DNA of 64,000 bases from Candidatus Parcubacteria bacterium (GTDB taxonomy: Bacteria > Patescibacteriota > Patescibacteriia > UBA1558 > GWA2-36-10). Both the position numbers and the translations under genes were made by a program. Shown piece by piece: positions 1-64,000 of this stretch. Where the stretch lies: assembly GCA_018664825.1 (NCBI GenBank), contig JABJNO010000002.1, forward strand, positions 14,068 through 78,067, given 5' to 3'. Numbering within the stretch: the stretch's first letter is position 1; each line of letters opens with the position of its first letter. A model generated the notes under the pieces. The model ran no database searches and was not told the origin of the DNA. It saw nothing but the letters and a program-made list of their open reading frames with translations.

Positions 1-1830
1 TTTGGGCACAGGAATAAAAGAAGCTCCTGAAAGGTATTTTCCGGTCAAAGATTTTTTGTTTTTTTTGATAGCCAACGGAGTACCTTCGGCCACAACCTTA
101 CCACCATGTTTACCGGCACCAGGCCCGATGTCTATAACATGATCAGATTCCAAAATAGTTTCTTCATCGTGTTCTACGACAATTACAGTGTTTCCCAGGT
201 CTCTTAAATTTTTTAATGTTTCAATAAGTCTATTATTGTCTCTCTGATGAAGACCAATAGAAGGTTCGTCCAAGATATACAAAACACCAGTAAGAGATGA
301 GCCAATTTGAGTAGCCAAACGAATACGTTGAGCTTCACCACCTGACAAAGTATTGGCTGATCTATCTATGGTCAAATAATTTAATCCTACATTAGCCAAA
401 AAATTGAGCCTTTCTCGAACTTCTCTCAATATCTGCTTGGCAATGATCATTTGTTGATTGGTCAGAGTCTTTGGTAGCTTGGTAAAAAAGCTCATTGCTT
501 CATCAATGTTCATTTCTACAATTTCGGCAATATTTTTATCAGTCACCTTGATGCTCAATATATTCTCTTTCAATCTTTTTCCCTTACATGTTTCACATAG
601 CTCTATCTTCATATAACGCTCAATCTCACTACGAATATAGTCCGAATCAGTCTCGCGATATCTTCTTTCAAGATTTGGGATTACACCCTCAAATTTTGTG
701 CTATAATCACCGTTGAATTTCGCACTATTATAATTTAGCTTGTACTCCTCATCGCCAGTACCATGCAAAATAATATCTAGATTTTTTTTGCTGAGTTTAC
801 TTACTGCTACGCGATTAGAAAATTTGTGTTTCTTTGAAACACCATCCAAAATAGCGGCATACCAACCCTGATTGGCAGCAGTTCTTGACCAAGGACGGAT
901 AGCTCCTTCGGCTAGGGCTAGATTTTTGTTTGGAATCACCAACCCTGGATCAATAGTAAGCTTGGTGCCAAGACCTGTACAATCAGGACAGGCTCCGTGA
1001 GGACTATTGAAAGAAAAATTTCTAGCTTCTATTTCTGGAAAATTTATTTCACTATGCTCTGGACAAGTAAACTGCTCACTAAAAGCAATGTCTTCGTTTT
1101 TCTTTGGTATGTGTACTACTACATAACTATTTCCCATATCCAAGCATACTTCCAAAGACTGCAGGAGGCGACTCTTGGTCTCACGAGTACCATCTCTACG
1201 CAGGCGATCTATCACTACTTCGATAGTGTGCTTTTTATATTTATCCAAATCTACATCAAGAGCCTCTTCTAGAGTAATTAGATCACCATCTAGCCTGACT
1301 CTTTTGTAACCAGCTATCTGGACACGCTCTAGGGCCTTTTTGTGCTCTCCTTTTTTATCTCGGACAATAGGAGCTAGCAACATAAACTCAGTTTCTGCTG
1401 GTAGGCGCCAAATTTTTTCTACTATTTGTTGCTGAGTTTGTTTGACTACCGCCTTACCACACTTGTAGCAATAAGGTACGCCAATCTTTGCAAATAATAA
1501 TCTAAGATAATCATAAATCTCTGTAACTGTACCGACGGTAGAGCGAGGATTTCTAGAAGATGATTTTTGATCTATAGAAATAGCTGGAGATAATCCATCT
1601 ATTTGTTCTACATCTGGCTTATCCATCAAACCCAAAAACTGCCGAGCATAAGAAGATAATGATTCAACATATCTCCTCTGCCCCTCGGCATAAATAGTAT
1701 CAAAGGCAAGTGATGATTTTCCCGAGCCAGACAAACCAGTAATCACAACTAGCTTATCGCGAGGGATCTTTACATCAACATTTTTAAGATTATGTACTGC
1801 TGCACCTTTGATAGTAATAAATTTTGGCAT
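1..1830 (-). CDS. uvrA: Excinuclease ABC subunit A (UvrA), N-terminal ~610 aa; the 3' part of the gene lies beyond the window start
   Basis: The reverse-strand translation starts [65 protein letters not shown], which is the UvrA N-terminal Walker A region. Zinc-finger Cys pairs and ABC signature regions follow. The ATG is at 1828-1830 on the complement strand and the ORF runs off the window at position 1. Confidence 0.9.
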
Positions 1831-1948
1831 AGAGTTTTGTTTCTTAATTTTTGAAAACACTAATCTTGAACATGGTATCATAGAAAAGTTGAGCAGTCAA
1901 TCCCTAACATTGCTAGCTCTCGAATGCTTTGCTATATTTAAGCCATGA

Positions 1949-2025
1949 ACCCCGTTAGAAATTTACGAAAATATTCTTTGTGGGGTGATTGGATAAACTA
2001 TTTTACTATTAATTTCTAACGGGGT
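1949..2025. repeat. Perfect 15-bp inverted repeat (accccgttagaaatt ... aatttctaacggggt) with a 47-nt spacer, in the uvrA/uvrC divergent region; the 3' arm overlaps the uvrC GTG start
   Basis: Arms at 1949-1963 and 2011-2025 are exact reverse complements. Confidence 0.7.
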
Positions 2026-3601
2026 GAAACCAAATTTTAATAAAATCACAACTCAACCTGGAATATACTTTTTCCTCAATAAAAACGGGGATATTATTTA
2101 TATTGGTAAAGCCAAAAATATATTTAAACGAGTAAAGTCATATTGGCAAAAAGGATCCGAACTGACCGAGCAAAAACAACAGATGGTCAGTGAAATAAGC
2201 AAGGTCCAATTTACCGTTGTTGATAATGAAACCGAAAGCTTACTTCTCGAAGCATCACAAATAAAAAAATATCAACCAAAATATAACATCGTTTTAAAAG
2301 ATGATAAAAATTGGGGTTACATAGTAATCCTGGACGAGCCCTTTCCTAGGATAGTAGTCACCCATGGACGTCAACGTAGAAAGGGACAACACTTTGGACC
2401 TTATACCTCTACTCTATCAGCTCGCACAACGGTTAGATTTTTACATCGTGTCTTGCCTCTGCGTACCTGCAACAGAAATTTATCTCACCTTCCCAAAGGA
2501 AAAATATGCCTAGAATATCACATGCACCGTTGTCCTGGTCCTTGCGAAAAACTAATCAACAATAATGATTATAAAAAAATAATAGACTCTGCCAAAAAAA
2601 TATTACGTGGCCAGACAAAAGACATAGAAAAAAATCTACGCACACAAATCAGTACTGCTAGTAAAAACAAAAATTTTGAGCTAGCCAATATAAAAAAGAA
2701 GCAACTAGCTGCCCTACAAAGGATAAAGCTCAAACAAAAAATAATCAGCCAGGTAAATATCAATCAAGACATAATCAACCTCAGTAGTATCGGACAAAAA
2801 ACCATCCTTACTTTGATGACTGTCCGCAAGGGAATACTTGGAGACAAATTTAATTTTACAATTGACAACAAACTAAGCCTTCCTGACAAAGAAATATTCC
2901 AAAATTTTATCAACCAGTTTTATACTCACAAAGCTGATTTGCCAAAAAATATTATCCTGCCAACCAAAATAAACAAAAATCAAACACTCTTGGAGAAAAA
3001 TATAAAAATAATACTACCGCAAAGAGGAAAAAATAAAGACTTACTCGCTTTGGTCAAAAAAAATGCCGACCTGGTCGCTGATAGAATGTCTATAAATCCA
3101 AATATCAAAAAACTTTTATCTTTACAAAAACTTTTGAAGCTAAGTGGTTTCCCCAAACGAATAGAGGTATACGATATTTCAAATATATCAGGTGAACACG
3201 CCGTAGGCTCTATGGTGGTGTTCAATAATGGCCAAATTGACAGCGATCAATATCGTTTATTTAAAATAAAAGGAATACCTGGACCAAACGACGCTCATAT
3301 GATGGCCCAAGTTCTATCTCGTCGCAGCAAACATAGTGAGTGGACCACTCCTGATTTGATTATTTTGGATGGAGGAAAGCCACAACTAAACACCGTGATG
3401 CCCGTCTTACCAAAAAATTGGAAAAATAAAATAATAGCCTTGGCTAAAAAAGAAGAAGAAATATTTTTACCAGGCATAAAAAAATCCCTAAAACTAACTA
3501 AAAGTAACCCCATTTCACTGATGTTGCAAAATATGCGTAATCAAGCTCACAAGTTTGCTATCAAAAACTACCGTAAGCAACATCAAAAAAACTGGTTATA
3601 A
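2024..3601 (+). CDS. uvrC: Excinuclease ABC subunit C (UvrC), short form with GIY-YIG and RNase H-like domains; GTG start
   Basis: The N-terminus carries a GIY-YIG motif (GIYFFLNKNGDIIYIGKAKNIFKRVKSYW). ITTQPGIY aligns with the UvrC N-terminus. At 525 aa the protein probably lacks the C-terminal HhH pair. Confidence 0.85.
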   Translation: MKPNFNKITTQPGIYFFLNKNGDIIYIGKAKNIFKRVKSYWQKGSELTEQKQQMVSEISKVQFTVVDNETESLLLEASQIKKYQPKYNIVLKDDKNWGYIVILDEPFPRIVVTHGRQRRKGQHFGPYTSTLSARTTVRFLHRVLPLRTCNRNLSHLPKGKICLEYHMHRCPGPCEKLINNNDYKKIIDSAKKILRGQTKDIEKNLRTQISTASKNKNFELANIKKKQLAALQRIKLKQKIISQVNINQDIINLSSIGQKTILTLMTVRKGILGDKFNFTIDNKLSLPDKEIFQNFINQFYTHKADLPKNIILPTKINKNQTLLEKNIKIILPQRGKNKDLLALVKKNADLVADRMSINPNIKKLLSLQKLLKLSGFPKRIEVYDISNISGEHAVGSMVVFNNGQIDSDQYRLFKIKGIPGPNDAHMMAQVLSRRSKHSEWTTPDLIILDGGKPQLNTVMPVLPKNWKNKIIALAKKEEEIFLPGIKKSLKLTKSNPISLMLQNMRNQAHKFAIKNYRKQHQKNWL

Positions 3602-3679
3602 TGCCAATATCACCCCTTCTGCACCCAAGACTTAAAGCATCTATACTTTCTACTTCATATTTAGCTTATACCTACTATC

Positions 3680-3708
3680 TTGACAAAAAGACTCCATACT
3701 GCTAGTAT
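3680..3708 (+). promoter_or_regulatory. Sigma70-like promoter for secG (TTGACA-17-TAGTAT)
   Basis: TTGACA at 3680-3685 and TAGTAT at 3703-3708. Confidence 0.4.
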
Positions 3709-3734
3709 GTAGTAGTTATTATCTACTATTACAA

Positions 3735-3953
3735 ATGAAAAACATTTTAAACATTATCCAGATTGTTATTTCTATTCTGTTGATTATTACTGTTTTGATG
3801 CAGCAAAAAGGATCAGGATTAGGAAGTGCTTTTGGTGGAGACTCCGCTGTCTATCGCACCAAAAGAGGAGCTGAAAAATTTATCTTTCGTCTTACTATAG
3901 CATTAGCTATCCTATTTTTAGCTACTGCATTAGCTAGCATTTTTGTTAGCTAA
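3735..3953 (+). CDS. secG: Preprotein translocase subunit SecG
   Basis: 72-aa protein with two TM segments and the SecG glycine-rich loop (QQKGSGLGSAFGG). Confidence 0.75.
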   Translation: MKNILNIIQIVISILLIITVLMQQKGSGLGSAFGGDSAVYRTKRGAEKFIFRLTIALAILFLATALASIFVS

Positions 3954-4010
3954 ACCTAATTATTTAAAACCACAGTTATAAGGTTTTACTCTGAAATAAT
4001 TAAGAAAGGG

Positions 4011-5849
4011 TTGTCTTTAATTGAAAGAAAAACGCGTTTTTTAGGTGTTAAATTTTATAGTTGGTTCAAAAAAACCAAAAACACCCTTGTCCAGCCCGAA
4101 GAAAAAGATATAAATCAACAATTGATATTGAAATTAAATAAAAAGAAAATGCCTAGCTTTTCCCAAATAAGGCAATTACCAAAGTTTTTAAATAAAATAG
4201 AAAAATTCCAATTGATAGTAGCGCTAGTTATATTATTGGTAGCTAGTTTTACTATCGGTTGGCGTTTTTGGCTCACTCAATCAACTCCCATACCAAAAGC
4301 CGGCGGTACTTATACCGAAGGGATGATTGGAGCGCCCAGTTATGTAAACCCTATTTTGGCTACATCTGATGTAGACCGAGATTTGGTCAAACTCATCTTC
4401 TCAGGTTTGATGAAATTTGATGAACAAGGCCAACTTGTTGAAGATTTGGCTTTAGGATACAGAATAGACGCTGAACAAACTACTTATACTTTTGAATTGA
4501 AAGATGGCTTACGTTGGCACGACGGCACTCCTTTGATTGCTGATGATATTATTTTTACTATCAATAGTATAAAAAACCCTGAGTATAGTAGCCCTTTAAA
4601 AAATAGTTTTAGTGGGGTCAGTGTACACAAAATAAATGACAAAACTATTCAATTTAAATTGGAAAAGCCTTTTGCGCCTTTCTTGTCTATCTTGACGGTC
4701 GGTATCATACCAGAACATCTTTGGTATAGTACACCAGCTTTATCAGTGGCACTATCTCCTATCAACACTCGCCCTATTGGCAGTGGACCTTATCAGTTTA
4801 AAGCTTTGACTCGAGATGGTAGCGGTATTGTTAGAAATTATACTTTAGAATCTTACCCTGACTATCATCTAGTCCCAGCTTATATCTCTGAGCTTCATTT
4901 CAAATTCTATCCTGACTTTGATACAGGAGCAGCTGCCCTACAAAATAAAAATGTGGATGGCTTGGTCTACTTACCAAAGGAATACAAAGAAGAGCTTGTC
5001 AAAAATAAAAAAATTACTTTACACAATCTACAATTCCCTCAATACACTGCTATATTTTTTAACCCAAAAAATAACGAACTTCTGGCAGACGCCGATATTC
5101 GAAAAGCCTTGGCTTTGAGTGTAGATAAACAAAGAATTTTAACTGAAGTATTGAATGGCGATGGACAAATCTCAAATGCGCCCATACTACCTGGTATGAT
5201 TGGCCACGATGAGAACATAAAAGCTCCTGACCTCAATATTGAAGAAGCTAATAATATTCTTGAAGAATTAGGCTGGAAATACGAAGGTGAAAATGATTTT
5301 AGAACCAAAGGTGAAGAAGACGAAAAAACAGAACTCAGTATCAAACTAACTACTGTGGCCCAATCTGAAAATTCTAAAACAGTAGAAATAATCAAAGAAG
5401 GCTGGAAAAGTATTGGTGTAAAAACTGAAATAGACACTATCACCAAAGATAAAATCAAAAAAGATGTAATTGAACCTCGTAATTACCAAGCCCTGTTGTT
5501 TGGCGAAGTGATAAATATCAATTCTGGACTTTATCCATTTTGGCACTCAACTCAAAATGCTCATCCAGGGCTAAATTTGAGTGTCATGGCAAACAAAGAT
5601 GTTGATCAATATCTAGAAGATGCCTTAGCTGCCAAAACTAACGAAGAAAAAATAGAACCATTGAAGAAATTCCAAGAAAAATTACTAGAGTTAAACTTTG
5701 CTATATTTTTATACAACCCTACATATACTTACCCTACAGCCAGCAAGCTATACGGATTGGATAGTCTCCAATTTATAAACTTGCCAGCTGATCGTTTTAA
5801 CAATATAAATTCTTGGTATCTAAAAACCAAAAGAATTATATCTCGTTAA
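4011..5849 (+). CDS. ABC transporter substrate-binding protein, family 5 (peptide/nickel type), N-terminally membrane-anchored; TTG start
   Basis: An N-terminal TM anchor is followed by an SBP_bac_5-like body (KAGGTYTEGMIGAPSYVNPILA..., PYQFKALTRDGSG). No permease or ATPase genes are adjacent. Confidence 0.65.
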   Translation: MSLIERKTRFLGVKFYSWFKKTKNTLVQPEEKDINQQLILKLNKKKMPSFSQIRQLPKFLNKIEKFQLIVALVILLVASFTIGWRFWLTQSTPIPKAGGTYTEGMIGAPSYVNPILATSDVDRDLVKLIFSGLMKFDEQGQLVEDLALGYRIDAEQTTYTFELKDGLRWHDGTPLIADDIIFTINSIKNPEYSSPLKNSFSGVSVHKINDKTIQFKLEKPFAPFLSILTVGIIPEHLWYSTPALSVALSPINTRPIGSGPYQFKALTRDGSGIVRNYTLESYPDYHLVPAYISELHFKFYPDFDTGAAALQNKNVDGLVYLPKEYKEELVKNKKITLHNLQFPQYTAIFFNPKNNELLADADIRKALALSVDKQRILTEVLNGDGQISNAPILPGMIGHDENIKAPDLNIEEANNILEELGWKYEGENDFRTKGEEDEKTELSIKLTTVAQSENSKTVEIIKEGWKSIGVKTEIDTITKDKIKKDVIEPRNYQALLFGEVININSGLYPFWHSTQNAHPGLNLSVMANKDVDQYLEDALAAKTNEEKIEPLKKFQEKLLELNFAIFLYNPTYTYPTASKLYGLDSLQFINLPADRFNNINSWYLKTKRIISR

Positions 5850-5880
5850 ACAAAATTAATTATTAATCTGTTATTGATTT

Positions 5881-7842
5881 ATGAACGCAATGAAAGATTC
5901 AACTGACAAATTATTGTCATCACCTGGTGCCGGTGGAAAAAGCAAAAAATCTAAAAATTCTTTTAGAAAAAAACGTGCTCCCCACACAAAACCAGCTACT
6001 CAGGTAGCCAGACCGACGGTCAAGGCAAATGCTGCTACAAAAAGAAATGCAAAAAAAGCAGTGAGTAGAACCAATGCTACCAATGCAAAGAAAAAACAAG
6101 CATACGGAAAAAAGACAAATTCAAGGTCCGAACTAAAAGGCCCATTAAAGGTTGCCAGTAAGGCTCCTGCCCTGGGCACAGGTAAACTACGCGTTATACC
6201 TATTGGAGGATGCGAAGAAGTTGGACGTAATATGACTGTTTTTGAATATGGCAATGATATAATCATCGTTGACATGGGCCTACAATGGCCCGAAGAAGAT
6301 ATGCCTGGTATTGATTATATTATTCCCAATGCCCACTATCTAAAAGGAAAAGAAAAAAAGATTCGTGGTGTAATCATCACCCATGGACATTACGACCATA
6401 TTGGTGCCATCCCCCATTTGGCTCCAATACTCGGTAATCCAACTATCTATGGTACTCCTCTGACTTTGGGGATTATTGCCAAAAGACAAGAGGACTACAA
6501 AGGTCAAAAGGCTTTACGCCTAAAATCTATTACCGCTAACAATAAACTACAATTAGGTAAATTTAAAATTAGCTTTTTTGGTGTAAGTCACAATATTCCT
6601 GGCTCACTAGGTGTAGTCATTGATACTCCAAATGGTAAAATAGTCCACACCGGAGACTTCAAGCTTGATGCCAAGGCTTCTGGGGATGCCCCAACTGAAA
6701 TGGCCAAGATAAAAGCTCTTGGAAAACAAAATATTTTGGCTCTGATGTCTGATAGTACAAATGCCCCCCAAACAGGACACCAACTTACCGAAGGAGATAT
6801 TCAAACAAATATAGATGAGCTCCTAGGTCAGGCTCCTGGTAGAATTATTGTAGGTACCTTTGCTTCACTATTGGGTAGAATCCAACAAATCATTTGGGCA
6901 GCTGAGAAAATAAACAAAAAGGTAATCATCGAAGGATTTGGCATGAAACGTAATGTTGAGCTAGCCTTACAACTTGGTTATATGAAAGTCAAAAAAGGAA
7001 CCATTATCCAAATCAAAGACATGAAAGATTATCCAGACAACAAGATTGTAATCATGTGTACTGGAGCTCAAGGCGAAGACAATGCTGTTCTGATGCGAAT
7101 CGCAAATGGTGAACACAGAAAGCTAAAAATATCAAAAGGAGATACTATTGTTTTCTCATCTTCAGTAATCCCCGGAAACGAAAGATCCGTCCAAAGACTC
7201 AAAGATGGTCTCTATCGCAAAGGAGCTGAAGTAGTCCACTACAAGATGATGGATGTCCATGCTGGTGGTCACGCTCGTCAAGAAGACTTGTTTGATATGA
7301 TAAAAATGGTTAAACCAAAATATCATATTCCGGTTTATGGAAATCATTCCTTTTTAAAAATTCATGGAAAAGTTGCCGAAAGAGCTGGCATTCCAGAAAA
7401 TAAAATTTTTATACCCGACAATGGACAAATTATAGAATTTGATAAAAACCGCCACGGCGAACTAACCAAACAAAAAGTTTCTTCTGAGTATGTTTTTGTA
7501 GATGGCTTGGGTGTTGGTGATATATCAAATATTGTTTTACGTGATAGACAGATGATGGCTGGTGACGGCATGGTAGTGGTGATTGCCACTATTTCAAAAA
7601 GTGGCCGTTTGATTCACTCACCTGATATCATTTCTCGTGGCTTTATCTATATGAGAGAAAATAAAGCTCTAGTAGAAACTATCCGTACTAAAATAAAAAA
7701 TATTGTAAATGACCACCATAAGACAAACTCACAAATAAATGATTCTTATATCAAGGATTCTTTACGAAATGAGATTGGTCAATTTATATTTAGCAAAACA
7801 AAGCGTAGACCAATGATATTACCAGTGATAATAGAAGTCTAA
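5881..7842 (+). CDS. rnj: Ribonuclease J (metallo-beta-lactamase/beta-CASP) with a ~110-aa lysine-rich N-terminal extension
   Basis: HGHYDHIG metallo-beta-lactamase motif and the overall RNase J layout. N-terminal residues 1-110 are K/A/T-rich low-complexity. Confidence 0.85.
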   Translation: MNAMKDSTDKLLSSPGAGGKSKKSKNSFRKKRAPHTKPATQVARPTVKANAATKRNAKKAVSRTNATNAKKKQAYGKKTNSRSELKGPLKVASKAPALGTGKLRVIPIGGCEEVGRNMTVFEYGNDIIIVDMGLQWPEEDMPGIDYIIPNAHYLKGKEKKIRGVIITHGHYDHIGAIPHLAPILGNPTIYGTPLTLGIIAKRQEDYKGQKALRLKSITANNKLQLGKFKISFFGVSHNIPGSLGVVIDTPNGKIVHTGDFKLDAKASGDAPTEMAKIKALGKQNILALMSDSTNAPQTGHQLTEGDIQTNIDELLGQAPGRIIVGTFASLLGRIQQIIWAAEKINKKVIIEGFGMKRNVELALQLGYMKVKKGTIIQIKDMKDYPDNKIVIMCTGAQGEDNAVLMRIANGEHRKLKISKGDTIVFSSSVIPGNERSVQRLKDGLYRKGAEVVHYKMMDVHAGGHARQEDLFDMIKMVKPKYHIPVYGNHSFLKIHGKVAERAGIPENKIFIPDNGQIIEFDKNRHGELTKQKVSSEYVFVDGLGVGDISNIVLRDRQMMAGDGMVVVIATISKSGRLIHSPDIISRGFIYMRENKALVETIRTKIKNIVNDHHKTNSQINDSYIKDSLRNEIGQFIFSKTKRRPMILPVIIEV

Positions 7843-7850
7843 AATAAAAA

Positions 7851-7877
7851 ACAGTCCTTTGGGGCTGTTTTTTATTT
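7851..7877 (+). terminator. Intrinsic terminator after rnj
   Basis: Hairpin acagtcc/gggctgt (7 bp, one G.U) followed by tttttt. Confidence 0.5.
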
Positions 7878-7879
7878 AG

Positions 7880-7908
7880 TTGACCCAAATGTTTTATTTA
7901 GATACAAT
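7880..7908 (+). promoter_or_regulatory. Sigma70-like promoter for trpS (TTGACC-17-TACAAT)
   Basis: TTGACC at 7880-7885, 17-nt spacer, TACAAT at 7903-7908, about 30 nt upstream of the trpS ATG. Confidence 0.5.
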
Positions 7909-7936
7909 AAAACAAGTATTATTTAATAAAATTGAT

Positions 7937-8893
7937 ATGAAAAAATTAGTTTCAGGTATAAAACCAACCGGCAAGCTGCACTTGGGAAATTATTTGGGAG
8001 CTATCAAAAATTGGGTAGCCTTACAAAATGAATACGAGTGTTATTATTTTATTGCTGATTACCACGCCCTCACCACCGAAATTTCAGCTAAAGAACTAAG
8101 TCAAAATACCTTTGACCTAGTGGTAGATCTTTTGGCTTTGGGCATAGACCCAAGCAAGGTTACTTTCTTTAAACAATCAGATGTAATCGGACATACTGAG
8201 CTTGGCTGGGTTTTTAATTGCTTGACTCCGGTCTCAGAGCTACAGCGCATGACTCAGTTCAAAGACAAGTCAGGTGATCAATCAGCCAACATCAATGCTG
8301 GTCTACTTACTTATCCTGCCTTACAGGCTTCTGACATCTTACTTTATAAAGGTGAGGTAGTGCCTGTTGGGGAAGATCAATTGCAACATCTAGAATTGAC
8401 CAGAATTGTAGCCAGAAAATTTAACAACCGATATGACGATTATTTTCCAAAGATAGAGCCAATAGTATCCCATGCTGCCCGAGTAATGTCACTCAATAAT
8501 CCAGAGAAAAAAATGAGTAAATCTTTGGGAGATCAAAGTTATATAGCAATTCGCGAAACCGAAGATGATGTCAGAAAAAAAATTAAAAAAGCTATTTCTG
8601 ATAAAACTGGTGTTGAAAATTTACTTGAGCTTTATTTGTACTTTGGTGATAAAGAAAAACACCAAAAAATGTCTGAGGATGCCAAACTAGACAAATTGAT
8701 GAATTCTGAACTAAAAGAAGCATTAACAAAATCAATATTGGATTTCTTGAAACCTATCCAAGAAAAAATAAAAAACTACGAACAAAATCCTGACAAAGTT
8801 TATAAGATTCTAGCAGATGGAGCCGCCAAGGCCCAGCAAACTGCTGACAAAACTTTACTTGAAGTAAAAAAGATCGTTGGATTAAAAAAATAA
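7937..8893 (+). CDS. trpS: Tryptophanyl-tRNA synthetase
   Basis: Class I aaRS with HIGH-like KPTGKLHLGNYLGA and a KMSKS motif. The start is taken at the internal ATG (MKKLVSGIKPTG), downstream of the promoter above. Confidence 0.85.
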   Translation: MKKLVSGIKPTGKLHLGNYLGAIKNWVALQNEYECYYFIADYHALTTEISAKELSQNTFDLVVDLLALGIDPSKVTFFKQSDVIGHTELGWVFNCLTPVSELQRMTQFKDKSGDQSANINAGLLTYPALQASDILLYKGEVVPVGEDQLQHLELTRIVARKFNNRYDDYFPKIEPIVSHAARVMSLNNPEKKMSKSLGDQSYIAIRETEDDVRKKIKKAISDKTGVENLLELYLYFGDKEKHQKMSEDAKLDKLMNSELKEALTKSILDFLKPIQEKIKNYEQNPDKVYKILADGAAKAQQTADKTLLEVKKIVGLKK

Positions 8894-8941
8894 TTTTACA
8901 AAACAAAAAACCGTCTCTAGTGGGCGGTTTTTTTGTTTATA

Positions 8942-9862
8942 TTAGCTTACAGATTTGATAGCTTTTTTCAAAACTTTTGCAGAATTTTTGAATAGCACCT
9001 GCTCTTCTTTGGATAATTCCAAGGGCAGTGTTTCTGCAATACCTTTTCTGCCAACTATGGCTGGTGTAGACAGACAAACATCTTTGACGCCATAAATATT
9101 TTCTATCAAGTGTGAAACTGGTAAGATTATTCGCTTATCATGTAATATTGCCTTGATCACATATGAAGCAGCTGAGCCAATACCATAATAAGTGGACTGT
9201 TTGCCAGCGATAATAGCATAGGCCGCATTCTTTGTTTGTTCAAATATTTTTTGCTGATCTTTTTTGTTAAAATTTGGATGTTCAAGCAATTTGGAATTAC
9301 CAATTCTAGCTGTACTCCAAACTGGAAACTCACTATCACCATGCTCTCCCATGATATAAGCATGGATACTCTTGGCATTGATGTTCAATTTTTGGCTAAG
9401 TAGATGTCTAAAACGAGCAGAATCAAGAGTTGTTCCGCTACCCATGATTTGATATTTCTTTTTAGGATACATTTTGATAGCCGCATAAGTCAAAACGTCT
9501 ACTGGATTCGTAATCATCAAAACGACTATATTTGGGTTGGCCTTAAAAATTTGAGGCATTATTTCCCGAATAATCTTGGTATTTTTTTCTATCAAATCCA
9601 AGCGTGTCTCACCTGGTTTTTGAGCAGCCCCGCAAGTAATCACCACCACACCACTATCGCGACAATCATTGTAGGTGCCAACTTTTACATTTGTCTTTTT
9701 TGTAAATGGCACTGCGTGTTGCAAATCCATCACTTGAGCTTTTGCTAGTTTTTTGTTGAGATCAACTATAGCAATTTCTTCGGCACTGTCTTGAGTCACT
9801 AGGCTATATGCTAATGTAGAGCCAACCATACCAGCTCCAATAATCGTTACTTTGTTCTTCAT
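8942..9862 (-). CDS. ldh: L-lactate/malate dehydrogenase family (probably L-lactate dehydrogenase)
   Basis: N-terminal Rossmann motif VTIIGAGMVGSTLAYSL and LDH-like length (306 aa). Confidence 0.75.
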   Translation of the reverse strand: MKNKVTIIGAGMVGSTLAYSLVTQDSAEEIAIVDLNKKLAKAQVMDLQHAVPFTKKTNVKVGTYNDCRDSGVVVITCGAAQKPGETRLDLIEKNTKIIREIMPQIFKANPNIVVLMITNPVDVLTYAAIKMYPKKKYQIMGSGTTLDSARFRHLLSQKLNINAKSIHAYIMGEHGDSEFPVWSTARIGNSKLLEHPNFNKKDQQKIFEQTKNAAYAIIAGKQSTYYGIGSAASYVIKAILHDKRIILPVSHLIENIYGVKDVCLSTPAIVGRKGIAETLPLELSKEEQVLFKNSAKVLKKAIKSVS

Positions 9863-9867
9863 ATATT

Positions 9868-10677
9868 TTAAGTTAATTTAATTGTTTTTGATTTAATTTT
9901 TCTACCCAAAAATTTTTCAGCGGCTATATCAAATTTTTCTGTACTATTGGTTGTCAAAAATTTCCTAATCGGCTCACCCGTAGCTGGAGATACTATATTA
10001 GGATGATTTTCCAAATACTCTATCCATTTTTTGGCAACTACTTTACCACTGTCCAATACTTTTGTATTGTCGCCAAAGAAATTTTGAATAGCATTTTGAA
10101 GAAATCCATAATGAGTACAACCCAAGACCACTACGTCTGGCTCCTCTTTTTTGATGGGTCTCATATATTCCATCAAAACTATACTGGTCTCTGGAGAATT
10201 TTCTTTTGACTGCTCTATCAGTGGCACCAAAAGTGGGCAGGCCTGTTGGATGACTTTTATATTTCTATCTATATTTTCAAACTCCTCCACATAAGTACCA
10301 GACTCTACTGTGCTGGTCGTACCCAAAACGGCTACTTTAGAATTTTTTGACAACTCGCCCACCTCTTCAGCCAATGGCCTGATTACTCCCAAAACATTTT
10401 TACCTTTATGATGTTTTGGTAAATACTCTTGCTGTATTTTTCTCAGAGCTAAAGCTGAGGCTGTGTTGCAAGCCAAAATTATCAAATCACAATCATGTGA
10501 AAATAAATAATCAACTGCCTGAGTTGTATATTTGTATATTATACTCTGACTACGCTCTCCATAAGGAGTCCTAGCATTATCCCCCAAATAAACAAAATCA
10601 TGTTGAGGTAATTTTTTCTCAATTTCCTTAAAGATTGTAAGTCCGCCATATCCACTGTCAAAAATTCCAATCATCAA
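9868..10677 (-). CDS. murI: Glutamate racemase
   Basis: IGIFDSGYGGLTIF N-terminal motif and the second catalytic Cys region (VLGCTHYGFL). Confidence 0.8.
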   Translation of the reverse strand: MMIGIFDSGYGGLTIFKEIEKKLPQHDFVYLGDNARTPYGERSQSIIYKYTTQAVDYLFSHDCDLIILACNTASALALRKIQQEYLPKHHKGKNVLGVIRPLAEEVGELSKNSKVAVLGTTSTVESGTYVEEFENIDRNIKVIQQACPLLVPLIEQSKENSPETSIVLMEYMRPIKKEEPDVVVLGCTHYGFLQNAIQNFFGDNTKVLDSGKVVAKKWIEYLENHPNIVSPATGEPIRKFLTTNSTEKFDIAAEKFLGRKIKSKTIKLT

Positions 10678-11433
10678 TTATTCTTTATTTTTACCCATTC
10701 CTTCAAAGGCTCGTAAGATTTCTAGAGGTAAAGCAAATATTACTGTGTTTGATTGATCAGAAGATAAGTCATTGACTGACTGCAAAGTACGTAAATGCAA
10801 AGCACCTCTACTACCCGCCAATGTCTTGGCAGCTTTGGCCATATTTTCGGCAGCCATTACTTCACCCTGCGCCTTGATAATCACAGCTCTTTTTTCACGC
10901 TCTGCTTCTGCTTGTTTGGCAATTGTACGTTGCATATCTTTTGGAAGCTCAATATGTTTCAAATCAACTGAAACAACTTTGATTCCCCATGGATCAGTAG
11001 CAACATCAACAATTGTCTGAATACGTTGAGAAATTTGATCACGCTTGGTCAATAATTCATCCAAGTCTACTTCACCAACTACATCTCTCATGGTAGTTTG
11101 AGCCAATTGAGACACAGCATAATAAAAATGTTCTACCTCTAAAATAGCCCTATCAACAGACACTACTTTATAATAAAGCACTGCGTTGACATTGACTGAC
11201 ACATTATCTTTGGTGATTGCATCTTGATCAGGCACATCTACTGCCTTGACCCTGATGTCTACCTTGGTCATTGATTGAAAAATTGGAAAAATCAATCGCC
11301 AACCTGGTTCAACTGTTCTTTTGTATTTACCCAATTGAAATTTTAATCCTCTTTCATATTGATTGACCTGTCTAATAGAGATCAACAATACAAAAAGTAT
11401 AAAACCGATTACGATTACAAAAAATACTCCCAT
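10678..11433 (-). CDS. SPFH/band-7 (stomatin/prohibitin-like) membrane protein
   Basis: N-terminal TM segment, then an SPFH core (QYERGLKFQLGKY...VDIRV) and a C-terminal coiled-coil AEAEREKRA region. Confidence 0.75.
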   Translation of the reverse strand: MGVFFVIVIGFILFVLLISIRQVNQYERGLKFQLGKYKRTVEPGWRLIFPIFQSMTKVDIRVKAVDVPDQDAITKDNVSVNVNAVLYYKVVSVDRAILEVEHFYYAVSQLAQTTMRDVVGEVDLDELLTKRDQISQRIQTIVDVATDPWGIKVVSVDLKHIELPKDMQRTIAKQAEAEREKRAVIIKAQGEVMAAENMAKAAKTLAGSRGALHLRTLQSVNDLSSDQSNTVIFALPLEILRAFEGMGKNKE

Positions 11434-11442
11434 ATTATTATT

Positions 11443-12813
11443 TTAATTATTTAATATATCCAAAATCTCTTTTTGGTGATTTTTGAGCTCAGCTTCTGCG
11501 TTGGCCTCAACGGTAATACGTAACAATGGCTCAGTATTTGAAGCTCGAACATTGAACCACCAATCCTCAAACTCTACGGTGATGCCGTCCATCTCATCCA
11601 ATATATTGGCTCCATAATTTTGTCTAATCTTTTCCAGACTAGCTTCTATATCTGCTACCTCTATATTTATTTCGTCACCTCTGACATATAGGCGGTATTC
11701 TTTGATAATCTCTGAAAGCGGACGACCATCTTCGGTCATGGTTTGTAATACCAATATCAGTGCTATAAAAGCATTGTCGGCATAATAATTGTCTCTAAAG
11801 GCAAAATGAGCTGACACTTCACCACTCATGATTCCGCCTTGTTCGCGCATATGTCTAGCCAAATTACGATAACCAACTTCACTACGGATTGGTTGACCGC
11901 CCCATTTGGCTACCAAATCTTTGACCGCATGAGAACATACTACGTTGTAGGCTATGCCCATGCCAGGAAAACGCTCCAACATAGGTTTGGCGAGTAGCAA
12001 CAATATCATGTCACCGGTAATAAAATTGCCTTTTTCATCTACCAAAAACATCCTATCACCATCTACATCAAAAATAACTCCCAGGTTTGCTTTTTCTTTG
12101 AGTACTTTTTCTGTTAGTTTATCGGCGGCACCATCGACGAGTGGATTTGGTGGACGATTTGGAAAACTACCATCCAAGTCTTTGAATATATGCACAAGTT
12201 TTGGAGGCATTTGATAAAATAAGCCTGGGATCAAAAGTCCGTTCATGCCATTGCCGGTATCTACTACAACTTTAAAATCTTTGAGTTTTCTATAATCAAC
12301 AAAAGATAAAATATGCTTGATGTGTTCTTCAATAATTTCTTTTTTGTTAATTTTGCCTTTTGACTTTGGATCTTTGATTGGAAATTTTATTTTTTCCATT
12401 TCTTCCAAAAGCTCTTTGCCTCCAATAAAACGAATATTGTCTCTAGTCTCTGGATCAATATAAGTCATCTTGAAACCTCCGTATTCTGGTGGGTTGTGAG
12501 AGGCAGTAATCATCATCCCGCCGTCATATTTGTAATAACCATTGGCAAAATAAAAATCATTGATAGACATCAGGCCATAGTAATCTACCTCTACACCATA
12601 TTCCATAAATACGCTCATGATTGCTTCTTTGATGGGCAGCGAAGACTGTCTAATGTCTCTACCTATACAAATTTTCAAGTCCTTGATCGGTTTGTTCATT
12701 TGATGAGAAACAACCCTTAGAAATGTCTGAGCAATAAATTTGGCTGCCTTTTCATCCAAGTCTTTTGGATAAACCCCCCTAATATCGTATGATCGGAAAA
12801 TATCTCTGTTCAT
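11443..12813 (-). CDS. Phosphomannomutase/phosphoglucomutase
   Basis: Active-site TASHNPPEYGGFK, metal-binding DGDGDR-like FDVDGDR, 456 aa. Confidence 0.8.
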   Translation of the reverse strand: MNRDIFRSYDIRGVYPKDLDEKAAKFIAQTFLRVVSHQMNKPIKDLKICIGRDIRQSSLPIKEAIMSVFMEYGVEVDYYGLMSINDFYFANGYYKYDGGMMITASHNPPEYGGFKMTYIDPETRDNIRFIGGKELLEEMEKIKFPIKDPKSKGKINKKEIIEEHIKHILSFVDYRKLKDFKVVVDTGNGMNGLLIPGLFYQMPPKLVHIFKDLDGSFPNRPPNPLVDGAADKLTEKVLKEKANLGVIFDVDGDRMFLVDEKGNFITGDMILLLLAKPMLERFPGMGIAYNVVCSHAVKDLVAKWGGQPIRSEVGYRNLARHMREQGGIMSGEVSAHFAFRDNYYADNAFIALILVLQTMTEDGRPLSEIIKEYRLYVRGDEINIEVADIEASLEKIRQNYGANILDEMDGITVEFEDWWFNVRASNTEPLLRITVEANAEAELKNHQKEILDILNN

Positions 12814-12817
12814 TTTT

Positions 12818-13948
12818 TTATTTCTTAGACTTTATAAAATAACTTACAAAAGTACCAAGGGCTAACAAGAAAATAATCACAGCAAAGATGGTTCCGATAA
12901 ATGGAATCTGTCCAAGTAGCATATAAACAAATACACCAATTGCTAAGATATTTATCTTTGCTATTTTCTTTTTCTCAAAAAACTTACTCTTGATAAATTG
13001 ACCAGTCAACCAAGCAGCCACTACTTTGGCTAGATACAAAAGCATCAACCAAGTAACAAACAATAAACCAGCCATTGGTATACCAATAACAGTAATCAAT
13101 AATATAATACAGATAATAGGAACAACAATCAAAAACAATAAGCCTTTTAGGAAAGTAGGTACTGTGTTCTTATAAGCTTTGTCATAGGCCTTGCCAAACA
13201 TTTTTGGCCAGAGATAAAGAAATACCATACCAACCACCAATAAACCAAAGAATTTGATGAGTAAGCTAGTAGCTTTACTTGTCCAAGGCTTGGCTTTTTT
13301 ATCTTCTAGTTTTTCAAAAAGTGGTCCACCTTTGATGACCGCATTTGGATTGATAGCTAGCTCCTTCCAAGCACGATAATGCAAGGCACCATTGATAAAG
13401 GCTTGATCCTCAATATTTACATTACCTTCTTTTGTATTTTCCAAATAAACATCTACATTTTTACCAACTGTACCACTCAATGACAAGCTATCCATACCAC
13501 CTTCAACCTGTCCGTTTACTTGTCCACGTAGACTCAAAGCCTGTCCCCAAAAAGTAAGATGTCCATCCAAAATACTCTCTGGATCCAATTTTAAATTTTG
13601 ACCAAAAGACAAAACATTGTCCCGGACATATCCTGAGACACTCATATGTTGACCCGCAAATCGAACCGAGCCATTGATCTTACCTTTGATAGTAATACTT
13701 TCACCAGCAGCAAAAATATCGCCATTGATGTTTTCTGAATCAATTGTAATGTTTTTACCAGCTAAAAATAAATCACCATTGACTGTGCCGTAAATTTCTA
13801 TGGTCTGTCCAGCAGCATAATAATTGCTGTCTATTACGGTATCTGCTCCCAACAAAACATTGTCACCATTGTGAGTTTCTATGGCCAATACTGATAAAGG
13901 CAATAAAAACAGAAAAGACGCTAATAAAATCTTTATTTTTCGAGACAT
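12818..13948 (-). CDS. Signal-peptide protein with an extracytoplasmic beta-helix repeat domain (bactofilin/DUF4097-like) and a C-terminal multi-TM anchor
   Basis: N-terminal signal-like segment, then repeated GDxxxxGxxIxIxG units (NGDNVLLGADTVID..., NGDLFLAGKNITID..., NGDIFAAGESITIKG...), then three or more hydrophobic helices. Confidence 0.5.
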   Translation of the reverse strand: MSRKIKILLASFLFLLPLSVLAIETHNGDNVLLGADTVIDSNYYAAGQTIEIYGTVNGDLFLAGKNITIDSENINGDIFAAGESITIKGKINGSVRFAGQHMSVSGYVRDNVLSFGQNLKLDPESILDGHLTFWGQALSLRGQVNGQVEGGMDSLSLSGTVGKNVDVYLENTKEGNVNIEDQAFINGALHYRAWKELAINPNAVIKGGPLFEKLEDKKAKPWTSKATSLLIKFFGLLVVGMVFLYLWPKMFGKAYDKAYKNTVPTFLKGLLFLIVVPIICIILLITVIGIPMAGLLFVTWLMLLYLAKVVAAWLTGQFIKSKFFEKKKIAKINILAIGVFVYMLLGQIPFIGTIFAVIIFLLALGTFVSYFIKSKK

Positions 13949-14049
13949 AAGCTACATTGCTTAATAATTAATTATCTACATTTTACCATAAATATGAGGA
14001 AAAATGTAGTAATTGCTATAAGCTAATTTTTGGGCTAAAATAAGGGTAT

Positions 14050-14598
14050 ATGAATGGCTTTGAAGGACAATCTAAAGAAAATGTATCTTATCCTGAAAAT
14101 TTGACCCCCCAGGATATAGCCTTGGTATATAGACAATGCGAAATCCAGCATGCTACCAGCGTCGAACAGCTAGAGGGTTTTGCCAATGCCTACTCCAAGG
14201 CCAAGGAGCTGGCTCAGACCCGAGAAAAATTAGACCAACTAACTCCAGAACAAATAGAAGGATTGATTTTGGAATTAGGAGCTTTGACAGAAAAAAGAAA
14301 TCAAAAAGGATTCCGGATTGTACCTGTCACATTTGCAAATGGCTCTCGAGCTATAGAGGCAGACAAAATTCCCCGAGCAATCCAAACATTTGCCCAGGGA
14401 TTCAAATCTTTTTTAGAAAACCCCACTGAAGATGAAAGATTAAATACTGTCTTGTTGTACAAACAATTTGAAGAAATCCATCCATTTGAAGATGGTAATG
14501 GTCGAGTCGGTGATCTTTTGTGGAAAATATTGGAAAGCAAAAAAACAAAACAATGGCCAGAAAAATTGCCACCAGACGTCTTTGGTGAAAACAAATAA
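14050..14598 (+). CDS. Fic/Fido-domain protein (short, 182 aa)
   Basis: Near-canonical Fic motif HPFEDGNGRVGD (HxFx[DE]GNGR) close to the C-terminus. The locus is locally GC-elevated. Confidence 0.6.
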   Translation: MNGFEGQSKENVSYPENLTPQDIALVYRQCEIQHATSVEQLEGFANAYSKAKELAQTREKLDQLTPEQIEGLILELGALTEKRNQKGFRIVPVTFANGSRAIEADKIPRAIQTFAQGFKSFLENPTEDERLNTVLLYKQFEEIHPFEDGNGRVGDLLWKILESKKTKQWPEKLPPDVFGENK

Positions 14599-14602
14599 AT
14601 AT

Positions 14603-15316
14603 ATGAATCAAGTAATCTGTAAAAAACTAATAAAAAACTTAGGTGAAGCCAAGACAATTGTAGGGAACTTTGATGCAACTAAGGTGGCCTCCACAAAATC
14701 TATAGAGGCTAGAAATAGATTGGTTTTTTTATTGGATGAAATAAAATTTTTATTATTGAACAAAGAGTTTTCTAAGCGATATCCTGGAGCCATGATAGAA
14801 AAAATAGACCCAAATAAAATTCCCTCGAACATAATGGATTCATTTGAACATCAAAGTACCATGTATATCCATCCCGATGATTATGAAAAAGGAAATTTTA
14901 TACAATTTTATATTATTCATCGGGTCGACCCTCCTTATACTACCTATGTAGCCGAACAAGATAAAATAATTGATAAAGATGAAAAAGAAGAGATGACTGA
15001 CAAGCTGCATTATTTTATAGATAACCCCGACGACCTGGGGGCCAAAAAGTTAGATGAAATTAGGTTTATCATAGACAATGATAGCTCTTATTTCAAAAAT
15101 AAACCTTTTACTTTTTTTTCAAAAAATGGCACCGATAGATTAAAACTAATGAATGCTTTTTGCCAATCAAGACTAGGACTACCTATGTACTCGGGTACTA
15201 TGTTAGAAGATGAAGAACATGAATTTTGGAAAGAGCTAGTAGAAGAAGGGCTAGCCCAACAATACGAAGAAGAGTCTGGAAGAGATTTAAAAACTAGATA
15301 CAAATTTAAAGATTAA
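14603..15316 (+). CDS. Hypothetical protein
   Basis: The ATG lies 5 nt after the Fic stop codon (the ORF-track N-terminal extension overlaps fic). Acidic C-terminus. No recognised domain. Confidence 0.45.
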   Translation: MNQVICKKLIKNLGEAKTIVGNFDATKVASTKSIEARNRLVFLLDEIKFLLLNKEFSKRYPGAMIEKIDPNKIPSNIMDSFEHQSTMYIHPDDYEKGNFIQFYIIHRVDPPYTTYVAEQDKIIDKDEKEEMTDKLHYFIDNPDDLGAKKLDEIRFIIDNDSSYFKNKPFTFFSKNGTDRLKLMNAFCQSRLGLPMYSGTMLEDEEHEFWKELVEEGLAQQYEEESGRDLKTRYKFKD

Positions 15317-15320
15317 AATT

Positions 15321-15596
15321 ATGAGAACACCAGAAACAGCCCCTGAAAATAGGGAACTCATCGATCTAGGCAATGAATTAGATCGATTACAAGCCCAAGA
15401 AAACCAAGGCCGAGGCATTAGCTGTGTCAAAACAGTAATTGCTTATTTGAAGATGGGCAAGCTAGAAGAGGCTCGCACTGTTTGTCATACCGAACATGAC
15501 AAAATAGTCAGCTACCCTGAAATAAAAAAATTTATAAAAGAAAACCTATTCAAAGGAATGGAAAATCATCCCTGGAAATTTCTCGATAGTTTATAA
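15321..15596 (+). CDS. Hypothetical small protein (91 aa)
   Basis: ORF 4 nt after the previous stop, probably the third gene of the same transcription unit. Confidence 0.4.
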   Translation: MRTPETAPENRELIDLGNELDRLQAQENQGRGISCVKTVIAYLKMGKLEEARTVCHTEHDKIVSYPEIKKFIKENLFKGMENHPWKFLDSL

Positions 15597-15654
15597 AAAT
15601 AAAAAGACCTACTAAACAGTAGATCATAATATAAAAAACTCAATTTATTAAAAG

Positions 15655-16347
15655 TTAAAACCGAGCCTTTCTTTTTGGTTTTTGAACAAGGCAATTTATA
15701 TTCCATTTTGTTTTGTAGATTCCCTTTGGACTCAATACAAATCCCGTCTTACCCAGTGACTCTACTAGTTCATTGGTAGTAAAGCTATGATAAAATCTAT
15801 ATACCACCTCTCCGTTGTTTAGCTTCCATGGAATATAAAAATCACTCCATGAATTTTTTTTCAAAAAGTTCTTGAAAAAATATTTCATATACTTTTTTTG
15901 CCACAGATTCCAGTTTGTCATAAAAAGATAGCCTCCTGGCTTGAGCCATTTGTTTACTCTATAAAGTAGCTTTAACCTTTCGACTCTATTTGGCAAATGA
16001 TGAAAGCTGGCAATCATCAAAACCATATCCATGCTTTCGGGTGGAAAATCTATCCTAGCCATATCATGTACCTTAAAATGAGCTTTGGGATGTTTTATTC
16101 TAGCTTGTTTTATCAGCTCTTCACTAAAATCAACACCCATATAATGATATTTTGTGTCCGTATCTTTGAGTAGATTGAGGATACGCCCATTACCACAACC
16201 AAGGTCTAGTATCTTGTCTTGATCCTTTATATATGGTATAAAGATTTGTAATTCCTCCCAAGGAAAAACACGGGAAGCAGAAAACTCCCCTGAAATCAGA
16301 TTATAAACTTTTTGTAAATTATTTTTGATCAAATCACTTTTATCCAT
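15655..16347 (-). CDS. Class I SAM-dependent methyltransferase, Trm9/ALKBH8-like (candidate tRNA cm5U34 methyltransferase)
   Basis: Motif I ILDLGCGNGRIL. Trm9-type motifs IASFHHLPNRVERL (compare Trm9 AVVHHWSTRERR), IPW, and the C-terminal YRFYHSFTTNELVE (compare Trm9 YRFYH..GELEE). The start is taken at the internal Met (MDKSDLIKNN); the longer ORF-track extension overlaps the divergent elp3. Confidence 0.6.
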   Translation of the reverse strand: MDKSDLIKNNLQKVYNLISGEFSASRVFPWEELQIFIPYIKDQDKILDLGCGNGRILNLLKDTDTKYHYMGVDFSEELIKQARIKHPKAHFKVHDMARIDFPPESMDMVLMIASFHHLPNRVERLKLLYRVNKWLKPGGYLFMTNWNLWQKKYMKYFFKNFLKKNSWSDFYIPWKLNNGEVVYRFYHSFTTNELVESLGKTGFVLSPKGIYKTKWNINCLVQKPKRKARF

Positions 16348-16348
16348 A

Positions 16349-17959
16349 ATGGAAAATAATAAAGAAAAATTATTAGAAAAAATAGTCCTCGAGCTGGCTG
16401 ATAAAAAATATCCAGTTGATTTAGATTTTATGAAAGCCTCACGACAAGTATTTAGTAAATACAAGCTCACTCCTGTACCAAAATCTGAACTCATTAAAGT
16501 ATATCGCAGATTGACCAAAGAGGGCAAATTGAAATCCGACAAAAGGTTTACCCAGCTCCTCGTCAAACGAGCGGTGCGCTCACTTTCTGGTGTTTCTGTC
16601 ATCACCGTCTTGTCAAAACCATTTGTCTGTCCAGGCAAGTGTGTCTACTGCCCAACTGAACCAGACATGCCAAAGAGCTATTTATCAAATGAGCCAGCTG
16701 CAGCTCGTGCCAAAATAAATCTTTTTTCTCCAATCAGGCAGGTAACCATGCGCATCAAGGCACTAGAAAACAATGGCCATCTAGTAGACAAGCTAGAGGT
16801 GCTGGTCTTGGGTGGTACCTGGTCTGTTTATCCAAGTAAATACCAAGATGACTTTATAAGAGATTTGTTTTTTGCTGCCAATACTTATGGAGAAGATAAA
16901 AAACGTGATCCACTGACCCTAGAAGAAGAACAAGCTATAAACGAAACAACCAAATACAAAATAATCGGCCTAACCCTAGAAACTCGTCCTGATTATATAA
17001 ATGAAACTGAAATAAAAAAACTTCGTCGTCTCGGTACTACTCGAGTTCAAATCGGAGTCCAGCATACTGACAACAAAATACTAGATTTGATAGTACGTGG
17101 TCACTCTATAGAAGAAAGTATCCGAGCTACCAAAATGCTCAAAGAGGCTGGCTTCAAAGTAGACCATCACTACATGCCCGATCTACCCGGCTCTACACCC
17201 AAAAAAGATTTGGAGATGTTTGAATATGTTTATAGCTCCCAGGACTTACAACCTGACCAAGTAAAAATCTACCCCTGCGTGGTCAATGAATATGCCGAGC
17301 TATATGATTGGTACAAAAAAGGTAAATACAAACCTTATTCTGAGAGTGAGCTTTTGGAATTATTGCTAAAAATAAAAATCATAACTCCTCCTTATGTCAG
17401 AATAAACAGGTTGATACGAGACATACCCGAAGAAAGTATTATAGCCGGAAACAAAATCACAAACCTACGACAATATTTACAAAATGAATTACAAAAACGT
17501 AATCAATCTTGCCAATGCCTGCGTTGTCGCGAAGTCCGTGGTGATTCCCAAGACGCAGACAAGGCTATTTTGGTAAAAAGAGAGTACAAAGCTTCTGATG
17601 GACAAGAAATATTTTTGAGCTACGAAAGTCCTGACAACAAAAAGGTCTATGCTTTTTTGAGACTTCGTATAAATGAAAATCCAAAAGAAAATATTTTCCC
17701 TGAACTAAAAAATGCCTCTATAGTCAGAGAGCTACACGTCTATGGTCAGATGATACCAGTCTATAGTGAAGACCAGGATGATGAAGTCTCTCAAACCCAG
17801 CACTTGGGCCTAGGTAAAAAGCTAATGGCTGAAGCAGAAAAAATAACTAAAGAAACCAAACTAAATAAAGTAGCCGTTATCTCTGGGATTGGAGTCCGAA
17901 ATTATTATAAAAAACTTGGGTACCAACTAGAGGGTACATATATGACCAAGTCTTTATAA
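16349..17959 (+). CDS. elp3: Elongator protein 3 homolog (radical SAM + C-terminal GNAT; tRNA uridine34 carboxymethyl transferase)
   Basis: The radical-SAM cysteine cluster SKPFVCPGKCVYCP is embedded in an Elp3-specific context. The C-terminal GNAT domain (...HLGLGKKLMAEAEK...GIGVRNYYKKLGYQLEGTYM) is also Elp3-like. The length from this start is 536 aa. Confidence 0.8.
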   Translation: MENNKEKLLEKIVLELADKKYPVDLDFMKASRQVFSKYKLTPVPKSELIKVYRRLTKEGKLKSDKRFTQLLVKRAVRSLSGVSVITVLSKPFVCPGKCVYCPTEPDMPKSYLSNEPAAARAKINLFSPIRQVTMRIKALENNGHLVDKLEVLVLGGTWSVYPSKYQDDFIRDLFFAANTYGEDKKRDPLTLEEEQAINETTKYKIIGLTLETRPDYINETEIKKLRRLGTTRVQIGVQHTDNKILDLIVRGHSIEESIRATKMLKEAGFKVDHHYMPDLPGSTPKKDLEMFEYVYSSQDLQPDQVKIYPCVVNEYAELYDWYKKGKYKPYSESELLELLLKIKIITPPYVRINRLIRDIPEESIIAGNKITNLRQYLQNELQKRNQSCQCLRCREVRGDSQDADKAILVKREYKASDGQEIFLSYESPDNKKVYAFLRLRINENPKENIFPELKNASIVRELHVYGQMIPVYSEDQDDEVSQTQHLGLGKKLMAEAEKITKETKLNKVAVISGIGVRNYYKKLGYQLEGTYMTKSL

Positions 17960-17988
17960 TTGACAAGGCCCTAAAAATAATATATATT
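17960..17988 (+). promoter_or_regulatory. Near-consensus sigma70 promoter (TTGACA-17-TATATT)
   Basis: TTGACA at 17960-17965 and TATATT at 17983-17988, immediately after the elp3 stop. A strong SD (CCAGGAGG at 18021-18028) lies 7 nt upstream of the GTG at 18036. Confidence 0.55.
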
Positions 17989-18035
17989 ACGTAGTTCGTA
18001 CTTTCCAAATAGCCAACTAACCAGGAGGTTTCCTT

Positions 18036-18500
18036 GTGAAACAAAAGATGAAGATGAAGATCCAAGATGGCGTTGTCTCGTTTGACAGCAGTGATACTCG
18101 AGATGAATTTCTCGGTTTCCTGCGCAAGCTGGCTAGTGATGATCCTCTGATCAGACAAGCAATAATCCCCATCATCGAGCACGAAGGTATCATCCCTGAT
18201 GCTGATATGAGTTTTACGGAACTAGTCCGTAATCTCGGCACCAACATCCACAAAGTTCCTGAAAGAATATTTGCCCTCTGGAATAAGATGCACGGTCAGA
18301 CATCTGACCCTACTAGTAAACATGTGATGAACACTCGTCAAGCCGCTGATTATACCAAACGCGACCCCTCTACCATGGCCCGCCTAGCTCACACAGGCAT
18401 CATCCCCGCCACCAAAATCAAAGGTCGCTGGCAATTTACTCGCCGTTCTCTCAACACCTTCCTAAGCAAACATGGCTATCTAACCTCAGCTCGAGGCTAA
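18036..18500 (+). CDS. Excisionase-family helix-turn-helix DNA-binding protein (GTG start), in a GC-elevated segment
   Basis: The C-terminal 45 aa (RQAADYTKRDPSTMARLAHTGIIPATKIKGRWQFTRRSLNTFL) match the excisionase/MerR-like HTH pattern (..G.IP..KIGRRW.F....L..WL). GC is about 47% against about 33% in the surroundings. Confidence 0.55.
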   Translation: MKQKMKMKIQDGVVSFDSSDTRDEFLGFLRKLASDDPLIRQAIIPIIEHEGIIPDADMSFTELVRNLGTNIHKVPERIFALWNKMHGQTSDPTSKHVMNTRQAADYTKRDPSTMARLAHTGIIPATKIKGRWQFTRRSLNTFLSKHGYLTSARG

Positions 18501-18508
18501 AACAAAAA

Positions 18509-18535
18509 CCCCCGTCAATGAACGGGGGTTTTCTA
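18509..18535. terminator. Bidirectional intrinsic terminator between convergent genes
   Basis: Perfect 7-bp G/C stem cccccgt/acggggg, 6-nt loop, A-run upstream and T-run downstream. Confidence 0.7.
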
Positions 18536-18547
18536 TTTTACAAAATT

Positions 18548-20578
18548 TTATTGTTGAGATGGTCTAATACTTGGATCTACTGGATCCACCGGATCTATAT
18601 TGTCTAAGATATCTTTTAAGTCTGACCAATCATCTATACATTTTTTATCCAAACATAACTGACCAGTATTTATTCCTTGTTCTGTAAAAGTTACAGCATT
18701 GCTTCCGTGCCAAAAATTTAAGTTTCCAGATCTATTATCTTGATAAATCCCCCAATGAGTATTGTCTCCTGATTGCAGATCAATTTCTGCATTTTCTGTT
18801 TCAGAATATATATCCAATGTTCTTTCTGGATATGCTTTATTAATACCAATCTTTCCACTAGAGTGAGCTGTAAACAATGGTTTACTTGGTGCTCCAGGAG
18901 CATCGCTATCAGCCACTACTCTAAAAGCAGAAACAGGATCATCGTTGTTTGCGTCTATAGCTATTCCTACATCCAAAAATGAACTAATCATCAAACCGCC
19001 CCAACCACCACTGATTGGTCCAATTTTTGATTGATTACCTTGTCCAATTAATAGTTCTCCACCGTTGTCTACTAGTAAATCACCATCAAAGTAGCCTGCA
19101 TAAGAATTTTCCCCATTTGCCTTGGCATAAACTGCTAATGAATCATCGCCATTTGATTTAAACACACCAGCCTTACCACCAAGCACCTCTGTCTGGGCCA
19201 TAATAGCCGCACTATAAGGTCTACCTGTATCTGTTACTCCTAAGGCCGCTATTCCTGTTATTGGATTTCCTTCTATGGCAGATAAATTACCAATCATTAC
19301 ATCACCATCAAACCAACCAGCCCAAGCTCCACCCGTTGCATTAGCAATCAAGGCTTTACTATTTTCACCACTAGCAGAAAGAGCCGCTGCTGATGAACTA
19401 GCCGCGCCTACAAAGGAACTAAAGTTATTTCTATTTGGCTCTATTGTTCCTAATGTTATATGTTTTGCAAATAAGTCTTCTGTGAAATTGGCATCACTAC
19501 GGAAATACACAGCCTCAGCACTTGATTTTATATTGTCTACTTCTAGGTCTCCATTTGTTATTTTTACTGGCCCATCAAAAAATCCAGCCGTACTACTAGA
19601 GATAGCATACAAGGCTGTACCGCCCACACCATTAGCTTGAAAAAATCCAGCCTTGGCATCATTACCATTGGCGCCAGCACTAAGTGCTATACCACCTGGG
19701 TTTTCATCAAGGACTGTCAATCTACCCGGAAGAGCTGGGCCCATGTGCAGGTCCTCGGTTATAACTACACTACCATCGAACTTACCAGCTAGCTCTCCGG
19801 CAAAAGCCTGACCATAAACACCAATGCCGCCTGGATAATTGGCTACACCAAGCACACCAGTATGCCCAGATCCAAATAAACCTGCTCCACCTGTCTCACT
19901 TGTTGACCAACCACGGACAGCGTTGCCATATGCATGTACATTTAAACCTGTATCTCCTTCATAATCTATCTCAACTTGACCATCAAACTTACCAGCATAA
20001 GAATTATTACCATCCGCATGACCATAAATTGCATTTGAATCCTCAGCATTAGCATAGGCCATTATAGCATCTTGACCAAAATCTAGACCTACTGCGCTAA
20101 CGCGTAAAGCTCCTTCTTGAGCTGAATCATGAAAACTACCTATGGTGGCTCCATTTTCTACACTAAGAAAATTTTCCACTCCCCAGCTTCCGTATAAAAA
20201 ACTTTTTTCACTTGCTGAATTTGAAAATGAATAACCACCCAAGTCCAAATCGACCGTCATCGGATTGTTCACATAAGAACCAGGCAATGTATCTATACCC
20301 CCATCATCAATAGAAATTGAGTTGATTTGATTTTCTAAAGTGTTTATTTTCTTTTCTAAATCAGAGACATCCTTCTGAAGAACGCCAGTAGTATCAAGTG
20401 CTTCTACAGTATTGAGCTCCAAAGTACGAGCTATCCCAGCATTGTAGCCCTGATAATAACTGATTCTTTCTTTGTCTTTTGAACCAAAAAAATCTACCGC
20501 CAAACTTTGTTGTGGTAGAGACATGGTCACAAAAATAGTTAGAACTAAAAATGAATTAAATAATTTTGTGCCTTTCAT
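18548..20578 (-). CDS. Large secreted glycine-rich repeat protein (putative surface or fibre-like protein)
   Basis: N-terminal signal peptide, a coiled-coil segment (LEKKINTLENQINSI), five or more repeats of the form aGxFDGxVxI (YAGKFDGQVEI, LAGKFDGSVVI, TAGFFDGPVKI, WAGWFDGDVMI, YAGYFDGDLLV), and a C-terminal PVDPVDP tail. Confidence 0.6.
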   Translation of the reverse strand: MKGTKLFNSFLVLTIFVTMSLPQQSLAVDFFGSKDKERISYYQGYNAGIARTLELNTVEALDTTGVLQKDVSDLEKKINTLENQINSISIDDGGIDTLPGSYVNNPMTVDLDLGGYSFSNSASEKSFLYGSWGVENFLSVENGATIGSFHDSAQEGALRVSAVGLDFGQDAIMAYANAEDSNAIYGHADGNNSYAGKFDGQVEIDYEGDTGLNVHAYGNAVRGWSTSETGGAGLFGSGHTGVLGVANYPGGIGVYGQAFAGELAGKFDGSVVITEDLHMGPALPGRLTVLDENPGGIALSAGANGNDAKAGFFQANGVGGTALYAISSSTAGFFDGPVKITNGDLEVDNIKSSAEAVYFRSDANFTEDLFAKHITLGTIEPNRNNFSSFVGAASSSAAALSASGENSKALIANATGGAWAGWFDGDVMIGNLSAIEGNPITGIAALGVTDTGRPYSAAIMAQTEVLGGKAGVFKSNGDDSLAVYAKANGENSYAGYFDGDLLVDNGGELLIGQGNQSKIGPISGGWGGLMISSFLDVGIAIDANNDDPVSAFRVVADSDAPGAPSKPLFTAHSSGKIGINKAYPERTLDIYSETENAEIDLQSGDNTHWGIYQDNRSGNLNFWHGSNAVTFTEQGINTGQLCLDKKCIDDWSDLKDILDNIDPVDPVDPSIRPSQQ

Positions 20579-20684
20579 AGCATTTTATTAATTTTAAACA
20601 ATACTATTATAGCATAAATGACCTATACTTGCCTACACCTCGAAATATGATACACTATATATCGTACAATTAACCTAAAAAAGC

Positions 20685-21947
20685 ATGGAAAATATAAACT
20701 CTACAGATCCAAAGATCGCTGAGATCTTGAAAAAAGAATTGGATCGTCAAAGACACGGAGCAGAGATGATTGCTTCGGAAAATTTTGTTTCCCCTGCTGT
20801 TTTAGAGGTTGCCGGCAGTGTCCTGACCAACAAATATGCCGAGGGCTACCCCAACAAAAGATATTATGGTGGCAATGAGTTTATCGATTTATCAGAACAA
20901 CTAGCCATCGACCGAGCCAAGGAGCTTTTTGGAGCCGAACACGCCAATGTCCAGCCTCATGCTGGTAGTCCAGCCAACGCTGAGGCATATTTTGCACTAG
21001 CTGAACTTGGTGATACCATCCTAGGCTTTTCACTAGCCCATGGTGGTCATCTGACCCACGGACACCCAGTCAATTTTTCAGGAAAATTTTATAACTTTGT
21101 TCACTACGGAGTAGACAAAGAAAAAGAGCTCATAGATATGAATCAAGTGCGTGAACTAGCCCTAAAACATAAACCAAAGATTATCTTGGCTGGAGCCTCT
21201 GCTTATTCTCGTAAAATAGATTTCAAGCCTTTCCGAGAAATCGCTAATGAAGTTGGTGCTTATCTGATGGTAGACATGGCTCATATCGCTGGACTAGTAG
21301 CTGTCGGTCTCCATCCTGACCCTGTACCATATAGTGATGTAGTGACAACGACTACTCACAAAACTCTACGTGGTCCAAGAGGGGCAATGATTTTGTCAAA
21401 AATAGAAGATAGATTAAATCCAAAAGACAAAAAAAACCTAGCTCAAAAAATAGACTCAGCTGTCTTCCCTGGTATGCAAGGCGGTCCGCTAGAACATATC
21501 ATAGCTGCCAAAGCAGTTGCTTTTGGCGAAGCTCTAAAACCAGAATTTAAAAAATATCAGGCTCAAGTAATCAAAAACTGTAAAGTACTAGAAGACAATT
21601 TTCGTGAAGCTGGTATCCGCATGGTCTCAGATGGTACAGACAATCACCTCTTGATGATCGATGTCAGTACTATAGGACTAGGTGGTAAAGAAGCAGAAAC
21701 TTTACTTGATAAAGTACATATCTTTACAAACAAAAATATGATTCCATTTGATAAAGGTACTCCGTTTAAGCCTTCTGGTATCCGCCTCGGTACTGCTGCC
21801 CTGACTACTCGTGGCCTCAAAGAATCTGAAATAGAACTTGTAGCCTCTGTCATGATAAAAACCCTAAAAGATAAAAAGGCAACTGACGAAAATAAAAATA
21901 AGATAATTGAATTGATGAAACAATTTGAATTGTATCCACAATTATAA
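20685..21947 (+). CDS. glyA: Serine hydroxymethyltransferase
   Basis: The N-terminal region matches the GlyA pattern; 420 aa. Confidence 0.9.
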
Positions 21948-21952
21948 AAAAT

Positions 21953-22798
21953 ATGAACAAAATGATTGATGGCAAAAAACTTGCCGAAAACATCCAGGTA
22001 GAAATAAGTAAAGAAATATTCCAAAAAGGCATCAGACCTAGTTTGGCAGTTGTTTTGGTAGGAGATGATCCGGCTAGCAGACTTTATGTAAACCTCAAAA
22101 AGAAAGCCAGTCAAAAAGTAGGTATTGATTTCCATGAATATCTTTTGGTCAAAAAATCTACCGAACAAGAAGTCCTAGAAACTATAGATTTTTTAAATAA
22201 AGACAAAGATATAGATGCTATATTGATTCAACTACCACTACCAAAGCATTTTGATACTGACAAAATCATCCAGGCTATGGATCCAGCCAAAGATGTCGAT
22301 GGATTTCATCCAGCTAGTATAAAAAAGTTTCTAAAAGGTCAATCTGGTTTTGTGCCGGGCTTGGCTCTAGGAATTTTTAAACTAATCAAAAGCACGGAAG
22401 AAGAACTCAAAGGTAAAAACGCTGTCATCGTAGCCAAGAGTGATATCCTCTACCAACCAGTAGCCAAATTACTAAACGATCAAGGTGTAGCTACCGCTAT
22501 TGTCCGTCCAGATGACAGAAACCTAAAAGACGAAACAATAAAAGCTGACATTTTGATAGTGGCTTGTGGTTCTCCATTTTTTATCAAAGAGGATATGGTC
22601 AAACAAGATTCTATTGTGATAGATGTGGGCACCAACAAAATAGACAATGATTATATTGTGGGTGACGTAGACTATACAAATGTATTCCAAAAGGCCAAAT
22701 TTATCACGCCGGTCCCAGGAGGAGTCGGACCAATGACCGTAGCAATGCTACTCTACAATACTCTCCAACTAGCTGAAAATAAAAAAACCGCCGAATAG
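21953..22798 (+). CDS. folD: Bifunctional methylenetetrahydrofolate dehydrogenase/cyclohydrolase
   Basis: N-terminus MIDGKKLAENIQVEISKEI and a FolD-typical length, 5 nt after glyA. Confidence 0.85.
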   Translation: MNKMIDGKKLAENIQVEISKEIFQKGIRPSLAVVLVGDDPASRLYVNLKKKASQKVGIDFHEYLLVKKSTEQEVLETIDFLNKDKDIDAILIQLPLPKHFDTDKIIQAMDPAKDVDGFHPASIKKFLKGQSGFVPGLALGIFKLIKSTEEELKGKNAVIVAKSDILYQPVAKLLNDQGVATAIVRPDDRNLKDETIKADILIVACGSPFFIKEDMVKQDSIVIDVGTNKIDNDYIVGDVDYTNVFQKAKFITPVPGGVGPMTVAMLLYNTLQLAENKKTAE

Positions 22799-22808
22799 GC
22801 GGTTTTAA
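22787..22808 (+). terminator. Intrinsic terminator overlapping the folD stop
   Basis: Hairpin accgcc/ggcggt with a 5-nt loop, followed by tttt. Confidence 0.5.
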
Positions 22809-22827
22809 AATATGATATTTATAGATA

Positions 22828-22855
22828 TTGACAAAAAATCAAAATAAACTACAAT
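22828..22855 (+). promoter_or_regulatory. Sigma70 promoter (TTGACA-16-TACAAT) for the GC-rich gene at 22914
   Basis: TTGACA at 22828-22833 and TACAAT at 22850-22855. A strong SD (AAGGAG at 22902-22907) precedes the ATG at 22914. Confidence 0.5.
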
Positions 22856-22913
22856 ACTTGGTTCGAGTTCATTTTAGCAAAAAACGTTCGAATCCCTAAA
22901 AAAGGAGTAAATA

Positions 22914-23867
22914 ATGAGTGGCACTTTTGAGATTCATGTCTTACCTCGTCAGGTAATGACCCAGGAACAGTTTCTAAGCGAAACACCCCCATGTTCTATT
23001 GCTCTTGATGGAGTAGTGAGTGGAGGTCCCTACTTTGACCCAGTATCTCTCCACATCAACTTTGATCACCATGACAATGTGGTGCGCGAAGCTACGATGA
23101 GTACTGCCAAGCAGGTCTTTGTGGCTATCAAGGGTGGCTTGATGAAATCATTTCGTGAAGATGGTCGAGCTCATGCTCACATCTACATCAATGACACCGA
23201 TCAAGACACTTCTTTGGCCGTCTGGCTTCTGATGAACTACACCCTCTTTGAAGGTACACAAAGTGTACCCTTGATCAGTCGTATCCTGGACCTGTCCGAC
23301 AAGTGGGATATCACCGGCGGAGCATTTCCGGTCAACCTCAAAGAAGAAGTTGTCCGTCAACACAACTGGATTTTCGAGCCTTATTCCAATTTGCGTAAAT
23401 CTGGCCAATTGGCCAACGCTGACGCAGATGTAATGCGCGACAACCTGGATGCTGTGATGGCTCGCTTGACCAAGGCTATGATGGGCGAAGCTGGTGAAGT
23501 TGATCTCGATACTCGTCACGAAATTTTGTGTGATCATCCGATCTTCAAAATCGTTGATGAAATCGGTGGCAACGAAGCTCGCTACTACCTCTATAGCCAA
23601 GGCATGAATGCTTTTGTCAGCATCGTCGCCAGACGTGAAGACAAAAGTACTGTCTACGTAGTTGGTCGTCGCTCCCAATACATCCCCTTTCCTGTCAGTC
23701 AAATTCTGACTGCTCTAAACCAGGCTGAATTTGCCAAACGAGGCAAAGAGTTGGTTGAAGGTGACCAATGGGGTGGCTCCGATCTAATCGGAGGATCTCC
23801 CAGATCATCAGGCAGTGTACTGACCTGGGAAGAGATCAAGGATGTTCTGTTGAACGTTGTAGAATAA
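22914..23867 (+). CDS. Hypothetical protein (317 aa), compositionally atypical (GC about 47%)
   Basis: Uninterrupted ORF with its own promoter, SD and a perfect 10-bp terminator. No domain was confidently recognised by eye. GC is much higher than the flanking glyA/folD. Confidence 0.5.
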   Translation: MSGTFEIHVLPRQVMTQEQFLSETPPCSIALDGVVSGGPYFDPVSLHINFDHHDNVVREATMSTAKQVFVAIKGGLMKSFREDGRAHAHIYINDTDQDTSLAVWLLMNYTLFEGTQSVPLISRILDLSDKWDITGGAFPVNLKEEVVRQHNWIFEPYSNLRKSGQLANADADVMRDNLDAVMARLTKAMMGEAGEVDLDTRHEILCDHPIFKIVDEIGGNEARYYLYSQGMNAFVSIVARREDKSTVYVVGRRSQYIPFPVSQILTALNQAEFAKRGKELVEGDQWGGSDLIGGSPRSSGSVLTWEEIKDVLLNVVE

Positions 23868-23883
23868 TCTACACAAAAACAAA

Positions 23884-23920
23884 AGCGGGCTGGAAAAATT
23901 TCCAGCCCGCTCTTTATTTT
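23884..23920. terminator. Bidirectional intrinsic terminator
   Basis: Perfect 10-bp stem agcgggctgg/ccagcccgct, 8-nt loop, A-run before and T-run after. It lies between convergent genes. Confidence 0.75.
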
Positions 23921-24704
23921 ATAATAATGTATTTTGCCAACTATCCATCTTACCTCCCAGTTTGAGATCTTTTATCCTGTCAATATCAAACATTCTTATA
24001 GCCTGTCGGAGATGACAGTAGGCTTTTATTTTATTTCCGGTAATTCGCTGAACATCAATCTTTCTTGAGGTGGTTTTGCCTGATTCATCCATATACTCTA
24101 TTTCCAACTGATCACCGTCTTTGAGGGCATCATGGACTTTTTGCTCAACTGTCCGACCATTGTTGTTGCCCCAACGAGCAATTATCTTTTCTTTGTGTCC
24201 AGAATTTTGATACCACATATGACCATGCTTCAAACCATAATCATATACTTCTTTGGTGACTTTGACATCATCTAAACAATACCTTATCAGATTGTCCCAA
24301 TCTTCATTGCGGTAATACACGATAGCATCAAGACCAGAGCCAGATTTGCCATAGCCTAGTGTGCTCTGTGCTACACTCTCTAGTTTCAGTCTATGCCCCA
24401 AAGCATGAACTACTTCTTCCAAGATATCCAAGTGAGGTATAGTAGATAAATCAAAATCTTTGTAATATGGCTGAAGAGCGGTATTATCAAAACTCTTACT
24501 ATTGAAACCGATCAACAATTCTGTATTTTTAAATATCTCCAAAAGCTCCCCAAACTCCTCTTCTTTGAAAGCACGATATTGATCTCTATTATAAGAATAA
24601 ATACCAACCACGGATACTTCCATTTTATCAATATGATCATAACCACCGACCTCGTCAAAGGTCTTTTTGGTTTCTAAATCAAATACTATTTTATCTTTTT
24701 TCAT
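23919..24704 (-). CDS. PolB-type (DEDDy) 3'-5' exonuclease fused to a C-terminal WYL-like domain
   Basis: Exo I FDLET, Exo II GFNSKSFDNTAL and Exo III YCLDDV (YxxxD) are all present. The C-terminal ~80 aa (LEIEYMDESGKTTSRKIDVQRITGNKIKAYCHLRQAIRMFDIDRI) fit the WYL-domain core pattern (..WYLvAyc.lrg.fRtFrldRI). Confidence 0.55.
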   Translation of the reverse strand: MKKDKIVFDLETKKTFDEVGGYDHIDKMEVSVVGIYSYNRDQYRAFKEEEFGELLEIFKNTELLIGFNSKSFDNTALQPYYKDFDLSTIPHLDILEEVVHALGHRLKLESVAQSTLGYGKSGSGLDAIVYYRNEDWDNLIRYCLDDVKVTKEVYDYGLKHGHMWYQNSGHKEKIIARWGNNNGRTVEQKVHDALKDGDQLEIEYMDESGKTTSRKIDVQRITGNKIKAYCHLRQAIRMFDIDRIKDLKLGGKMDSWQNTLL

Positions 24705-24736
24705 AACGCATTATATTATAACAAAATTTTGAAAAA

Positions 24737-26794
24737 TTACCAGTTATCGACGTCAGGCAAGAAGCCATCGCTTCTTTCGTTTTTTTCATGATCCTCAAAA
24801 TCTCCATCGGACTCATAAGACACTCCATCACCACTAGCATAAGTAATATTCCTTGATAGCTCATTGTGATTCAAAAGATTGCCATCTATGTCTGATATAA
24901 AAATTGAAGGCTGCATGCTTTTGTGTCCATCAAATCTATAAACCGACATCGGATAAGTGAGATAGAGGTGCTTCATGGCCCTAGTGATAGCCACATAGAG
25001 CAATCTTCTTTCTTCTTCTTGCTCGTGTTCGGTCACAGCTAGTGGATGTGGGAAAGATTGAGTGGTCAAATTCATAATAAACACCGCTGGCCACTCCAAT
25101 CCTTTTGATTGATGGACTGTACTCAATACCACTACATCATTGTCCTGCTTTTGAGCCTGTCTGACTGTAAAATTTTCTTGCAAACTTACTTCTGTCAAAA
25201 ATGAGCCTAAATCATCATAAGATGAAGCAAAGGCCGCCAACTGCCCCAAATCATCTTCACGTTGATAATGATCGGGAAATTTTTCTATCAAATAATCTCG
25301 GTATTTTTCATTGACTGCTTTTATCAATTCTCCAATATTTTTTTGTTTTTGATGGAAAAGACTAGATAACACTTCATTTACCTTATTCCAACTTTGTGTT
25401 GCTTTTTCTGATAGTTTTGGTTTTACTCCTGGCAATTCCTCCAAAGTTTTTATCTGTGATGTTTCTGTAATTATTTTTTTAGCAGTTGCTGGACCCACTC
25501 CTTCATAAAGTTGCAGAACTCTTTGCCAAGATATAGCATCTTTATGATTATACAAAATCCTTAGCCAGGCTGCCACGTCTTTGATGTGTGCTCTTTCAAA
25601 AAATTTCAAACCACCGCGCATCTCATAGTCTATACCTCTTTTGTTGAGCTCCATTTCAAGTGATTGAGAATGGTGAGCTGCTCGAAATAATATCGCTATT
25701 TGTTTTGGTCTCAATCCATCAGCCATCAAGCCTTGGATCCTATCGGTAATCATGATAGCCTCTTCTATATTGTTGCGCACAGCTGACAACTCGGGCCTAG
25801 TATAACTAGGCAAAACAGCTGATAATTTTTTTGTAAATTGTTTTTTATTTTTAGATATAACATTATTGGCCAGATTCAAAATCTCTGGTGTAGAACGATA
25901 ATTTGTTTCTAGCTTGTGGGTTTTAGCATTTTTAAATTTTTTGGGGAAATCCAAAATATTTCTGATATCAGCCGCCCTAAAAGAATAAATACTCTGAGCA
26001 TCATCGCCTACTGCCAAAATATTTTGATGGCTTTCAGCTAGATTATAAACAATCTCCGCCTGGACTGTATTTGTATCTTGATACTCATCTACCAAGATAT
26101 AATCCCACTTGGCATCAAGGATAGGACCTATCTTTGGATGCTCAGTCAAAGTTTTCCAAAATGATAACAAGTCATCAAAATCCAAAAGACTATTGGCTTG
26201 TTTTCTTTTTTTGTACTCAGCTAGAACTTTTTCAAAAAATTCTACTATTGGTAGCCATTCCGGAAACTTGGCGTCTAGACTTTCCTCTACCTTGATACCT
26301 GAATTGATCGCAAAACTAATCACCTCGCTGATTATAGCTGGTGAGGGTTTACTTTTGTCTGGCAAATTTCCAAAAAGCTCTTTACTTATATTTTTGAGTA
26401 GAGTTTTTTTGTCTTCTTGATCCAAGATTGCAAAACCAGGTTCAACACCAATATGCTTTCCGTATATTCGAAGTAATCGATTGCCCACTGAATGAAAAGT
26501 ACCTCCCCAAAGAGAGAGTTTATTGTCCTTCTGTAAACCTATGAGATTTTTTACTCGCTCCATCATCTCGGCTGCCGCCTTGTTGGTAAAGGTGAGTAGT
26601 AATATCCTCTCTGGCTTGATACCTTGTTCCAAGAGCCAGGCCACCCGATAGGTCAATGTACGCGTCTTACCGCTACCTGCTCCTGCTAAAACCAAATGAG
26701 GCCCATCACCTGCTGTGACGACCTCGTGTTGTGCTGAATTTAGCTCTTTTTCAAAATCAATTTTAATCATAGTAGACATATTATAACCAATCAT
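24737..26794 (-). CDS. UvrD/PcrA/Rep-family ATP-dependent DNA helicase
   Basis: Walker A LVLAGAGSGKTRTLTYRVAWLL, a UvrD-like helicase C-terminal domain, 685 aa. The start may be the internal MSTMIKIDF at 26776. Confidence 0.85.
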   Translation of the reverse strand: MIGYNMSTMIKIDFEKELNSAQHEVVTAGDGPHLVLAGAGSGKTRTLTYRVAWLLEQGIKPERILLLTFTNKAAAEMMERVKNLIGLQKDNKLSLWGGTFHSVGNRLLRIYGKHIGVEPGFAILDQEDKKTLLKNISKELFGNLPDKSKPSPAIISEVISFAINSGIKVEESLDAKFPEWLPIVEFFEKVLAEYKKRKQANSLLDFDDLLSFWKTLTEHPKIGPILDAKWDYILVDEYQDTNTVQAEIVYNLAESHQNILAVGDDAQSIYSFRAADIRNILDFPKKFKNAKTHKLETNYRSTPEILNLANNVISKNKKQFTKKLSAVLPSYTRPELSAVRNNIEEAIMITDRIQGLMADGLRPKQIAILFRAAHHSQSLEMELNKRGIDYEMRGGLKFFERAHIKDVAAWLRILYNHKDAISWQRVLQLYEGVGPATAKKIITETSQIKTLEELPGVKPKLSEKATQSWNKVNEVLSSLFHQKQKNIGELIKAVNEKYRDYLIEKFPDHYQREDDLGQLAAFASSYDDLGSFLTEVSLQENFTVRQAQKQDNDVVVLSTVHQSKGLEWPAVFIMNLTTQSFPHPLAVTEHEQEEERRLLYVAITRAMKHLYLTYPMSVYRFDGHKSMQPSIFISDIDGNLLNHNELSRNITYASGDGVSYESDGDFEDHEKNERSDGFLPDVDNW

Positions 26795-26844
26795 TGATTT
26801 AATTACAAATATATGATTTAATTCTTGCGTTATACTATAAAATT

Positions 26845-27906
26845 ATGTCATTTTCCTTAGGAATCGTCGGCTTACCAAACGTCGGCAAATCAACATTATT
26901 TCAAGCATTGACCCGCAATAAGGTAGAAGCATCAAACTACCCGTTTTGTACTATTGATCCAAACGTCGGAGTCGTGCCAGTACCTGATCCTCGTCTAGTC
27001 CAGCTAGCCGAGCTTTCTAAATCTGAAAAAATCATCCCAACTGCCATAGAATTTGTCGATATCGCCGGTCTTGTCCAGGGTGCTTCTGAAGGTGAAGGTC
27101 TAGGAAACAAATTTTTGTCACATATTCGAGAAGTAGATGCTATCGTCCAGGTAGTGAGGAAATTTTCTGACTCAAACGTCACTCATGTTCACGGTAATAT
27201 TGATCCAGAATACGACAAGCAAATCATCAACCTCGAACTCATCATGGCTGACCTTGATACTGTGACAAAACATCTAGAAAAAGTGATTTCCAAAATGAAG
27301 GGTCCTTATGACAAAATATTGGACAAAGAAAAAGTATTGCTCGAAAAAGTAAAAGCCACTTTGGACGAAAATAAACTGGCCAATACTTTGGAACTTGACG
27401 AAGAAGAAAGTAAAATACTAAAACAACTCAATCTACTTTCTATCAAACCAATTATATATTTATACAACATAGACGAAGCTGATGTCGATAAAGATCTGGG
27501 CTTGCCCGAACACTCTCTGGCTATCTGCGCCAAAACCGAAGCCGAGTTGGCTGATCTAGATCCAGTAGAAGCTAGTGAATATCTAAAAGAACTAGGTATA
27601 GAAAAAAGTGGTCTAGAAAACCTGATTGTCACCAGCTATAAACTTTTGAACTTGCTTACTTTTTTGACAACGGGACCAGAAGAAACAAAAGCCTGGACTA
27701 CTACTGATGGCGCCAAAGCTCCTCAAGCAGCTGGAGTCATCCACACTGACTTTGAAAAAGGTTTTATCCGAGCCGAAGTCATAAACTGGGAAGAACTACT
27801 AGATGCTGGCGGCTGGAATCAAGCTAGAGAAGCCGGAAAAATGCGCATGGAAGGAAAGGAATATATCATCAAAGATGGTGACACGGTCCATTTTCATTTC
27901 AACTAA
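26845..27906 (+). CDS. ychF: Ribosome-binding ATPase YchF (Obg-like GTPase family)
   Basis: GIVGLPNVGKSTLFQALT P-loop and a C-terminal TGS-like domain; 353 aa. Confidence 0.85.
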   Translation: MSFSLGIVGLPNVGKSTLFQALTRNKVEASNYPFCTIDPNVGVVPVPDPRLVQLAELSKSEKIIPTAIEFVDIAGLVQGASEGEGLGNKFLSHIREVDAIVQVVRKFSDSNVTHVHGNIDPEYDKQIINLELIMADLDTVTKHLEKVISKMKGPYDKILDKEKVLLEKVKATLDENKLANTLELDEEESKILKQLNLLSIKPIIYLYNIDEADVDKDLGLPEHSLAICAKTEAELADLDPVEASEYLKELGIEKSGLENLIVTSYKLLNLLTFLTTGPEETKAWTTTDGAKAPQAAGVIHTDFEKGFIRAEVINWEELLDAGGWNQAREAGKMRMEGKEYIIKDGDTVHFHFN

Positions 27907-27968
27907 TAATCATTGCCGAACGAGCCTAATAATGCTAAAATTAAAGCATATTTATTATAATAAAACTC

Positions 27969-28715
27969 ATGTCCGACAAGAAAATTATTGCCGTTTTGCC
28001 AGCCTACAACGCTGCTAAAACACTAAAGCTAACTTTGGATGATATACCAGAGGGTAGTGTAGACGAAATCATACTCGTAGACGATTGTTCACAGGACAAC
28101 ACAGTAGAAGTGGCCAAACAGCTAGGCATAAAAGTTATTGTTCACGAAAAAAATAAGGGCTATGGTGGCAACCAAAAAACTTGTTATCGCGAAGCTCTCA
28201 AAAGTGGAGCTGATATTGCCATCATGATTCACCCTGACCATCAATACAATCCAAAGTTGGTTCCTCAGATGCTAAAACCACTGATAGACGAAGAGTGTGA
28301 TGCTGTATTTGGATCTAGGATGATCTACAAAAAAGATGCCTTAGCTGGCGGTATGCCAAAATGGAAATTTGCTGCCAATATTTTCCTAACCAGTTTAGAA
28401 AATATTTTATTGGGCACAAAACTAGCAGAATACCACTCAGGATTTAGAGCTTATTCAAAAAAAGCCTTGGAGACTCTACCACTAGAAGAAAACTCAGATA
28501 ATTTTGTTTTTGATACAGAAATCATTGTCCAACTTGTGGCCAATGATTTTAAAATAAAAGAAATCCCTATCAATACAAAATATTTTAAAGATGCCTCAAA
28601 CGTTGGTCTAAAACAAGGCATGAAATATGGTACTGATATATTGCGTACAATGGGCAAATATAAATTGCACCAATGGGGAATCAAAAAAAGATCTCAATTT
28701 AAAAAAGTCACTTAA
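27969..28715 (+). CDS. GT2 glycosyltransferase, polyprenyl-phosphate sugar synthase-like (DPM1/Ppm1-like)
   Basis: VLPAYNAAKTL...DEIILVDDCSQD (DxD-type GT-A); 248 aa with no TM segment. Confidence 0.7.
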   Translation: MSDKKIIAVLPAYNAAKTLKLTLDDIPEGSVDEIILVDDCSQDNTVEVAKQLGIKVIVHEKNKGYGGNQKTCYREALKSGADIAIMIHPDHQYNPKLVPQMLKPLIDEECDAVFGSRMIYKKDALAGGMPKWKFAANIFLTSLENILLGTKLAEYHSGFRAYSKKALETLPLEENSDNFVFDTEIIVQLVANDFKIKEIPINTKYFKDASNVGLKQGMKYGTDILRTMGKYKLHQWGIKKRSQFKKVT

Positions 28716-30248
28716 ATGAAAATAGATTTTGATAAAAATTATAAAATAATATTATTTTTGATAATATTATTGGGTTTTGGCTTACGTCTTATAAATATAA
28801 ATAAGGATGTTTTGTGGCAAGACGAAGCAGAAACAACCATCAACACTATCCAGGTAGTTGAAGATGGCTACCCTCACGGATATTTTGAAGGTAAGCCAAT
28901 ATTTGAAACAAAGGCTTATATAGAAATAGACGATCCTGTATACCAATACACTCCTACAAATTATTATGGCTCAAAATATGAAAACAACAAAGGTTGGCTA
29001 ACTTATTATTTTTTAGCTCCTTTTATAAAAATATTTGGTATTTCTGAGACAGCCACCCGACTACCTTTTTTTATCTTTTATATATTTACTACAATATCTA
29101 TATACCTGACATCTCAATTGCTTTTTAAAAACAAAAAGATATCGTTACTAGCATCTTTGTTATTCTCCATTGATTACTTTGCAATGATATACGGCAAACA
29201 AGCCAGGTATTATAGTATATTCATGTTCCTTCCTCTTGCCTCTTTCTATTTTAATTATCTATATATACATAGCAAAAAAACTATACACTTGTTTTGGTTA
29301 ACTACTTTTCTGATATTGACCTTTCACACCCATATTGTTTCCTTTATTTTTCTGATTTTATTTTATCTATACTATGACTTCATAAAAATAAAGAAAATAA
29401 AAATAAATAAAGCTTTTATTTTGAATGCTTTATATCTTTTGATTGCAACCGTACCTTGGTTGTTCTTGGTAAAATTTTGGGTGAACTTTCTTACCCATAG
29501 CGACATTTCAAACCCAAACGATGGTGTAAAAATTTTGTGGATTATAGGAGTTGTTATCTTTTGGCTGGCTATCAAATTTTATAAATACCTTACTAAGGGT
29601 AAATACAATATAGAGATAACAAAAATAATTCCCGAGCCACTGATTTATTTCTTTTGGCTTTATATTATTTTCTTACCGATTATCATCCCCTCCGAATCAT
29701 TTGCTATCCGTATATTTATACCTTTATTGCCATTTTTTTCTATTGTCTTTTCCCGTCTTGTATTTAAAATATTGAAAAACAAATCCAACCTAAAATATTT
29801 GACCACAATTGTCATATTTATACTTTCGTACATCTTTATTTTTACAATGCTCCGCCAATATACTCATTATGGAAAAACCAACTGGATAAAAAATGTTTTT
29901 GAATATGCTCAAAGTACAAACTTTGATCAAAAAAATGATATTATTTTATCTACTTGGCAAGACTTATCTCTAGCTTTTTATAGTGACTATGAAATATATA
30001 GGACAGAAACCCTAAGGGCTGATTTTGTAAACAACTATCCCAATAGGATATTATTTATCCTCCCTTATAAACACCTAGAAGAGCTCTGCCCAGAAGAAAA
30101 TAAAAAATTTGTCAGAGATCATAATTTTTGGATGCATTCCAGAGATTATTCTAAATTTATTCCTAGATTAGAAAAATGCTCCCAAAAAACCCTAGGAGCT
30201 GAAGTACTTATGTTTGATTGTCCGGCTTTAGAGAAAATTAGCAATTAA
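28716..30248 (+). CDS. GT-C fold glycosyltransferase, PMT/ArnT (GT39/GT83)-like integral membrane protein
   Basis: The first-loop motif LWQDEAETT (a DE motif), an RLPFFIFYIF-type helix and more than ten TM segments. Translationally coupled to the upstream GT2 (the stop is adjacent to the ATG). Confidence 0.6.
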   Translation: MKIDFDKNYKIILFLIILLGFGLRLININKDVLWQDEAETTINTIQVVEDGYPHGYFEGKPIFETKAYIEIDDPVYQYTPTNYYGSKYENNKGWLTYYFLAPFIKIFGISETATRLPFFIFYIFTTISIYLTSQLLFKNKKISLLASLLFSIDYFAMIYGKQARYYSIFMFLPLASFYFNYLYIHSKKTIHLFWLTTFLILTFHTHIVSFIFLILFYLYYDFIKIKKIKINKAFILNALYLLIATVPWLFLVKFWVNFLTHSDISNPNDGVKILWIIGVVIFWLAIKFYKYLTKGKYNIEITKIIPEPLIYFFWLYIIFLPIIIPSESFAIRIFIPLLPFFSIVFSRLVFKILKNKSNLKYLTTIVIFILSYIFIFTMLRQYTHYGKTNWIKNVFEYAQSTNFDQKNDIILSTWQDLSLAFYSDYEIYRTETLRADFVNNYPNRILFILPYKHLEELCPEENKKFVRDHNFWMHSRDYSKFIPRLEKCSQKTLGAEVLMFDCPALEKISN

Positions 30249-31592
30249 AACAGATAGCATATAAAAAGATAAAAATAAAGCTACTGAAAATACAATTACA
30301 AGTCTCAATGCCCTGTGTTTAATAAAAGATAAAAAATAATTACTAAAAAATATTATCATCAAAGACATAACCGGAAAAAGATAGCGTCCCTGTATACCTA
30401 GGCCTGAATGACCTTTTTTTAAATAACCAAGATAATTATAAAAAAATACCACAAATATGTATGCCAAGGCTATTATAAAAGCCCAGAGCATTTTTTTATT
30501 TTTGGTTTTAAAATTAAATAACAAGGACATAAATAAAACACATATGAAAAATTTGGCTAACAAAAAATTTTCACGAAACGATGTGTGCTGCATATGCCCA
30601 GATAGATTAACCGTCCTATCAATTGTAAAATTAATCCAATTATAAGAATATTTTAAAATAGCAGACAGCCCTGCCTGAGGTTTTTCTAAGGTATTTGTAA
30701 AAATTTTATTTCTCTGAAATATATAATCCTCCTCCCAACATATTTGTTGGGTAAAAACAAGTTGGCAGTTAGGTAATATGTTTTTATAGTTTACAAAATT
30801 TTTAAAAAATATAAAAAAGTTACTCAAAAATAAAATAATTAATAAAGAAAGTAAAACCGTAAATTTAAGTTTATTTTTATAAAATAAGCTTTTTAGACTT
30901 TGCCAAACAAATTGTTGGTTTTTAATAATTTGCCAAATTAAAACAATGCCTATTATTCCTGCCAATGGTAAAAAAGTAAACTTGGTTAGTACTCCTAATA
31001 GTATAAAAATTAAAATAATAAATAAATACTCTATTTTCTTTTTATCAATAAATCTAAATAAATAATAAAGACTAATAATGCTAACTAAGTTAACTAAATT
31101 ATCATAAGATACCGCAGCTGAAAGAAATAAAAACATCGGTATAATAACATGCAATAAAAAAGCAACGGTTACTAAGCCTTTGTCTTTTAGAATTAGTAGC
31201 GCTAATTTGTAAAAGAAATAAAGATATAAAAGTGAAAATAATATGTTAATAAAACGTAAGAATAGTAAATCTGAAATGTTAAAAAAATTTAGATGCAATA
31301 ACCTACCCAACGACCAATGATAAAAAAAGGAAGATTTACTTCGAATACTATAATAAGCCCTCTTCATTGGTTCTGGGGCTATATCGGGATTTGTTGCTTG
31401 AAGTAATTCATCATCTTCCAAAAAGAAATGTGGAGAATTCTTAAAATTATTTATCTGATTAAAATGAAAAACCTCATCTGGTGGTGCACCAAATTGTACA
31501 TTATTTGCCAAATACAAAGTAATCAAAACGAAAAAAAACATTAATAAGAATATTGTATATTTTGCCCATTTATTTTTTATCTTTTCTAGCAT
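30228..31592 (-). CDS. Polytopic membrane protein, probable second GT-C glycosyltransferase
   Basis: Multi-TM protein with the early-loop motif FGAPPDEVFHF. Its 3' end overlaps the convergent gene by 21 bp. Confidence 0.4.
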   Translation of the reverse strand: MLEKIKNKWAKYTIFLLMFFFVLITLYLANNVQFGAPPDEVFHFNQINNFKNSPHFFLEDDELLQATNPDIAPEPMKRAYYSIRSKSSFFYHWSLGRLLHLNFFNISDLLFLRFINILFSLLYLYFFYKLALLILKDKGLVTVAFLLHVIIPMFLFLSAAVSYDNLVNLVSIISLYYLFRFIDKKKIEYLFIILIFILLGVLTKFTFLPLAGIIGIVLIWQIIKNQQFVWQSLKSLFYKNKLKFTVLLSLLIILFLSNFFIFFKNFVNYKNILPNCQLVFTQQICWEEDYIFQRNKIFTNTLEKPQAGLSAILKYSYNWINFTIDRTVNLSGHMQHTSFRENFLLAKFFICVLFMSLLFNFKTKNKKMLWAFIIALAYIFVVFFYNYLGYLKKGHSGLGIQGRYLFPVMSLMIIFFSNYFLSFIKHRALRLVIVFSVALFLSFYMLSVLIANFL

Positions 31593-31723
31593 TCAAATAT
31601 AATAAAAATATCTACTAATATTATATAATAAATGATGCAAATATACTAATATGGTATTGTCTTTTTTACTATATTTATGCTTTAATACACTATATAATAT
31701 ACTGAATAAACTAAACTATTTAG

Positions 31724-32698
31724 ATGGACATGTTGCATAACAATAAAAAACTCATAGTTATAATACCAGCCTATAATGAGGCCGCTCATATAGCTATGGT
31801 TATCAAAGATGTGCCCAGAAGCTTGGATAAAATATCCGAAGTATTAGTTTTGGTCTCTGATGATGGCTCTACAGATGATACGGTCAAGATAGCCAAAGAA
31901 ACTAAGGCAGATTACATTATCTCCAATAAACATAACATGGGACTTGGTAAAAATTTCCAAATCGCTATAGAAAAAGCATTGTCCCTGGGTGCTGATATTA
32001 TTGTTAATATAGATGGTGATGGTCAATTTGATGCCCAAGATATAAAAAAACTGATACTACCAATAGTAAATAATGAAGCTGATATGGTCACCGGTTCTAG
32101 ATTTAGTAATAAGAAAGATAGTAAAAATGTACCCCTCATAAAAAGATTCGGCAATTATGCTTTTACTAAATTGATAAACCTCATTACTAAACAAAAATTC
32201 ACAGATACCCAATGCGGCTTTAGAGCTTACTCAAAAAGAGCAGCCTTAAAATTAAATTTATTTGGCCGCTTTACCTATACTCAAGAAACTTTTATTGACC
32301 TTGCTGAAAAAGAAATAATAATAAAAGAAGTACCTATATCCGTAAAATATTTTGACGACCGAAAATCACATATTTCCGGTAATTTGATAAGTTATGGTTT
32401 TAAGAGCTTAGCCATAGTTGCCAATACCCTACGAGATACCCAGCCAATAATGTTCTTTGGCTTTCCTGGAACCACTCTACTGAGCCTAGGGTTTGTTGGT
32501 GGTTTATACTCTTTTATATACTGGCTAATAAACCATCAAACTACACCTATTAAAACTCTATTTATAATAGCTGTCTTCTTTATGACCTTTGGCTTGATGC
32601 TAATCATATTTGGCTTACTAGCTGATATGATAAAAAGAGTCAAAAAAAATCAGGAAGAGATCCTGTACAAATTAAAGAAAAAAGAATTTAAAAAATAA
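31724..32698 (+). CDS. GT2 glycosyltransferase with C-terminal TM helices (GtrB/polyprenyl-P glucose synthase-like)
   Basis: IPAYNEAAHI...VSDDGSTDDT DxD GT-A domain plus two C-terminal TM helices. Confidence 0.7.
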   Translation: MDMLHNNKKLIVIIPAYNEAAHIAMVIKDVPRSLDKISEVLVLVSDDGSTDDTVKIAKETKADYIISNKHNMGLGKNFQIAIEKALSLGADIIVNIDGDGQFDAQDIKKLILPIVNNEADMVTGSRFSNKKDSKNVPLIKRFGNYAFTKLINLITKQKFTDTQCGFRAYSKRAALKLNLFGRFTYTQETFIDLAEKEIIIKEVPISVKYFDDRKSHISGNLISYGFKSLAIVANTLRDTQPIMFFGFPGTTLLSLGFVGGLYSFIYWLINHQTTPIKTLFIIAVFFMTFGLMLIIFGLLADMIKRVKKNQEEILYKLKKKEFKK

Positions 32699-32704
32699 TT
32701 TTAT

Positions 32705-33781
32705 CTAAACAAACCTTTTTATATTATCTACTATGATATCTGAAGGACCAACATCAGCAACGATTGTTGGTTTTTTATATTTATGATAATTATAAACAAA
32801 ATTTTTGATAACACTTTTGTCATAACCCGACAAAACTACATTAGCTTTTAGCCCTTCTTGTCTTTCGGTTTTTTTACGAAGTAATAAACACGGCTTACCT
32901 AAGAAAAAAGCCTCCTCTTGATTACTACCACCATCACTAATCAAAAACTCTGAATTGATAACTAACTCAATAAAAGAAAAATAATCATATCGTGGCCTAA
33001 GTTCTATATTTTTGTTGTTATCCAATCTATGAAATAAACCATGTTTTAATAATTGTTTTTTAGTTGGAGGGTGCATAATAAATAAAATTTTTATATCCTT
33101 GGCTATATCCTCAATTATTGCAATTACCTCTTTTAATTTACTTAACCTAAAAATATTTTCATACCTGTGTATTGAGGCTACGGCGAATTTTTCTCCAGGA
33201 ATATCTAAATTATTATTATTTTTGTCTTTAGCTATAATCAAAGAATCATACAAAGTATTAAGATGAGTGTTTATTTTTTTACCTTTATATCTTTTTAAAA
33301 TACCCAGGGCCCAATCACCAGGACAAAAATAATAATCTGTCATAAAAAAAACTAATACCCTGATTATTTCTTCTGGAAATGGATGAAAATAATTATATGA
33401 TCTCAAGCCTGATTCAACGTGACCGCTCTTTAGGCCAGCCACTTTTGCCAATAAAGTCCCCAATAAAGTACTGAAAGTATCACCATGATTTAAAACAATT
33501 CCATCTTTATCATTTTTGAAAATGTTCTTTTTGTTACTTAAAACTTTAAAAATAATTTTAAACCCCCAAGTAACCATCTGAAATATATTTGTGATTTCTG
33601 GTCCTTTGTATAAAACAACATCAGGTTCTTTTATACCAAAATTTGCCCTCAAGTCATCTACGGTCTCCTTGTGCTGCCCTGTAAATATATAATTATAATA
33701 CATCCCTCTTTTTTGGAGAGTAGACATTATGGGTGCCATTTTTATCAACTGAGCCTTTGTACCTACTATGATATGAATCAT
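32705..33781 (-). CDS. UDP-N-acetylglucosamine 2-epimerase (non-hydrolysing) family
   Basis: MIHIIVGTKAQLIKMAPI...TGQH..., typical of Epimerase_2. Confidence 0.65.
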   Translation of the reverse strand: MIHIIVGTKAQLIKMAPIMSTLQKRGMYYNYIFTGQHKETVDDLRANFGIKEPDVVLYKGPEITNIFQMVTWGFKIIFKVLSNKKNIFKNDKDGIVLNHGDTFSTLLGTLLAKVAGLKSGHVESGLRSYNYFHPFPEEIIRVLVFFMTDYYFCPGDWALGILKRYKGKKINTHLNTLYDSLIIAKDKNNNNLDIPGEKFAVASIHRYENIFRLSKLKEVIAIIEDIAKDIKILFIMHPPTKKQLLKHGLFHRLDNNKNIELRPRYDYFSFIELVINSEFLISDGGSNQEEAFFLGKPCLLLRKKTERQEGLKANVVLSGYDKSVIKNFVYNYHKYKKPTIVADVGPSDIIVDNIKRFV

Positions 33782-33786
33782 GTGTA

Positions 33787-34974
33787 TTATTTAGATTTTT
33801 TATATAAATAAACAAAATTTGCACTCTCTTCCTTCTTTAGAAGGTCTAGTTTATTATCATAATTAATATTTATACTAGAAACATAATCTATTTTTGCTAT
33901 CAATTCTTTTGCTTGAAAATTTTTGGGATTTATAAAAAAATTATCCTTATTATCCCTAGGTTCAATTACTCTATCAATAAAATTATACACCTTACTGGAA
34001 TAGTCTATGGCTACAAAAGGTATTTTATTCATAAAAGAAAATATCAAAGAATGAAACCTCATACAAAGAGCAACGTCTGCATATTTTATTACTCCATATA
34101 TCTGTTGTAATGAATAAACATCTGAAAATAAAAAAATATTTTTCTTAACTTTAATTAAATCTATTACTTCTTTGTGAATTTTATTATCTACTTTATTATA
34201 AAAGGGTAGAAATAATATTTGATAATCCTTGTTTTGTAAATATTCTAAAGTTTGAGATATTTTTGTTATAAAAGAAAGATGCTTTTGCTTGTCTTTTTTT
34301 GTCCGAAAATTTAATCTTCTTACAATACTTGCTGGTAACAAAGCATAATGACTAAAATAATCACGCAAGCAAACAACTATTATTTTTTTATCTAAATTTA
34401 AATTATTTTTTATTAGAAGATCTTTTGCATCATACTCTGACAATAAATCATCAAGACTCGTAGCTGGGTCTGCTGTTACTTTAATATTAGCCTTGTCTAC
34501 TCCAATTTTTTCTAACAACTCTTTTGACTGTTTGTCTCTTACTGTAATCCCAACAGATGTGTTCATAATCATCTTTACTAGCACCCTACTAATTTTATAT
34601 TGCAATGGCCCTACTCCAATAGCGTAAAAAAATATTTTTTTCCTTAATAATTTAGCAATAATAATTCTAGAAAAAAAGAAGGGTATGTTGAATATACTTG
34701 TTTGATCTTGAATTATACCACCACCACCACAAACAAAAATTTGTGAATTAAGGATAGCCTTTATAGAACTAACAATACTACTATTGTATATATTAAAATT
34801 TTTATTTTTAAAATTTTCTAATATTTTTTTAGTATTATTTATATTAAATGAAATAATACTAATATGCTCAACTTTCGGGCTCACCTCTTTGATAACAGCA
34901 CAAAAAATAGCTTCATCGCCCATGTTCTCAGAGCCAATAAAAGAAAAAATGCAAACGTTCTTTTTGATAAACAT
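33787..34974 (-). CDS. Polysaccharide pyruvyl transferase family protein (CsaB/WcaK-like)
   Basis: N-terminal GSENMGDEAI and CGGGGIIQD motifs, characteristic of PS_pyruv_trans. Confidence 0.5.
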   Translation of the reverse strand: MFIKKNVCIFSFIGSENMGDEAIFCAVIKEVSPKVEHISIISFNINNTKKILENFKNKNFNIYNSSIVSSIKAILNSQIFVCGGGGIIQDQTSIFNIPFFFSRIIIAKLLRKKIFFYAIGVGPLQYKISRVLVKMIMNTSVGITVRDKQSKELLEKIGVDKANIKVTADPATSLDDLLSEYDAKDLLIKNNLNLDKKIIVVCLRDYFSHYALLPASIVRRLNFRTKKDKQKHLSFITKISQTLEYLQNKDYQILFLPFYNKVDNKIHKEVIDLIKVKKNIFLFSDVYSLQQIYGVIKYADVALCMRFHSLIFSFMNKIPFVAIDYSSKVYNFIDRVIEPRDNKDNFFINPKNFQAKELIAKIDYVSSININYDNKLDLLKKEESANFVYLYKKSK

Positions 34975-35049
34975 ACTATTATTAAATCATAATCTGTAAT
35001 ATTATAACATACCCCACACAAACACCCCATATAACAAAGCTTATAATCC

Positions 35050-35078
35050 TTGACATAGTTCATAAAAACCAGTATATT
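35050..35078 (+). promoter_or_regulatory. Sigma70 promoter (TTGACA-17-TATATT) for the NYN gene
   Basis: TTGACA at 35050-35055 and TATATT at 35073-35078; about 120-nt 5' UTR; SD AGGGGG at 35187-35192. Confidence 0.55.
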
Positions 35079-35201
35079 ATCAGGTACGTTAGTTGTTCTC
35101 TCACAAAAAAACCCAAGAAAGAAGGTAATTCTGGTCTAAAAACAGCAAAAAGTTCAATAATTCACACTTCTTCACACCAAACGAACTAGGGGGCTGTCAA
35201 C

Positions 35202-35963
35202 ATGAATAAACAGCCAGACAACTCTGGGGTCACCTATGTTTATATCGATGGCGAAAATATTTTCTTTTCCGTGCGTAACCACTATGGTTGTAATATCAAC
35301 TTTTACCAGTTGATTAATTGGCTCGAAGCCCGTTTCGGAAACGTAAAGATTTACTTCTTTGCCCATTTTTCAAATGACCCACCTGGTCTCCTATACGAGA
35401 CAAAACAATTTCTACTCACTCAAATCAATACCCATGTAATCGATACTCGCGTCAGGGAACAAGCCGGCAAAGAAGAGGCTGATATTTCCATGAAGCATGC
35501 TATCGAACAGGGTATTATAGGCCCGTTCAAAAACCAACCTGAGTGCAGCAAATGTGTAATCATGACCGGCGACGGAACTTTTGTGCAAACCGCTCAAAGA
35601 GTTCAGGCTGACCTGAATATACCAGTGCTGGTGATTGGCGAAGAGGGTACTATCAAAAATTGGTATCGAGATGCAGGGATTACAGTAGAACACCTCAGTC
35701 CTACTAGCAATGATCTCCTGATCGTTACCAACCTTGATGCTGATATTATTCGGATGGTTACCCAAGGTAGCCCCATCGAATATGATCAATTGGTCAGCAT
35801 TCTTGTTGATAAATACTCCTCTGATCCTACTGCTCAGAATGACCCACGAATCAGAGCTTTCCGCCAAAAAATGGTGGAAAAAAGAATAGAGATGCTTGTT
35901 GGCTCCGGAACACTACGAAAGGACTCCAGTGCCCCTACCACCACAGTATCTATACCTTCTTAA
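35202..35963 (+). CDS. NYN-domain (LabA-like PIN-fold) putative ribonuclease; GC-elevated
   Basis: VYIDGENIFF (first acidic site), EADISMKHAIEQ and VIMTGDGTFVQTAQRVQADLNIPVLVIG (the SgDgDF-like core of NYN domains). Confidence 0.6.
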   Translation: MNKQPDNSGVTYVYIDGENIFFSVRNHYGCNINFYQLINWLEARFGNVKIYFFAHFSNDPPGLLYETKQFLLTQINTHVIDTRVREQAGKEEADISMKHAIEQGIIGPFKNQPECSKCVIMTGDGTFVQTAQRVQADLNIPVLVIGEEGTIKNWYRDAGITVEHLSPTSNDLLIVTNLDADIIRMVTQGSPIEYDQLVSILVDKYSSDPTAQNDPRIRAFRQKMVEKRIEMLVGSGTLRKDSSAPTTTVSIPS

Positions 35964-35970
35964 CATATAA

Positions 35971-36004
35971 CCCGCCTTGAAAGGAATCAAGGCGGGTTTT
36001 TTAT
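35971..36004 (+). terminator. Intrinsic terminator after the NYN gene
   Basis: Perfect 10-bp stem cccgccttga/tcaaggcggg, 6-nt loop, tttttt. Confidence 0.75.
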
Positions 36005-36187
36005 TTTGTCTTAGAATATGATATAATACTCGTAGAGTTGTTCATTGTCCCATTCTAAACAAGCTACCAGCTACAACTAAAGCATATTATTTTAAATAAA
36101 ATAATATAAAAACTAAAAAATAGTTGTGTTGATAGTAGGATTTGGAAAAAAATACAATTTAACAAAAATCACATGGAAGTTTTTTGA

Positions 36188-36223
36188 GACTCTATCTACT
36201 TTGGGGCGGATAGAGTCTTTTTT
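36188..36223 (+). terminator. Intrinsic terminator with no annotated upstream plus-strand CDS
   Basis: Perfect 9-bp stem gactctatc/gatagagtc, 12-nt loop, tttttt. On the minus strand the stem is followed by TCAAAAAA, so it is not a good terminator for queA. Confidence 0.55.
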
Positions 36224-36244
36224 GTTCCTGTGATTTTAAAAAAG

Positions 36245-37285
36245 TTATTTCAATCTATTTTTGCTAATAAACATAGCATCACCAAAAGAGAAAAATCTAT
36301 ATTTTTTAGCAACTGCTTTTTTGTATGTTTTTATTATTAGTTCACGAGTAGCTAGTGCTGACACCATAAAGAGTAGCGAGCTCTTTGGTAGATGAAAATT
36401 GGTAATTAAATCATCAACAAATCTATACTTATACCCTGGGTATATATAAATATCCACCCACTTGTCTCCAGATTGTAGTTTTCCTGTTTTAGCAGAAAAA
36501 GCCTCGAGAGTACGAGCCGAGGTAGTACCTATGGCTATGATATTTTTACTTTGTTTTTTTAATTTATTCAAAGCATCGACGGTCTTTTGATCAATACTGG
36601 CCCACTCATGATGAATTTTATGTTTTTTGATATCACTTACTTCTACTGGAGCAAAAGTACCCAGGGACACATGCAATGTCACTTTAAAAATTTTGACTCC
36701 TTTTTTCTCAAGTTGTTTTAAAACTTTTTTAGTAAAATGGAGACCAGCCGTAGGTGCAGCGACCGAACCAGTACTTTTGGCATAGATAGTCTGATAATCT
36801 TTTTTGATTTGCTGAGTATCCTTGGTTTTGATATATGGAGGTAGCGGCGTGTGACCAATGGCCTCTATTATTTTATCTAGCGCTTTGCCAGATTTATCAA
36901 ATTTTATTTGTTTTGTTTTGCCATCTATATCTTTGATTATCTGGGCTCTTAGTTTTTTGTCTAAATAAATAAAATCTCCGACTGCCAAATTTCGGCCGCC
37001 GATCATCGCTTGATATTCTGCAGTGTTTATCCTTTCGGTCAACAAAATTTCTACTTTGCCCCCTGTCTTTTTCTGTCCATACAATCTAGCTGGGAATACC
37101 TTTGTTTCATTGACCACCAAAACATCATCTTCTGTCAGATAGTCTACTAAGTCATAAAAATGCTTGTGAGCTATTTTTTGACTAGCTATATCCAAAACAA
37201 GCAACCGAGAATGGTCACGCGGCTTTATTTGTTTTTGAGCAATTAAATTGCTTGGTAATTTGTAATCAAATAATTTTATATCCAT
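36245..37285 (-). CDS. queA: S-adenosylmethionine:tRNA ribosyltransferase-isomerase
   Basis: MDIKLFDYKLPSNLIA..., VAAPTAGLHF, NFHLPKSSLL and KYRFFSFGDAMFI align with QueA throughout. The start is taken at the internal Met. Confidence 0.85.
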   Translation of the reverse strand: MDIKLFDYKLPSNLIAQKQIKPRDHSRLLVLDIASQKIAHKHFYDLVDYLTEDDVLVVNETKVFPARLYGQKKTGGKVEILLTERINTAEYQAMIGGRNLAVGDFIYLDKKLRAQIIKDIDGKTKQIKFDKSGKALDKIIEAIGHTPLPPYIKTKDTQQIKKDYQTIYAKSTGSVAAPTAGLHFTKKVLKQLEKKGVKIFKVTLHVSLGTFAPVEVSDIKKHKIHHEWASIDQKTVDALNKLKKQSKNIIAIGTTSARTLEAFSAKTGKLQSGDKWVDIYIYPGYKYRFVDDLITNFHLPKSSLLFMVSALATRELIIKTYKKAVAKKYRFFSFGDAMFISKNRLK

Positions 37286-37343
37286 AAGAATATTATAAAA
37301 TAAAGCGGCCGAGTTCGTCAAAGATGAACTCGGCCGTAAAAAC

Positions 37344-37688
37344 TCAATGAGAGGCTGGAGGGTGTGTCATGAGGTAATAAAAATTACCAAAACCAATTGC
37401 AAATATGCAGGCTCCTCCAAGAAGCATGATGCTCTTAACTTCTTTTGGGACTTTATCCAAATCAATATTGATAATACCAACCTTGGCACAGATGACAAAA
37501 AGTCCATAAAAAGTTGCAGCAGCAGAAGCAAATATAACAAACAATACCAAGAATGCTCTAAAGAGAGCTAGAAATGATTCTTCAAAATAAAATAACTGGA
37601 TAAAAACATTAGCAGCAGTCAGGCATAACAATAATAAAATGTGCATAATGACAAACTTTTTGAAGTCTCTTTTTTCCGGGTTACTCAT
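37344..37688 (-). CDS. Small integral membrane protein (114 aa, about 3 TM), hypothetical
   Basis: Hydrophobic ORF with a strong SD (AAGGAGG) upstream. It lies between queH and queA on the same strand. Confidence 0.4.
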   Translation of the reverse strand: MSNPEKRDFKKFVIMHILLLLCLTAANVFIQLFYFEESFLALFRAFLVLFVIFASAAATFYGLFVICAKVGIINIDLDKVPKEVKSIMLLGGACIFAIGFGNFYYLMTHPPASH

Positions 37689-37762
37689 TGGTCAGCCTCC
37701 TTGTTGTGTGAAAAGATCTATTATTTTATCTAACAAAAGATTACTCAAATTATGTTTTTATG

Positions 37763-38299
37763 TCAATCGCGTCGTGAATGGATACAACCACAATAATTTT
37801 GACGATAGAAGCCCTCTTCTCGGGACATGCTACAGGCTATTTTGTATCCTTCCTGTTTTTTCCAATCACGATCCACAAAATCTATACCGTATTCTTCTTC
37901 TAGCTGTTTTCCGATATCAGATATTTTTTGATAATTTTTGTGTGGGCTGATAGAAAGTGATGTTGCCCACGCATCGTACCCGAGCTCTTTGGCTTTTTGG
38001 ATTGTTCCTCGCAAACGAATCCCAAAGCAAACATCGCAACGCTTACCTTTTTCTGGCTCGTGCTCGAGTCCCTTGGTCTTATCAAACCAATTGGCAGTAT
38101 CATACTCACCTTCTATAAATTCTATATTATTCTTATCAAGATATTTTTGAATTTCATTTTTTCTTGCAAGAAATTCTTTGCGAGGATGAATATTTGGATT
38201 AAAATAATAAACAGTTACCTCAAAATCTCTTGATAACTGTTCTATTACGTATATGACACAAGGTCCACAACAAGTATGTAAAAGTAATTTTGCTTTCAT
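37763..38299 (-). CDS. queH: Epoxyqueuosine reductase QueH (DUF208)
   Basis: LLHTCCGPC, CDVCFGIRL and QNYCGCIHS cysteine motifs diagnostic of QueH; 178 aa. Confidence 0.8.
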   Translation of the reverse strand: MKAKLLLHTCCGPCVIYVIEQLSRDFEVTVYYFNPNIHPRKEFLARKNEIQKYLDKNNIEFIEGEYDTANWFDKTKGLEHEPEKGKRCDVCFGIRLRGTIQKAKELGYDAWATSLSISPHKNYQKISDIGKQLEEEYGIDFVDRDWKKQEGYKIACSMSREEGFYRQNYCGCIHSRRD

Positions 38300-38300
38300 C

Positions 38301-39326
38301 TTAAAATAATTGATTCTGCTCTTTTTCTTGATTTTTGGTGGCTTCTAGATATTCATAAGTTTTTTCAGTGGCTACTCTGCCCTTGGAAGTTCGTGACAAA
38401 AATCCAAGTTGCATCAAATATGGTTCAAATATTTCTTCGATAGTACCTGATTCTTCTTGTAGGGCGGCAGCTAAGGTACCTATTCCTACTGGACCACCAG
38501 CAAAATTTTCTACCAATACCTTGAGTAGCTTTCTATCTAGATCATCCAAGCCGTGTTTATCTATGGCCATAAGATTCAAGGCTTTTTTGGTGACATCCAA
38601 AGATACATCTCCACCCGCTTTGACCTGAGCATAATCTCTAACTCTTTTTAAAATACGGTTAGCAATACGAGGAGTAGCTCTACTACGACTAGCAATCTCC
38701 ATTTGAGCTTGACCTTCTATTGGCACAGCCAAAATATCAGCTGATCTTTTTACTATATCCGCTAGCTCATCATGATCATAAAAATTGAGTCTAAATGTCA
38801 CTCCAAATCTGTCTCGAAGTGGTGATGAAATAAGATTGTATCTAGTGGTTGCACCAATGATTGTAAATCTTGGTAAATCCAATCTAAGAATCTGAGCTGA
38901 CGGACCTTTGCCGAGGATAATATCAAGTGCAAAATCTTCCATGGCTGGATAAAGTATTTCTTCAATGGTTTTGTTTAATCTGTGTATCTCATCAATAAAT
39001 AAAATATCTCCATCTTGTAAATTTGTAATGATGGCCGCCAAATCACCAGCTTTTGATATAGCTGGGCCAGAAGTGACCTTGATGCCCACTCCCATTTCCT
39101 TGGCTATGATGTGAGCTAGGGTAGTTTTACCAAGTCCAGGAGGTCCAAACAATAAGACATGGTCAACAGCTTCTTTTCTTTCTTTGGCAGCTCTCAATAC
39201 AATATCAAGATTGGCCTTTATTTTTGTTTGGCCTATGTATTCATCCAAAGTCTGAGGCCTTAGAGTCAGGTCCCAGGTTTTGTCATTATTTTGCTCACTA
39301 GCTGATATTATACGTTCTTCATCCAT
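38301..39326 (-). CDS. ruvB: Holliday junction branch-migration helicase RuvB
   Basis: [12 protein letters not shown]..., Walker [15 protein letters not shown], 341 aa. Confidence 0.9.
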
Positions 39327-39400
39327 AGTATTTACAAGATTATCACTAATTTTAAAGATTTACAAGCAATAAAAAATCCCCGTATAGACGGGGATTTTTG

Positions 39401-42010
39401 TTATATAAATGTTACAGAAGATACTTTATCATCTTGATCCTTGAATCTCATCAATCTCACACCCTGGGTCGCTCGACCCAAGACATTTACTGATTTGAGA
39501 GGCAATCTGATGACTTGTCCTTTTTTGGAAATAATAATCATATCCTCACCCTCTAATTTTGTGCTAATAATCTTGGCAGAGGCAAGATCTCCAGTTTTGG
39601 CGGTCACTTGAGCTGTTTTGATGCCACTACCTCCTCTGCCCTGGACTTTGTAGGCAGACAAAGAAGTACGTTTACCAAATCCATTGTCAGTCACAACCAG
39701 TAGTTGCTCTTCTTTACCAACCTTTCCATCTGGCACTATATCTACTCCGATTACCAAATCTTCTTTTTTCAAACGGATAGCTCTGACACCTCCAGCTGAT
39801 CTACCCATAGCTCTGACATTTTTTTCTTTAAAGCGTATAGCTTGACCCTTGATGGTGGCTAACACTATATCATCACCTCCGGTAGATGGCTTGACCCAGT
39901 TTAGAGTATCATCACCTTTTAGGTTGATGGCAATTAGCCCAGAACGTCGAACGTTTGCAAATTGTTCAACGGCTACTCTTTTGATATTACCTTTTTTGGT
40001 AGCCATGACCAAAAATTTGAAATCATCAAAATCTTCGCTTTGCAATATTCCAGAAACTTTTTCTTCTGGAGAAAGTTGTAAGAAGTTTACGATATTTTGT
40101 CCCTTTGATGTCCTTGATTGAGAAGGTACCTCATAAGCCTTGAGTCGGAATACACGTCCTCGACTTGTAAAGAACATCAAGTCAGCATGAGTATTGGTAG
40201 TAAAAAATAAATGTACTTCATCTTGCTCTTTGGTAGTAAGTCCCATGACTCCTTTTCCACCTCTACTCTGAGTACGGAAAGTCTCGGGAGCAATACGTTT
40301 GATATAGCCATCATGAGTCATCAATATCACAGCTGCTTCATTTGGAATCAAATCCTCTGTGGTCATCTTATCAACCGCTGATTTGACCACCTTGGTTCTT
40401 CTTTCATCGGCAAACTTATCTCTAATCTCAGAAAGCTCAGTACTGATAATTTCCAAAACTTTTTTCTTACTCTTTAGAATTGCTTCCAATTCTTTGATGA
40501 GTTTTAATTTTTCTTTTAGCTCATCTTCAATCTTGAGTCTTTCCAAATTAGCCAAACTTTGTAGCTTCATTTCCAAAATAGCTACAGCCTGACGTTCAGA
40601 AAGTTTAAATTTCTTCATCAAATTTGTCTTGGCGATTTCTTTGTCTTTGGAAGCCTTGATAGTCTTGATGATTGCATCAATTTTGTCTAAAGCTTTTTTC
40701 AAACCTTCCAAAATATGCGCCCTATCTTTGGCTTTATCAAGTTCAAATTGAGTTCTACGCACCACGACACTTTGACGATGTTTTATATACTCTTCCAAAA
40801 TTGATTTTAGATTTAAAACTCTAGGTTGAATGCCGTCTATCAGAGCCAGCATATTGACGTGAAATTTTTCCTGAAGTTGAGTATGTTTATACAAGTTGTT
40901 TAAAACTTTTTTGGGATAAGCATCTTTTTTGAGATCCACTACAATTCTGACTCCATCTCTATCTGACTCATCTCTCAAATCTCTGATGCCATCCATTTTT
41001 TTATCTTTCACCAAATTGGCAATTTTTTCCAAAAGATTGGCTTTGTTTACTTGAAAAGGAATAGAAGAAGCTATAATTTGAAAGTAACCTGCTTTTTGCT
41101 CAATAATTTCTGCTTCTCCACGAACAACAATGCCGCCTTTACCAGTGGCATAGGCTGTTTTTATGTCTTCTATATTATAAATTACTCCTCCAGTTGGAAA
41201 ATCTGGTCCTTTGACGATATCCGTCAAATCATCTAGACCCGCATCTGGATTCTCTATTAATAAATGCACTGCATCAATCAATTCTCCCAAGTTGTGCGGT
41301 GGGATACTAGTAGCCATACCAACTGCAATACCAGTGGTACCGTTGAGTAATAGGTTTGGTAATTTGGCTGGTAATACCCTTGGCTCTTTATGTGAACCAT
41401 CATAGTTTGGTACAAAATCAACTGTATTTTTATCGATATCAATTATAAGCTCTTCTGCTAGTGCTTGTAGTTTTGCCTCGGTATAACGCATAGCCGCTGG
41501 ATTATCTCCATCCATAGAACCGAAGTTACCCTGACCATTTACAAGCATATAACGCATAGAAAAATCCTGCGCCATCCTAGCCATAGAATTGTAAACCGCA
41601 AGATCACCATGTGGATGATATTTACCCAAAACTTCACCGACTACAGTCGCTGATTTTCTAAATTTAGCATTATGCTTCAAGCCTATGCGCCACATCGCAT
41701 AAAGAATACGACGATGGACTGGTTTGAGACCATCTCGAACATCGGGTAAAGCACGAGAAACAATTACGCTCATCGCATAATCAATATAAGAACTCTCCAT
41801 CTCTTCTACAATGGACAATGGCTCAACTGTTCCTTGATTATTCTTGATTACTACTTCTGGTTTTTCCTTTACCTCTGTCTCTGCTTTAGCAGTGGCTTTT
41901 TTTGGTTTGGTTTCCTCGGTAGTTTTCTTTGTTGTTTTTTTGATCGGTTTCTTGCTGGTTGGTTTTTTTGGCATATTATTCTTCATCATCATTATTTGTG
42001 TCGCCATCAT
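39401..42010 (-). CDS. gyrA: DNA gyrase subunit A (or topoisomerase IV ParC-type) with a ~60-aa lysine-rich N-terminal extension
   Basis: Active-site region [21 protein letters not shown] and a C-terminal beta-pinwheel repeat region. The start codon is uncertain (several in-frame ATGs at 41972-42010). Confidence 0.85.
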
Positions 42011-42320
42011 CAGTTGATGTGGCCTTGTTATCTAAATATTCTTGAGTACTATCTAATAGCTCTTGTTGTTTTTGCTGTCTGGCAAAATCTTCTGGAAATT
42101 CAGATATTTTATCTAGCCCTATCTCCAGATCGGTGCCGACAATATCAAGAGTCTTACTACCCTCATCGATTACATCTGTCCAAGCCTCCGAAGGCTGACC
42201 AGTGTATGCACGTTTGAGAGGATTAAACTCCCACCATTGCCAAAAAATAGTAGCAAAAAATATAATCACCAGAAATACCATCAAAAATATTTTACCTGGG
42301 TTGTTTTCTAAAAAAATCAT
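41976..42320 (-). CDS. Small protein: one TM helix plus an acidic C-terminal tail (hypothetical)
   Basis: 114-aa ORF just upstream of gyrA on the same strand. C-terminus [13 protein letters not shown]. Confidence 0.3.
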
Positions 42321-42925
42321 TTTTGTGATTTTAATATAATTAATTTTACATCTTCAGTTTGAAGATCTTTCTTGTTTATTTTTATTTTGTCCAATTCTTC
42401 TGCCTTGCCACCAAACTCTTTTATAAAAATAGACACATCATCAAGCTTCATCTTACTAGGATTGTCTGCGTGACAACTAGGTATCACTATCCGTGGCTCT
42501 ATTTGATTGACAATACGAATTGCTTCTTTGGCACTAGTCAGGTCTCCGCCACCTACAGGTAAAATCAAAACATCCACTCCTTCGATAAGTTCCAGGTCAC
42601 TATTTTCTAATTCATGATGACCAAACTCACCTAAAAAGGCTATTTTGATTCCTTCGAAGTTTATAAGATAGCAAAGGTGCTTACGAATATTTTTACCATA
42701 AACAAAGATGTCATTCTTTTCGTACTCACCTTGAGAATCAATAACTAGTGTTTGATTGTCTAAATATTTTTTTATTTCCGGTCTATTGGGATCAGAAAAT
42801 AAAACTAAATCTTTTTTTACCTTACTAAAAGTAGTCTTTTCGTCCAGGCTGTATGGATTTAAGATTAGGGAATGGCTAGTATTTTGAAACTTGAAATAAT
42901 TGAATCCAAACCAAGAAATTGTCAT
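42317..42925 (-). CDS. MBL-fold metal-dependent hydrolase
   Basis: MTISWFGFN start and the histidine-rich region FLGEFGHHELE...VDVLILPVGGG, typical of small MBL-fold hydrolases. The longer ORF-track extension is probably non-coding. Confidence 0.5.
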   Translation of the reverse strand: MTISWFGFNYFKFQNTSHSLILNPYSLDEKTTFSKVKKDLVLFSDPNRPEIKKYLDNQTLVIDSQGEYEKNDIFVYGKNIRKHLCYLINFEGIKIAFLGEFGHHELENSDLELIEGVDVLILPVGGGDLTSAKEAIRIVNQIEPRIVIPSCHADNPSKMKLDDVSIFIKEFGGKAEELDKIKINKKDLQTEDVKLIILKSQK

Positions 42926-43185
42926 ATTTTTTATCGTTATTTTTAGTATTTTAAACGTTCTTATTTTAGCATAAAAACACCTGAAAGTAAAGCTAAATAT
43001 GGGTATAAAGTCCTTTAAAAATAGGGTTTTTTTGCTCCATTTTCTGGATTTTAGCAAATATCCTCCTAGGTCTTGATTTATTTTTAGGTTTATGGTAATG
43101 TAAGGCAGCATTTAATAAGTTTTCTCGAGCTAAACACACAACTCGAGGGCTCAAGGCTAAGCCTTGGGATAAATATTAATAATTA

Positions 43186-44568
43186 ATGTCAGATGAAAAA
43201 ACAGTCGACCAAAATTCTGCAATGGACGACTTACTAAAGAAGAGCGACGAAATAAACATTCCTAAAAGAGGAGATCTAGTAGAAGGTGCTATAATAAGTA
43301 TCTCTAAAAACGAAATTTATATTGATCTCGCAGGTATCACTACCGGTATTGTACGTGGTAGAGAAATCTACGATGAATCAGAAGAATCATCAAACCTAAA
43401 GCTTGGTGACAAAGCCAGTGCTACTGTTGTCGGATTAGACAATGAAAATGGCTACATGGAATTATCTTTCCGTGAAGCTGGGCATAAAAAAGCTTGGGAT
43501 AATCTTGAAAAACTTTATAAAGAAGGAAACATTGTTGATAGTAAAGTTATTGATGCCAATAAAGGTGGCTTGATGATAAAACTAGGTAATGTAGTAGGAT
43601 TTTTACCTGTTTCACAATTGACTATAGAACACTACCCTCGTATCGAAGGTGGTGATAAAAATAAAATTCTCGCTCATCTAAAGAGCTTCGTCAGTGATGT
43701 ATTGAAGACAAAAATCATTGATGTAAATGAGAAAGAAGAAAAACTCATCGTCTCAGAAAAAGCTGCTTGGGATGATAAACAAAAGAAAGTTGTATCAAAA
43801 TACAAAGTTGGTGAAAAAGTAAAAGGAAGAGTTACTGGTGTTGTTGATTTTGGTGCTTTTGTAGAGTTTGGCGACAACCTAGAAGGTTTGGTCCATATCT
43901 CAGAACTTGCTTGGCAACGTATTGATGATCCACGTGATATAATAAAAGTAGGCGATATCGTAGAAGCTGAAATTATTGATATTGAAAATACCAAAATTTC
44001 ACTTTCAATGAAAAAATTGAAAGAAGATCCTTGGACAAACGTAGAAAAGAAATACAAAGTTGGACAAACAGTAAAAGGCCTAGTACTCAAAGTAAATCCT
44101 TTTGGTGCTTTTGTAGAGCTAGACAATGATATCCATGGTTTGGTACATATTTCTGAGCTTAGCAACAAAAAAGTAAATGATCCTGAAAATTTAGTAGCAG
44201 TAGATAATGAATATAAATTTACTATTCTTTCTATAGAGCCCAAAAATCATAGACTTGGTTTATCTCTAAAAACCGACAAAAAATCAAAAGACGACAAGAA
44301 GGATTCCGAGGATAAAAAAGATTCTAAAAAGTCTGATGATAAAAAAGAAGTAAAAGAAGATAAGGCCAAAGAAAAAGATACCAAGAAAGACGACAAGAAG
44401 GATTCCGAGGATAAAAAAGATTCTAAAAAGTCTGATGATAAAAAAGAAGTAAAAGAAGATAAAGAATCATCTACCCCTAAGGCTGAAAAAGAAGATAAGG
44501 CCAAAGAAAAAGATACCAAGAAAGACGACAAGAAGGATTCCGAGGATAAAGAAGACTCTAAAAAATAA
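43186..44568 (+). CDS. rpsA: 30S ribosomal protein S1 (4 S1 domains) with a C-terminal K/D/E-rich low-complexity repeat tail
   Basis: Repeated S1 motifs (GDLVEGAIISISKNEIYIDL, GEKVKGRVTGVVDFGAFVEF, GQTVKGLVLKVNPFGAFVEL). Confidence 0.85.
   Translation: MSDEKTVDQNSAMDDLLKKSDEINIPKRGDLVEGAIISISKNEIYIDLAGITTGIVRGREIYDESEESSNLKLGDKASATVVGLDNENGYMELSFREAGHKKAWDNLEKLYKEGNIVDSKVIDANKGGLMIKLGNVVGFLPVSQLTIEHYPRIEGGDKNKILAHLKSFVSDVLKTKIIDVNEKEEKLIVSEKAAWDDKQKKVVSKYKVGEKVKGRVTGVVDFGAFVEFGDNLEGLVHISELAWQRIDDPRDIIKVGDIVEAEIIDIENTKISLSMKKLKEDPWTNVEKKYKVGQTVKGLVLKVNPFGAFVELDNDIHGLVHISELSNKKVNDPENLVAVDNEYKFTILSIEPKNHRLGLSLKTDKKSKDDKKDSEDKKDSKKSDDKKEVKEDKAKEKDTKKDDKKDSEDKKDSKKSDDKKEVKEDKESSTPKAEKEDKAKEKDTKKDDKKDSEDKEDSKK
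44290..44568 (+). repeat. Imperfect about 99-nt tandem repeat (about 2.5 copies) encoding a KDDKKDSEDKKDSKKSDDKKEVKEDKAKEKDTKK tail of S1
   Basis: Copies of gacgacaagaaggattccgaggataaaaaagattctaaaaagtctgatgat... begin at 44290, 44389 and 44524. The third copy carries a 36-nt insertion. Confidence 0.7.
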
Positions 44569-44590
44569 ATCAAATAATTAAATTTGAAAT

Positions 44591-46399
44591 ATGAAGGAAA
44601 TATTAAAAAAGTTTGCAATCTTTTTCCTGTTTTTTGCAATTATTGCAGCTATATTTAGTTTTTTTAGCCAAGAAAATGAAGACATTAATGAAATTAGTGT
44701 CGCTGCCTTGGTTTCAGAAATAAAAAATAACGAAGTCGAGTCAATCCAGATATCTGGAAACGAACTTGATATAACTCTAAAAAACGAAGAAAAACAGTTT
44801 AGTAAAAAAGAAACTGGTGAATCTTTGACTACGGTACTCAAAAACTATGACGTACCAGCAGAAACAATTGCTGGTATTGATATAAAAGTTGGTGATGAAC
44901 CAAGCTCTGGTATGTTTGTTAGTACCATCTTACCTTTTGTTATACCTGCTTTGTTTATTATTGCTTTGATCTGGTTTATGCTACGCCAAGTACAAGGTGT
45001 AAACAACCGAGCTATGACTTTTGGACAAAGTGGAGCCAAAACAGCCAATCAACAAAAAAATAAAGTTAGCTTCAAAGATGTAGCTGGAGCCCACGAAGCC
45101 AAAGAGGATCTTTTGGAAATTGTAGAGTTTTTGAAACATCCACAAAAGTTTGTCACTATGGGTGCCAAGATTCCAAAAGGAGTTTTACTTTTGGGCTCAC
45201 CTGGTACTGGTAAGACATTACTTGCTCGTGCTACCTCCGGTGAAGCCAAGGTGCCTTTTTTCCATATCTCTGGTTCTGAGTTTGTAGAGATGTTTGTCGG
45301 TGTTGGCGCTAGTCGTGTAAGAGACTTGTTCAAAAAAGCCAAAAAAACTGCACCGTGTATTATATTTATAGATGAAATTGATGCTGTCGGTCGCCAACGT
45401 GGCGCTGGACTAGGTGGCTCTCATGATGAAAGAGAGCAAACCCTAAACCAAATCTTGGTTGAGATGGACGGTTTTGACAATGAAACAAATGTAATAATTT
45501 TAGCGGCCACAAATAGACCTGACGTACTAGACCCTGCTCTACTTCGCCCAGGACGTTTTGACAGACAAGTAATAATTGACCTACCTGACATCAAAGAAAG
45601 AAAAGCAATTTTAGATATCCACGCTAAAGGTAAACCATTGGCCAAAGGTGTTGATCTAAAAGTAGTAGCTCAACGTACACCTGGATTTTCTGGAGCTGAT
45701 CTAGCTAATCTTTTGAACGAAGCCGCTATCATGGCCGCTCGTGATGATAAAAAGGTTATTGATGAACCTACTGTCCTTGATGCCATAGAAAGAGTGTTAC
45801 TTGGTCGTGAAAGACGTAGCCATATATTATCTGAAAAGGAAAAAAAAGTGACCGCTTATCACGAAGCTGGACATGCCCTGGTTGCTCATCTGTTACCAAA
45901 TGCTGACCCTGTCCATAAAGTATCTATTATATCTCGTGGACGAGCAGCTGGCTATACTATCAACCTTCCAAAAGAAGACAAAAAGATGAGCACTTACTCT
46001 GACTTTCTAGATCAGATGGCTGTACTACTTGGTGGTTATGCTGCTGAAAAAATATTTTTCAATGAGCTAACAACTGGTGCTAGTGGTGATTTGAAAAAAA
46101 TTACTCACATTGCCCGCCAATTGACTACTCAATTTGGTATGAATGAAAAACTAGGCCCAAGGACTTTTGGTAAAAAAGATGAGATGGTTTTCCTGGGTAA
46201 AGAAATCCATGAAAGCAGAGACTATAGTGAAAAGACTGCCGAGGCTATTGATGAGGAAATATCAAAATATATTAACGATGCTCTCAAGACTGCCAATAAG
46301 GTAATTGAAGAAAATAAGGATAAGATAGAAAAGATAGTTGCCGAATTGATGGAAAAAGAAACAATAGAAAAAGATACTTTCAACGAATTACTAAAATAA
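44591..46399 (+). CDS. ftsH: ATP-dependent zinc metalloprotease FtsH
   Basis: AAA Walker [14 protein letters not shown] and zinc-binding [10 protein letters not shown]; 602 aa. Confidence 0.9.
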
Positions 46400-46402
46400 A
46401 CA

Positions 46403-46427
46403 AACGCCTCCACTCGGAGGCGTTTTT
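46403..46427 (+). terminator. Intrinsic terminator after ftsH
   Basis: Perfect 9-bp stem aacgcctcc/ggaggcgtt, loop actc, ttttt. Confidence 0.8.
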
Positions 46428-46460
46428 GATTTATTTAAAATATTCCGCTAAACTATATAT

Positions 46461-46889
46461 ATGAAAAAAGGACAAGACTATACTGGTGTGACAATCGTAT
46501 ATTTTTGCCATGATGGTAAAGGTAATTTTCTGATGTCCAAGAGGTCTACCAACTGCCGAGATGAACATGGTTGTTGGGATCCTGGTGGTGGTGGATTAGA
46601 ATTTGGTCATGATGTCATAGAGACTTTAAAAAAAGAAATAAAAGAAGAATACTGTACCGATGTATTGGATCATGAATTTCTAGGCTACCGAGATGTCCAT
46701 AGAAAGCACGATGGCAAAAAGACCCATTGGATAGCACTCGACTTCAAGGTACTAGTAGATAAAGATAAAGTAAAAAATGGCGAGCCTCATAAATTTGATG
46801 AAATAGACTGGTTTAAAATAAATAAGCTCCCTAAACCTACTCATTCACAAGTTCCAAAAGCCTTAGAGCTATATAAAGATAACCTGTAA
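46461..46889 (+). CDS. NUDIX hydrolase
   Basis: Nudix box GGGLEFGHDVIETLKKEIKEE (Gx5Ex7REUxEExGU-like). Confidence 0.7.
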   Translation: MKKGQDYTGVTIVYFCHDGKGNFLMSKRSTNCRDEHGCWDPGGGGLEFGHDVIETLKKEIKEEYCTDVLDHEFLGYRDVHRKHDGKKTHWIALDFKVLVDKDKVKNGEPHKFDEIDWFKINKLPKPTHSQVPKALELYKDNL

Positions 46890-46899
46890 TGTAGATAAT

Positions 46900-47988
46900 A
46901 TGAAACTTTTTTCTTCATTAAAAATTTTGGATCTCACGAGAGTTTTTAGCGGACCTTTTGCAACAAGGCACTTTGCTGATTTTGGAGCAGAGGTAATAAA
47001 AATTGAACCACCCAAAGGGGATGACAGTCGCAATTTTCCACCACTCATAAACAACTGGAGTGGTTATTTTGAAATTCTAAATCGAAATAAGAAATCATTG
47101 GTTTTAGATTTGAAAAAAAATAAAGATTTAAATATTTTTTATAATCTTTGTAAATCTAGTGATGTTATTGTTGAAAATTATTCTCCTAAAGTTTCAAAAA
47201 AATTAAAAATAGATTACTCAATCGTCAAAAAAATAAACCCTCATATTGTATACGCCTCTATTGTTGGGGTTAGTGACAATGTAAACAAAAAATACTATGA
47301 CGTTATAGCTCAAGCAGAATCTGGTCTGATATCTCTCAATGGCGAAAAAGAGCATATGAAAATATCTACGTCTATTGTTGATGCCTTTTCTGGAATGAAG
47401 CTTGCATATGCTATATCAAGCGCTCTATATACAAGAGAGAAAACGGGTAATGGATGTAAAATTACTGTTTCCATGAAGGGCTCGGCGTTTGATTTACTTG
47501 AGCAAAATTTGATCGCTACTTCAATTTCAAAACAAAATCCTCCAAAGGTTGGTAATATGGATAATGCAATCGCGCCTTTTGGTTTATTTAAAACAAAAGA
47601 CGGTGCTGTTATTATAGCTATTGGAAATGAAAAGCAATGGAAAATATTTGAAAAATTTTTACAGAAAGAAAATAATTTATTTCCAAAACAATATTTTATA
47701 AATAATCAATTAAGATTAAAAAATATTAAAATATTAAAAGTAGAAATAGAAAAAATATTAAAAAAATATTCATCAAATGACTTTTCTACTATTTTAGATA
47801 AACTTGATATTCCAAATGCAAAAGTAAACACCATGACCGATATTATGGCTGACCAAGAAAATTATGATGAAAAATTATTAGAAAAGTTTAAGCATCCTAT
47901 TGCTGGTACAATAGTCGTACCTACGGGAGGAATCAAATTTTCAAAATTCCATAAAGAAAAATACAAAAAATCACCAGATTTAAAATAA
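46900..47988 (+). CDS. CoA-transferase family III (CaiB/BaiF-like)
   Basis: N-terminal LKILDLTRVFSGPFATRHFADFGAEVIKIEPPKGDDSRNF is the family-III signature region; 362 aa. Confidence 0.65.
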   Translation: MKLFSSLKILDLTRVFSGPFATRHFADFGAEVIKIEPPKGDDSRNFPPLINNWSGYFEILNRNKKSLVLDLKKNKDLNIFYNLCKSSDVIVENYSPKVSKKLKIDYSIVKKINPHIVYASIVGVSDNVNKKYYDVIAQAESGLISLNGEKEHMKISTSIVDAFSGMKLAYAISSALYTREKTGNGCKITVSMKGSAFDLLEQNLIATSISKQNPPKVGNMDNAIAPFGLFKTKDGAVIIAIGNEKQWKIFEKFLQKENNLFPKQYFINNQLRLKNIKILKVEIEKILKKYSSNDFSTILDKLDIPNAKVNTMTDIMADQENYDEKLLEKFKHPIAGTIVVPTGGIKFSKFHKEKYKKSPDLK

Positions 47989-47993
47989 CGACC

Positions 47994-48890
47994 ATGATCT
48001 TTAGAAAATATCTCAATAAAGACACTACGCAAATTATAAATTTACTAAACAACTGTTTTCCTGCCCGAAATATTTCAGCACAATCTTTTGTCTGGAAACA
48101 TTTTGACAAATTTTTTAATGGTCAAACAGAAAGTTACGTCGCAGAAGAAAATGACAATATACGTGCTTTTGTGTGCTTTGTTCCAATATACATTGGCTAT
48201 CAAGAAAATATACTCAATTACTATTCATGTGCAGTACAAGCCACACATCCCGAATACAGGCGACAAGGGCTTATCACCACGCTTACACAAATGGTTGAAA
48301 AAAAAATGGATAAACAAAGCAACTATATTGGTTTCTCAAATTATGAAGGTGTAAAAATTGATAAACATTCTAAAAAAATTAACTACGATATTATTGGACA
48401 AATGTCTACACGGCACGTCTTATCGTTCCCATACAAAACTGACATTAAATTTATAAAAATACAAAAACTTGATTTAGAAACAAAAAACCAACCATATTAT
48501 AGTATACATAAAAATAAAGATTATTTTGTTTGGAGATATGAAAAAAATCCTAAATGTAAATATGAATATTTTGAAATAAAAGAAAAAAAACAAACCATTG
48601 GATATATCATTTACAAAAAGAAAAAAACAAGATTTGAGGTGCAGGAATTAATGCTAATTGAATCTGACTTTGCAAAATATAATAAAATAATAAAAGCATT
48701 TTCCAGATATGCATTATTAAATGGTAAAATTACCACCTCTTACACATATCTTGATAACAATTTTTGGAAAAATGCATTTTCTGGTATTTCTTTCAAAAAA
48801 AATATTGAAATATACCTAACAATTAAAAGTAAGGATAATAATATAAAAAATCTGGAAAAGTGGTTACTACAAAGAGGAGATATCCAATAA
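47994..48890 (+). CDS. Hypothetical protein, GNAT-like acyltransferase fold suspected
   Basis: RRQGLITTL resembles GNAT motif A. Weak call. Confidence 0.35.
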   Translation: MIFRKYLNKDTTQIINLLNNCFPARNISAQSFVWKHFDKFFNGQTESYVAEENDNIRAFVCFVPIYIGYQENILNYYSCAVQATHPEYRRQGLITTLTQMVEKKMDKQSNYIGFSNYEGVKIDKHSKKINYDIIGQMSTRHVLSFPYKTDIKFIKIQKLDLETKNQPYYSIHKNKDYFVWRYEKNPKCKYEYFEIKEKKQTIGYIIYKKKKTRFEVQELMLIESDFAKYNKIIKAFSRYALLNGKITTSYTYLDNNFWKNAFSGISFKKNIEIYLTIKSKDNNIKNLEKWLLQRGDIQ

Positions 48891-48913
48891 CATAAAGATA
48901 AACCCTAATATCA

Positions 48914-48944
48914 AAACTGCCCCTCTTGGCGGTTTTGTTTTTTT
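48914..48944 (+). terminator. Intrinsic terminator
   Basis: Stem aaactgcc/ggcggttt (8 bp, one G.U), 6-nt loop, T-run. Confidence 0.5.
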
Positions 48945-49002
48945 CAAAAAATGTTGTATAATATAGTTAGGAGTGAAAATAAAAATAAATTAAAATAAAA
49001 AT

Positions 49003-49977
49003 ATGGATTCTTTTTACAAAAAGATTTATAAAAAATCTTTCTTAACTGTTAAAAACAACTACAACTTATTGTTTTTTGGCTTATTTGCCTCTATCCTTGG
49101 TTTTTATGAAGTCCGAATTTTACTAAACCTAAACTCTGTCGGTCCTGATTTCTTGAGCTCAAACATAGTCAACTGGGTAAAGATTTTTGCTGTGTTTAGC
49201 ATTAGTGGTATTTCTAGTTTTTCTGTCAGCGGAATAATAACAATGCTTGGCATGTTTATTTTTTCCGCCATCATGATTGTTTTGGCCATATCTTCTCAGG
49301 GAGCATTGATAAACGCTTCTATTGAAAAGGCCAATGGTAAAACTTCAAAATTTAACAAGCACCTACAAATAGGTCTACAAAAATTTTGGCCCTTACTAGG
49401 CCTCAATGTAGTCAATGCTCTGATCGGCTACTTTTTTATTATTTCAGTGGTTGATCCTTTGATTGGATTTATAGCCCTGAGCTCTACTACTTGGGTTATG
49501 TTCCTTATTATGAGTCTAGTCGTCTTCTTCGTACTTATCCCTCTAGTGATTATTTTATCTTTTGTCACTCGTTATGGAGCGGCTTATGTAATACTCAAAG
49601 ACAACAAATTCAAAGACGCTTTCTACAATGGTTGGAATTTGTTCAAAATAAATTGGCTAGTCACTGTTGAAAATGCAATCTTCTTATTATTTGTTACTAT
49701 ATTTTATTTTATAATATTATTGGCTTTACTTGTATTTATATTTACTCCATTCTTGATTTTGGGATTATTCTTAGCTTTCAATATGTATATTTTCTGGTTT
49801 ATCTTTACTATTGGAATATTTTTGGGCGTTATCATATTCTTGGTTGGCACCTCAAAGTTTGGTGCCTACTACAATTTGATATGGGCCAATGTATTTTTGG
49901 AGCTCACAGCCAAAGGCAAAACCTACAGCAAAGTACATCGAGTAGCGCATAAACATATGCCTAAACTTACAAAATAA
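49003..49977 (+). CDS. Polytopic membrane protein, hypothetical
   Basis: More than six predicted TM segments. No motif recognised. Confidence 0.4.
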   Translation: MDSFYKKIYKKSFLTVKNNYNLLFFGLFASILGFYEVRILLNLNSVGPDFLSSNIVNWVKIFAVFSISGISSFSVSGIITMLGMFIFSAIMIVLAISSQGALINASIEKANGKTSKFNKHLQIGLQKFWPLLGLNVVNALIGYFFIISVVDPLIGFIALSSTTWVMFLIMSLVVFFVLIPLVIILSFVTRYGAAYVILKDNKFKDAFYNGWNLFKINWLVTVENAIFLLFVTIFYFIILLALLVFIFTPFLILGLFLAFNMYIFWFIFTIGIFLGVIIFLVGTSKFGAYYNLIWANVFLELTAKGKTYSKVHRVAHKHMPKLTK

Positions 49978-49985
49978 AAAATACC

Positions 49986-50010
49986 AACCCCCGCTAGTCG
50001 GGGGTTTTTT
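49986..50010 (+). terminator. Intrinsic terminator
   Basis: Stem aacccccg/cgggggtt, loop ctagt, tttttt. Confidence 0.75.
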
Positions 50011-50012
50011 AA

Positions 50013-50042
50013 TTGACGTAACACTATCCCATAAAGTATAAT
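50013..50042 (+). promoter_or_regulatory. Sigma70-like promoter (TTGACG-18-TATAAT) for pilB
   Basis: TTGACG at 50013-50018 and TATAAT at 50037-50042; 34 nt to the pilB ATG. Confidence 0.5.
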
Positions 50043-50076
50043 GTTTATAGTATAAGTTTTAAAAAATTTTAGAAAA

Positions 50077-51825
50077 ATGCCCGATTCCCCAACATCAAGT
50101 ATTCACATAGCAAAAGATGAAACTTCTCAAAAACTAGATGAAAAGTTGTCATCTATAAAAATACGTGAAGAAGAACAAGAAGTAGAAAGGCAGGCCACTG
50201 CTCAAAATTTGTCATACATTGATTTGAGTAAGTTCCCTATTTCTCAAGATGCTATAAAACTTATTCCTCGAGAAAAAGCTGAAGTCTTACAGACTATTTG
50301 TTTTTTGTATACTGGCGAAGAAATGCGCTTTGGATCACTCAATCCTACCAACCCTCAGGTGACCAATATTTCTCGTGAGCTAGCCGAAAAATACCATGCA
50401 AATGTAAAAATATATCTAATATCTGAATATAGCTTTAACAAGTCTATGGAGGTTTTTGATAAAATACCAACCATCATCCATATGGAAGGTATCACTATCA
50501 CTGCCGAAGATTTGCAAAAGTTCAATGAAAAACTAAATAATTTTGATGAACTACAAAGCCTTGTCCAAGATACTGGATTGACCGAAACAGTAAATCTAGT
50601 CATCGCCGCTTCTCTAAAATTTGGTGCTTCTGATATACATATTGAAGCAGAAAAAACTGACATCAAAGTCAGGTTTAGGATCGATGGTGTTCTACATGAT
50701 GTGGCCAAATTACCAATGGATGCTTGGCCAAAGATAAACTCTAGAATCAAGCTACTATCTGGACTCAAACTAAACATAGGCAACAAACCTCAAGATGGTC
50801 GTTTTAGTATCTCCATGGCCGATGATGCAGTGGATGTTAGGGTCTCTACTATTCCTTCTACTTTTGGTGAAAGTATTGTAATGCGTTTACTCAAAGCTTC
50901 TAGTATCGGCCTAGAGTTTGAAAAACTAGGTCTCAAAGGAAAGGCTTTTAATGACCTCAAGGGTCAAATAGAAAAACCAAACGGCATGGTAATATCTACT
51001 GGCCCCACAGGAAGTGGTAAAACCACCACCCTATATGCCATCCTAAACAAACTCAATAATCCAGATACAAAGATCATCACTCTAGAAGATCCGGTTGAGT
51101 ACAAATTGGCAGGTATTGTCCAGAGTCAAGTAGATAATGCTGATGGTAACGACCAAGAGCCTGTTGTTGCCGGAGAATCCAAGCCAAGGTCCTCAAAATA
51201 TACCTTTGCTCGAGGCCTGAGAGCTATTTTAAGACAAGATCCAGATGTGGTGATGGTTGGTGAAATCCGTGACCTAGAAACCGCTGATACGGCTATCAAC
51301 GCTGCTTTGACTGGTCATATGATGCTTTCTACTATTCATACCAATTCTGCTGCTGGTACTATACCCCGTTTACTCGCTATGGGTGTCCAACCATTTTTAT
51401 TGGCCCCTTCTCTCAATGCTATCATAGGACAAAGATTGATTCGCCGTCTTTGCACAGAATGCAAGGTAGAAGACACTGAGATTGATAATACCAAAATGAC
51501 CACCATCATGAATACGCTAAATGAAGTAGCTCCCGAGTCAGGACATAAGCCAGATGAATCTGCTTTGACTAACCTAAAATTTTATAAATCCGTTGGTTGT
51601 GACAAATGTCACGGACTTGGATACAAGGGTCGAGTTGGTATCTATGAAGTAATGACCATGTCTCCAGAAGTAGAAAAAATGATATTGTCTGGTAAAGTAT
51701 CAGAATATGAAATGGAAAAATTAGCCGTCAGTCAGGGAATGATTACTATGTTCCAAGATGGACTGCTCAAAGCCATGGAAGGTATAACCTCAATAGAAGA
51801 AGTCTTTGGAGAAATAAAAGATTAA
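50077..51825 (+). CDS. pilB: Type IV pilus/type II secretion assembly ATPase (PilB/GspE family)
   Basis: Walker A ISTGPTGSGKTTTLYA, Asp/His boxes and a tetracysteine zinc motif (CTECK...CDKCHGLG). Confidence 0.85.
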   Translation: MPDSPTSSIHIAKDETSQKLDEKLSSIKIREEEQEVERQATAQNLSYIDLSKFPISQDAIKLIPREKAEVLQTICFLYTGEEMRFGSLNPTNPQVTNISRELAEKYHANVKIYLISEYSFNKSMEVFDKIPTIIHMEGITITAEDLQKFNEKLNNFDELQSLVQDTGLTETVNLVIAASLKFGASDIHIEAEKTDIKVRFRIDGVLHDVAKLPMDAWPKINSRIKLLSGLKLNIGNKPQDGRFSISMADDAVDVRVSTIPSTFGESIVMRLLKASSIGLEFEKLGLKGKAFNDLKGQIEKPNGMVISTGPTGSGKTTTLYAILNKLNNPDTKIITLEDPVEYKLAGIVQSQVDNADGNDQEPVVAGESKPRSSKYTFARGLRAILRQDPDVVMVGEIRDLETADTAINAALTGHMMLSTIHTNSAAGTIPRLLAMGVQPFLLAPSLNAIIGQRLIRRLCTECKVEDTEIDNTKMTTIMNTLNEVAPESGHKPDESALTNLKFYKSVGCDKCHGLGYKGRVGIYEVMTMSPEVEKMILSGKVSEYEMEKLAVSQGMITMFQDGLLKAMEGITSIEEVFGEIKD

Positions 51826-51832
51826 AATTTAA

Positions 51833-51859
51833 ACACCGCCCTGGGGCGGTGTTTTTTTA
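51833..51859. terminator. Bidirectional intrinsic terminator (pilB / valS convergent)
   Basis: Perfect 8-bp stem acaccgcc/ggcggtgt, loop ctgg, ttttttt; A/T-rich upstream. Confidence 0.8.
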
Positions 51860-51892
51860 TTTGAGTTTTTGGCCTAGGTCACCCTCTCTGGC

Positions 51893-54739
51893 CTATTGGC
51901 CATTCACCTTGTTCTTGGCTTCGGCTAATCGTTTTTTTGTATCCTCTATCACCTGCGGTGGTGCATTGCTGACAAATTTTTCATTGGCTAGCTTGGCTTC
52001 TGTATTTTTAATATATTTTTCCAGATCTTGTTTTTCTTTGTCTGACAATTCTTTGGTCAAATCTATAAATACCTTACTGCTGTTTATGGCTATTGGTTTT
52101 ACATTTACTTTTTTGTCCGTCAGATTGACCCTAGCCATCTTGGCGGCAAGTTCTAGATATTTTTTATCCAAAATTTTACTGTCCAAATTACAATCGGGAA
52201 ATTCAGTTGGCGGTATCTTATTTTCAGCTTTAAGATTTCTTAAACTTACTACCAGTTCTTTGAGTTCAGTAAAATTTGTAATTACATCCTTATCCACTTT
52301 ACCAGCTTTGGGCCACTCTTTGACCATCATTAATTCTTTTTCACCAAATTGCTCCCAAATCACTTCTGTCACAAATGGAATAAAAGGATGACACAAAACA
52401 AGGAGTCTTTCCAAAATATAAAGTAATATCTCTTCTTTGTCTTTTTCTATTTTAGAAATTTCTAAATACCAATCTGCCAAATCATCCCAAGTAAAATGAT
52501 AAAGCTTGGTACCTGCTTCTGAAAAATGAAATTTTTCTAAGTCCTCGCTTATTTCTTTTATAGTTTCGTTAAATTCAGACAAAATCCACTTATCAGCCAG
52601 AGTTTTTGCCCTTGGTTGTTTTTTGACTCTTTTGACGTTGTCTGCACTGGTAAAAATAAATCGAGAAATATTCCAAAGTTTATTTACAAAATTTCTATAA
52701 CCCGCAATCTTGTCTTCATAAAGTCGCATATCTGCTCCTGGTGCAGATCCAATGATCAAAGACAGACGAAGTGCGTCGGTACCAAATTTTTCACTCATTT
52801 TTATCGGATCTATACCATTACCCAAAGACTTGGACATTTTTTTGCCATCCTTATCTCGGATCATACCATGTAGATAAACAGTATCAAATGGCTTTGTTTC
52901 CAAAACATACTCTGTCATCATTATCATCCTAGCTACCCAAAAAAATAAAATATCATAGCCAGTCTCCATTACAGAGCTTGGATGAAATAAATCTAGATCT
53001 GACTTTTTACTATAAACAAAATCATAAGCCCATAAGTCCGTATTATCCGTAATATCCTTGTCTGGATAATATTTTTTGAATGTTTTTTTGAAATCATCTT
53101 TATCCTTATACTCTTCGTGACCCTTTTGTTTGGGATCTACATCTTTAAACTTAATTTTTTGAATATTGGTAATTTTTATATAACCAAAATTTTTCTTTGT
53201 CTGAGTATTTTCCACAACAATAGTTTCACCAATACTATATCCCTTATCTGCCAATCTATATGTTTTGGTTTTTTCTCCACTCTCTACTATCTTGACCAAA
53301 TCTTTATCAAGACCAATTTTGTTTTGTATTGGCCACCCCAAAGTAGAAAAGGTCCAAAGTGAAGATGAAAACCAAGTATCAAGAGTGTCTTTGTCTTGAG
53401 TTAGTTTTTTATTACCAGCTTTTTTGTTTGCTTCAGTTTCATTTGGAGCTACTATCACCTCTCCATCCTCGGTATACCAAACAGGAATCCGATGTCCCCA
53501 CCAAATCTGACGAGAAATACACCAATCATGAAGATTTTCCATCCAATGATAATATGTTTTATCAAATCGCTTTGGTAATATTTCTATATCCCCACCTTTG
53601 ACGGCATTGATAGCCAATTCTTTGAGGCTCTTGCCTCGGCTTGGAATTTTTTTGTTTACCCTGACAAACCATTGTTCAGAAGTAAGTGGCTCAATAGGAG
53701 TATCACAACGATAACAAATAGAAAGATTGTTTTTTATACTATCTATTTTTTCTATTTGACCTGCTTTTTCCAAATCAGCTACAAATTCTCTTCTGGCTTG
53801 CAAAACATTTTTACCTTTGTACTTGCCACCGGTTTTCATGATATGTCCAGACTCATCAATCAGTTTGATAATTTCCAAATCATGCCTTTGAGCAAGCTCA
53901 TAATCAGTTGTACTGTGAGCAGGGGTTACTCCCACTACTCCACTACCAAATCTTTTATCGATTTCTTTATCGGCAATGACTTTTACTTTTATCTTGTGTC
54001 CAGCCAGATCTATATCCAGCTCTTGCCCAACATATTTTTTGTATCTTCGATCACTCGGGTGGACAGCTACACCAGTATCGGCTAGTTTTGTTTCTGGTCT
54101 AGTCGTTGCCACTACAAATGGACCATATTTTATATAATATAGTTTAGCGTCTTGTTCTTTGTGTTCTACTTCATCGTCAGCTAGGGTAGAGGCGCAGCGC
54201 GGACACCAATTGACTATCCGATAATCCCTCTCTATCAAACCGTCGTCATACATTTTGACAAAAGCTTGATTGACCGCCTTTGATAAGCCGTCGTCAAAAG
54301 TATATCTTTCACGAGACCAATCACAACTAGAGCCCATCTTGCGAGTTTGTTTGCGGATGGTACCTTGTGAGCTAGCTACGTATTCTTTGACTCTGCCCAA
54401 AAACTTTTCTCGACCAAGTTTTTTTCTGTCTGTACCCTCGATAGCCAAAATCTTTTCTACCTTTGTCTGGGTAGCAATAGCCGCATGGTCAGTACCTGGC
54501 ACCCAAAGAGCCTTATCGCCCTTGAGGCGGTGGAAACGGACCATTAGGTCTTCGTAGGCCAAAGCAGCGGCATGCCCCAGATGCAAAATACCAGTAGCAT
54601 TTGGTGGTGGCATAGATATGACAAAAGGCTTCCCCTTGGCTTTGAGCTTGTCAGGATCAAAAAGACCAGACTCTTCCCAGGTCTTATAAATATCATCTTC
54701 ATATTTGGTTGGCTCGTAAGCTTTGGCTAATTCTTGCAT
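51893..54739 (-). CDS. valS: Valyl-tRNA synthetase
   Basis: HIGH region PPPNATGILHLGHA, KMSKS, and a C-terminal coiled coil. The start is set at the internal ATG (MQELAKAYEP), because the ORF-track extension runs through the leader terminator. Confidence 0.9.
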   Translation of the reverse strand: MQELAKAYEPTKYEDDIYKTWEESGLFDPDKLKAKGKPFVISMPPPNATGILHLGHAAALAYEDLMVRFHRLKGDKALWVPGTDHAAIATQTKVEKILAIEGTDRKKLGREKFLGRVKEYVASSQGTIRKQTRKMGSSCDWSRERYTFDDGLSKAVNQAFVKMYDDGLIERDYRIVNWCPRCASTLADDEVEHKEQDAKLYYIKYGPFVVATTRPETKLADTGVAVHPSDRRYKKYVGQELDIDLAGHKIKVKVIADKEIDKRFGSGVVGVTPAHSTTDYELAQRHDLEIIKLIDESGHIMKTGGKYKGKNVLQARREFVADLEKAGQIEKIDSIKNNLSICYRCDTPIEPLTSEQWFVRVNKKIPSRGKSLKELAINAVKGGDIEILPKRFDKTYYHWMENLHDWCISRQIWWGHRIPVWYTEDGEVIVAPNETEANKKAGNKKLTQDKDTLDTWFSSSLWTFSTLGWPIQNKIGLDKDLVKIVESGEKTKTYRLADKGYSIGETIVVENTQTKKNFGYIKITNIQKIKFKDVDPKQKGHEEYKDKDDFKKTFKKYYPDKDITDNTDLWAYDFVYSKKSDLDLFHPSSVMETGYDILFFWVARMIMMTEYVLETKPFDTVYLHGMIRDKDGKKMSKSLGNGIDPIKMSEKFGTDALRLSLIIGSAPGADMRLYEDKIAGYRNFVNKLWNISRFIFTSADNVKRVKKQPRAKTLADKWILSEFNETIKEISEDLEKFHFSEAGTKLYHFTWDDLADWYLEISKIEKDKEEILLYILERLLVLCHPFIPFVTEVIWEQFGEKELMMVKEWPKAGKVDKDVITNFTELKELVVSLRNLKAENKIPPTEFPDCNLDSKILDKKYLELAAKMARVNLTDKKVNVKPIAINSSKVFIDLTKELSDKEKQDLEKYIKNTEAKLANEKFVSNAPPQVIEDTKKRLAEAKNKVNGQ

Positions 54740-54749
54740 AATTTTGTTT

Positions 54750-54930
54750 AAAAAATAAAAACGCAAAATAATTGCGTTTAAGGGCCCAAAAAATTGGACG
54801 GTACCACCTTAATTTGTTCTTGATTTTGACGCTATAACGGGCGCACCCCGACAGGTTCTACCTTGGTTCTTCCTGCAGCTCTTCGAGTGACATGAATCTC
54901 GAATCAAACGCTTTTTATTTGATTATAGTA
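54750..54930 (-). promoter_or_regulatory. Candidate T-box riboswitch leader (Val specifier GUC) with intrinsic terminator, upstream of valS
   Basis: The minus strand reads AAAUUAAGGUGGUACCGUCC (54815-54796), matching the T-box consensus AAUUAGGGUGGNACCGCG. The upstream hairpin UUCGAG-AUUCAUGUCA-CUCGAA presents GUC followed by A. A terminator hairpin ACGCAA-UUAUU-UUGCGU plus a U-run (54777-54750) ends 11 nt before the valS ATG. Confidence 0.55.
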
Positions 54931-54935
54931 ATACA

Positions 54936-54964
54936 ATGATACAATTTATCATTATATTAGTCAA
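54936..54964 (-). promoter_or_regulatory. Putative promoter for the valS leader (TTGACT-17-TATCAT)
   Basis: Minus strand: TTGACT at 54964-54959 (overlapping the tsaE stop), 17-nt spacer, TATCAT at 54941-54936. Confidence 0.35.
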
Positions 54965-55379
54965 TTATGATTTTTCTTTTGTCTCCACCCAAACTTTCTA
55001 TCTTTATATATATTGTACCCTCGGGTAAATCATTTATTTTATCAGCCCACTCTACCACTACCACATTGTTGTCATGATTTAGGTAATCACCCAGGCCAAT
55101 ATCTTGCAAATCCTCAGCATGCTCCAAACGATAACAATCTACATGCACCAATCTTTCTACTTTGCCAAAATCAGCATCATATACTTTCATCAAAACAAAA
55201 GTAGGGCTAGTGATGTTGTCCTCTATGCCCATAGCTCGAGCCAGGGCTTTGACAAAAACAGTCTTACCGGCTCCTAGGTTGCCTGCCAAGGCAATGAGCT
55301 CACCGCCCCGAAGAGTACCAGCTACTTCTTTGGCTATTTTCTGAGTGTCGCCTATATTGTTACTTGTATATTCTTTCAT
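54957..55379 (-). CDS. tsaE: tRNA threonylcarbamoyladenosine biosynthesis ATPase TsaE
   Basis: P-loop GNLGAGKTVFVKALARAMG; 140 aa. Confidence 0.8.
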   Translation of the reverse strand: MKEYTSNNIGDTQKIAKEVAGTLRGGELIALAGNLGAGKTVFVKALARAMGIEDNITSPTFVLMKVYDADFGKVERLVHVDCYRLEHAEDLQDIGLGDYLNHDNNVVVVEWADKINDLPEGTIYIKIESLGGDKRKIIID

Positions 55380-55388
55380 TTTTTTGTT

Positions 55389-56432
55389 TTATTTTACTAA
55401 TTGCCAATTTGATTTTGGTTGCAAGTTAAAAATTTCTTTTCCTTGCAAAATGTCTGCTTGTTTATTTTGTATCTTATAGTATGCGGCAGCCGCTATCATA
55501 GCTGCATTGTCTCCTGTATATTTTATCTCCGGAAAAAAGAAAGGCATGTCCAATTTTTTTGCTTCTACTGATAATCTACTTTTTAGATTTGAGTTGGCAG
55601 CCACTCCTCCGGCCAACATAATAGACTTTACACCAAACTCTCCGACTGCCCTGATGGTTTTGTGTACCAATACATCAGTCACTGCCGTTTGAAAACTAGC
55701 GCAAACATCTTTGACATCTTTTTTGTTTATATTTTTCTTTTTCTCAAGTGTATAGAGCACAGCTGTCTTGAGTCCCGCTAAACTAAAGTCATAATTATCC
55801 TTATCCATCATTGGGCGAGGCAACTTATATGCTTTGTCATCACCCTCTTCTGCTAATCTACTGACTATAGGACCGCCAGGATAGCCCAGGTTCATCATCT
55901 TGGCTACTTTGTCATAAGCCTCACCAACGGCATCATCCAAGGTCTGTCCAATCAATTGATAGTCTCCATGTCCTTTCATCAAAACTAGCTCCGTATGCCC
56001 TCCTGAGACGATAAGTACTAGACTTGGAAAATATTTTTGAGAGTTTTTTACCAATTCATCATTTGATAACCAATTTGAATACACGTGTCCTTCCATATGG
56101 TTGATTGGCACCAAAGGTAATTTGTTAATATAAGCCAAGGTTTTGGCTACGGTCATACCCAAAAGCAAAGAAGTAATCAAACCAGGGCCACTTGTGACCG
56201 CTAGATAATCAACGTCCTTTAGCTTATCTTTACCAAGTGTGTCATCCACCAATGGGATAATAGTCTCCAGATGTTTACGAGCAGCTACCTCTGGTACAAC
56301 GCCGCCGTATTTTTTGTGTATGTCTATCTGAGAATAAATAGCGTTTTTCTCCAAAATCAAAGAATCACCACCACCCTCGATCTTGGCAACGGCTGTTTCG
56401 TCACACGATGATTCTATAGCTAATACTTTCAT
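55389..56432 (-). CDS. tsaD: tRNA N6-adenosine threonylcarbamoyltransferase TsaD
   Basis: MKVLAIESSCDETAVA N-terminus and the HMEGH metal site; 347 aa. Confidence 0.9.
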   Translation of the reverse strand: MKVLAIESSCDETAVAKIEGGGDSLILEKNAIYSQIDIHKKYGGVVPEVAARKHLETIIPLVDDTLGKDKLKDVDYLAVTSGPGLITSLLLGMTVAKTLAYINKLPLVPINHMEGHVYSNWLSNDELVKNSQKYFPSLVLIVSGGHTELVLMKGHGDYQLIGQTLDDAVGEAYDKVAKMMNLGYPGGPIVSRLAEEGDDKAYKLPRPMMDKDNYDFSLAGLKTAVLYTLEKKKNINKKDVKDVCASFQTAVTDVLVHKTIRAVGEFGVKSIMLAGGVAANSNLKSRLSVEAKKLDMPFFFPEIKYTGDNAAMIAAAAYYKIQNKQADILQGKEIFNLQPKSNWQLVK

Positions 56433-56559
56433 ATATACATTATAACAGATTTGATAATTTAACTGAAAAATAGCACCCTGTCAATGATGGCGCAAGGGCT
56501 TGTCCATAATCAAGTTTTGTACTATCATATACTATATTCAATTGGGTAAGCCCTAAAAT

Positions 56560-57201
56560 ATGTCTAGGAAAAAATTGCAAAGGTTTGCAGAAACCGAAAA
56601 ATTCCCAAACTTGGCCCAGGTGCATCAGCCTGACATCAAAGAAAAATTGGCCGATTTTTTGGAGGACAACAATTCTATAATATTAGAGCTCGCCTGTGGT
56701 AAAGGAGCCTATACTCTAGCCCTAGCCAAAAAACTTCCTCACATAAAATTTATCGGTATAGATATACAAGGTGAACGTCTTTGGTCTGGAGCCAAACAGG
56801 CTATAGAACAAAACTTGAAAAATGTTTTTTTCTTGAGGATTCAAATAGAAAATTTAGCTGAATATTTTACAAAAAACTCTATCAACGAAATCTTGATCAC
56901 TTTTCCTGATCCTTTCCCTAGAGAAAAACAATTACGCAAAAGATTGACCTCTTATAGATTTTTAGAAATATACAAGCAACTTATAAAAGAAGATGGCCTG
57001 ATCCATTTGAAAACTGATGATGAAAATCTTTTTGATTTTTCAGTTGAGACTATACAAAATTTTGGGGGCACCATCAAAACCAATACCAAAGATATTTATT
57101 CTAAAATAAATATTGATCCCATACTAGAAATAAAAACTTACTATGAACATATGCACCTCAAAGCTGGGAAAAAGATAAATTATCTCAAGTTTAGCCTCTA
57201 A
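56560..57201 (+). CDS. trmB: tRNA (guanine46-N7)-methyltransferase
   Basis: SAM motif ILELACGKGAYTLALAK, 213 aa, TrmB-like. Confidence 0.8.
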   Translation: MSRKKLQRFAETEKFPNLAQVHQPDIKEKLADFLEDNNSIILELACGKGAYTLALAKKLPHIKFIGIDIQGERLWSGAKQAIEQNLKNVFFLRIQIENLAEYFTKNSINEILITFPDPFPREKQLRKRLTSYRFLEIYKQLIKEDGLIHLKTDDENLFDFSVETIQNFGGTIKTNTKDIYSKINIDPILEIKTYYEHMHLKAGKKINYLKFSL

Positions 57202-57203
57202 GT

Positions 57204-57232
57204 TTGACATCATTTTTAAAGCAGAGTATAAT
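57204..57232 (+). promoter_or_regulatory. Perfect consensus sigma70 promoter (TTGACA-17-TATAAT)
   Basis: TTGACA at 57204-57209 and TATAAT at 57227-57232, immediately after the trmB stop. Confidence 0.6.
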
Positions 57233-57320
57233 GTTTATCAGAATGTTAAAAATTATACAACATTTCAAAACTTGTCCGCCAAACCGCTGGTTAAAATTTC
57301 CAAAAAATATTATGAGTTAG

Positions 57321-57345
57321 TCGTTCCGAAAGGAACGATTTTTTT
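57321..57345 (+). terminator. Intrinsic terminator/attenuator 27 nt upstream of the AsnA-like gene
   Basis: Stem tcgttcc/ggaacga, GAAA tetraloop, ttttttt. Confidence 0.7.
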
Positions 57346-57371
57346 ATACCTAAAAATTAACAAAAAAGTGT

Positions 57372-58376
57372 ATGAAAAAAGAAAACACCGCCCGCCTTGA
57401 GGGCTTTGTACTCAAGGAAGCAGAAGATTTTTTTCGCGACCAGGGTTTTACTCCTCTTTTTCCGCCAAAGATTGTGCGGGCTAGTGGAGCCTGTGAAAAC
57501 ATCGACACTCTTTTTGAAATAAGTGTTGATAAAGATCACAAGTGGTTTGATAGAAATGCCTACCTTTCTCAAACTGGGCAACTCTATCTAGAGGCCATGG
57601 TACCATCTTTGAAAAAAGTATATTGCATTGGACCATCTTTTCGGGCTGAACCAAAAATCGACAATAGACACCTAACAGAGTTTACTATGTTAGAGATTGA
57701 GTTTGCGGGAAGCTTTGAAGATCTCTTGGTCTCCCAAGAAGACTTGGTACATTACCTGGCTCAGAAAGTTTCTAATCACCCTAGAGCCAAAGAGGATTTT
57801 GGTCTCAGTGACAATGATCTAATCCGTCTCAAAAAATGTCCATCAAAGTTTAAAAGATTTACCTATGACCAAGCAATCAAGAAACTTCAAGACATGGGAG
57901 AAGATATAAAATGGGGAGATGACATATCTAGTCAAAGAGAAAAATTACTAATCGCAGCGGCTGACAATCAGCCGTTATTTATTACCCATTATCCTGACCC
58001 AATGTACAAAGAACACGATGATATCGAAGTAGAAAAGTTTTTCAACATGCTTCCATCAAAAGATAACCCAGGCAGAGTCCTGAGCTCTGACCTTATACTA
58101 CCTTTTAGTGGTGAATCTGTAGGAGCTGCCGCTAGAGTCCATGTTTTGGATGAGCTAGTCAGGCGCCTAAAAAACTCTAAGATGTATAAACGCCTTGAAA
58201 AGAAAGGTGGAGATATATCGGATTTTGAATGGTATATCAACCAAATCAAAGAAAATGGAGCAGTACCACACGCTGGTTGTGGCTTTGGTATGTCTAGAAT
58301 CCTACAATGGATAAGTGGTAAATCCAGTATCGTAGATTGCGTCACTTTCCCAGCCAACAAAGGCAATATTATTTAA
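57372..58376 (+). CDS. Class II aaRS catalytic-core-only protein, AsnRS/AspRS-like (archaeal-type asparagine synthetase A-like)
   Basis: Motif 2 GPSFRAE. The C-terminal motif 3 region (GAVPHAGCGFGMSRILQWISGKSSIVDCVTFP) resembles AsnRS [21 protein letters not shown]...VRDVIPFP. There is no anticodon-binding domain (334 aa). Confidence 0.6.
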   Translation: MKKENTARLEGFVLKEAEDFFRDQGFTPLFPPKIVRASGACENIDTLFEISVDKDHKWFDRNAYLSQTGQLYLEAMVPSLKKVYCIGPSFRAEPKIDNRHLTEFTMLEIEFAGSFEDLLVSQEDLVHYLAQKVSNHPRAKEDFGLSDNDLIRLKKCPSKFKRFTYDQAIKKLQDMGEDIKWGDDISSQREKLLIAAADNQPLFITHYPDPMYKEHDDIEVEKFFNMLPSKDNPGRVLSSDLILPFSGESVGAAARVHVLDELVRRLKNSKMYKRLEKKGGDISDFEWYINQIKENGAVPHAGCGFGMSRILQWISGKSSIVDCVTFPANKGNII

Positions 58377-58429
58377 AAAACCCAAAAAGTATGTTAAGCT
58401 GATTAGATAATAATTAACCAGATTAACAT

Positions 58430-59044
58430 ATGTCATTTTTAGATAATTTAGAGTGGCGAAACGCTACCAAAGAGTTTGATGCTAGCAAGCCTGTTGTTCA
58501 AGAAGATTTGGACAAAATCCTCAATGCCATCAAAATGGCCCCTACTTCTTTTGGGTTACAATCCTGGCACGTCTATGTAGTAGAAGACTTGGAAACCAGA
58601 AAAAAGATGAAAGAGCATTCTTTTGGGCAAGCCCAAGTAGACACTTCTGCCTACCTATTGGTTTTTTGTGCACGGACCGATGCTATAGAAAGAGTAGATA
58701 GTATGATAGACCACTTATCAGGTGGTGATGCTGCCGCCAAAGAAAAAATGAAAGGCATGGAGGATATGCTAAAAGGTTCTATGCAAAAGAAAAGTCCTGA
58801 GGACGTACTTTGTTGGGCAACCAGACAAGCTTATCTAGCACTAGGCTTTGGTATGGCTGCGGCTGCTGAGCTCAAAGTAGATTCTTGTCCAATGGAAGGA
58901 TTTGTAAATCCAGAAATAGACAAAATTTTGAATTTGCCACCTCATATAAAATCTACGGCTTATCTAGCGCTGGGTAATAGACTCAAAGATCCAGAAAAAC
59001 CAAAATTTAGATTTCCAGACAAAGATTTATTTACTCACCTATAA
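58430..59044 (+). CDS. Nitroreductase family protein
   Basis: LEWRNATKEFD...ILNAIKMAPTSFGLQSWH N-terminal nitroreductase pattern. Confidence 0.75.
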   Translation: MSFLDNLEWRNATKEFDASKPVVQEDLDKILNAIKMAPTSFGLQSWHVYVVEDLETRKKMKEHSFGQAQVDTSAYLLVFCARTDAIERVDSMIDHLSGGDAAAKEKMKGMEDMLKGSMQKKSPEDVLCWATRQAYLALGFGMAAAAELKVDSCPMEGFVNPEIDKILNLPPHIKSTAYLALGNRLKDPEKPKFRFPDKDLFTHL

Positions 59045-59049
59045 TAAAA

Positions 59050-59073
59050 AACCTCCCACTTGGGAGGTTTTTT
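59050..59073. terminator. Bidirectional intrinsic terminator
   Basis: Stem acctccca/tgggaggt with A-run upstream and T-run downstream. Confidence 0.75.
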
Positions 59074-59074
59074 A

Positions 59075-59668
59075 TTATTTTAGACTATCAACTACTTTTT
59101 TCGTCTCTTCCAAATTTTTATATATATACGATACTATACCGGTACTGCCAGCCGCTGCTACATTTTCTTCGACATCATCAAAATAAAGTACATCTCTGGC
59201 TTCTAAGTTTTGTTGTTCAAGTAACTTTTGATAAGCCTGAACATCTGGTTTTACAAATCCTGTTTCACAAGAAAAATATGCCCCATCTACACTATCAAAA
59301 ATTTGAGGATAATTGGCTCGATAAAATTCTGTTCTTTCTTTAAAGTTGTTTGAAAGAATAAAAACATTTACCCCTTGCTCCCTAAGCTCTTGTATATAAT
59401 CCAAAAACTCAGTCACCAAATTTTCTCCAGAAAACCATAAGTCAAAAAACTCTTCCCGAGAAACTTTTATTCCCAACTCCACCAATTTTGGCTCCCAAAG
59501 TTTAAAGAAATCTTGGCAGTTTGGCTTTCTGCCAATATGCATCACTTCATCAAAAATTTTATAAAACTTTTCACTGGGTATATTATATTTGTTCTCAAGT
59601 CGTTTGGTAAAATACTCGCCCTCTGACAAAATCACACCATTCAAATCAAGTATCACTGCTTTAACCAT
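59075..59668 (-). CDS. HAD-superfamily hydrolase
   Basis: MVKAVILDLNGVIL (DxD HAD motif I); 197 aa. Confidence 0.7.
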   Translation of the reverse strand: MVKAVILDLNGVILSEGEYFTKRLENKYNIPSEKFYKIFDEVMHIGRKPNCQDFFKLWEPKLVELGIKVSREEFFDLWFSGENLVTEFLDYIQELREQGVNVFILSNNFKERTEFYRANYPQIFDSVDGAYFSCETGFVKPDVQAYQKLLEQQNLEARDVLYFDDVEENVAAAGSTGIVSYIYKNLEETKKVVDSLK

Positions 59669-59793
59669 AATATTTTTTAAAATTAATTACTTTCTTTATT
59701 ATAATCTCCTCAACTACAAAGTCAATTGCTCAAGTTGCGGAAAATAGGGCATTTGATATAATTATACGCAGGTTAATTAGTTAATAAAAAAAG

Positions 59794-61251
59794 ATGAAAA
59801 AAGCAATATTTTGGGTGTTTGTTGTGCTGTTGGCTCTACCAAATGCTGGTCTAGCTGAAAACAATAATCCACCCACAAACTGCGATATAGATAGCTATAT
59901 TGCACCTGTTGTTGAAATTGAACAAATAAATGACCACCTCAGCATGTCTTGGAATCAAATCGACCATGACAATTTGGCTGGATACAAAGTGGTTATTTCA
60001 AAAGATGATTCTACTCCTGTTTATCCAGCTAATGGATATTTGCGTTGGATCACCGATACCAATATCACATCTTATTCAATAAATAATTCTTCTGCATACA
60101 GAAGTGGTGATTTTGGCGGATACTTAGAAAGTGGTGAAGATTATTATTTTTCTGTCACTGCCGTCTATGACTGTGGTGGTACTCGTACTTCTGTAGCGGG
60201 TAATGTCTTAGAATCTGTTTATCCTGGAAATGTCCAAGATGACGAAGATGATACTAACGACGACGACGATGATCATGATACCTCAAATATAGCCCCAGCT
60301 ACTCCTGAAGTAACCATCACTTCATCTGAGAATGGCACTTTGCTTTCTTGGAAAAAAATAGACGACGATAGATTTAATGGTTACAAAGTAGTCGCTTCAA
60401 AATCAAATACAAAACCAAAATATCCAACTGATGGCTATTTGAAATATATCACTGATGATGATGTAACTAGTTATTTGATAAACAACTCCTCTGCTTATCG
60501 CAATGGAGACTTTGGACAATACTTCAAAGAAGGGGAATTATATTATTTTTCTGTCACTGCTTTGTATAGCACTGGGAAAATAGCTGGTAATGCAATATCT
60601 GCCGCGTATGAAGGCCCTGAACATAAAGTAGTAATAAAGCCTGATGTTGATCCATTGATTGAAATGGAAAGAAATGCTGAAAAATTACGTAATAGTAATT
60701 TAGGCGACATCTTGGCTGAGCTACAAGAACTACGTAGTATAATCAAAGAACAACAAAACGAACTTAAATACTTACGTGGCTTGGTAAATGACATAGCTAG
60801 CCTAAACCAAGAAGTGCGAGATAGTTTGAATCAATTTATTACTTACGGAGTTGATGAAAATACCAAGAAACTTGGTGAAGGTGAAAGAGCAGCTGTGATT
60901 CATTCATACAAATCTGCTTTCAATAAACTTCCTGAAACAGACGAAGAATTAACCGATGCCATCAAAATAGCCAATGGTCGCTGGCCAAGTAAAACCAGTG
61001 AAGAGGCTGAACATAGAGCTAAGGTAGAATTCAAAAAGATCTACTTACGCGATGCTGATACAGATCATCCAAATGACAATGCAGCCGTCACAGTCATGGC
61101 TTATGGTTTGAGACAAAAAGCTGAAAACCGAAACCTAGACAGTGAGCGCGAAGGTATCAAAACTTTCAAATATATTTATGGCCATACTCCAGACACAACC
61201 GAAGAATGGAACATAATGCAAGCCGTTACTTATTCTGGAGCTACTCGATAA
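59794..61251 (+). CDS. Secreted protein with two tandem ~115-aa beta-domain repeats separated by a poly-acidic linker, plus a C-terminal helical domain
   Basis: Signal peptide. Repeat core GYKVVxSKxxxxPxYPxxGYLxxITDxxxTSYxINNSSAYRxGDFGxYxxxGExYYFSVTAxY occurs twice, with the linker DDEDDTNDDDDDHD between the copies. Confidence 0.55.
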   Translation: MKKAIFWVFVVLLALPNAGLAENNNPPTNCDIDSYIAPVVEIEQINDHLSMSWNQIDHDNLAGYKVVISKDDSTPVYPANGYLRWITDTNITSYSINNSSAYRSGDFGGYLESGEDYYFSVTAVYDCGGTRTSVAGNVLESVYPGNVQDDEDDTNDDDDDHDTSNIAPATPEVTITSSENGTLLSWKKIDDDRFNGYKVVASKSNTKPKYPTDGYLKYITDDDVTSYLINNSSAYRNGDFGQYFKEGELYYFSVTALYSTGKIAGNAISAAYEGPEHKVVIKPDVDPLIEMERNAEKLRNSNLGDILAELQELRSIIKEQQNELKYLRGLVNDIASLNQEVRDSLNQFITYGVDENTKKLGEGERAAVIHSYKSAFNKLPETDEELTDAIKIANGRWPSKTSEEAEHRAKVEFKKIYLRDADTDHPNDNAAVTVMAYGLRQKAENRNLDSEREGIKTFKYIYGHTPDTTEEWNIMQAVTYSGATR

Positions 61252-61262
61252 TCTACAATCAA

Positions 61263-61289
61263 AAAACCACCCCGAGAGGGGTGGTTTTT
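61263..61289. terminator. Bidirectional intrinsic terminator
   Basis: Perfect 9-bp stem aaccacccc/ggggtggtt, loop gaga, ttttt. Confidence 0.8.
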
Positions 61290-61311
61290 ATTTATCTATA
61301 TAAATATAGAT

Positions 61312-61509
61312 TTAGGCTTTTGCAACTTTTACAGCAGCTTGACCTTTTGGGGTGTCGCTTACTTCAAAAGTAACAGCATCACCTTCTTGTAATTCACTGA
61401 AATCTAAACCTTCTAGTTCATTTGCGTGAAAGAATAAATCTTTGTCAGCACCCTCTGGTGTAATGAAACCGAAGTTTTTGTCAGTCAATTTTTTGATAAT
61501 TCCTTGCAT
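61312..61509 (-). CDS. cspA: Cold-shock protein (CspA family)
   Basis: MQGIIKKLTDKNFGFITPEGADKDLFFH, a canonical cold-shock domain; 65 aa. Confidence 0.85.
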   Translation of the reverse strand: MQGIIKKLTDKNFGFITPEGADKDLFFHANELEGLDFSELQEGDAVTFEVSDTPKGQAAVKVAKA

Positions 61510-61615
61510 ACTAAATGTAGAAATAAAATTGAATTAACATATAGAAGCTTTGAGAATTCGACGTTATTTCTCCACTTACTATACTCATGAACAACCTTGT
61601 TGATTGTTCGAAGCC

Positions 61616-61644
61616 ATAATAGCATGTTTATAACTAAAAGTCAA
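61616..61644 (-). promoter_or_regulatory. Sigma70 promoter for cspA (TTGACT-17-TATTAT), giving an about 100-nt 5' UTR
   Basis: Minus strand: TTGACT at 61644-61639 and TATTAT at 61621-61616. Confidence 0.45.
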
Positions 61645-61685
61645 TACTAAACAAAAAAGAACCTTGCAGATACAAGATTCACTTT

Positions 61686-61760
61686 TGGTGACCCCACGGA
61701 GAATCGAACTCCGGTTGCTAGGATGAAAACCTAGTGTCCTAACCACTAGACGATGGGGCC
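61686..61760 (-). tRNA. tRNA-Glu (anticodon UUC), CCA encoded
   Basis: Minus strand GGCCCCATCGTCTAGTGGTTAGGACACTAGGTTTTCATCCTAGCAACCGGAGTTCGATTCTCCGTGGGGTCACCA folds into a cloverleaf (7-bp acceptor stem, 4-bp D stem, 5-bp anticodon and T stems) with anticodon loop TTTTCAT. Confidence 0.85.
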
Positions 61761-61788
61761 TGGTCGTTCTACAAAATAGAACGTCAAT

Positions 61789-61817
61789 ATAATAACAAAA
61801 AATGGACCCAAAGTCAA
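61789..61817 (-). promoter_or_regulatory. Sigma70 promoter for tRNA-Glu (TTGACT-17-TATTAT)
   Basis: Minus strand: TTGACT at 61817-61812 and TATTAT at 61794-61789; about 20-nt leader to the tRNA 5' end. Confidence 0.45.
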
Positions 61818-61819
61818 GC

Positions 61820-62233
61820 CTAGTCTTTTAACTTCTTGATTATTTTTTCCTCAAAATAATCTCTGTCACCATGTGGTAAAAAGCTTTTATGATGATCAGG
61901 AGCTTTGAATATATCGTCTTCTTTGTGTTGAATACCACACCAATAAGCTTCCGTTTCTGCAAAAATTACCATTGCGTATTTTATCAAACCATTTGAATAG
62001 CCACAATAAACACAATTTATTTTTTGGACATTATCCAAATACTCTAGTCTATGTCTATCTATCTTGATATAAGCTCCTCTTGGCACCAAAGGCAAATCAT
62101 AAAGACGGAAACAGATTTGATGATATATTTCCAAAAATATATCCAAAATCACAATAGGAAAAACCATCAGATACACAAATGGTATCGATGCTATGTGATG
62201 AACTGCCTTTTCAGGAAATTTAAAATAATTCAT
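61820..62233 (-). CDS. Hypothetical small membrane protein with a Cys/His-rich C-terminal domain
   Basis: N-terminal hydrophobic segment, then CVYCGYSNG...YWCGIQH plus several His (HHKSFLPH). Confidence 0.35.
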   Translation of the reverse strand: MNYFKFPEKAVHHIASIPFVYLMVFPIVILDIFLEIYHQICFRLYDLPLVPRGAYIKIDRHRLEYLDNVQKINCVYCGYSNGLIKYAMVIFAETEAYWCGIQHKEDDIFKAPDHHKSFLPHGDRDYFEEKIIKKLKD

Positions 62234-62252
62234 TTTTATATTCTTAATTTTT

Positions 62253-64000
62253 TTATTCTACGGTTACACTTTTTGCCAAATTACGAGGTTTGTCTACATC
62301 CATTCCCTTGGCCTCGGCGATATAATAAGCCAAGAGCTGCAAAGGAATAGAGTTTATTATTGGCGATAGCTCATCCACTGTCTCTGGTACCATTATAACA
62401 TAATCTGTGATTTTCTTTATTTCTTTGTCTCCTTTGTTGACTATCGCTATTATCCTACCCTCTCTAGCTTTGACCTCTTGCATATTACTAATTGTCTTTT
62501 GAGTCAGATTATTTTTGGTGACCACAAAGACAACTGGCATATCTTCATCAATTAGCGCTATTGGTCCGTGCTTTATTTCGGCTGCTGGATACCCCTCGGC
62601 ATGGATATAAGAAATCTCCTTGAGCTTGAGTGCGCCTTCTAAGGCTACTGGGAAATTTACTCCCCTACCAAGATATAAAAAGTTTTTACTATCTTTAAAT
62701 TTGTCAGCAATTTTTTTGATATCCTCTGCACTTTTGAGAGCTTCAGCTATTTTCTTTGGAAGCCTAAACAATTCTTTGATTATTTTCTTATCCACCTTTA
62801 GACCCTTTTCCTGACGAATATGCAAAGCCAATAAAATCAAAGATACCACCTGTGAAGTAAAGGCCTTGGTACTGGCCACACCTATCTCTGGGCCAACGTG
62901 CAGATAAATACCACTCTCTACTTCACGAGTTATGGTAGATCCCACTACATTGACTATTCCTAGAGTCTTGGCATTTTGTTCTTTGGCTTCTCTGAGAGCA
63001 GCTAGTGTATCAGCCGTCTCTCCTGATTGAGAAATTGCGACCAACAAATCATCGCTTTTTATCAATGGCTTACGATAACGAAATTCCGAAGCATAGTCAA
63101 CCTCAGTAGGTATTTGGGCGATCGACTCCAAAATATATTTGCCTATCAATCCAGAATGCCAGCTAGTCCCACAGGCTGTAATCAATACCCTGCTTATGTC
63201 TTTGACATCAAAATTTACCGAAAGCTTTATTCTGTCTTCTTTTATACGCCCGCGCAAAGTATTTGAAATAGCCTCTGGTTGTTCAAAAATTTCTTTAAGC
63301 ATAAAATGCTTAAATCCCTTCTTCTCAATCTGATCTATGGTCCATTTTATTTCTTCTACTTTTTCAGCTACTCTTTTGCCTTCCAAATTTTTTATTTCAT
63401 AGCCGCCCTGACTGATGGTGGCCATCTCATTGTCATTGAGATAGATTACTTTTTTGGTATGTTCTAGAATAGCTGGCACATCACTAGCTACAAACATCTC
63501 ATTTTTACCAATACCTATGATGAGCGGCGAGCCTCGGCGAGCCGCTATGATCTTTTTCTCATTTTTGTGAATCACAGCCAGTCCAAAAGCTCCATCAACA
63601 AGTTGCAGAGCTTCTCTGACAGCAGATTCTAAATCATCTTTATAAAATTTCTCTACAAGGTGGGCAATAATTTCTGAATCTGTATCTGATTCTATCTTGT
63701 GCCCATGTTTTTCCAAAAGTTTTTTTAAAGAACTATAATTTTCTATAATCCCATTGTGGACTATAGCTATCTCTCCTTTACAATCTAGATGCGGATGAGC
63801 ATTTTTTTCATTTGGCTCCCCATGAGTAGCCCAACGAGTATGAGCAATACCAATTGGTCCATCTATATCTTGAGTGGCGATCGTATCTACTAGCTTTTGG
63901 AGCTTGCCCTTTTTCTTGATGGTTTTTAGATCCCCGTTATTAGAAATACAAACCCCCGCACTATCATAGCCGCGGTATTCCAATTTTTGTAATCCATTTA
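62253..64000 (-). CDS. glmS: Glutamine--fructose-6-phosphate aminotransferase (isomerising); the N-terminus extends beyond the window end
   Basis: ...LEYRGYDSAG at the window edge. Two SIS domains. The C-terminus ...DKPRNLAKSVTVE matches the GlmS terminus exactly. Confidence 0.9.
   Translation of the reverse strand, partial: NGLQKLEYRGYDSAGVCISNNGDLKTIKKKGKLQKLVDTIATQDIDGPIGIAHTRWATHGEPNEKNAHPHLDCKGEIAIVHNGIIENYSSLKKLLEKHGHKIESDTDSEIIAHLVEKFYKDDLESAVREALQLVDGAFGLAVIHKNEKKIIAARRGSPLIIGIGKNEMFVASDVPAILEHTKKVIYLNDNEMATISQGGYEIKNLEGKRVAEKVEEIKWTIDQIEKKGFKHFMLKEIFEQPEAISNTLRGRIKEDRIKLSVNFDVKDISRVLITACGTSWHSGLIGKYILESIAQIPTEVDYASEFRYRKPLIKSDDLLVAISQSGETADTLAALREAKEQNAKTLGIVNVVGSTITREVESGIYLHVGPEIGVASTKAFTSQVVSLILLALHIRQEKGLKVDKKIIKELFRLPKKIAEALKSAEDIKKIADKFKDSKNFLYLGRGVNFPVALEGALKLKEISYIHAEGYPAAEIKHGPIALIDEDMPVVFVVTKNNLTQKTISNMQEVKAREGRIIAIVNKGDKEIKKITDYVIMVPETVDELSPIINSIPLQLLAYYIAEAKGMDVDKPRNLAKSVTVE

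Follow-up and report, generated by a model that had tools for sequence, protein, structure and literature searches.

The Locus

The locus described here lies in a 64-kb window, that is, the whole 64,000-nucleotide stretch of Candidatus Parcubacteria DNA that was analyzed, and consists of two divergently oriented genes encoding a homolog of Elp3 and a methyltransferase resembling Trm9. Their coordinates, together with those of the functional motifs and of the only tRNA gene in the window, are collected in Table 1.

Table 1. Features of the elp3–methyltransferase locus and the tRNA gene of the window.
Feature	Position	Strand	Remarks
Trm9-like class I SAM methyltransferase gene	15655..16347	-	230 aa; predicted cm5U34 to mcm5U34 methyl esterase
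elp3	16349..17959	+	536 aa; homolog of the radical-SAM and GNAT tRNA U34 carboxymethyl (cm5U) synthase, with a basic N-terminal extension
Start-codon junction, CAT-a-ATG	16345..16351	both	Divergent starts 1 bp apart: CAT 16345-16347 (minus-strand ATG from 16347), one base, ATG 16349-16351; plus strand ...tatcCATaATGgaaaat...
-10-like hexamer TATTAT	16356..16361	-	Within elp3 codons 3-5, its end 9 nt ahead of the methyltransferase ATG
Terminator-like hairpin and T-run	15606..15625	-	30 nt past the methyltransferase stop; 8-pair stem, tail TTTTTATTTT
SAM-binding motif I, LDLGCGNG	16186..16209	-	Methyltransferase residues 47-54; Pfam Methyltransf_25/11 region
H116-H117 (ScTrm9 H115/H116)	15997..16002	-	Alignment with Trm9; ScTrm9 H116A inactive in yeast
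R184-F-Y186 of YRFYH (ScTrm9 R241/Y243)	15790..15798	-	R241A and Y243A lose activity in yeast
Radical-SAM [4Fe-4S] motif, C94-x3-C98-x2-C101	16628..16651	+	KPFVCPGKCVYCP in the Elp3 translation
GNAT acetyl-CoA motif, QHLGLG	17798..17815	+	Elp3 residues 484-489; aligns with QHMGYG of M. infernus Elp3
tRNA-Glu(UUC)	61686..61760	-	ARAGORN; Rfam tRNA 62.5 bits; sole tRNA in the window

The Elp3 Homolog

The plus-strand product was recognized by the NCBIfam ELP3 model TIGR01211 with a score of 536.4 bits (cutoff 350), the match joining residues 27–536 to positions 17–522 of the 522-position model. PDB searches returned M. infernus Elp3 as the best hit (2e-117), as well as Dehalococcoides mccartyi Elp3 (DmcElp3, PDB 5L7J; 3.5e-109, a core match over query residues 73–535) and eukaryotic Elp3 (~1e-92), and the archaeal, bacterial, and eukaryotic structures match the protein over its full length. 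Both Pfam Radical_SAM and Radical_SAM_C exceeded their cutoffs, and the three cysteines of the [4Fe-4S] motif are present in all 67 Elp3 proteins from related loci. This CX3CX2C motif aligns with CPHGKCIFCP of M. infernus Elp3 but is one residue shorter, the archaeal protein having one residue more before the second cysteine.

In the C-terminal domain, Q484, H485, G489, and Y519 are found in 67/67 relatives and G487 in 66/67, and the conserved tyrosine pair at residues 519–520 aligns with M. infernus Elp3. The Pfam GNAT model alone scored below its cutoff (18.2 versus 23.6), which is common for so divergent a domain. The linker carries a zinc-binding Cys triad (C388, C390, C393; 66/67 relatives), which is a conserved feature of archaeal and bacterial Elp3 (PMC6367351), and 21 of the first 80 residues are lysine or arginine. 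Judged by these matches, the gene encodes a full-length Elp3 with its catalytic motifs retained. This agrees with the initial sequence-only reading, which had proposed a complete radical-SAM and GNAT protein; the radical-SAM and GNAT catalytic residues, on whose presence that reading had been made to depend, and the zinc-binding Cys triad are invariant in 66–67 of the 67 relatives.

The Trm9-Like Methyltransferase

Only generic Pfam families (Methyltransf_25/11/31) were assigned to the minus-strand product, in whose SAM-binding motif I residues D48, G50, C51, and G52 are invariant in the homolog alignment. There is no Trm9-specific model in Pfam or NCBIfam and hence no curated threshold for this protein; all NCBIfam equivalogs with a match remained below their cutoffs, the best being the DVU_1556 family (59.8 of 155 bits), alongside Tam (49.9 of 297), BioC (49 of 185), and UbiE (46.6 of 216). 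A PDB search with the single sequence placed Trm9 (5cm2_Z) at the top, over residues 25–216, and a search with the family profile again returned this structure (3.3e-29, 105 bits), the runner-up reaching 1.5e-21 and 80 bits. When aligned by hhalign to 16 fungal Trm9 sequences, 206 of the 230 columns were matched with a probability of 100 and E = 1.5e-39, at a sequence identity to Trm9 of ~27%. The control alignment with E. coli CmoM gave E = 2.5e-8 over 127 columns confined to the Rossmann, SAM-binding half (residues 13–144), while the C-terminal, substrate-binding half aligned with Trm9 alone. The AF2 model of the protein has a pLDDT of 93.3, and many unrelated methyltransferases are among its structural neighbors. 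In public annotation, NCBI names it "class I SAM-dependent methyltransferase" and JGI labels some family members TRM9 or ALKBH8. In these searches the closest solved relative of the methyltransferase is Trm9.

Mutagenesis of ScTrm9 has identified eight residues whose replacement by alanine abolishes or strongly reduces activity, namely R29, D72, H116, W145, W168, R241, Y243, and N271 (PMC4678810). All eight have equivalents in the window protein: R26, D73, H117, W146, W174, R184, Y186, and N216, respectively. Among 80 relatives, R26, D73, and W146 are present in every sequence, H117 in 76 (Gln in the other four), N216 in 77, and R184 in 75, with an aromatic residue at W174 in 79; position 186 is Tyr in 56 and hydrophobic (V/I/L/F) elsewhere. 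The preceding H116 is His in 73/80, and Y15, the counterpart of ScTrm9 Y18, which has been modelled beside the cm5U carboxylate (PMC4678810), is present in 78/80. Residue Q150 varies among relatives. Positions equivalent to ScTrm9 H24, K31, E148, and D270, mutants of which showed no phenotype (PMC4678810), are not conserved in the window methyltransferase. The motifs FHHLPNRVERL, IPW, and YRFYH, on which the sequence-only reading had based its Trm9/ALKBH8-type assignment, all occur in the translation, and the retained active-site and tRNA-binding residues, together with Trm9 as the best solved relative, support that interpretation.

Dependence on Trm112

The hydrophobic patch through which YlTrm9 binds Trm112 comprises V59, F78, V102, A110, P112, and F116, and was compared here by alignment. 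The equivalent of V59 is K45, a lysine in 75 of the 80 relatives, and that of F78 is position 68, occupied by D/E/N/S/K in 71; of the remaining positions, 92 and 102 are mixed, 100 is P/D/S/N, and 106 is Phe in 72. The two patch positions that border strands beta1 and beta2 are charged or polar almost everywhere. A Trm112-like gene was found neither among the small ORFs of the 64-kb window, nor among the conserved neighbors in 80 loci, nor as a fusion. Because most of the surface that Trm112 would cover is lysine or acidic and there is no Trm112 gene nearby, the methyltransferase probably works alone, independently of Trm112. The pair is better called a candidate module than a "complete" one; Trm112 appears to be dispensable rather than present.

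Conservation and Linkage of the Pair

Linkage was assessed across 80 methyltransferase-encoding genomes of Patescibacteria, taken at species level and representing many CPR lineages. In 70 of them an Elp3 gene is located no more than 6 kb from the methyltransferase, in 64 in divergent orientation, and at 10 loci none is nearby; the adjacency persists even where methyltransferase identity has fallen to 33% and the rest of the neighborhood differs. Neighbor clustering over the 80 loci revealed no third conserved partner such as Trm112, a thiolase, or an amidase, the next commonest neighbors (glyA, an 88-aa protein, NIF3-like, folD, RtcB, NUDIX, and WecG) each occurring at no more than 21 loci. 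Some family members are longer through fusion with neighbors (NUDIX, WecG, SET), which is uninformative on function.

The divergence of Elp3 from the window copy follows that of the methyltransferase with a Pearson coefficient of 0.90, and the GC content across the pair (0.34–0.38) is like that of the rest of the window. Recent horizontal transfer was considered and ruled out on the grounds of this ordinary GC content and of both proteins diverging in step across lineages. The pair is by these measures a Patescibacteria-wide, co-inherited module and not a sporadic acquisition, the sequence-only reading having left it as either horizontally acquired or ancestral; its conservation in related genomes is borne out. 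In archaea, none of four Elp3 neighborhoods, examined with a view to transfer of the whole module, contained an adjacent methyltransferase, a sample too small to settle the origin of the pair; since all four lacked it, the abutting divergent layout seems to be specific to Patescibacteria. Literature searches found nothing relevant on Elp3 or Trm9 in CPR/Patescibacteria or on MnmE/MnmG in CPR, and no paper describing a bacterial Elp3–Trm9 pair.

The Start-Codon Junction and Expression

The spacing of the two start codons noted in the sequence-only reading (16347 on the minus strand, 16349 on the plus strand) is confirmed by the sequence itself and recurs in the independent JGI and Logan assemblies, in which the methyltransferase of 230 aa and the Elp3 of 536 aa are likewise separated by 1 bp. 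The minus-strand ORF remains open as far as a TTG at 16638 (327 aa), and the 230-aa product starting at 16347 is the version for which 28 homologs give an end-to-end alignment. The start codons of the 64 divergent relatives are a median of 1.5 bp apart and overlap as CATG at 17 loci, CATATG being found at 8, and in 33/64 loci the junction ATG is offset from the partner ATG by exactly -2, 0, or +1 to +3 bp. The 1-bp spacing is neither a product of chance nor a genome-wide feature, because 50–227 bp separate the remaining divergent pairs of the window and the abutting layout recurs in dozens of distant genomes. Given the median gap and the 17 CATG overlaps, both junction ATGs are genuine starts, and each promoter has to sit within the partner gene. 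Two explanations had initially been offered for the lack of intergenic space: that of promoters inside the partner gene is upheld by the conserved abutting starts, whereas that of a start further downstream, for example at the internal Met of Elp3 at 16430 (residue 28), is rejected.

The TATTAT hexamer (Table 1) may be a promoter element for a leaderless or near-leaderless methyltransferase transcript, a tentative assignment consistent with similar hexamers ending 7–9 nt ahead of several other start codons of the window. A consensus promoter scan of positions 15400–18200 yielded 11 sites compared with 8.6 ± 2.9 in shuffled sequences, which is not above controls, and a position-specific logo of the 33 tight junctions displayed AT-richness only, with no fixed -10 box. 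Shine-Dalgarno (SD)-like motifs precede 2 of the 51 genes in the window, and neither the elp3 nor the methyltransferase ATG is among these; the anti-SD motif is absent in about half of Parcubacteria (PMC9297842). Terminator-like sites numbered five, compared with 1.7 ± 1.2 in shuffles.

Proposed Pathway

We consider it likely that the two genes make up an archaeal/eukaryotic-type module in this Parcubacteria (Patescibacteria/CPR) bacterium, modifying the wobble uridine in two steps. Briefly, the stand-alone Elp3 would use its basic N-terminal extension to bind U34 tRNAs, cleave SAM at its [4Fe-4S] cluster, and use GNAT-bound acetyl-CoA to install a carboxymethyl group on C5 of U34, yielding cm5U, as its family membership suggests. 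The Trm9-like enzyme would then use a second SAM-dependent step to methylate the carboxylate, converting cm5U to the mcm5U34 methyl ester, probably without a Trm112 activator; this assignment draws on the conserved catalytic residues and the gene linkage. A candidate substrate of the pair is the tRNA-Glu(UUC) of the window, which is of the U34 tRNA type bearing xm5(s2)U in all domains.

Transcription is envisaged as divergent, with each promoter within the first codons of the other gene because the start codons abut or overlap. The mRNAs of this nearly SD-free organism would probably be leaderless or carry very short A/U-rich leaders, and one small control region would thereby couple expression of both enzymes. 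By extension, mcm5U is probably made across a large bacterial branch, the CPR. Rather doubtful, and offered tentatively, is the broader proposal that much of Patescibacteria/CPR uses an Elp3–Trm9 route for split-box U34, replacing or operating beside MnmE–MnmG. On this view mcm5(s2)U would belong to the bacterial modifications, these organisms would possess a naturally Trm112-independent Trm9, and the CATG overlap would form a conserved bidirectional unit with leaderless-type promoters inside partner genes.

Alternative Interpretations

An unlikely alternative is that the methyltransferase is tied to Elp3 and yet does not make mcm5U, acting instead on another Elp3-derived intermediate or atom so that the final base is another, possibly undescribed, xm5U derivative. 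Linkage to Elp3 shows cooperation and not chemistry, the low identity to Trm9 and the variability of Y186 and Q150 leave room for such a change, and the branching of the pathway at cm5U is not settled even for yeast and H. volcanii (PMC3110198). In these two organisms cm5U does not accumulate and there is an extra branch to ncm5U (PMC3110198, PMC6144793), for which reason the end product here could differ from mcm5U. On the other hand, the most conserved positions of the family correspond to ScTrm9 Y18, R29, H115/H116, R241, and N271, residues that in Trm9 models surround the carboxylate of cm5U and the methyl group of SAM, which is the pattern expected from the same substrate and the same reaction. 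It is harder still to regard the protein as a generic small-molecule or other-RNA methyltransferase of the UbiE, BioC, or CmoM kind whose adjacency to elp3 is meaningless. The generic Pfam and NCBI names, the weak UbiE, BioC, and Tam matches, and the unrelated structural neighbors would suit this view, which we hold to be extremely improbable: every NCBIfam equivalog falls 100–250 bits short of its cutoff, only Trm9 extends into the C-terminal half, and Elp3 stays adjacent in 70/80 genomes though other neighbors change. Membership in the UbiE, BioC, Tam, or CmoM families was rejected accordingly, the first three being far below cutoff and the CmoM similarity not full length, and the methyltransferase thus does not side with the UbiE or small-molecule enzymes against which the Trm9 assignment had initially been set.

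The main activity of the Elp3 protein might also be protein (lysine) acetylation or be directed at an RNA other than tRNA, with the methyltransferase modifying that same target. Older annotation made Elp3 a histone acetyltransferase, a name that some databases still use, but bacterial, archaeal, and eukaryotic Elp3 are genuine tRNA modifiers that hydrolyze acetyl-CoA only in response to tRNA (PMC6367351), and the partner methyltransferase keeps the tRNA-binding residues of Trm9, which leaves this possibility barely conceivable. Very unlikely, too, is an error in one of the start codons, such as an Elp3 beginning at Met28, with an ordinary intergenic promoter region between the genes. Residues 1–16 of Elp3 are poorly conserved, the TIGR01211 match begins only at residue 27, and neither ATG is preceded by an SD motif; close relatives nevertheless align from residue 17, upstream of Met28, and in most relatives neither ORF offers a possible start ahead of the junction ATG. 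A later methyltransferase start is impossible, the invariant Y15 and R26 lying near the N-terminus and the next Met being residue 70, and the missing SD is uninformative in a genome where such motifs are absent throughout, the public gene calls agreeing with the junction starts.

Comparison with Known Systems

The window pair shares both catalytic families and their active-site residues with the eukaryotic route, in which Elongator (Elp1–6) is followed by Trm9–Trm112 (ALKBH8–TRMT112 in animals), and the predicted two-step chemistry, U34 to cm5U to mcm5U, is alike. Unlike its eukaryotic counterpart, however, the window Elp3 stands alone without Elp1, 2, 4, 5, and 6, the Trm112 patch of the methyltransferase is mostly Lys/Asp/Glu, and the genes are paired and divergently oriented, which those of eukaryotes are not. 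Archaeal Elp3 is likewise stand-alone, with a basic N-terminal extension and the zinc-binding Cys triad, and the H. volcanii Trm9 ortholog HVO_1032 forms mcm5U from cm5U (PMC6144793). Archaeal Trm9 requires Trm112 for solubility and in vivo activity (PMC6144793), whereas the window methyltransferase is probably Trm112-independent. Clustering of Elp3 and Trm9 genes has been reported for one archaeon, Sulfolobus solfataricus; the host here, in contrast to the archaea, is a bacterium with QueA/QueH, TsaD/TsaE, and TrmB.

Among bacterial enzymes, the characterized DmcElp3 is also stand-alone but lacks the extended N-terminus found in the window protein and in most archaeal Elp3s (PMC6367351). It has been described as a rare bacterial example, a methyltransferase partner not being discussed (PMC6367351), whereas the window Elp3 belongs to a clade-wide two-gene module. 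The MnmE–MnmG (+ MnmC) system, which produces cmnm5U/mnm5U, targets the same C5 atom of U34, probably in the same tRNAs (Glu, Lys, Gln, and others), and serves the same role in split-codon-box decoding, yet its enzymes, a GTPase and a flavoprotein that draw on methylene-THF and glycine, are unrelated, as are its products; no mnmE, mnmG, or mnmA gene was found within the 64-kb window. The E. coli CmoA/CmoB/CmoM pathway (cmo5U to mcmo5U) also ends with SAM-dependent methyl esterification of a wobble-uridine carboxylate by a class I methyltransferase, but the oxyacetic acid side chain is made by different enzymes and the likeness of CmoM to the window protein does not reach beyond the SAM-binding half.

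Significance

In a 2020 catalog of modified nucleosides, cm5U, mcm5U, and ncm5U are assigned to Archaea and Eukarya, with Bacteria having only cmnm5U, mnm5U, and nm5U (PMC7694415), and bacterial Elp3 has so far ranked as a rare oddity for which no downstream partner is known (PMC6367351). If the proposed pathway is correct, the question of what bacterial Elp3 makes physiologically would become answerable, and structural studies would have at their disposal a small Trm9, probably independent of Trm112, that is expected to be soluble by itself. The conserved overlap of divergent starts in an SD-less genome would likewise offer a compact natural test case for bidirectional, probably leaderless promoters within coding sequence. 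For the organisms themselves, it would mean that a major bacterial radiation decodes with a "eukaryote-like" wobble base, which would add one more trait to the archaea-like features of CPR translation.

Gene models of the divergent pair

The single base that the sequence-only reading placed between the two start codons is present (tatcCATaATGgaaaat, window positions 16341-16356), with the ATG of the methyltransferase read on the minus strand from 16347 and that of elp3 on the plus strand from 16349, and all peptide motifs cited in that reading were found in the translations. Mechanically, both frames extend further, for elp3 to an in-frame TTG 8 codons upstream of the ATG and for the methyltransferase to a TTG at 16638. 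The methyltransferase model aligns over its full length with 28 homologues, and their N-termini lie within 3 residues of its own; independent JGI and Logan gene calls from the same organism give 230-aa and 536-aa products 1 bp apart. A publicly available ENA contig from this organism (locus L086, 3390-4999) splits elp3 into calls of 482 and 54 aa, which indicates a frameshift or assembly error near the 5′ end; elp3 is intact in two other assemblies. A protein identical to the methyltransferase has been deposited under "Candidatus Parcubacteria bacterium". The G+C content of the window is about 36% throughout, and the pair shows no anomaly.

Coordinates of features in the window
Feature	Position	Strand	Remark
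Short ORFs only	1-2180		no Rfam match
UvrC-like gene	called from 2183		472 aa by first ATG
Flank of the pair	14050-15596	+	poorly conserved
Trm9-like methyltransferase	15655-16347	-	230 aa
elp3	16349-17959	+	536 aa
Flank of the pair	18036-20578		poorly conserved
One-carbon metabolism (glyA, folD)	20685-22798	+	
UvrD-type helicase, RNase H-like + WYL protein	23919-26794	-	
SD/hexamer survey example	23919-24704	-	
SD/hexamer survey example	27969-28715	+	
SD/hexamer survey example	36245-37285	-	
SD/hexamer survey example	55389-56432	-	
Bacterial-type tRNA modification genes	36245-38299	-	
Bacterial-type tRNA modification genes	54957-57201		
Valyl-tRNA synthetase	51893-54739	-	948 aa
Class II tRNA-synthetase core	57372-58376	+	334 aa

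Identity of the Elp3 protein

The proposed full-length Elp3 scores 536 bits against NCBIfam TIGR01211 (cutoff 350) over residues 27-536, and its whole catalytic core matches the solved structures from M. infernus (2e-117) and D. mccartyi (3.5e-109) as well as Elongator of yeast and of human or mouse (about 1e-92). Cysteines C94, C98, and C101 of the radical-SAM motif are intact and unchanged in 67/67 related sequences, and the GNAT motif QHLGLG is likewise kept, with Q484, H485, and G489 in all 67 relatives and G487 in 66. Y519 is unchanged throughout the same set, while the neighbouring Y520 is Y in 58 and otherwise F or W. A linker Cys triad (C388, C390, C393), conserved across archaeal and bacterial Elp3 (PMC6367351), was found in 66/67 relatives. 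Residues 1-80 include 21 Lys/Arg, matching the basic N-terminal tRNA-binding extension of archaeal Elp3, unlike Dehalococcoides Elp3, which is without it (PMC6367351). Membership of the Elp3 family is secure because of the model score, the structure matches, the conserved Cys and GNAT motifs, and the basic N-terminus; the protein would be expected to have Elp3 activity.

A methyltransferase of probable Trm9 type

Pfam detects only generic class I domains in the methyltransferase, and neither Pfam nor NCBIfam holds a Trm9-specific model, so membership was judged by other tests. Assignment to UbiE or small-molecule enzymes, which would have counted against the proposal, was set aside, with all NCBIfam equivalogs (UbiE, BioC, Tam, UbiG, and others) 100-250 bits under their cutoffs. 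A Trm9 profile was built by aligning 16 of the named fungal Trm9 proteins retrieved with the Yarrowia sequence, and profile-profile comparison matched the CPR family to it over 206 aligned columns (E = 1.5e-39, probability 100). The control E. coli CmoM, which carries out the corresponding methyl esterification of cmo5U in bacteria, matched the CPR family in the SAM-binding half only (E = 2.5e-8).

Letoquart et al. mutated 15 residues of ScTrm9, with loss of function for R29, D72, H116, W145, W168, R241, Y243, and N271, and tolerated or mild effects for H24, K31, R122, E148, Q149, D270, and H115 (PMC4678810). The eight essential residues align with R26, D73, H117, W146, W174, R184, Y186, and N216 of the window protein. 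Among the best 80 of at least 418 relatives, R26, D73, and W146 are R, D, and W in 80/80, H117 is H in 76 and Q in 4, the W174 position is aromatic in 79, R184 is R in 75, N216 is N in 77, and Y186 is Y in 56 and otherwise V, I, L, or F. The same 80 sequences keep Y15 in 78 cases; its counterpart, ScTrm9 Y18, has been modelled at hydrogen-bonding distance from the cm5U carboxylate (PMC4678810). Conservation in the bacterial family thus follows what matters for Trm9 function, since the essential residues are kept and the positions of H24, K31, E148, and D270 are unconserved.

Eukaryotic Trm9 requires Trm112, as does the archaeal enzyme (PMC6144793). On YlTrm9 this partner covers a hydrophobic patch, whose residues are compared with the bacterial family below. 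Trm112-like genes were found neither among the small ORFs of the window, nor among conserved neighbours of the best 80 loci, nor as fusions. These comparisons suggest that the bacterial methyltransferase would be a stand-alone enzyme working without Trm112; a Trm112 gene elsewhere in the genome is possible.

Trm112-covered residues of YlTrm9 and their bacterial counterparts (counts are for the best 80 of at least 418 relatives)
YlTrm9 residue	Bacterial family
V59	K in 75/80
F78	D/E/N/S/K in 71/80
V102	mixed
A110	polar or Pro
P112	mixed
F116	hydrophobic, F in 72/80

Conservation of the pair

One genome per GTDB species was scanned with the methyltransferase family alignment, which confirmed at least 418 relatives; the best 80 of them are the loci analyzed here. 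Clustered at 50%, the family comprises 196 representatives (E ≤ 1e-30). All 80 loci carry the label of a Patescibacteria lineage or of an unclassified MAG, and the lineages given by name are Komeili-, Gracili-, Peregrini-, Nealson-, Buchanan-, Berkel-, Campbell-, Portnoy-, and Falkowbacteria and Paceibacterota. Conservation of the pair in related genomes, a check that the proposal had called for, was borne out by tblastn: in 70 of these best 80 loci, Elp3 and the methyltransferase lie within 6 kb of each other. The ten without a nearby Elp3 all keep the Trm9 signature, and several have short upstream flanks. Across loci, identity to the window copies is correlated between the two proteins (Pearson r = 0.90), as would be expected of a co-inherited unit, and no other companion gene family occurs in more than 21 of the best 80 loci. 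None of four sampled archaeal Elp3 genes (Methanocaldococcus, Aciduliprofundum, Methanothermus, and an uncultured archaeon) is adjoined by a methyltransferase; Elp3/Trm9 clustering has been reported in Sulfolobus.

Several TPA MAGs titled "uncultured Gammaproteobacteria bacterium" or "uncultured Candidatus Saccharibacteria bacterium" (loci L003, L004, L008, L009, and others) share the junction arrangement and encode both proteins at 50-78% identity to the window copies; their true taxonomy may differ from the record titles. Some family members (P0422, P0445, P0466, P0454) carry a fused SET, NUDIX, or WecG-type glycosyltransferase domain; NUDIX and WecG also appear as downstream neighbours at other loci, and read-through or artefacts of gene calling probably account for the fusions.

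Start-codon junction and promoters

With starts at the relatives' loci set by alignment to the window proteins, the pair is divergent in 64 of the best 80 loci, with a median start-codon gap of 1.5 bp. The starts overlap by two bases (CATG) in 17 loci and form CATATG in 8; the gap is at most 34 bp in 47/64 divergent loci, and the genes are 1.4-2.8 kb apart in only three. At most loci the junction ATG is the earliest possible start of each ORF. The suggestion that one start lies further downstream, for example at the Met at 16430 (residue 28 of Elp3), was ruled out: alignments of close Elp3 relatives begin at residue 17, upstream of Met28, and a later methyltransferase start is impossible because the invariant Y15 and R26 sit near the N-terminus. 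The tight junction is real, specific to the pair, and selectively maintained, judging from its recurrence across loci, the fixed starts, and the spacing of 50-227 bp in the remaining divergent pairs of the window. Given this arrangement, each promoter must lie inside the partner gene, the other option originally offered.

Only 2 of 51 predicted genes in the window carry an SD-like motif, in agreement with published work in which about half of Parcubacteria have lost the anti-SD motif (PMC9297842). In several window genes, a TATAAT-like hexamer ends 6-9 nt ahead of the ATG. A hexamer that near the ATG is the geometry of leaderless mRNA. For the methyltransferase, TATTAT ends at -9, within elp3 codons 3-5, and across relatives A+T makes up 76-86% of the 40 nt preceding each start. 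A generic promoter scan gave no excess over shuffled controls, and the junction logo contains no fixed -10 box. The promoters would probably be of the leaderless type, embedded in the partner's first codons. A terminator-like hairpin lies 3′ of the methyltransferase stop codon.

Other genes of the window

The window is ordinary Patescibacteria housekeeping DNA. The flanks of the pair encode a Fic-domain protein, an excisionase-like HTH_17 protein, two ORFs without a Pfam match, and a 676-aa protein that likewise matches nothing in Pfam and whose N-terminus resembles a signal peptide; all are possible lineage-specific insertions. Among the best 80 loci, glyA (serine hydroxymethyltransferase) occurs within 6 kb of the methyltransferase in 21, and folD near the pair in 15; one-carbon metabolism has no obvious connection with the pair's acetyl-CoA and SAM chemistry. 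The valyl-tRNA synthetase has its catalytic-domain match split into two halves by an ASCH domain (Pfam; residues 478-560, E = 8.8e-7), an unusual site for this RNA-binding domain. The 261-aa RNase H-like and WYL protein lies directly downstream of the UvrD-type helicase on the same strand. The class II (Asp/Lys/Asn-type) core could not accommodate an anticodon-binding domain, and it may be closer to an EpmA/PoxA-like or AsnA-like paralogue than to a full synthetase. The true start of the UvrC-like gene is probably further upstream.

Proposed pathway and its novelty

The sole tRNA in the window, tRNA-Glu(UUC), is a plausible substrate of the pair; mnmE, mnmG, and mnmA are absent from these 64 kb, which speaks for the window only. 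From homology and gene arrangement, the pair probably makes mcm5U34, as originally proposed, the main alternative being a methyltransferase whose substrate is a different Elp3-derived intermediate. The mcm5U34 route would use the same chemistry as the known pathway from Elongator/Elp3 to Trm9.

A 2020 catalogue places the cm5U family in Archaea and Eukarya only (PMC7694415), and bacterial Elp3 has been called rare, without mention of any partner (PMC6367351). Full-text literature search found no papers tying Elp3 or Trm9 to CPR bacteria, and public annotation is partial, with an NCBI naming model for Elp3 and the JGI name TRM9 for a few family members. Genes for QueA, QueH, TsaD, TsaE, and a TrmB-like Methyltransf_4 protein also lie in the window. 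With both kinds encoded there, the organism mixes bacterial with archaeal/eukaryotic-type tRNA modification enzymes. What is new relative to the known pathway is the host domain, Bacteria, and the breadth, and Trm112 independence and overlapping divergent start codons would be variant features of the CPR pair.

Follow-up and report, generated by a model that had tools for sequence, protein, structure and literature searches.

An uncharacterised exonuclease-WYL protein of Candidatus Parcubacteria, most likely a housekeeping DNA-repair nuclease

A stretch of 64,000 nucleotides (64 kb) from a Candidatus Parcubacteria bacterium, hereafter the window, encodes a 261-residue protein in which a DEDDy 3'-5' exonuclease domain is fused to a C-terminal WYL domain (Exo-WYL). 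This protein, as yet uncharacterised, is most likely a housekeeping nuclease for DNA repair and not a phage-defence device. The chances are about even that it acts as a clamp-recruited, WYL-assisted exonuclease on single-stranded DNA (ssDNA) in excision repair or 3'-end processing, possibly helping the helicase encoded beside it; the substrate would be DNA rather than RNA. Both open reading frames are present exactly as the initial annotation had claimed, with a UvrD-family gene of 685 codons lying 32 nt upstream of Exo-WYL on the same strand. The genes and their parts are as follows.

23919-24704, minus strand: Exo-WYL gene, 261 aa plus stop (ORF list; Pfam RNase_H_2 and WYL)
24165-24704, minus strand: DEDDy 3'-5' exonuclease domain, residues 1-180 (invariant columns, domain-only model, Foldseek, profile matches)
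23949-24149, minus strand: WYL domain, residues ~186-252 (Pfam, profile, Foldseek, DSSP, residue conservation)
23922-23942, minus strand: disordered tail S-W-Q257-N-T-L260-L261-COOH, resembling a β-clamp-binding motif, [SN][WF]QxxL[LFI] (model, conservation)
24737-26794, minus strand: UvrD/PcrA-like SF1A helicase, 685 aa as called (Pfam, NCBIfam)
24740-24766, minus strand: extreme C-terminus of the helicase, G-F-L-P-D-V-D-N-W, after an acidic linker (conserved terminal peptide)

The public record identical to Exo-WYL is [quoted passage not shown], and family members already bear the database name "WYL domain-containing protein". Separate homologue searches returned 653 and 2789 proteins sharing the two-domain architecture of RNase_H_2 and WYL, which places the fusion far above chance. 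Thousands of members occur in Patescibacteria and Omnitrophica, and protein identity across Parcubacteria is 56-83%. The nearest sequence relatives include stand-alone exonucleases of ~190 aa and the C-terminal domains of MrfA/YprA helicases. The initial annotation knew of no characterised protein of this kind, and the literature yielded no study that characterises the fusion; as an architecture, however, it is not new, given that a WYL domain fused to a "3'->5' exoRNase" has been listed (Makarova et al., 2014; PMC4012209). The fusion is previously recorded, yet uncharacterised.

All of the predicted exonuclease motifs (FDLET, SFDNTAL and YCLDDV) are found in the protein, providing D9-x-E11 in ExoI, N68-x3-F72-D73 in ExoII and Y142-x3-D146 in ExoIII. 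The residues D9, E11, D73, Y142 and D146 are invariant among 41 close members (alignment A1) and 32 distant members (alignment A2), and also across the wider exonuclease family (150 representatives, truncated fragments excepted). D93 and K120 are likewise invariant. Judged by motif set and conservation, the domain is a DEDDy (DnaQ-like) exonuclease of the 3'-5' type, as had been proposed. The further label of "PolB-type" holds for the modelled fold but not for the formal family. A domain-only model (pLDDT 93.8) found its best Foldseek matches in the PDB among archaeal PolB proofreading domains (top entries 5mdn, 4ahc, 5vu8 and 7b0f; E about 1e-6), with Pyrobaculum, Tgo, KOD and 9°N PolB matching at TM 0.64-0.69 and rmsd ~3.5 Å. 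Pol epsilon, RB69, HSV and T7 were also structural matches, and profile matches were obtained to T7 DNAP (3e-4) and, weakly, to Pol delta (2e-4) and Pol II. The ExoI/II/III motifs are common to these proofreading domains, including N-x3-F-D and Y-C-L-x-D (YCLKD in Pol delta). Unlike them, the Exo-WYL module is free-standing, with 180 residues and no polymerase domain. Its formal family is RNase_H_2 (PF13482; residues 28-156, 42.4 bits against a gathering threshold of 22, E=9e-11), and the match to DNA_pol_B_exo2 (PF10108), the family of PolB-related predicted exonucleases, stays below threshold (14.1 bits, gathering 24). A precomputed PF10108 match exists for the Omnitrophica homologue P0327.

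The C-terminal WYL domain is confirmed, its family by Pfam and its predicted fold by modelling. Pfam WYL (PF13280) matches residues 188-248 with 36.2 bits, above the gathering threshold of 21.8 (E=6e-9). In the AlphaFold2 model of the whole protein (pLDDT 90.7, pTM 0.88), residues 186-252 form a helix and then a five-stranded Sm-like barrel (DSSP: H186-196, E198-205, E211-222, E225-230, E235-240 and E244-252; block pLDDT 83-95). Foldseek with the barrel part returned the WYL domains of PafBC, CapW and BrxR at probability 1.0, and profile comparison matched it to PafBC (6sj9, E=2.5e-4) and aligned it with the WYL domain of a Pif1-type protein (8bnv). The literal W-Y-L tripeptide is absent from the protein, where a degenerate N224-K225-I226 aligns with W-Y-F of PafB. 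Its absence is not disqualifying, given that DriD (NYL) and CapW (WHV) also carry degenerate forms of the motif.

The conserved residues of this domain are Y204, R214, R233, R237, F239 and R243. Among the 41 close members Y204 is kept in all, R214 in 40, R/K at 233 in 40, R237 in 39 and R/K at 243 in all, and each of these five positions is retained in 20-30 of the 32 distant members. Contact residues aligned with them include DriD Y168, and R464, R491, R495 and R501 of DdPif1 align with R214, R233, R237 and R243, respectively. Tyr and Arg equivalents of the residues that hold ssDNA in DriD, CapW and Pif1 are therefore retained, which is consistent with ssDNA binding by the WYL domain of Exo-WYL. 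The signature has decayed in some sub-lineages (e.g., P0121, P0123, P0131 and P0142).

A parallel is offered by those Pif1 helicases that end in a WYL domain (Thermotoga elfii, Deferribacter; PDB 8bnv), which are also DNA-processing enzymes with one such C-terminal domain and without HTH or WCX. For full activity TePif1 needs its WYL domain as an accessory module that binds ssDNA (10.1101/163188), and the same role in Pif1 has been described elsewhere (PMC9964779). The catalytic partner is a helicase there and an exonuclease here. The wHTH-WYL-WCX regulators (PafBC, DriD, CapW and BrxR) have a homologous barrel and bind 3-4 nt of ssDNA via conserved Tyr/Ser/Arg residues. Exo-WYL differs from them in having no HTH match (Pfam) and no WCX dimerisation domain, with only about 9 residues after the barrel, and in lying outside defence or damage-regulon contexts; its output would be catalysis or substrate tethering and not transcription. 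WYL domains in other proteins bind RNA (PMC6547453) or c-di-GMP (PMC11880434). By analogy with Pif1-WYL, an accessory ssDNA-binding role is most likely, and the sensor function first ascribed to the domain is the less likely reading.

Beyond the barrel the protein ends in a short tail with a clamp-like motif, which the initial annotation had missed. Bacterial β-clamp-binding motifs (CBM) follow QφxLF (10.64898/2026.05.27.728225) or QφxLxL, are usually C-terminal and disordered, and have positions 1, 4 and 5 as the critical ones. Residues 258-261 have pLDDT <50. Counted from the C-terminus of close homologues, Q occupies position -5 in 120/120, L position -2 in 119/120, and L, F or I position -1 in 120/120, in agreement with CBM positions 1, 4 and 5 in 119 of the 120; position 2 is polar (N/K/T/G), not aliphatic. 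Of the close members 119/120 carry the strict form Q-x-x-L-[LFI]-COOH, as do 10/32 distant Exo-WYL proteins and 8/54 stand-alone forms, so that it recurs in stand-alone relatives <50% identical; the counts are 0/9 for MrfA-fused forms, 0/119 for Omnitrophica proteins and 0/570 for background ORFs. From this pattern, the tail probably docks into the β sliding clamp.

The neighbouring helicase matches Pfam UvrD-helicase (259.1 bits) and UvrD_C (195.7 bits). The NCBIfam pcrA model (TIGR01073) scores 485 bits, under its equivalog cutoff of 911, and is matched over positions 3-642 of 725 only; the helicase therefore lacks the C-terminal Tudor-like domain, in place of which it carries an acidic tail. 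The tails of 22 syntenic orthologues end in [FYI]LP[DES][VI]xx[WL], and an unlinked UvrD (locus L061) ends in a canonical Tudor-type sequence. Since homologues align only from residue 9 onward, translation may in fact begin at M9 (26770). Three non-coding features accompany the two genes.

26780-26808, minus strand: promoter-like site upstream of the helicase, TTGTAA-17-TATAAT (consensus scan, 10/12 matches; a consensus match only)
24705-24736, minus strand: helicase-exonuclease spacer, 32 nt (sequence)
23881-23914, both strands: strong bidirectional intrinsic-terminator-like hairpin, 15-bp stem, 8 GC (terminator scan of both strands; sequence)

In the close clade, 16/16 genome loci and 5 metagenome loci have the helicase gene directly upstream of Exo-WYL in the same orientation, usually 7-52 nt away and without a terminator between them. 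Conservation of this adjacency is confined to that clade (at least ~52% identity), and in the inspected loci of relatives it is absent around most distant Exo-WYL members. Insertions of 0.5-3.2 kb split the two genes in L005, L010, L011, L017, L018, L025 and L026. At L070, an Exo-WYL protein of 36% identity is paired independently with a different UvrD-nuclease fusion. A block of YchF, UvrD, Exo, FolD and SHMT genes is syntenic throughout the close clade, and for that reason the helicase adjacency may be mere inheritance.

The spacer contains an extended -10-like element, TGTTATAAT, at 24715-24723, and a second TATAAT that ends 5 nt ahead of the Exo-WYL ATG, with no Shine-Dalgarno sequence and no terminator found in its 32 nt. 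The arrangement TTTGTTATAAT + 6-7 nt + ATG is kept in L001-L004, L006, L008, L012, L016, L019 and L022, with TAAAAT variants of the element in L010, L011 and L021. The window contains 14 copies of TGNTATAAT, where 6.0±2.4 would be expected. The spacer element may thus act as a promoter, with a leaderless start of Exo-WYL. Directly past the Exo-WYL stop, the terminator-like hairpin is common to a convergent gene of 317 aa. Since the exonuclease has a conserved -10 element of its own, co-transcription with the helicase is not required. The proposed helicase-nuclease module is lineage-specific, favoured by adjacency in the close clade and weakened by its absence around most distant members, by the insertions and by this element. 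Cooperation of the two proteins is suggested by a gene order seen in one clade only.

The recurrent partnership of this exonuclease module with 3'-5' helicases is seen in its relatives P0201-P0269, in which the same module is fused to MrfA/YprA repair helicases (DEAD, Helicase_C, WHD_HRQ1 and MZB). MrfAB is a repair pair (PMC11194089; PMC12458937), and MrfB (YprB), the nuclease of this mitomycin-repair pair in B. subtilis (PDB 8UN9), is comparable to Exo-WYL in several respects. Both belong to RNase_H_2 (PF13482); MrfB works with a 3'-5' helicase, or in relatives is fused to one, and the closest non-WYL relatives of Exo-WYL are the C-terminal domains of MrfA/YprA helicases. MrfB has a long αC helix and a fold nearest to PolB-type proofreading domains (PMC11194089). 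However, it is a DEDDh enzyme with His258 (PMC11194089), in contrast to the invariant DEDDy Y142 of Exo-WYL. It also has a long N-terminal extension that docks MrfA, whereas in Exo-WYL β1 begins as early as residue 4; its C-terminal TPR domain contrasts with the WYL domain of Exo-WYL, for which Pfam gave no TPR match. Its partner is the SF2 helicase MrfA, and the neighbour here is an SF1 UvrD/PcrA. Sequence similarity to 8UN9 is weak with profile A3 (E=0.71, 12.3 bits), and profile A1 gave no match. No MrfA homologue was found in the window by tblastn. E. coli UvrD with ExoI/ExoX, acting in mismatch repair excision, likewise pairs a 3'-5' helicase with DEDD-type nucleases that digest the unwound strand in the 3'-5' direction, and WRN, with its helicase and DEDDy exonuclease, follows the same pairing logic. 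Mismatch repair factors typically bear clamp-binding motifs (QLSFF in MutS), to which the Exo-WYL tail is similar in kind. In contrast to these nucleases, Exo-WYL comes from another DEDD subgroup and has the WYL domain in addition.

The evenly weighted model of a clamp-recruited repair exonuclease would work as follows. The DEDDy domain would use two-metal catalysis by D9, E11, D73 and D146, with Y142 positioning the water, and the Sm-like barrel of WYL would hold 3-4 nt of the substrate strand and not a small molecule. Binding of the tail to the β clamp would bring the enzyme to primer-template junctions, nicks and gaps. Its neighbour, the cell's UvrD/PcrA-like helicase without a Tudor-like domain, translocates 3'->5'. 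The most probable task of the exonuclease would be degradation of the strand peeled off by this helicase in excision-type repair (post-incision NER or mismatch-type excision); alternatively, blocked or mispaired 3' ends may be trimmed. UvrC and RuvB are also encoded in the window.

The fold nearest to polymerase proofreading domains and the clamp-binding-like tail would also suit a clamp-tethered, extrinsic proofreading subunit of the replicase in these reduced genomes, analogous to DnaQ/epsilon, whose WYL domain grips the frayed primer and to which the helicase is incidental. E. coli epsilon also pairs a clamp-binding contact with its exonuclease domain (PMC9690074), and both the identity across Parcubacteria, as expected of a core replication factor, and the gene's own promoter-like element would fit. 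This reading is unlikely, however: no link to dnaE or polC was seen in any locus inspected, many relatives do without the WYL domain and the tail, and the MrfA-fused relatives favour repair over replication. Somewhat less likely still is scavenging, in which imported or turned-over ssDNA or oligonucleotides are degraded to mononucleotides (NrnC/diDNase- or ExoI-like) in hosts without de novo nucleotide synthesis. Nucleotide and one-carbon genes recur beside the family in varied orientations (SHMT in 26 loci, FolD in 18, NrdR in L049/L050/L053, a purine-nucleoside-phosphorylase-like gene in L011/L020), RNR, dCTP deaminase and OGG lie near Omnitrophica members, and a YkuK-type RNase H-like gene adjoins in 17 loci; these associations are possibly inherited synteny. 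By profile a "diDNase ancestor" (E=0.022) and nanoRNase C (E=0.29) were matched only weakly and without significance, polymerase proofreading domains rank ahead, and NrnC is not in the Foldseek top 50. A clamp-like tail and an ssDNA-binding-type WYL would be ill-suited to a dinucleotidase.

A role in RNA maturation or decay, as an RNase D/T-like 3'-5' exoribonuclease whose WYL domain binds single-stranded RNA, is improbable, even though RNase D and NrnC are themselves DEDDy enzymes, ssRNA is bound by WYL1 of type VI-D CRISPR (PMC6547453) and, weakly, by DriD, and the label of Makarova et al. (2014; PMC4012209) names an exoRNase. Against it, DNA polymerase proofreading domains give the best matches by both structure and profile, fusions to DNA repair helicases occur among the relatives, the adjoining gene encodes a DNA helicase and the tail resembles a DNA-clamp motif. 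The least probable reading is the defence role that the initial annotation had raised, whereby WYL would sense ssDNA from phage replication or a nucleotide signal and switch on the exonuclease, forming with the helicase an anti-phage module reminiscent of Gabija. WYL is indeed an allosteric ssDNA sensor in CapW, BrxR, DriD and PafBC, and in PADLOC the C-terminal domain matched WYL models with 48.7 bits and the helicase matched GajB models with 334 bits. However, GajB models match any UvrD-family helicase, the PcrA model scores higher, and the PADLOC matches at the locus are generic WYL and UvrD-like ones only. Gabija (GajA and GajB) was rejected, given that no GajA, the OLD-family ATPase/TOPRIM nuclease, was found by PADLOC among the neighbours tested (YchF and Exo-WYL flank the helicase), nor does any other defence gene adjoin. 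The window and all inspected loci of relatives are housekeeping contexts in which no mobile elements were found, the family is highly conserved and syntenic across the phylum, unlike patchy defence genes, and HTH and WCX are absent. A WYL-nuclease fusion is not automatically defence-related.

A broader proposal, which we regard as doubtful, is that this hitherto unrecognised, free-standing PolB-proofreading-like exonuclease is the principal extrinsic nuclease for 3'-end editing or mismatch excision in Patescibacteria and, in modified form, in Omnitrophica. Tethered to the clamp by its C-terminal QxxL[LF] peptide and with ssDNA held by WYL, it would replace DnaQ, ExoI or ExoX; in Parcubacteria the Tudor-less UvrD, which has a conserved terminal peptide of its own (…FLPDVDNW), would serve it as a dedicated motor.

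Little is known of DNA replication and repair in Patescibacteria (CPR) and Omnitrophota, huge lineages whose members are mostly uncultured and have minimal genomes. Exo-WYL is among their better-conserved proteins and carries generic names only. If the model of a clamp-recruited repair exonuclease is true, Exo-WYL would be a new member of the bacterial clamp interactome and would represent a new accessory use of WYL, in which the domain tethers the substrate of a nuclease; the precedent set by Pif1 would then reach past helicases and regulators. For these reduced genomes, Exo-WYL would further supply a concrete candidate enzyme for proofreading or 3'-5' excision.

Exo-WYL is best described as a DEDDy exonuclease that carries WYL as an accessory domain. 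As the initial annotation had stated, its gene and that of the helicase directly upstream are co-oriented and separated by a spacer of 32 nt:

23919-24704, minus strand: Exo-WYL ORF, 261 aa
24737-26794, minus strand: helicase ORF, 685 aa
24740-24766, minus strand: helicase terminal peptide GFLPDVDNW, conserved across linked orthologues

Pfam matched RNase_H_2 (PF13482) to residues 28-156 of Exo-WYL (42.4 bits, threshold 22) and WYL (PF13280) to residues 188-248 (36.2 bits, threshold 21.8), in the C-terminal region where a WYL domain had been proposed; PF10108, a model of PolB-related exonucleases, remained below threshold (14.1 bits versus 24). The three DEDDy motifs quoted at first reading are present, and the catalytic residues (D9, E11, D73, Y142 and D146) are unchanging in 41 homologues, invariant in 32 members with identity as low as 32%, and, across the 150 top-ranking representatives of the broader exonuclease family, kept in practically every full-length sequence. 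In the AlphaFold2 model built from the alignment (pLDDT 90.7, pTM 0.88), residues 186-252 fold as a helix followed by five β-strands, and Foldseek matched this region to the WYL domains of PafBC, CapW and BrxR with a probability of 1.0. The family profile also reached PafBC (E=2.5e-4) and aligned with the WYL domains of Pif1-type ATPases (8bnv/8bns).

The label 'PolB-type' is fair as a structural description, because both fold and profile matches lead to DNA polymerase proofreading domains, but not as the curated family, which is PF13482. When the exonuclease domain is modelled by itself (pLDDT 93.8), its nearest structures are archaeal family-B DNA polymerase proofreading domains (query-normalised TM 0.64-0.69, rmsd ~3.5 Å), followed in the ranking by Pol ε and the RB69, HSV and T7 polymerases. 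The best PDB sequence matches of a broad exonuclease-only profile were yeast Pol δ (E=2e-4) and T7 DNA polymerase (E=3e-4), with the N-x3-F-D and Y-C-L-x-D motifs aligned. An exhaustive profile search over 1.84 billion representatives identified 3453 relatives of the exonuclease module, which occurs with WYL (~255-290 aa), alone (~175-215 aa), with N-terminal extensions, or at the C-terminus of proteins of 920-1180 aa. The latter carry DEAD, Helicase_C, WHD_HRQ1, MZB (MrfA Zn-binding domain) and RNase_H_2 domains in Pfam, an architecture that identifies them as MrfA/YprA helicase fusions of the kind described previously (PMC12458937). All relatives, including the long fused forms, are DEDDy.

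PF13482 includes MrfB/YprB, the exonuclease of the Bacillus subtilis MrfAB mitomycin-repair pair; MrfB is closest to PolB-type DEDDy proofreading domains, yet is itself DEDDh, has an extended N-terminus and carries a TPR domain at the C-terminus (PMC11194089). Exo-WYL, in contrast, has Tyr rather than His at the catalytic position, lacks both the extension and the TPR domain, and has no MrfA neighbour, whereas MrfB pairs with MrfA; no MrfA helicase gene was found in the window. The full-length family profile did not reach MrfB in the PDB and the exonuclease-only profile matched it weakly (8UN9, E=0.71), so strict MrfB membership was rejected. Because of these differences, Exo-WYL is classified as a DEDDy cousin within the MrfB superfamily and not as an MrfB orthologue, the superfamily kinship being retained because of PF13482 and the MrfA fusions.

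The WYL domain has N-K-I where the literal W-Y-L would stand, a degeneracy also seen in DriD (NYL; PMC9186387) and CapW (WHV; PMC11662680). The WYL barrels of DriD, CapW, PafBC and Pif1 bind 3-4 nt of ssDNA with no base specificity via conserved Tyr, Ser and Arg residues (PMC9186387; PMC11662680; PMC9964779). Of the basic WYL residues in Deferribacter Pif1 (R464, R491, R495, R498 and R501; PMC9964779), four correspond in the profile alignment to R214, R233, R237 and R243 of Exo-WYL, and DriD Y168 corresponds to Y204. Among the 32 distant members, between 20 and 30 retain each of the five Exo-WYL residues; the counts for the close clade are:

Y204: 41/41
R214: 40/41
R233: R/K in 40/41
R237: 39/41
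R243: R/K in 41/41

Pfam found no HTH or WCX domain in Exo-WYL, so it is not a transcription factor. The best precedent is Pif1-WYL, in which WYL is an accessory ssDNA-binding module required for full enzymatic activity (10.1101/163188). The WYL signature is decayed in a few sub-lineages, and forms with and without WYL intermingle in a rough neighbour-joining tree built on the exonuclease module (no support values), which suggests that the domain is helpful, yet not essential to core activity.

The C-terminal tail, missed by the initial annotation, provides a further candidate element. Residues 258-261 are disordered in the model (pLDDT <50), and despite this Q257 and L260 are invariant in the 41-homologue alignment. 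Among 120 close homologues, Q occupies position -5 in 120/120, L position -2 in 119/120 and L/F/I position -1 in 120/120, with an aromatic residue at -6 in 118/120. The bacterial β-clamp-binding motif, QφxLF (consensus QL[S/D]LF), is mostly C-terminal and its critical positions are 1, 4 and 5 (10.64898/2026.05.27.728225; PMC9690074). The Exo-WYL tail fits at these three positions, but its position 2 is polar (N/K/T/G); because of this, reading it as a clamp-binding motif is a strong lead rather than a demonstration.

Occurrence of the strict tail pattern, Q..L[FLI]-COOH
Close members: 119/120
Distant Exo-WYL representatives: 10/32 (loose pattern 15/32)
Stand-alone exonucleases: 8/54
MrfA-fused forms: 0/9
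Omnitrophica members, ending IPPDFVPTAISE: 0/119
Unrelated ORFs from the same loci: 0/570

The ending [SN]L[ST]LPF, which resembles the hexapeptide type, occurs in several further stand-alone forms. In Omnitrophica (loci L099-L102) a different conserved tail, IPPDFVPTA[IV][SA]E, replaces QxxL[LF].

The neighbouring helicase is a UvrD/PcrA-type SF1 protein (UvrD-helicase 259 bits, UvrD_C 196 bits). Conservation of the gene order holds in the close clade: the helicase lies upstream on the same strand in all 16 genome loci that include upstream sequence (18 genome loci in all), within a syntenic block YchF<- | UvrD-> Exo-WYL-> | <-FolD <-SHMT, and five further metagenome loci of this clade agree. 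The spacer is usually 7-52 nt. The order does not hold around most distant members (33-43% identity), which mostly have neighbours other than UvrD, and insertions of 0.5-3.2 kb part the two genes at seven loci (L005, L010, L011, L017, L018, L025 and L026). Large genes inserted between UvrD and Exo-WYL (L010:2893-5976, L011:3202-5979, L013, L020; L017:5111-5968, L018) are of two types, c13 (~925-1027 aa, Cys-rich, secreted-looking) and c35 (~280 aa, acidic, low-complexity, membrane-anchored).

Transcription signals also bear on this arrangement. In the window, a promoter-like site lies 5' of the helicase and a strong bidirectional terminator right after Exo-WYL; the terminator scan found none in the gap between them. 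Within the spacer, an extended -10 element, TTTG-T-TATAAT, is conserved in at least 10 loci, ending 6-7 nt before the Exo-WYL start codon, and TAAAAT variants persist even where kilobase insertions intervene. From this element, Exo-WYL is probably transcribed from its own promoter into an mRNA with no leader or almost none; transcripts reading through from the helicase are also possible. TGnTATAAT is enriched in the window (14 observed versus 6.0±2.4 expected), and extended -10/TATAAT elements end just 5-10 nt before three start codons, which hints that leaderless mRNAs may be common in this organism:

56439-56447, minus strand: element of TsaD (55389-56432)
24715-24723, minus strand: element of Exo-WYL
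26780-26785, minus strand: element of the helicase, if M9 is the true start

An obligate UvrD-Exo operon was rejected, given the other neighbours of distant members (80 metagenome loci) and the conserved private -10 element; whole-block synteny and the insertions weaken it further, and the adjacency may simply be inherited with the syntenic block. Three observations nevertheless speak for cooperation between the two proteins: fusions of this exonuclease module to a 3'-5' repair helicase recur, an independent pairing appears to exist, and the linked helicases are distinctive. The pairing is at L070:2842-6801: a 36%-identical Exo-WYL gene is immediately preceded there, across a 243-nt gap, by the gene of a 970-aa UvrD-like helicase whose Cys-rich C-terminus is PD-(D/E)XK/Cas4-like. 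None of the linked helicases has the canonical Tudor-like domain at its C-terminus (in the window helicase, the match to the pcrA model stops at position 642 of 725), and orthologues in L001-L026 have an acidic tail with the conserved end [FYI]LP[DES][VI]xx[WL]-COOH; an unlinked UvrD in L061 retains the Tudor-type end.

Public data already contain the exact protein, annotated as hypothetical, from a Candidatus Parcubacteria MAG. Its 120 best-matching homologues, full-length proteins of identical architecture at 56-100% identity, all come from Patescibacteria, and a second search, started from a high-GC member of 43% identity, returned 2789 further proteins, the named ones being "WYL domain-containing protein" entries of Candidatus Omnitrophica. 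Loci of the family range from 28 to 68% GC. Four MAG records titled 'uncultured Gammaproteobacteria' (L011, L014, L015, L016; 28-43% GC) carry the Patescibacteria-type YchF/UvrD/Exo-WYL/FolD/SHMT block, and these bins are probably taxonomically mislabelled. Omnitrophica Exo-WYL genes neighbour PmbA/TldD, SelR, ribonucleotide reductase, dCTP deaminase and OGG, with no UvrD nearby; in L099-L102 an MBL-fold gene (Lactamase_B_2 / Anti-Pycsar_Apyc1-like) follows by 2-5 nt.

The 64-kb window is housekeeping throughout, encoding UvrC, RNase J, aminoacyl-tRNA synthetases, Mdh/Ldh, MurI, SHMT, FolD, YchF, glycosyltransferases, QueA/QueH, RuvB, GyrA, FtsH, PilB, TsaD/E and GlmS. Rfam and tRNA scans found only a tRNA-Glu, distant from the Exo-WYL locus. 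Convergent with Exo-WYL is a 317-aa ORF (22914-23867, plus strand) with no Pfam, NCBIfam or PADLOC match; it is 82% identical to a gene upstream of UvrD in L002 and missing here in most relatives, where FolD abuts Exo-WYL instead. A 957-aa valyl-tRNA synthetase (51893-54766, minus strand) has an ASCH domain (PF04266, residues 487-569) inserted within catalytic tRNA-synt_1. A 676-aa protein rich in Gly, Ala and Ser (18548-20578, minus strand) bears a signal-like sequence at its N-terminus and has no Pfam or PADLOC match; a 32%-identical relative lies near the syntenic block in L004. At 14050-15316 (plus strand), overlapping ORFs of 182 aa (partial Fic/DOC match) and 282 aa (no match) may be one Fic-family gene, frameshifted or mis-called.

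The mechanism proposed for Exo-WYL is that of a housekeeping ssDNA 3'-5' exonuclease whose WYL barrel would grip the substrate strand and whose C-terminal peptide would bring it to the β clamp at primer-template junctions, nicks and gaps. In the Parcubacteria clade, it would probably degrade the strand displaced by the adjacent helicase during excision-type repair, and may also trim 3' ends; UvrC and RuvB are encoded within the window. This mechanism as a whole is credited with roughly an even chance. The same proofreading-like fold could instead serve a replicative proofreader acting in trans, which is considered unlikely.

A nuclease scavenging ssDNA or oligonucleotides, judged quite unlikely, would be in keeping with weak diDNase and NrnC matches and with the recurrence of SHMT, FolD, NrdR, RNR and PNP as neighbours. 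SHMT and FolD, at 20685-22798 in the window, lie 1-4 genes from the exonuclease gene, with or without WYL and in varied orientations, in L049, L050, L053, L054, L056, L057, L063, L064, L069, L074 and L077, with NrdR in between in L049, L050 and L053; this recurrence may either reflect a link to nucleotide metabolism or go back to ancient synteny. Scavenging would also suit a YkuK-type 'RNaseH_like' gene (PF04308, 158.6 bits; ~164 aa) that is a direct, co-oriented neighbour of the exonuclease gene in distant relatives (17 loci), downstream of Exo-WYL (L031, L037, L047, L052, L059, L097) or upstream of an exo-only gene (L054, L062, L063, L069, L071, L074, L077, L079, L084, L085, L088); the 64-kb window has no such gene. 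An exoribonuclease, the label given by Makarova et al. (PMC4012209), is very unlikely. The defence role suggested initially for the helicase and Exo-WYL did not survive, and a ligand-gated or defence nuclease is the least probable reading: PADLOC gave only generic WYL matches for Exo-WYL and, for the helicase, the GajB matches that any UvrD-family helicase gives, with the PcrA model higher (485 bits); no GajA is adjacent, and Pfam found no defence or mobile genes among nearly all window ORFs.

The combination of exonuclease and WYL is already catalogued (PMC4012209; database names), and no characterisation of the fusion was found in the literature searched, in line with the initial annotation; searches on CPR DNA repair and CPR dnaQ found nothing specific. 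As far as the searchable literature shows, what is new comprises the PolB-like structure and kinship to MrfA-fused exonucleases, the spread over Patescibacteria and Omnitrophica, the private extended -10 element, the clamp-binding-like tail, and the partner helicase, Tudor-less and ending in a peptide of its own. Interest in Exo-WYL would rise if clamp tethering or proofreading were confirmed.

Follow-up and report, generated by a model that had tools for sequence, protein, structure and literature searches.

The locus spans positions 27969-34974 of the window, the 64-kb stretch of DNA from a marine Candidatus Parcubacteria bacterium that was analysed, and comprises six ORFs lying exactly where the initial annotation had put them. 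On the forward strand, GT2a (27969-28715, 248 aa) encodes a soluble GT2 of the GT-A fold and is followed by GT-C1 (28716-30248, 510 aa), which encodes a polytopic GT-C-fold glycosyltransferase with a C-terminal extracytoplasmic α/β domain. The reverse strand carries GT-C2 (30228-31592, 454 aa), encoding a membrane-only GT-C-fold protein of the DUF2142 type. An AT-rich intergenic region of 131 bp (31593-31723) separates GT-C2 from the divergent, forward-strand GT2b (31724-32698, 324 aa), which encodes a membrane-anchored GT2. The last two genes, both on the reverse strand, specify a non-hydrolysing UDP-GlcNAc 2-epimerase of the WecB/MnaA type (ORF5; 32705-33781, 358 aa) and a soluble, PEP-dependent CsaB-like ketal-pyruvyl transferase (ORF6; 33787-34974, 395 aa). 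Secreted repeat proteins are also encoded in the window.

The genes are tightly packed, with gaps of 5-6 bp, and their orientations are mixed. The TAA stop codon of GT2a (28713-28715) directly abuts the ATG of GT-C1 at 28716, in agreement with the coupling proposed for these two genes. The 21-bp overlap of the convergent GT-C1 and GT-C2 3' ends is real (30228-30248), as is the divergent arrangement of GT-C2 and GT2b. The spacer between the latter presumably holds a shared promoter region; matches to the promoter consensus within it showed no excess over shuffled sequence (59 versus 48.8 ± 7.4).

Protein families were searched with Pfam and NCBIfam profiles, structures were modelled with AlphaFold2, and folds were compared with the PDB using Foldseek. 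All NCBIfam subfamily assignments across the cluster fell under the respective equivalog cutoffs. Both GT2 proteins matched the Pfam GT2 profile PF00535 (GT2a, 93.7 bits; GT2b, 84.4 bits). The top NCBIfam scores of GT2a were to AglJ (92.7 bits), Dol-P-hexose transferase (70.7 bits) and PpgS (66 bits), and its best solved homologue was the DPMS of P. furiosus (5mlz, E 1.6e-8). No hydrophobic segment was detected in GT2a. All 15 of the 15 GT2a orthologues possess HPD(H/Y)QY in place of the canonical DxDxQ. GT2b matched AglJ (TIGR04182) at 142.2 bits over model positions 3-290 of 293, PpgS at 104 bits and ArnC at 57 bits. The solved structure of ArnC (9hwj) aligned to GT2b residues 4-307, including the TM region (E 8.5e-12), and hydrophobic segments were found at about residues 251-269 and 273-306. 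Both proteins gave much higher scores with AglJ, Dol-P-hexose synthase, PpgS, ArnC and DPMS than with NodC/PgaC; they group with the polyprenyl-phosphate sugar synthases and not with processive synthases, as the initial annotation had supposed. On sequence grounds, GT2a is predicted to be the polyprenyl-phosphate sugar synthase that forms the donor-making half of a conserved pair with GT-C1 (module A). GT2b, with the predicted architecture of GtrB/AglJ/ArnC and two C-terminal TM helices, would be the corresponding synthase of a variable cassette.

PMT_2 matched GT-C1 at 29.4 bits (cutoff 26.1) and GT-C2 at 30.3 bits, and GT-C2 also matched DUF2142 (42.2 bits, cutoff 30.1). The AlphaFold2 models had pLDDT values of 88.4 and 85.9 and pTM values of 0.88 and 0.90 for GT-C1 and GT-C2, respectively. 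In Foldseek searches, the top 35 PDB matches of GT-C1 and the top 42 of GT-C2 were all GT-C enzymes. For GT-C1, these included STT3/PglB (E 3e-7) and ArnT (TM 0.52/0.50), as well as ALG9, DPY19, AftA, Emb and PMT; for GT-C2, they included PglB (2.7e-4), ALG12 (TM 0.51/0.48) and Pmt4 (0.52/0.48). With model pLDDT values of 86-88 and all significant PDB matches being GT-C, both membrane proteins are, according to the models, GT-C-fold enzymes. Moreover, each has an invariant DE directly after TM1. In GT-C1, the invariant residues at this position are W34, D36, E37, E39 and T40, and others are E89, N91, K92, G93, W94, R164-Y165-Y166 and C488/C502. The two cysteines lie in the C-terminal α/β domain (about residues 384-510) and are consistent with its location outside the cytoplasm. 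In GT-C2, whose numbering is shifted by +1 relative to an alignment from which Met1 had been removed, the invariant residues are P38-D39-E40 after TM1, R113, Y163-D164 and K204. The GT-C1 family is small, with 195 clusters (50% identity) at E<=1e-30 among 1.84 billion representatives, and its taxonomically named members are all from Patescibacteria or an unclassified MAG.

The membership in GT39/GT83 originally suggested for these proteins did not hold. The PMT profile PF02366 was absent from GT-C1 and scored 22.1 bits in GT-C2, under its cutoff of 22.7, and profiles of the two GT-C families recovered no solved GT-C, including any PMT, by sequence. By sequence, neither protein could be assigned to GT39, GT83 or GT66. 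These data bear on protein O-mannosylation, in which GT2a would be a Ppm1/DPM1-like enzyme and GT-C1, GT-C2 or both would act like Pmt on Ser/Thr of exported proteins. The weak PMT_2 and PMT matches, a DE motif positioned as in loop 1 of the PMTs, the relationship of GT2a to DPMS and the presence of the secreted repeat proteins are consistent with such a function, and GtrB together with a GT-C reportedly O-glycosylates streptococcal membrane proteins (PMC11092751). By contrast, OST, ArnT and ALG structures were much better fold matches to GT-C1 than PMTs (E about 0.07-0.3 for the latter), the top match of GT-C2 was not a PMT either, nothing marks the transferred sugar as mannose or supports protein acceptors, and the neighbouring epimerase and CsaB-like genes point to a glycopolymer context. 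We consider O-mannosylation very unlikely. The logic shared with the mycobacterial Ppm1/Pmt pair, a polyprenyl-phosphate-sugar synthase with a GT-C enzyme and hence a lipid-carrier-dependent glycosylation beyond the cytoplasmic membrane, is borne out by families and folds, but the specific analogy drawn with that pair is not.

The calls of a UDP-GlcNAc 2-epimerase and a pyruvyl transferase both stand. The epimerase scored 170 bits with Epimerase_2 (PF02350) and 194.1 bits with wecB (TIGR00236), slightly below the cutoff of 210.15, whereas NeuC scored merely 13.6. It matched 24 solved 2-epimerases, the best being 4neq (E 3.5e-37). For the CsaB-like protein, PS_pyruv_trans (PF04230) gave 144.6 bits and CsaB (TIGR03609) gave 196.6 bits against a cutoff of 213.1, compared with merely 26.6 for WcaK. 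Its invariant residues are G14, N17, G19-D20-E21, G83-86, R146-D147, R204, R306, H308 and K328, at nearly identical numbering to R148, R207, H308 and K328 of P. alvei CsaB, whose importance was established by mutagenesis (PMC10435577). The combination of an epimerase with CsaB is the recognised hallmark of wall polymers containing pyruvylated ManNAc, a point that the initial annotation missed. Nevertheless, the nearest CsaB-like homologues are merely 44-47% identical and are not from Firmicutes; their hosts are a bacterium with a lipid-A acyltransferase gene and a MAG labelled Nanoarchaeota.

Comparison of gene neighbourhoods revealed that the six genes do not constitute the one coherent cluster that had been described. 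The cluster is composite: module A is conserved, and a strain-variable, low-GC cassette lies between GT-C1 and NYN/QueA, comprising GT-C2 and GT2b (module B) and the epimerase and CsaB-like genes (module C). The GC content of the four-gene cassette is 0.22-0.30, versus 0.39-0.43 in the flanking soluble genes. In 16 loci from genomes of distant Patescibacteria containing GT-C1 relatives of 27-53% identity, a GT2a orthologue occurred within 1.3 kb of the GT-C1 relative in 13, mostly directly adjacent; the two genes also adjoin in loci L022 and L030, and the GT2a orthologues of all these loci score 270-517 bits. Five independent assemblies contain the cluster in identical or near-identical form. 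Together with these copies, the pairing retained in 13 of 16 loci indicates that the arrangement of GT2a and GT-C1 is not a chance juxtaposition. It is a conserved feature of Patescibacteria and, as numerous glycosyltransferases have already been reported from CPR genomes (PMC5220378), the view that the locus is unexpected in a minimal genome is not supported. Rather, the locus resembles commonplace machinery for decorating the cell surface with sugars, here in a tiny-genome bacterium.

The cassette genes were not similarly retained. In L006-L008, the backbone YchF-GT2a-GT-C1-NYN-QueA is kept without the other four genes. L022 harbours the only close homologue of GT-C2 (40% identity), in equal position and orientation, and an intact GT2b, and lacks the epimerase and CsaB-like genes. 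A JGI contig of P0004 has GT-C2 at the corresponding place, an 81-aa GT2 fragment only, and neither module C gene. In the closest relative, L030 (GT2a, 92% identity; GT-C1, 75%), the slot contains a DUF2142 GT-C, a GT2, a GT4 and a pyruvyl transferase, all non-orthologous to those of the window; the enzyme classes are mostly alike, a GT4 taking the place of the epimerase. That L022 has module B but lacks module C indicates that a functional link between the two is not obligatory.

Independent envelope genes gathered in a recombination-prone slot, with only GT2a and GT-C1 cooperating, would account for the separability of the modules (A alone in L006-L008, A and B in L022, other content in L030), the convergent and divergent orientations, and a population variant in which L52 of the CsaB-like gene is a stop codon in two assemblies, the remaining cluster being identical. 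However, the tight packing argues against such an assemblage, as does the recurrence of a DUF2142 GT-C, a GT2 and a pyruvyl transferase in the L030 slot. Similar gene sets also occur in the unrelated lineages L028/L039 and L046. L028/L039 have the order GT2-GT4-CsaB-PMT_2-LPG_synthase_TM-...-PMT_2. L046 contains PMT_2, a GT2b orthologue (41% identity), GT4, a methyltransferase, CsaB, LPG_synthase_TM, an ORF without a Pfam match and DUF2142. In L043, a UDP-sugar dehydrogenase gene and adjacent orthologues of GT2b (50% identity) and the epimerase are followed by further genes and then CsaB, and L026 contains YfhO, Wzx, GT4, an epimerase and CsaB. In this handful of CPR/DPANN loci, CsaB-like genes are recurrently co-located with GtrB-like GT2 and GT-C genes. 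We consider a merely incidental gathering of genes very unlikely.

We consider it reasonably probable that this composite cell-envelope glycan locus works like the multi-component transmembrane glycosylation systems of Gram-positives. These three- or four-component systems include CsbB/GtcA/YfhO, GtlA/GtlB, GacI/J/K/L and CsdAB/CD/EF+CflA (PMC8035078). As in these, a GT-A-fold GT2, predicted to make a polyprenyl-phosphate sugar, is paired genetically with a polytopic GT-C transferase, several pairs occur per genome, and the GT-C sequences are very divergent; GT2b is membrane-anchored like CsbB/GtrB and GT2a is soluble like GacI/WpsA. According to this model, GT2a would charge polyprenyl phosphate with a nucleotide-sugar-derived sugar at the inner membrane face. 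After flipping, GT-C1 would employ its first outer loop, which contains the invariant DE, and its outer C-terminal domain to pass this sugar to an envelope acceptor, perhaps a surface protein, a lipoglycan or a glycopolymer of the wall. In the cassette, the epimerase would supply UDP-ManNAc, GT2b would start a polyprenyl-phosphate-linked sugar, plausibly ManNAc, and the CsaB-like enzyme may use PEP to ketal-pyruvylate this lipid-linked sugar while it still faces the cytoplasm. GT-C2 would then attach or polymerise the pyruvylated sugar outside.

Several observations count against this model, in addition to the sub-equivalog scores. Searches of the window ORFs of at least 120 aa, and of a 114-aa membrane ORF, revealed no gene for a flippase of the GtrA, Wzx or LPG_synthase_TM kind, so that the flippase would have to be encoded elsewhere. 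Neither beside GT2a nor elsewhere in the cluster or window is there a small membrane partner like GacJ/WpsB, and GT2a has HPD instead of DxD. The one CsaB that has been characterised biochemically modifies a ManNAc-GlcNAc disaccharide linked through a diphosphate, and not a monosaccharide linked through a monophosphate (PMC10435577). Further differences from the Gram-positive systems are the small size of the GT-C1 family and the acceptor polymers, in that the LTA, WTA and rhamnan of Firmicutes are not established in CPR.

An alternative is a classical pyruvylated secondary cell wall polymer (SCWP), as in Paenibacillus alvei and Bacillus anthracis. The epimerase and CsaB would then contribute to a diphosphate-linked ManNAc-GlcNAc polymer that is initiated by TagO/TagA and encoded elsewhere, and surface proteins with SLH domains would bind its pyruvyl-ManNAc as their ligand. 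From outside, the two GT2/GT-C pairs would merely add side-chain sugars to this polymer, like GtsA/B/C of B. anthracis, and modules B and C would be joined through the common polymer rather than a common lipid intermediate. The adjacency of the two genes, the GT-A/GT-C pairs nearby, the top NCBIfam matches of ORF5 and ORF6 and the conserved PEP-binding and essential residues (PMC10435577) agree with this scheme; MnaA and CsaB are the known route to the SLH ligand (PMC6030368, PMC11464976), and a GT-A/GtrA/GT-C system decorates the B. anthracis SCWP (PMC8035078). Some Patescibacteria have SLH-annotated proteins (PMC9530719). Nevertheless, the 64-kb window contains no SLH, TagA/WecG, TagO/WecA or LCP genes, and both ORF5 and ORF6 score under the equivalog cutoffs. 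Moreover, the CsaB-like genes of the other examined loci accompany GtrB-like GT2, GT4 and GT-C genes, with no TagA/TagO among the annotated or scanned genes. We regard a classical SCWP with SLH anchoring as unlikely.

Within the Gram-positive-type model, modules B and C would parallel the lactococcal PSP pathway from WpsA through cytoplasmic tailoring and a flippase to WpsI/WpsJ. In that pathway, WpsA/WpsB produce GlcNAc-P-C55, which is elongated in the cytoplasm and exported by the Wzx WpsG; WpsH/WpsI (DUF2142) then polymerise the product, and the GT-C WpsJ transfers it to rhamnan (PMC10821137, PMC12599335). Compared by description, the two loci share a DUF2142-type GT-C, a GtrB/GacI-like GT2, cytoplasmic tailoring enzymes, and a hypervariable cassette beside a conserved part; a glycan built on a monophosphate carrier and attached outside is proposed here. 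Unlike the PSP locus, the window lacks elongating glycosyltransferases such as GT4, as well as Wzx and rml genes, and its tailoring enzymes are an epimerase and a pyruvyl transferase. A Gram-positive-type system close to the lactococcal PSP and to B. anthracis SCWP decoration fits these data better than Ppm1/Pmt. The initial observation is confirmed and its interpretation partly supported, the closest precedents that it missed being wall-polymer decoration rather than protein O-mannosylation. The haloarchaeal AglJ system, which uses dolichol phosphate, differs in that GT2b, for which AglJ is the best full-length NCBIfam match, scores far below the 325-bit cutoff and in that GT-C1 and GT-C2 lack the WWDxG motif of AglB/STT3, but it shares the idea of tailoring a monophosphate-linked sugar before transfer.

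The six genes of the glycan cluster lie exactly where the initial annotation had placed them. The first, encoding the GT2-type glycosyltransferase GT2a (27969-28715, + strand, 248 aa), is followed by that of a polytopic GT-C-type protein, GT-C1 (28716-30248, +, 510 aa), whose ATG is directly 3′ of the GT2a stop codon, TAA (28713-28715). The convergent gene GT-C2 (30228-31592, −, 454 aa) overlaps GT-C1 by the 21 bp previously reported (30228-30248). A 131-bp AT-rich spacer separates GT-C2 from the divergent GT2b (31724-32698, +, 324 aa), and genes for an epimerase (32705-33781, −, 358 aa) and a CsaB-like pyruvyl transferase (33787-34974, −, 395 aa) follow; the other intergenic gaps in the cluster are 5-6 bp. 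We refer to GT2a and GT-C1 as module A, to GT-C2 and GT2b as module B, and to the four genes from GT-C2 to the pyruvyl transferase as the cassette. Housekeeping genes flank the cluster: those of UvrD/PcrA and YchF upstream, and an NYN-domain gene, QueA, QueH, RuvB and GyrA downstream. Contigs with the same protein set occur in five other assemblies, including the MAG GCA_018670855.1 (Candidatus Parcubacteria bacterium) and a 113.8-kb JGI contig. A promoter scan returned 59 promoter-like matches, not above the expectation from shuffled sequence (48.8 ± 7.4). In the terminator scan, the only convincing candidate was an intrinsic-terminator-like hairpin directly 3′ of the NYN gene (35969-35998, +), with a 12-bp stem containing 7 GC pairs, followed by a T-run. 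This hairpin marks the downstream boundary of the region described below as variable.

Both GT2 proteins matched PF00535 (GT2a, 93.7 bits; GT2b, 84.4 bits). The initial annotation had assigned them to the polyprenyl-phosphate sugar synthases, and the profile comparisons bear this out: the best matches were AglJ, Dol-P-hexose transferase, PpgS, ArnC and DPMS. GT2a and GT2b respectively scored 92.7 and 142.2 bits against AglJ (the latter over the full model length), 70.7 and 74 bits against Dol-P-hexose transferase, 66 and 104 bits against PpgS, and 23.9 and 57 bits against ArnC, all of which lie below the equivalog cutoffs and therefore assign an enzyme class only, not a sugar. The two proteins did not group with processive synthases, which gave much weaker scores against both (no more than 26 bits for NodC and 35 bits for PgaC). 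Among solved structures, GT2a matched Pyrococcus DPMS (E 1.6e-8), and residues 4-307 of GT2b aligned with ArnC (E 8.5e-12), an alignment that covers both C-terminal TM helices. Hydropathy scans detected two hydrophobic segments at the C-terminus of GT2b and none in GT2a. From these matches, GT2a and GT2b are predicted to be polyprenyl- or dolichyl-phosphate sugar synthases of the GT-A fold. All 15 of the GT2a orthologues compared (L006-L022 and L030) contain the sequence HPD(H/Y)QY, found at residues 86-91 of GT2a (28224-28241); at the same position, GT2b, DPMS, GtrB and ArnC have DxDxQ. HPD(H/Y)QY is a conserved alternative form of the DXD motif, which binds metal, and it marks a distinct subfamily.

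Assignment of the two GT-C proteins to known families was less direct. The only Pfam threshold passed by GT-C1 was that of PMT_2 (29.4 bits). GT-C2 passed those of DUF2142 (42.2 bits; cutoff 30.1) and PMT_2 (30.3 bits). We generated AlphaFold2 models using alignments of 24 homologues of GT-C1 (pLDDT 88.4, pTM 0.88) and 30 homologues of GT-C2 (pLDDT 85.9, pTM 0.90). All significant matches of both models in the PDB were GT-C enzymes, as were the top 35 Foldseek matches of GT-C1 and the top 42 of GT-C2, with TM-scores of approximately 0.5; these included STT3/PglB, ArnT, ALG9/ALG12, DPY19, AftA, EmbA/B/C, Pmt1/2/4 and PimE. Directly after TM1, the same homologue sets contain an invariant motif: W34-x-D36-E37-x-E39-T40 in GT-C1 and P38-D39-E40 in GT-C2. 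The GT-C signature proposed in the initial annotation is thus present in both proteins, as a modelled fold and as an invariant DE. According to the models, GT-C1 has a C-terminal α/β domain (approximately residues 384-510) and GT-C2 ends in a TM helix. The GT-C1 domain contains two invariant cysteines, which fits a location outside the cytoplasm. Four GT-C1 relatives (P0028, P0151, P0153 and P0156) are 760-810 aa long and have an additional Cys-rich, C-terminal extracellular extension of approximately 270 aa that has no Pfam match. Such extensions, rather than GT2 domains, are what the long forms carry; accordingly, we rejected a Rosetta-stone fusion of GT2 to GT-C1 relatives.

The more specific proposal, that the GT-C proteins are GT39- or GT83-like, did not survive comparison with characterized enzymes and was replaced by an assignment at the level of the fold. 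Profiles of the GT-C1 and GT-C2 families retrieved no solved protein from a search of all PDB sequences. For an identity as GT39 PMTs, the score of GT-C2 against PF02366 was just below the cutoff (22.1 versus 22.7 bits), GT-C1 did not match this family at all, no solved PMT was found by sequence, and Pmt structures matched the GT-C1 model with E-values of only 0.07-0.3. The DE motif is common to other GT-C families and so does not discriminate PMTs. An identity as GT83 ArnT finds likeness at the fold level only (TM-score approximately 0.5), with no sequence match; lipid A synthesis has been reported to be missing from CPR bacteria (PMC5220378). The top Foldseek matches prompted us to consider GT66 oligosaccharyltransferases (STT3/PglB/AglB) as well. 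We rejected this identity: the WWD/WWDxG motif is absent from GT-C1 and GT-C2, and the TM-scores equal those obtained with ArnT and ALG enzymes. GT-C2, with its terminal TM helix, also does not have the large periplasmic domain that these enzymes carry at the C-terminus. The STT3/PglB matches reflect the common GT-C core. Given that neither protein has a sequence match to solved proteins or a WWDxG motif, GT-C1 and GT-C2 are predicted to be GT-C-fold enzymes of uncharacterised families, and neither can be shown to belong to GT39, GT83 or GT66. A literature search on GT39 or GT-C in Patescibacteria found nothing specific. The analogy drawn initially with the Ppm1/Pmt pair stands as a likeness of logic and extends no further.

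To establish the distribution of module A, we scanned one genome per species and obtained 16 loci with GT-C1 relatives (27-53% identity). Every one of these loci was labelled as Patescibacteria, CPR or an unclassified MAG. In 13 of the 16, a GT2a orthologue (270-437 bits) was adjacent to the GT-C1 relative or within 1.3 kb of it. GT2a is far more strongly conserved across the loci than GT-C1, and tandem GT-C1 paralogues occur in L006, L009, L015, L016 and the contig encoding the homologue P0004. A GT-C1 profile search retrieved 195 clusters (50% identity) at E ≤ 1e-30, of which approximately 30 were full-length and very strong matches; a further 6,888 clusters at E ≤ 1e-10 represent the wider PMT_2-like superfamily. 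In three loci from related Parcubacteria (L006, L007 and L008), the backbone YchF-GT2a-GT-C1-NYN-QueA is present without the other four genes. Overall, these data delineate a conserved module of Patescibacteria, GT2a(HPDHQ)-GT-C1, a delineation that is new. In our searches the GT-C1 family was found only in Patescibacteria and unclassified MAGs, and the pair is a tractable target in the search for a conserved surface modification.

The four remaining genes behave as a variable glycan cassette at one fixed slot, between GT-C1 and NYN/QueA, which is likewise new. Two loci, L022 (GT-C1 56% identical) and the JGI contig of P0004, have GT-C2 in the same place, convergent with and overlapping GT-C1. 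GT2b is intact in L022, and the P0004 contig has just an 81-aa GT2 fragment at that place; the epimerase and CsaB are absent from the slot in both. The L022 slot (8981-11338) therefore contains GT-C2 and GT2b only, which shows that this pair can exist without the epimerase and CsaB. In L030, the closest relative (GT2a 92%, GT-C1 75% identical), the slot (2393-6993) contains co-directional genes for a DUF2142 GT-C, a GT2, a GT4 and a pyruvyl transferase. The L030 GT2 and pyruvyl transferase are 27% and 25% identical, respectively, to those of the window; for the L030 GT-C, the score with the GT-C2 family profile is 47 bits. Since these proteins are only remotely related, related enzyme classes have replaced one another non-orthologously at one fixed place in the chromosome, with the exception that the GT4 of L030 stands where the window has the epimerase. 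In both L022 and L030, the GT-C2-type gene adjoins a membrane-type GT2. The GC fraction was 0.39-0.41 for GT2a and 0.43 for NYN, and 0.22-0.26 for GT-C2, 0.28-0.30 for the epimerase and 0.24-0.27 for the CsaB-like gene. The latter two proteins are soluble, so their low GC is not due to the codon bias of membrane proteins. A hypervariable slot of this type resembles the cwps and O-antigen loci that decide phage and host recognition in cultivated bacteria.

The epimerase gave full-length matches to PF02350 (170 bits) and to 24 solved epimerases (down to E 3.5e-37). Its score against TIGR00236, 194.1 bits, was slightly under the cutoff of 210.15, and that against NeuC was 13.6 bits. On these profile scores, it is a predicted non-hydrolysing UDP-GlcNAc 2-epimerase of the WecB/MnaA type, not NeuC. 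Genes for GlmS (62253-63983, −) and a phosphoglucosamine/phosphohexose mutase (11443-12813, −) are also present in the window, making a supply of UDP-GlcNAc for the epimerase plausible in this organism. For the pyruvyl transferase (PF04230, 144.6 bits), CsaB was by far the best curated model, the score against TIGR03609 being 196.6 bits, below the equivalog cutoff of 213.1, and that against WcaK 26.6 bits. Its nearest homologues are only 44-47% identical and come from outside the lineage of the window. In an eight-sequence family alignment, the invariant residues included R146-D147, R204, R306, H308 and K328. Mutagenesis of Paenibacillus alvei CsaB established that R148, R207 and H308 are essential and that K328 matters (PMC10435577); R146, R204, H308 and K328, which lie at nearly identical numbers, are their putative counterparts.

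Variation within the population also falls in this pair of genes. Two independent metagenome assemblies, L003 and L004, carry a haplotype that over 7.4 kb departs from the window at just two sites: A>C at 34820, which converts L52 of CsaB (TTA) to a TGA stop, and A>T at 33300, which yields I161N in the epimerase. That both affect the epimerase/CsaB pair suggests that the population can dispense with this module or varies in it.

Counterparts of the cassette genes also lie together around the nearest homologues of the CsaB-like protein and around more distant relatives of it. A CsaB-like gene has an epimerase orthologue directly upstream in L045, and in the L026 family, from a bacterium with a lipid-A acyltransferase gene, the CsaB-like context comprises a divergent-adjacent epimerase, a GT4, a Wzx-like protein and a YfhO-type GT-C. 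L043 encodes, in order, a UDP-sugar dehydrogenase, orthologues of GT2b (50%) and the epimerase (44%), a deacetylase, a FemAB-like protein, an acetyltransferase, a B12-radical SAM protein and a CsaB-like protein. In L046, a PMT_2 GT-C, a GT2b orthologue (41%), a GT4, a methyltransferase, a CsaB-like protein, an LPG_synthase_TM protein, an ORF without Pfam match and a DUF2142 GT-C are encoded, placing the GT2b orthologue and the DUF2142 GT-C approximately 4.5 kb apart in one locus. L028/L039, from a MAG labelled Nanoarchaeota, contains a GT2 (32% identical to GT2b), a GT4, CsaB, a PMT_2 GT-C, LPG_synthase_TM, further genes and a PMT_2 GT-C. L028 (7998-16291; GCA_018829185.1) and L046 (3663-12334) thus have in common a GtrB-like GT2, a GT4, a CsaB-like protein, LPG_synthase_TM and PMT_2/DUF2142 GT-Cs; their gene order is not the same, nor are a few of the genes in between. 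As the L028 bin is archaeal by its label, either inter-domain transfer or mis-binning is implied. In the handful of CPR/DPANN loci examined, CsaB-like genes are recurrently associated with those of GtrB-like GT2s and GT-Cs, an association that is new. These loci suggest that a single lipid-linked glycan is the common target of the pyruvyl transferase, the membrane GT2 and the GT-C, and that the donor of GT2b may be UDP-ManNAc or a derivative. The LPG_synthase_TM protein of L028 and L046 may be the missing flippase.

The data above show which enzyme classes and folds are present, with which motifs and pairings, and how the cassette behaves; from them we infer a scheme, including its donor sugars, order of steps, acceptor and flippase. 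In module A, GT2a would make a polyprenyl-phosphate sugar at the cytoplasmic face, a flippase would move it across the membrane, and GT-C1 would pass the sugar to an envelope acceptor. In the cassette, the epimerase would provide UDP-ManNAc, GT2b would start a polyprenyl-phosphate-linked sugar, the CsaB-like enzyme would use PEP to attach pyruvate as a 4,6-ketal at the cytoplasmic face, and GT-C2 would attach or polymerise the product outside. The chief observations against this scheme are these: no ORF in the window matched PF04138, Wzx or LPG_synthase_TM; the window encodes no GacJ/WpsB-like partner; and the acceptor of characterized CsaB is a diphosphate-linked disaccharide (PMC10435577). 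Two ORFs, at 37344-37688 (−, 114 aa) and 49003-49977 (+, 324 aa), encode polytopic membrane proteins with no Pfam match, neither of which is identifiable as a flippase.

All of the components are of known enzyme classes, and the logic of the system is established. In their logic, the GT2/GT-C pairs match the multi-component transmembrane glycosylation systems that Gram-positive bacteria possess, which combine a GT-A synthase, soluble or membrane-linked, with a flippase of the GtrA or Wzx type and a GT-C of divergent sequence (PMC8035078): a GT-A synthase, a GT-C with an acidic loop-1 motif and genetic pairing are all present. They differ from those systems in that a dedicated flippase was not found in the 64-kb window, although the flippase of known systems is often encoded elsewhere (PMC8035078). 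The cassette, a variable one with a DUF2142 GT-C (42.2 bits) and a GacI/GtrB-like initiating GT2, resembles the lactococcal PSP (Wps) pathway. There, WpsA/WpsB generate GlcNAc-P-C55; after cytoplasmic elongation and flipping, GT-C/DUF2142 proteins polymerise and attach the product, the pathway being encoded in the hypervariable part of the cwps locus (PMC10821137, PMC12599335, PMC9746298). Unlike in Wps, a Wzx, elongating cytoplasmic GTs and a rhamnan acceptor were not found in the window; a GT4, absent from the cassette of the window, is present in its counterparts in L030, L028 and L046. MnaA and CsaB provide a route to pyruvylated ManNAc, the SLH ligand, of which the epimerase/CsaB pair is reminiscent. 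The SCWP of B. anthracis is additionally decorated by a GT-A/GtrA/GT-C trio (PMC8035078). The 64-kb window contains no SLH, TagA or TagO gene, nor an LCP gene.

A bolder reading, to which we give little credence, is that GT2b, the epimerase, the CsaB-like enzyme and GT-C2 constitute an undescribed self-contained route, in which ManNAc from UDP-ManNAc would be placed on polyprenyl monophosphate, ketal-pyruvylated there, flipped, and transferred onto the envelope by the DUF2142 GT-C, as part of a CPR/DPANN-wide means of surface display. If so, the combination of GtrB-like GT2, in some cases GT4, CsaB-like protein, LPG_synthase_TM and GT-C would be a common way for CPR/DPANN organisms to display pyruvylated glycans. 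Such glycans could act as an anchoring or attachment epitope for an episymbiotic lifestyle, and diversifying selection on the surface would then be mirrored in the strain-variable slot and the nonsense allele.

Known principles of bacterial glycosylation are unchanged by these findings, and the richness of CPR genomes in glycosyltransferases has already been noted (PMC5220378). The CPR/Patescibacteria envelope mediates host attachment, and its composition has been called essentially unknown (PMC5220378). The locus is also a candidate case of pyruvylated ManNAc beyond the Firmicutes and Cyanobacteria.

Three other proteins encoded in the window deserve mention. A 676-aa secreted protein (18548-20578, −) has a signal peptide, Gly/Ala-rich repeats of the AGKFDGxVxI type and no Pfam match; its gene adjoins that of a small HTH_17 protein (18036-18500), and it could be a surface or S-layer-like protein. 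A second secreted protein, of 485 aa (59794-61251, +), comprises two repeats of approximately 150 aa with a weak fn3 match, an Asp-rich linker between them and, at the C-terminus, a region resembling a coiled coil. This protein is a candidate for surface exposure and may be a target of glycosylation. Finally, the valyl-tRNA synthetase (51893-54766, −) has an ASCH domain (residues 487-569) inserted in its catalytic core.
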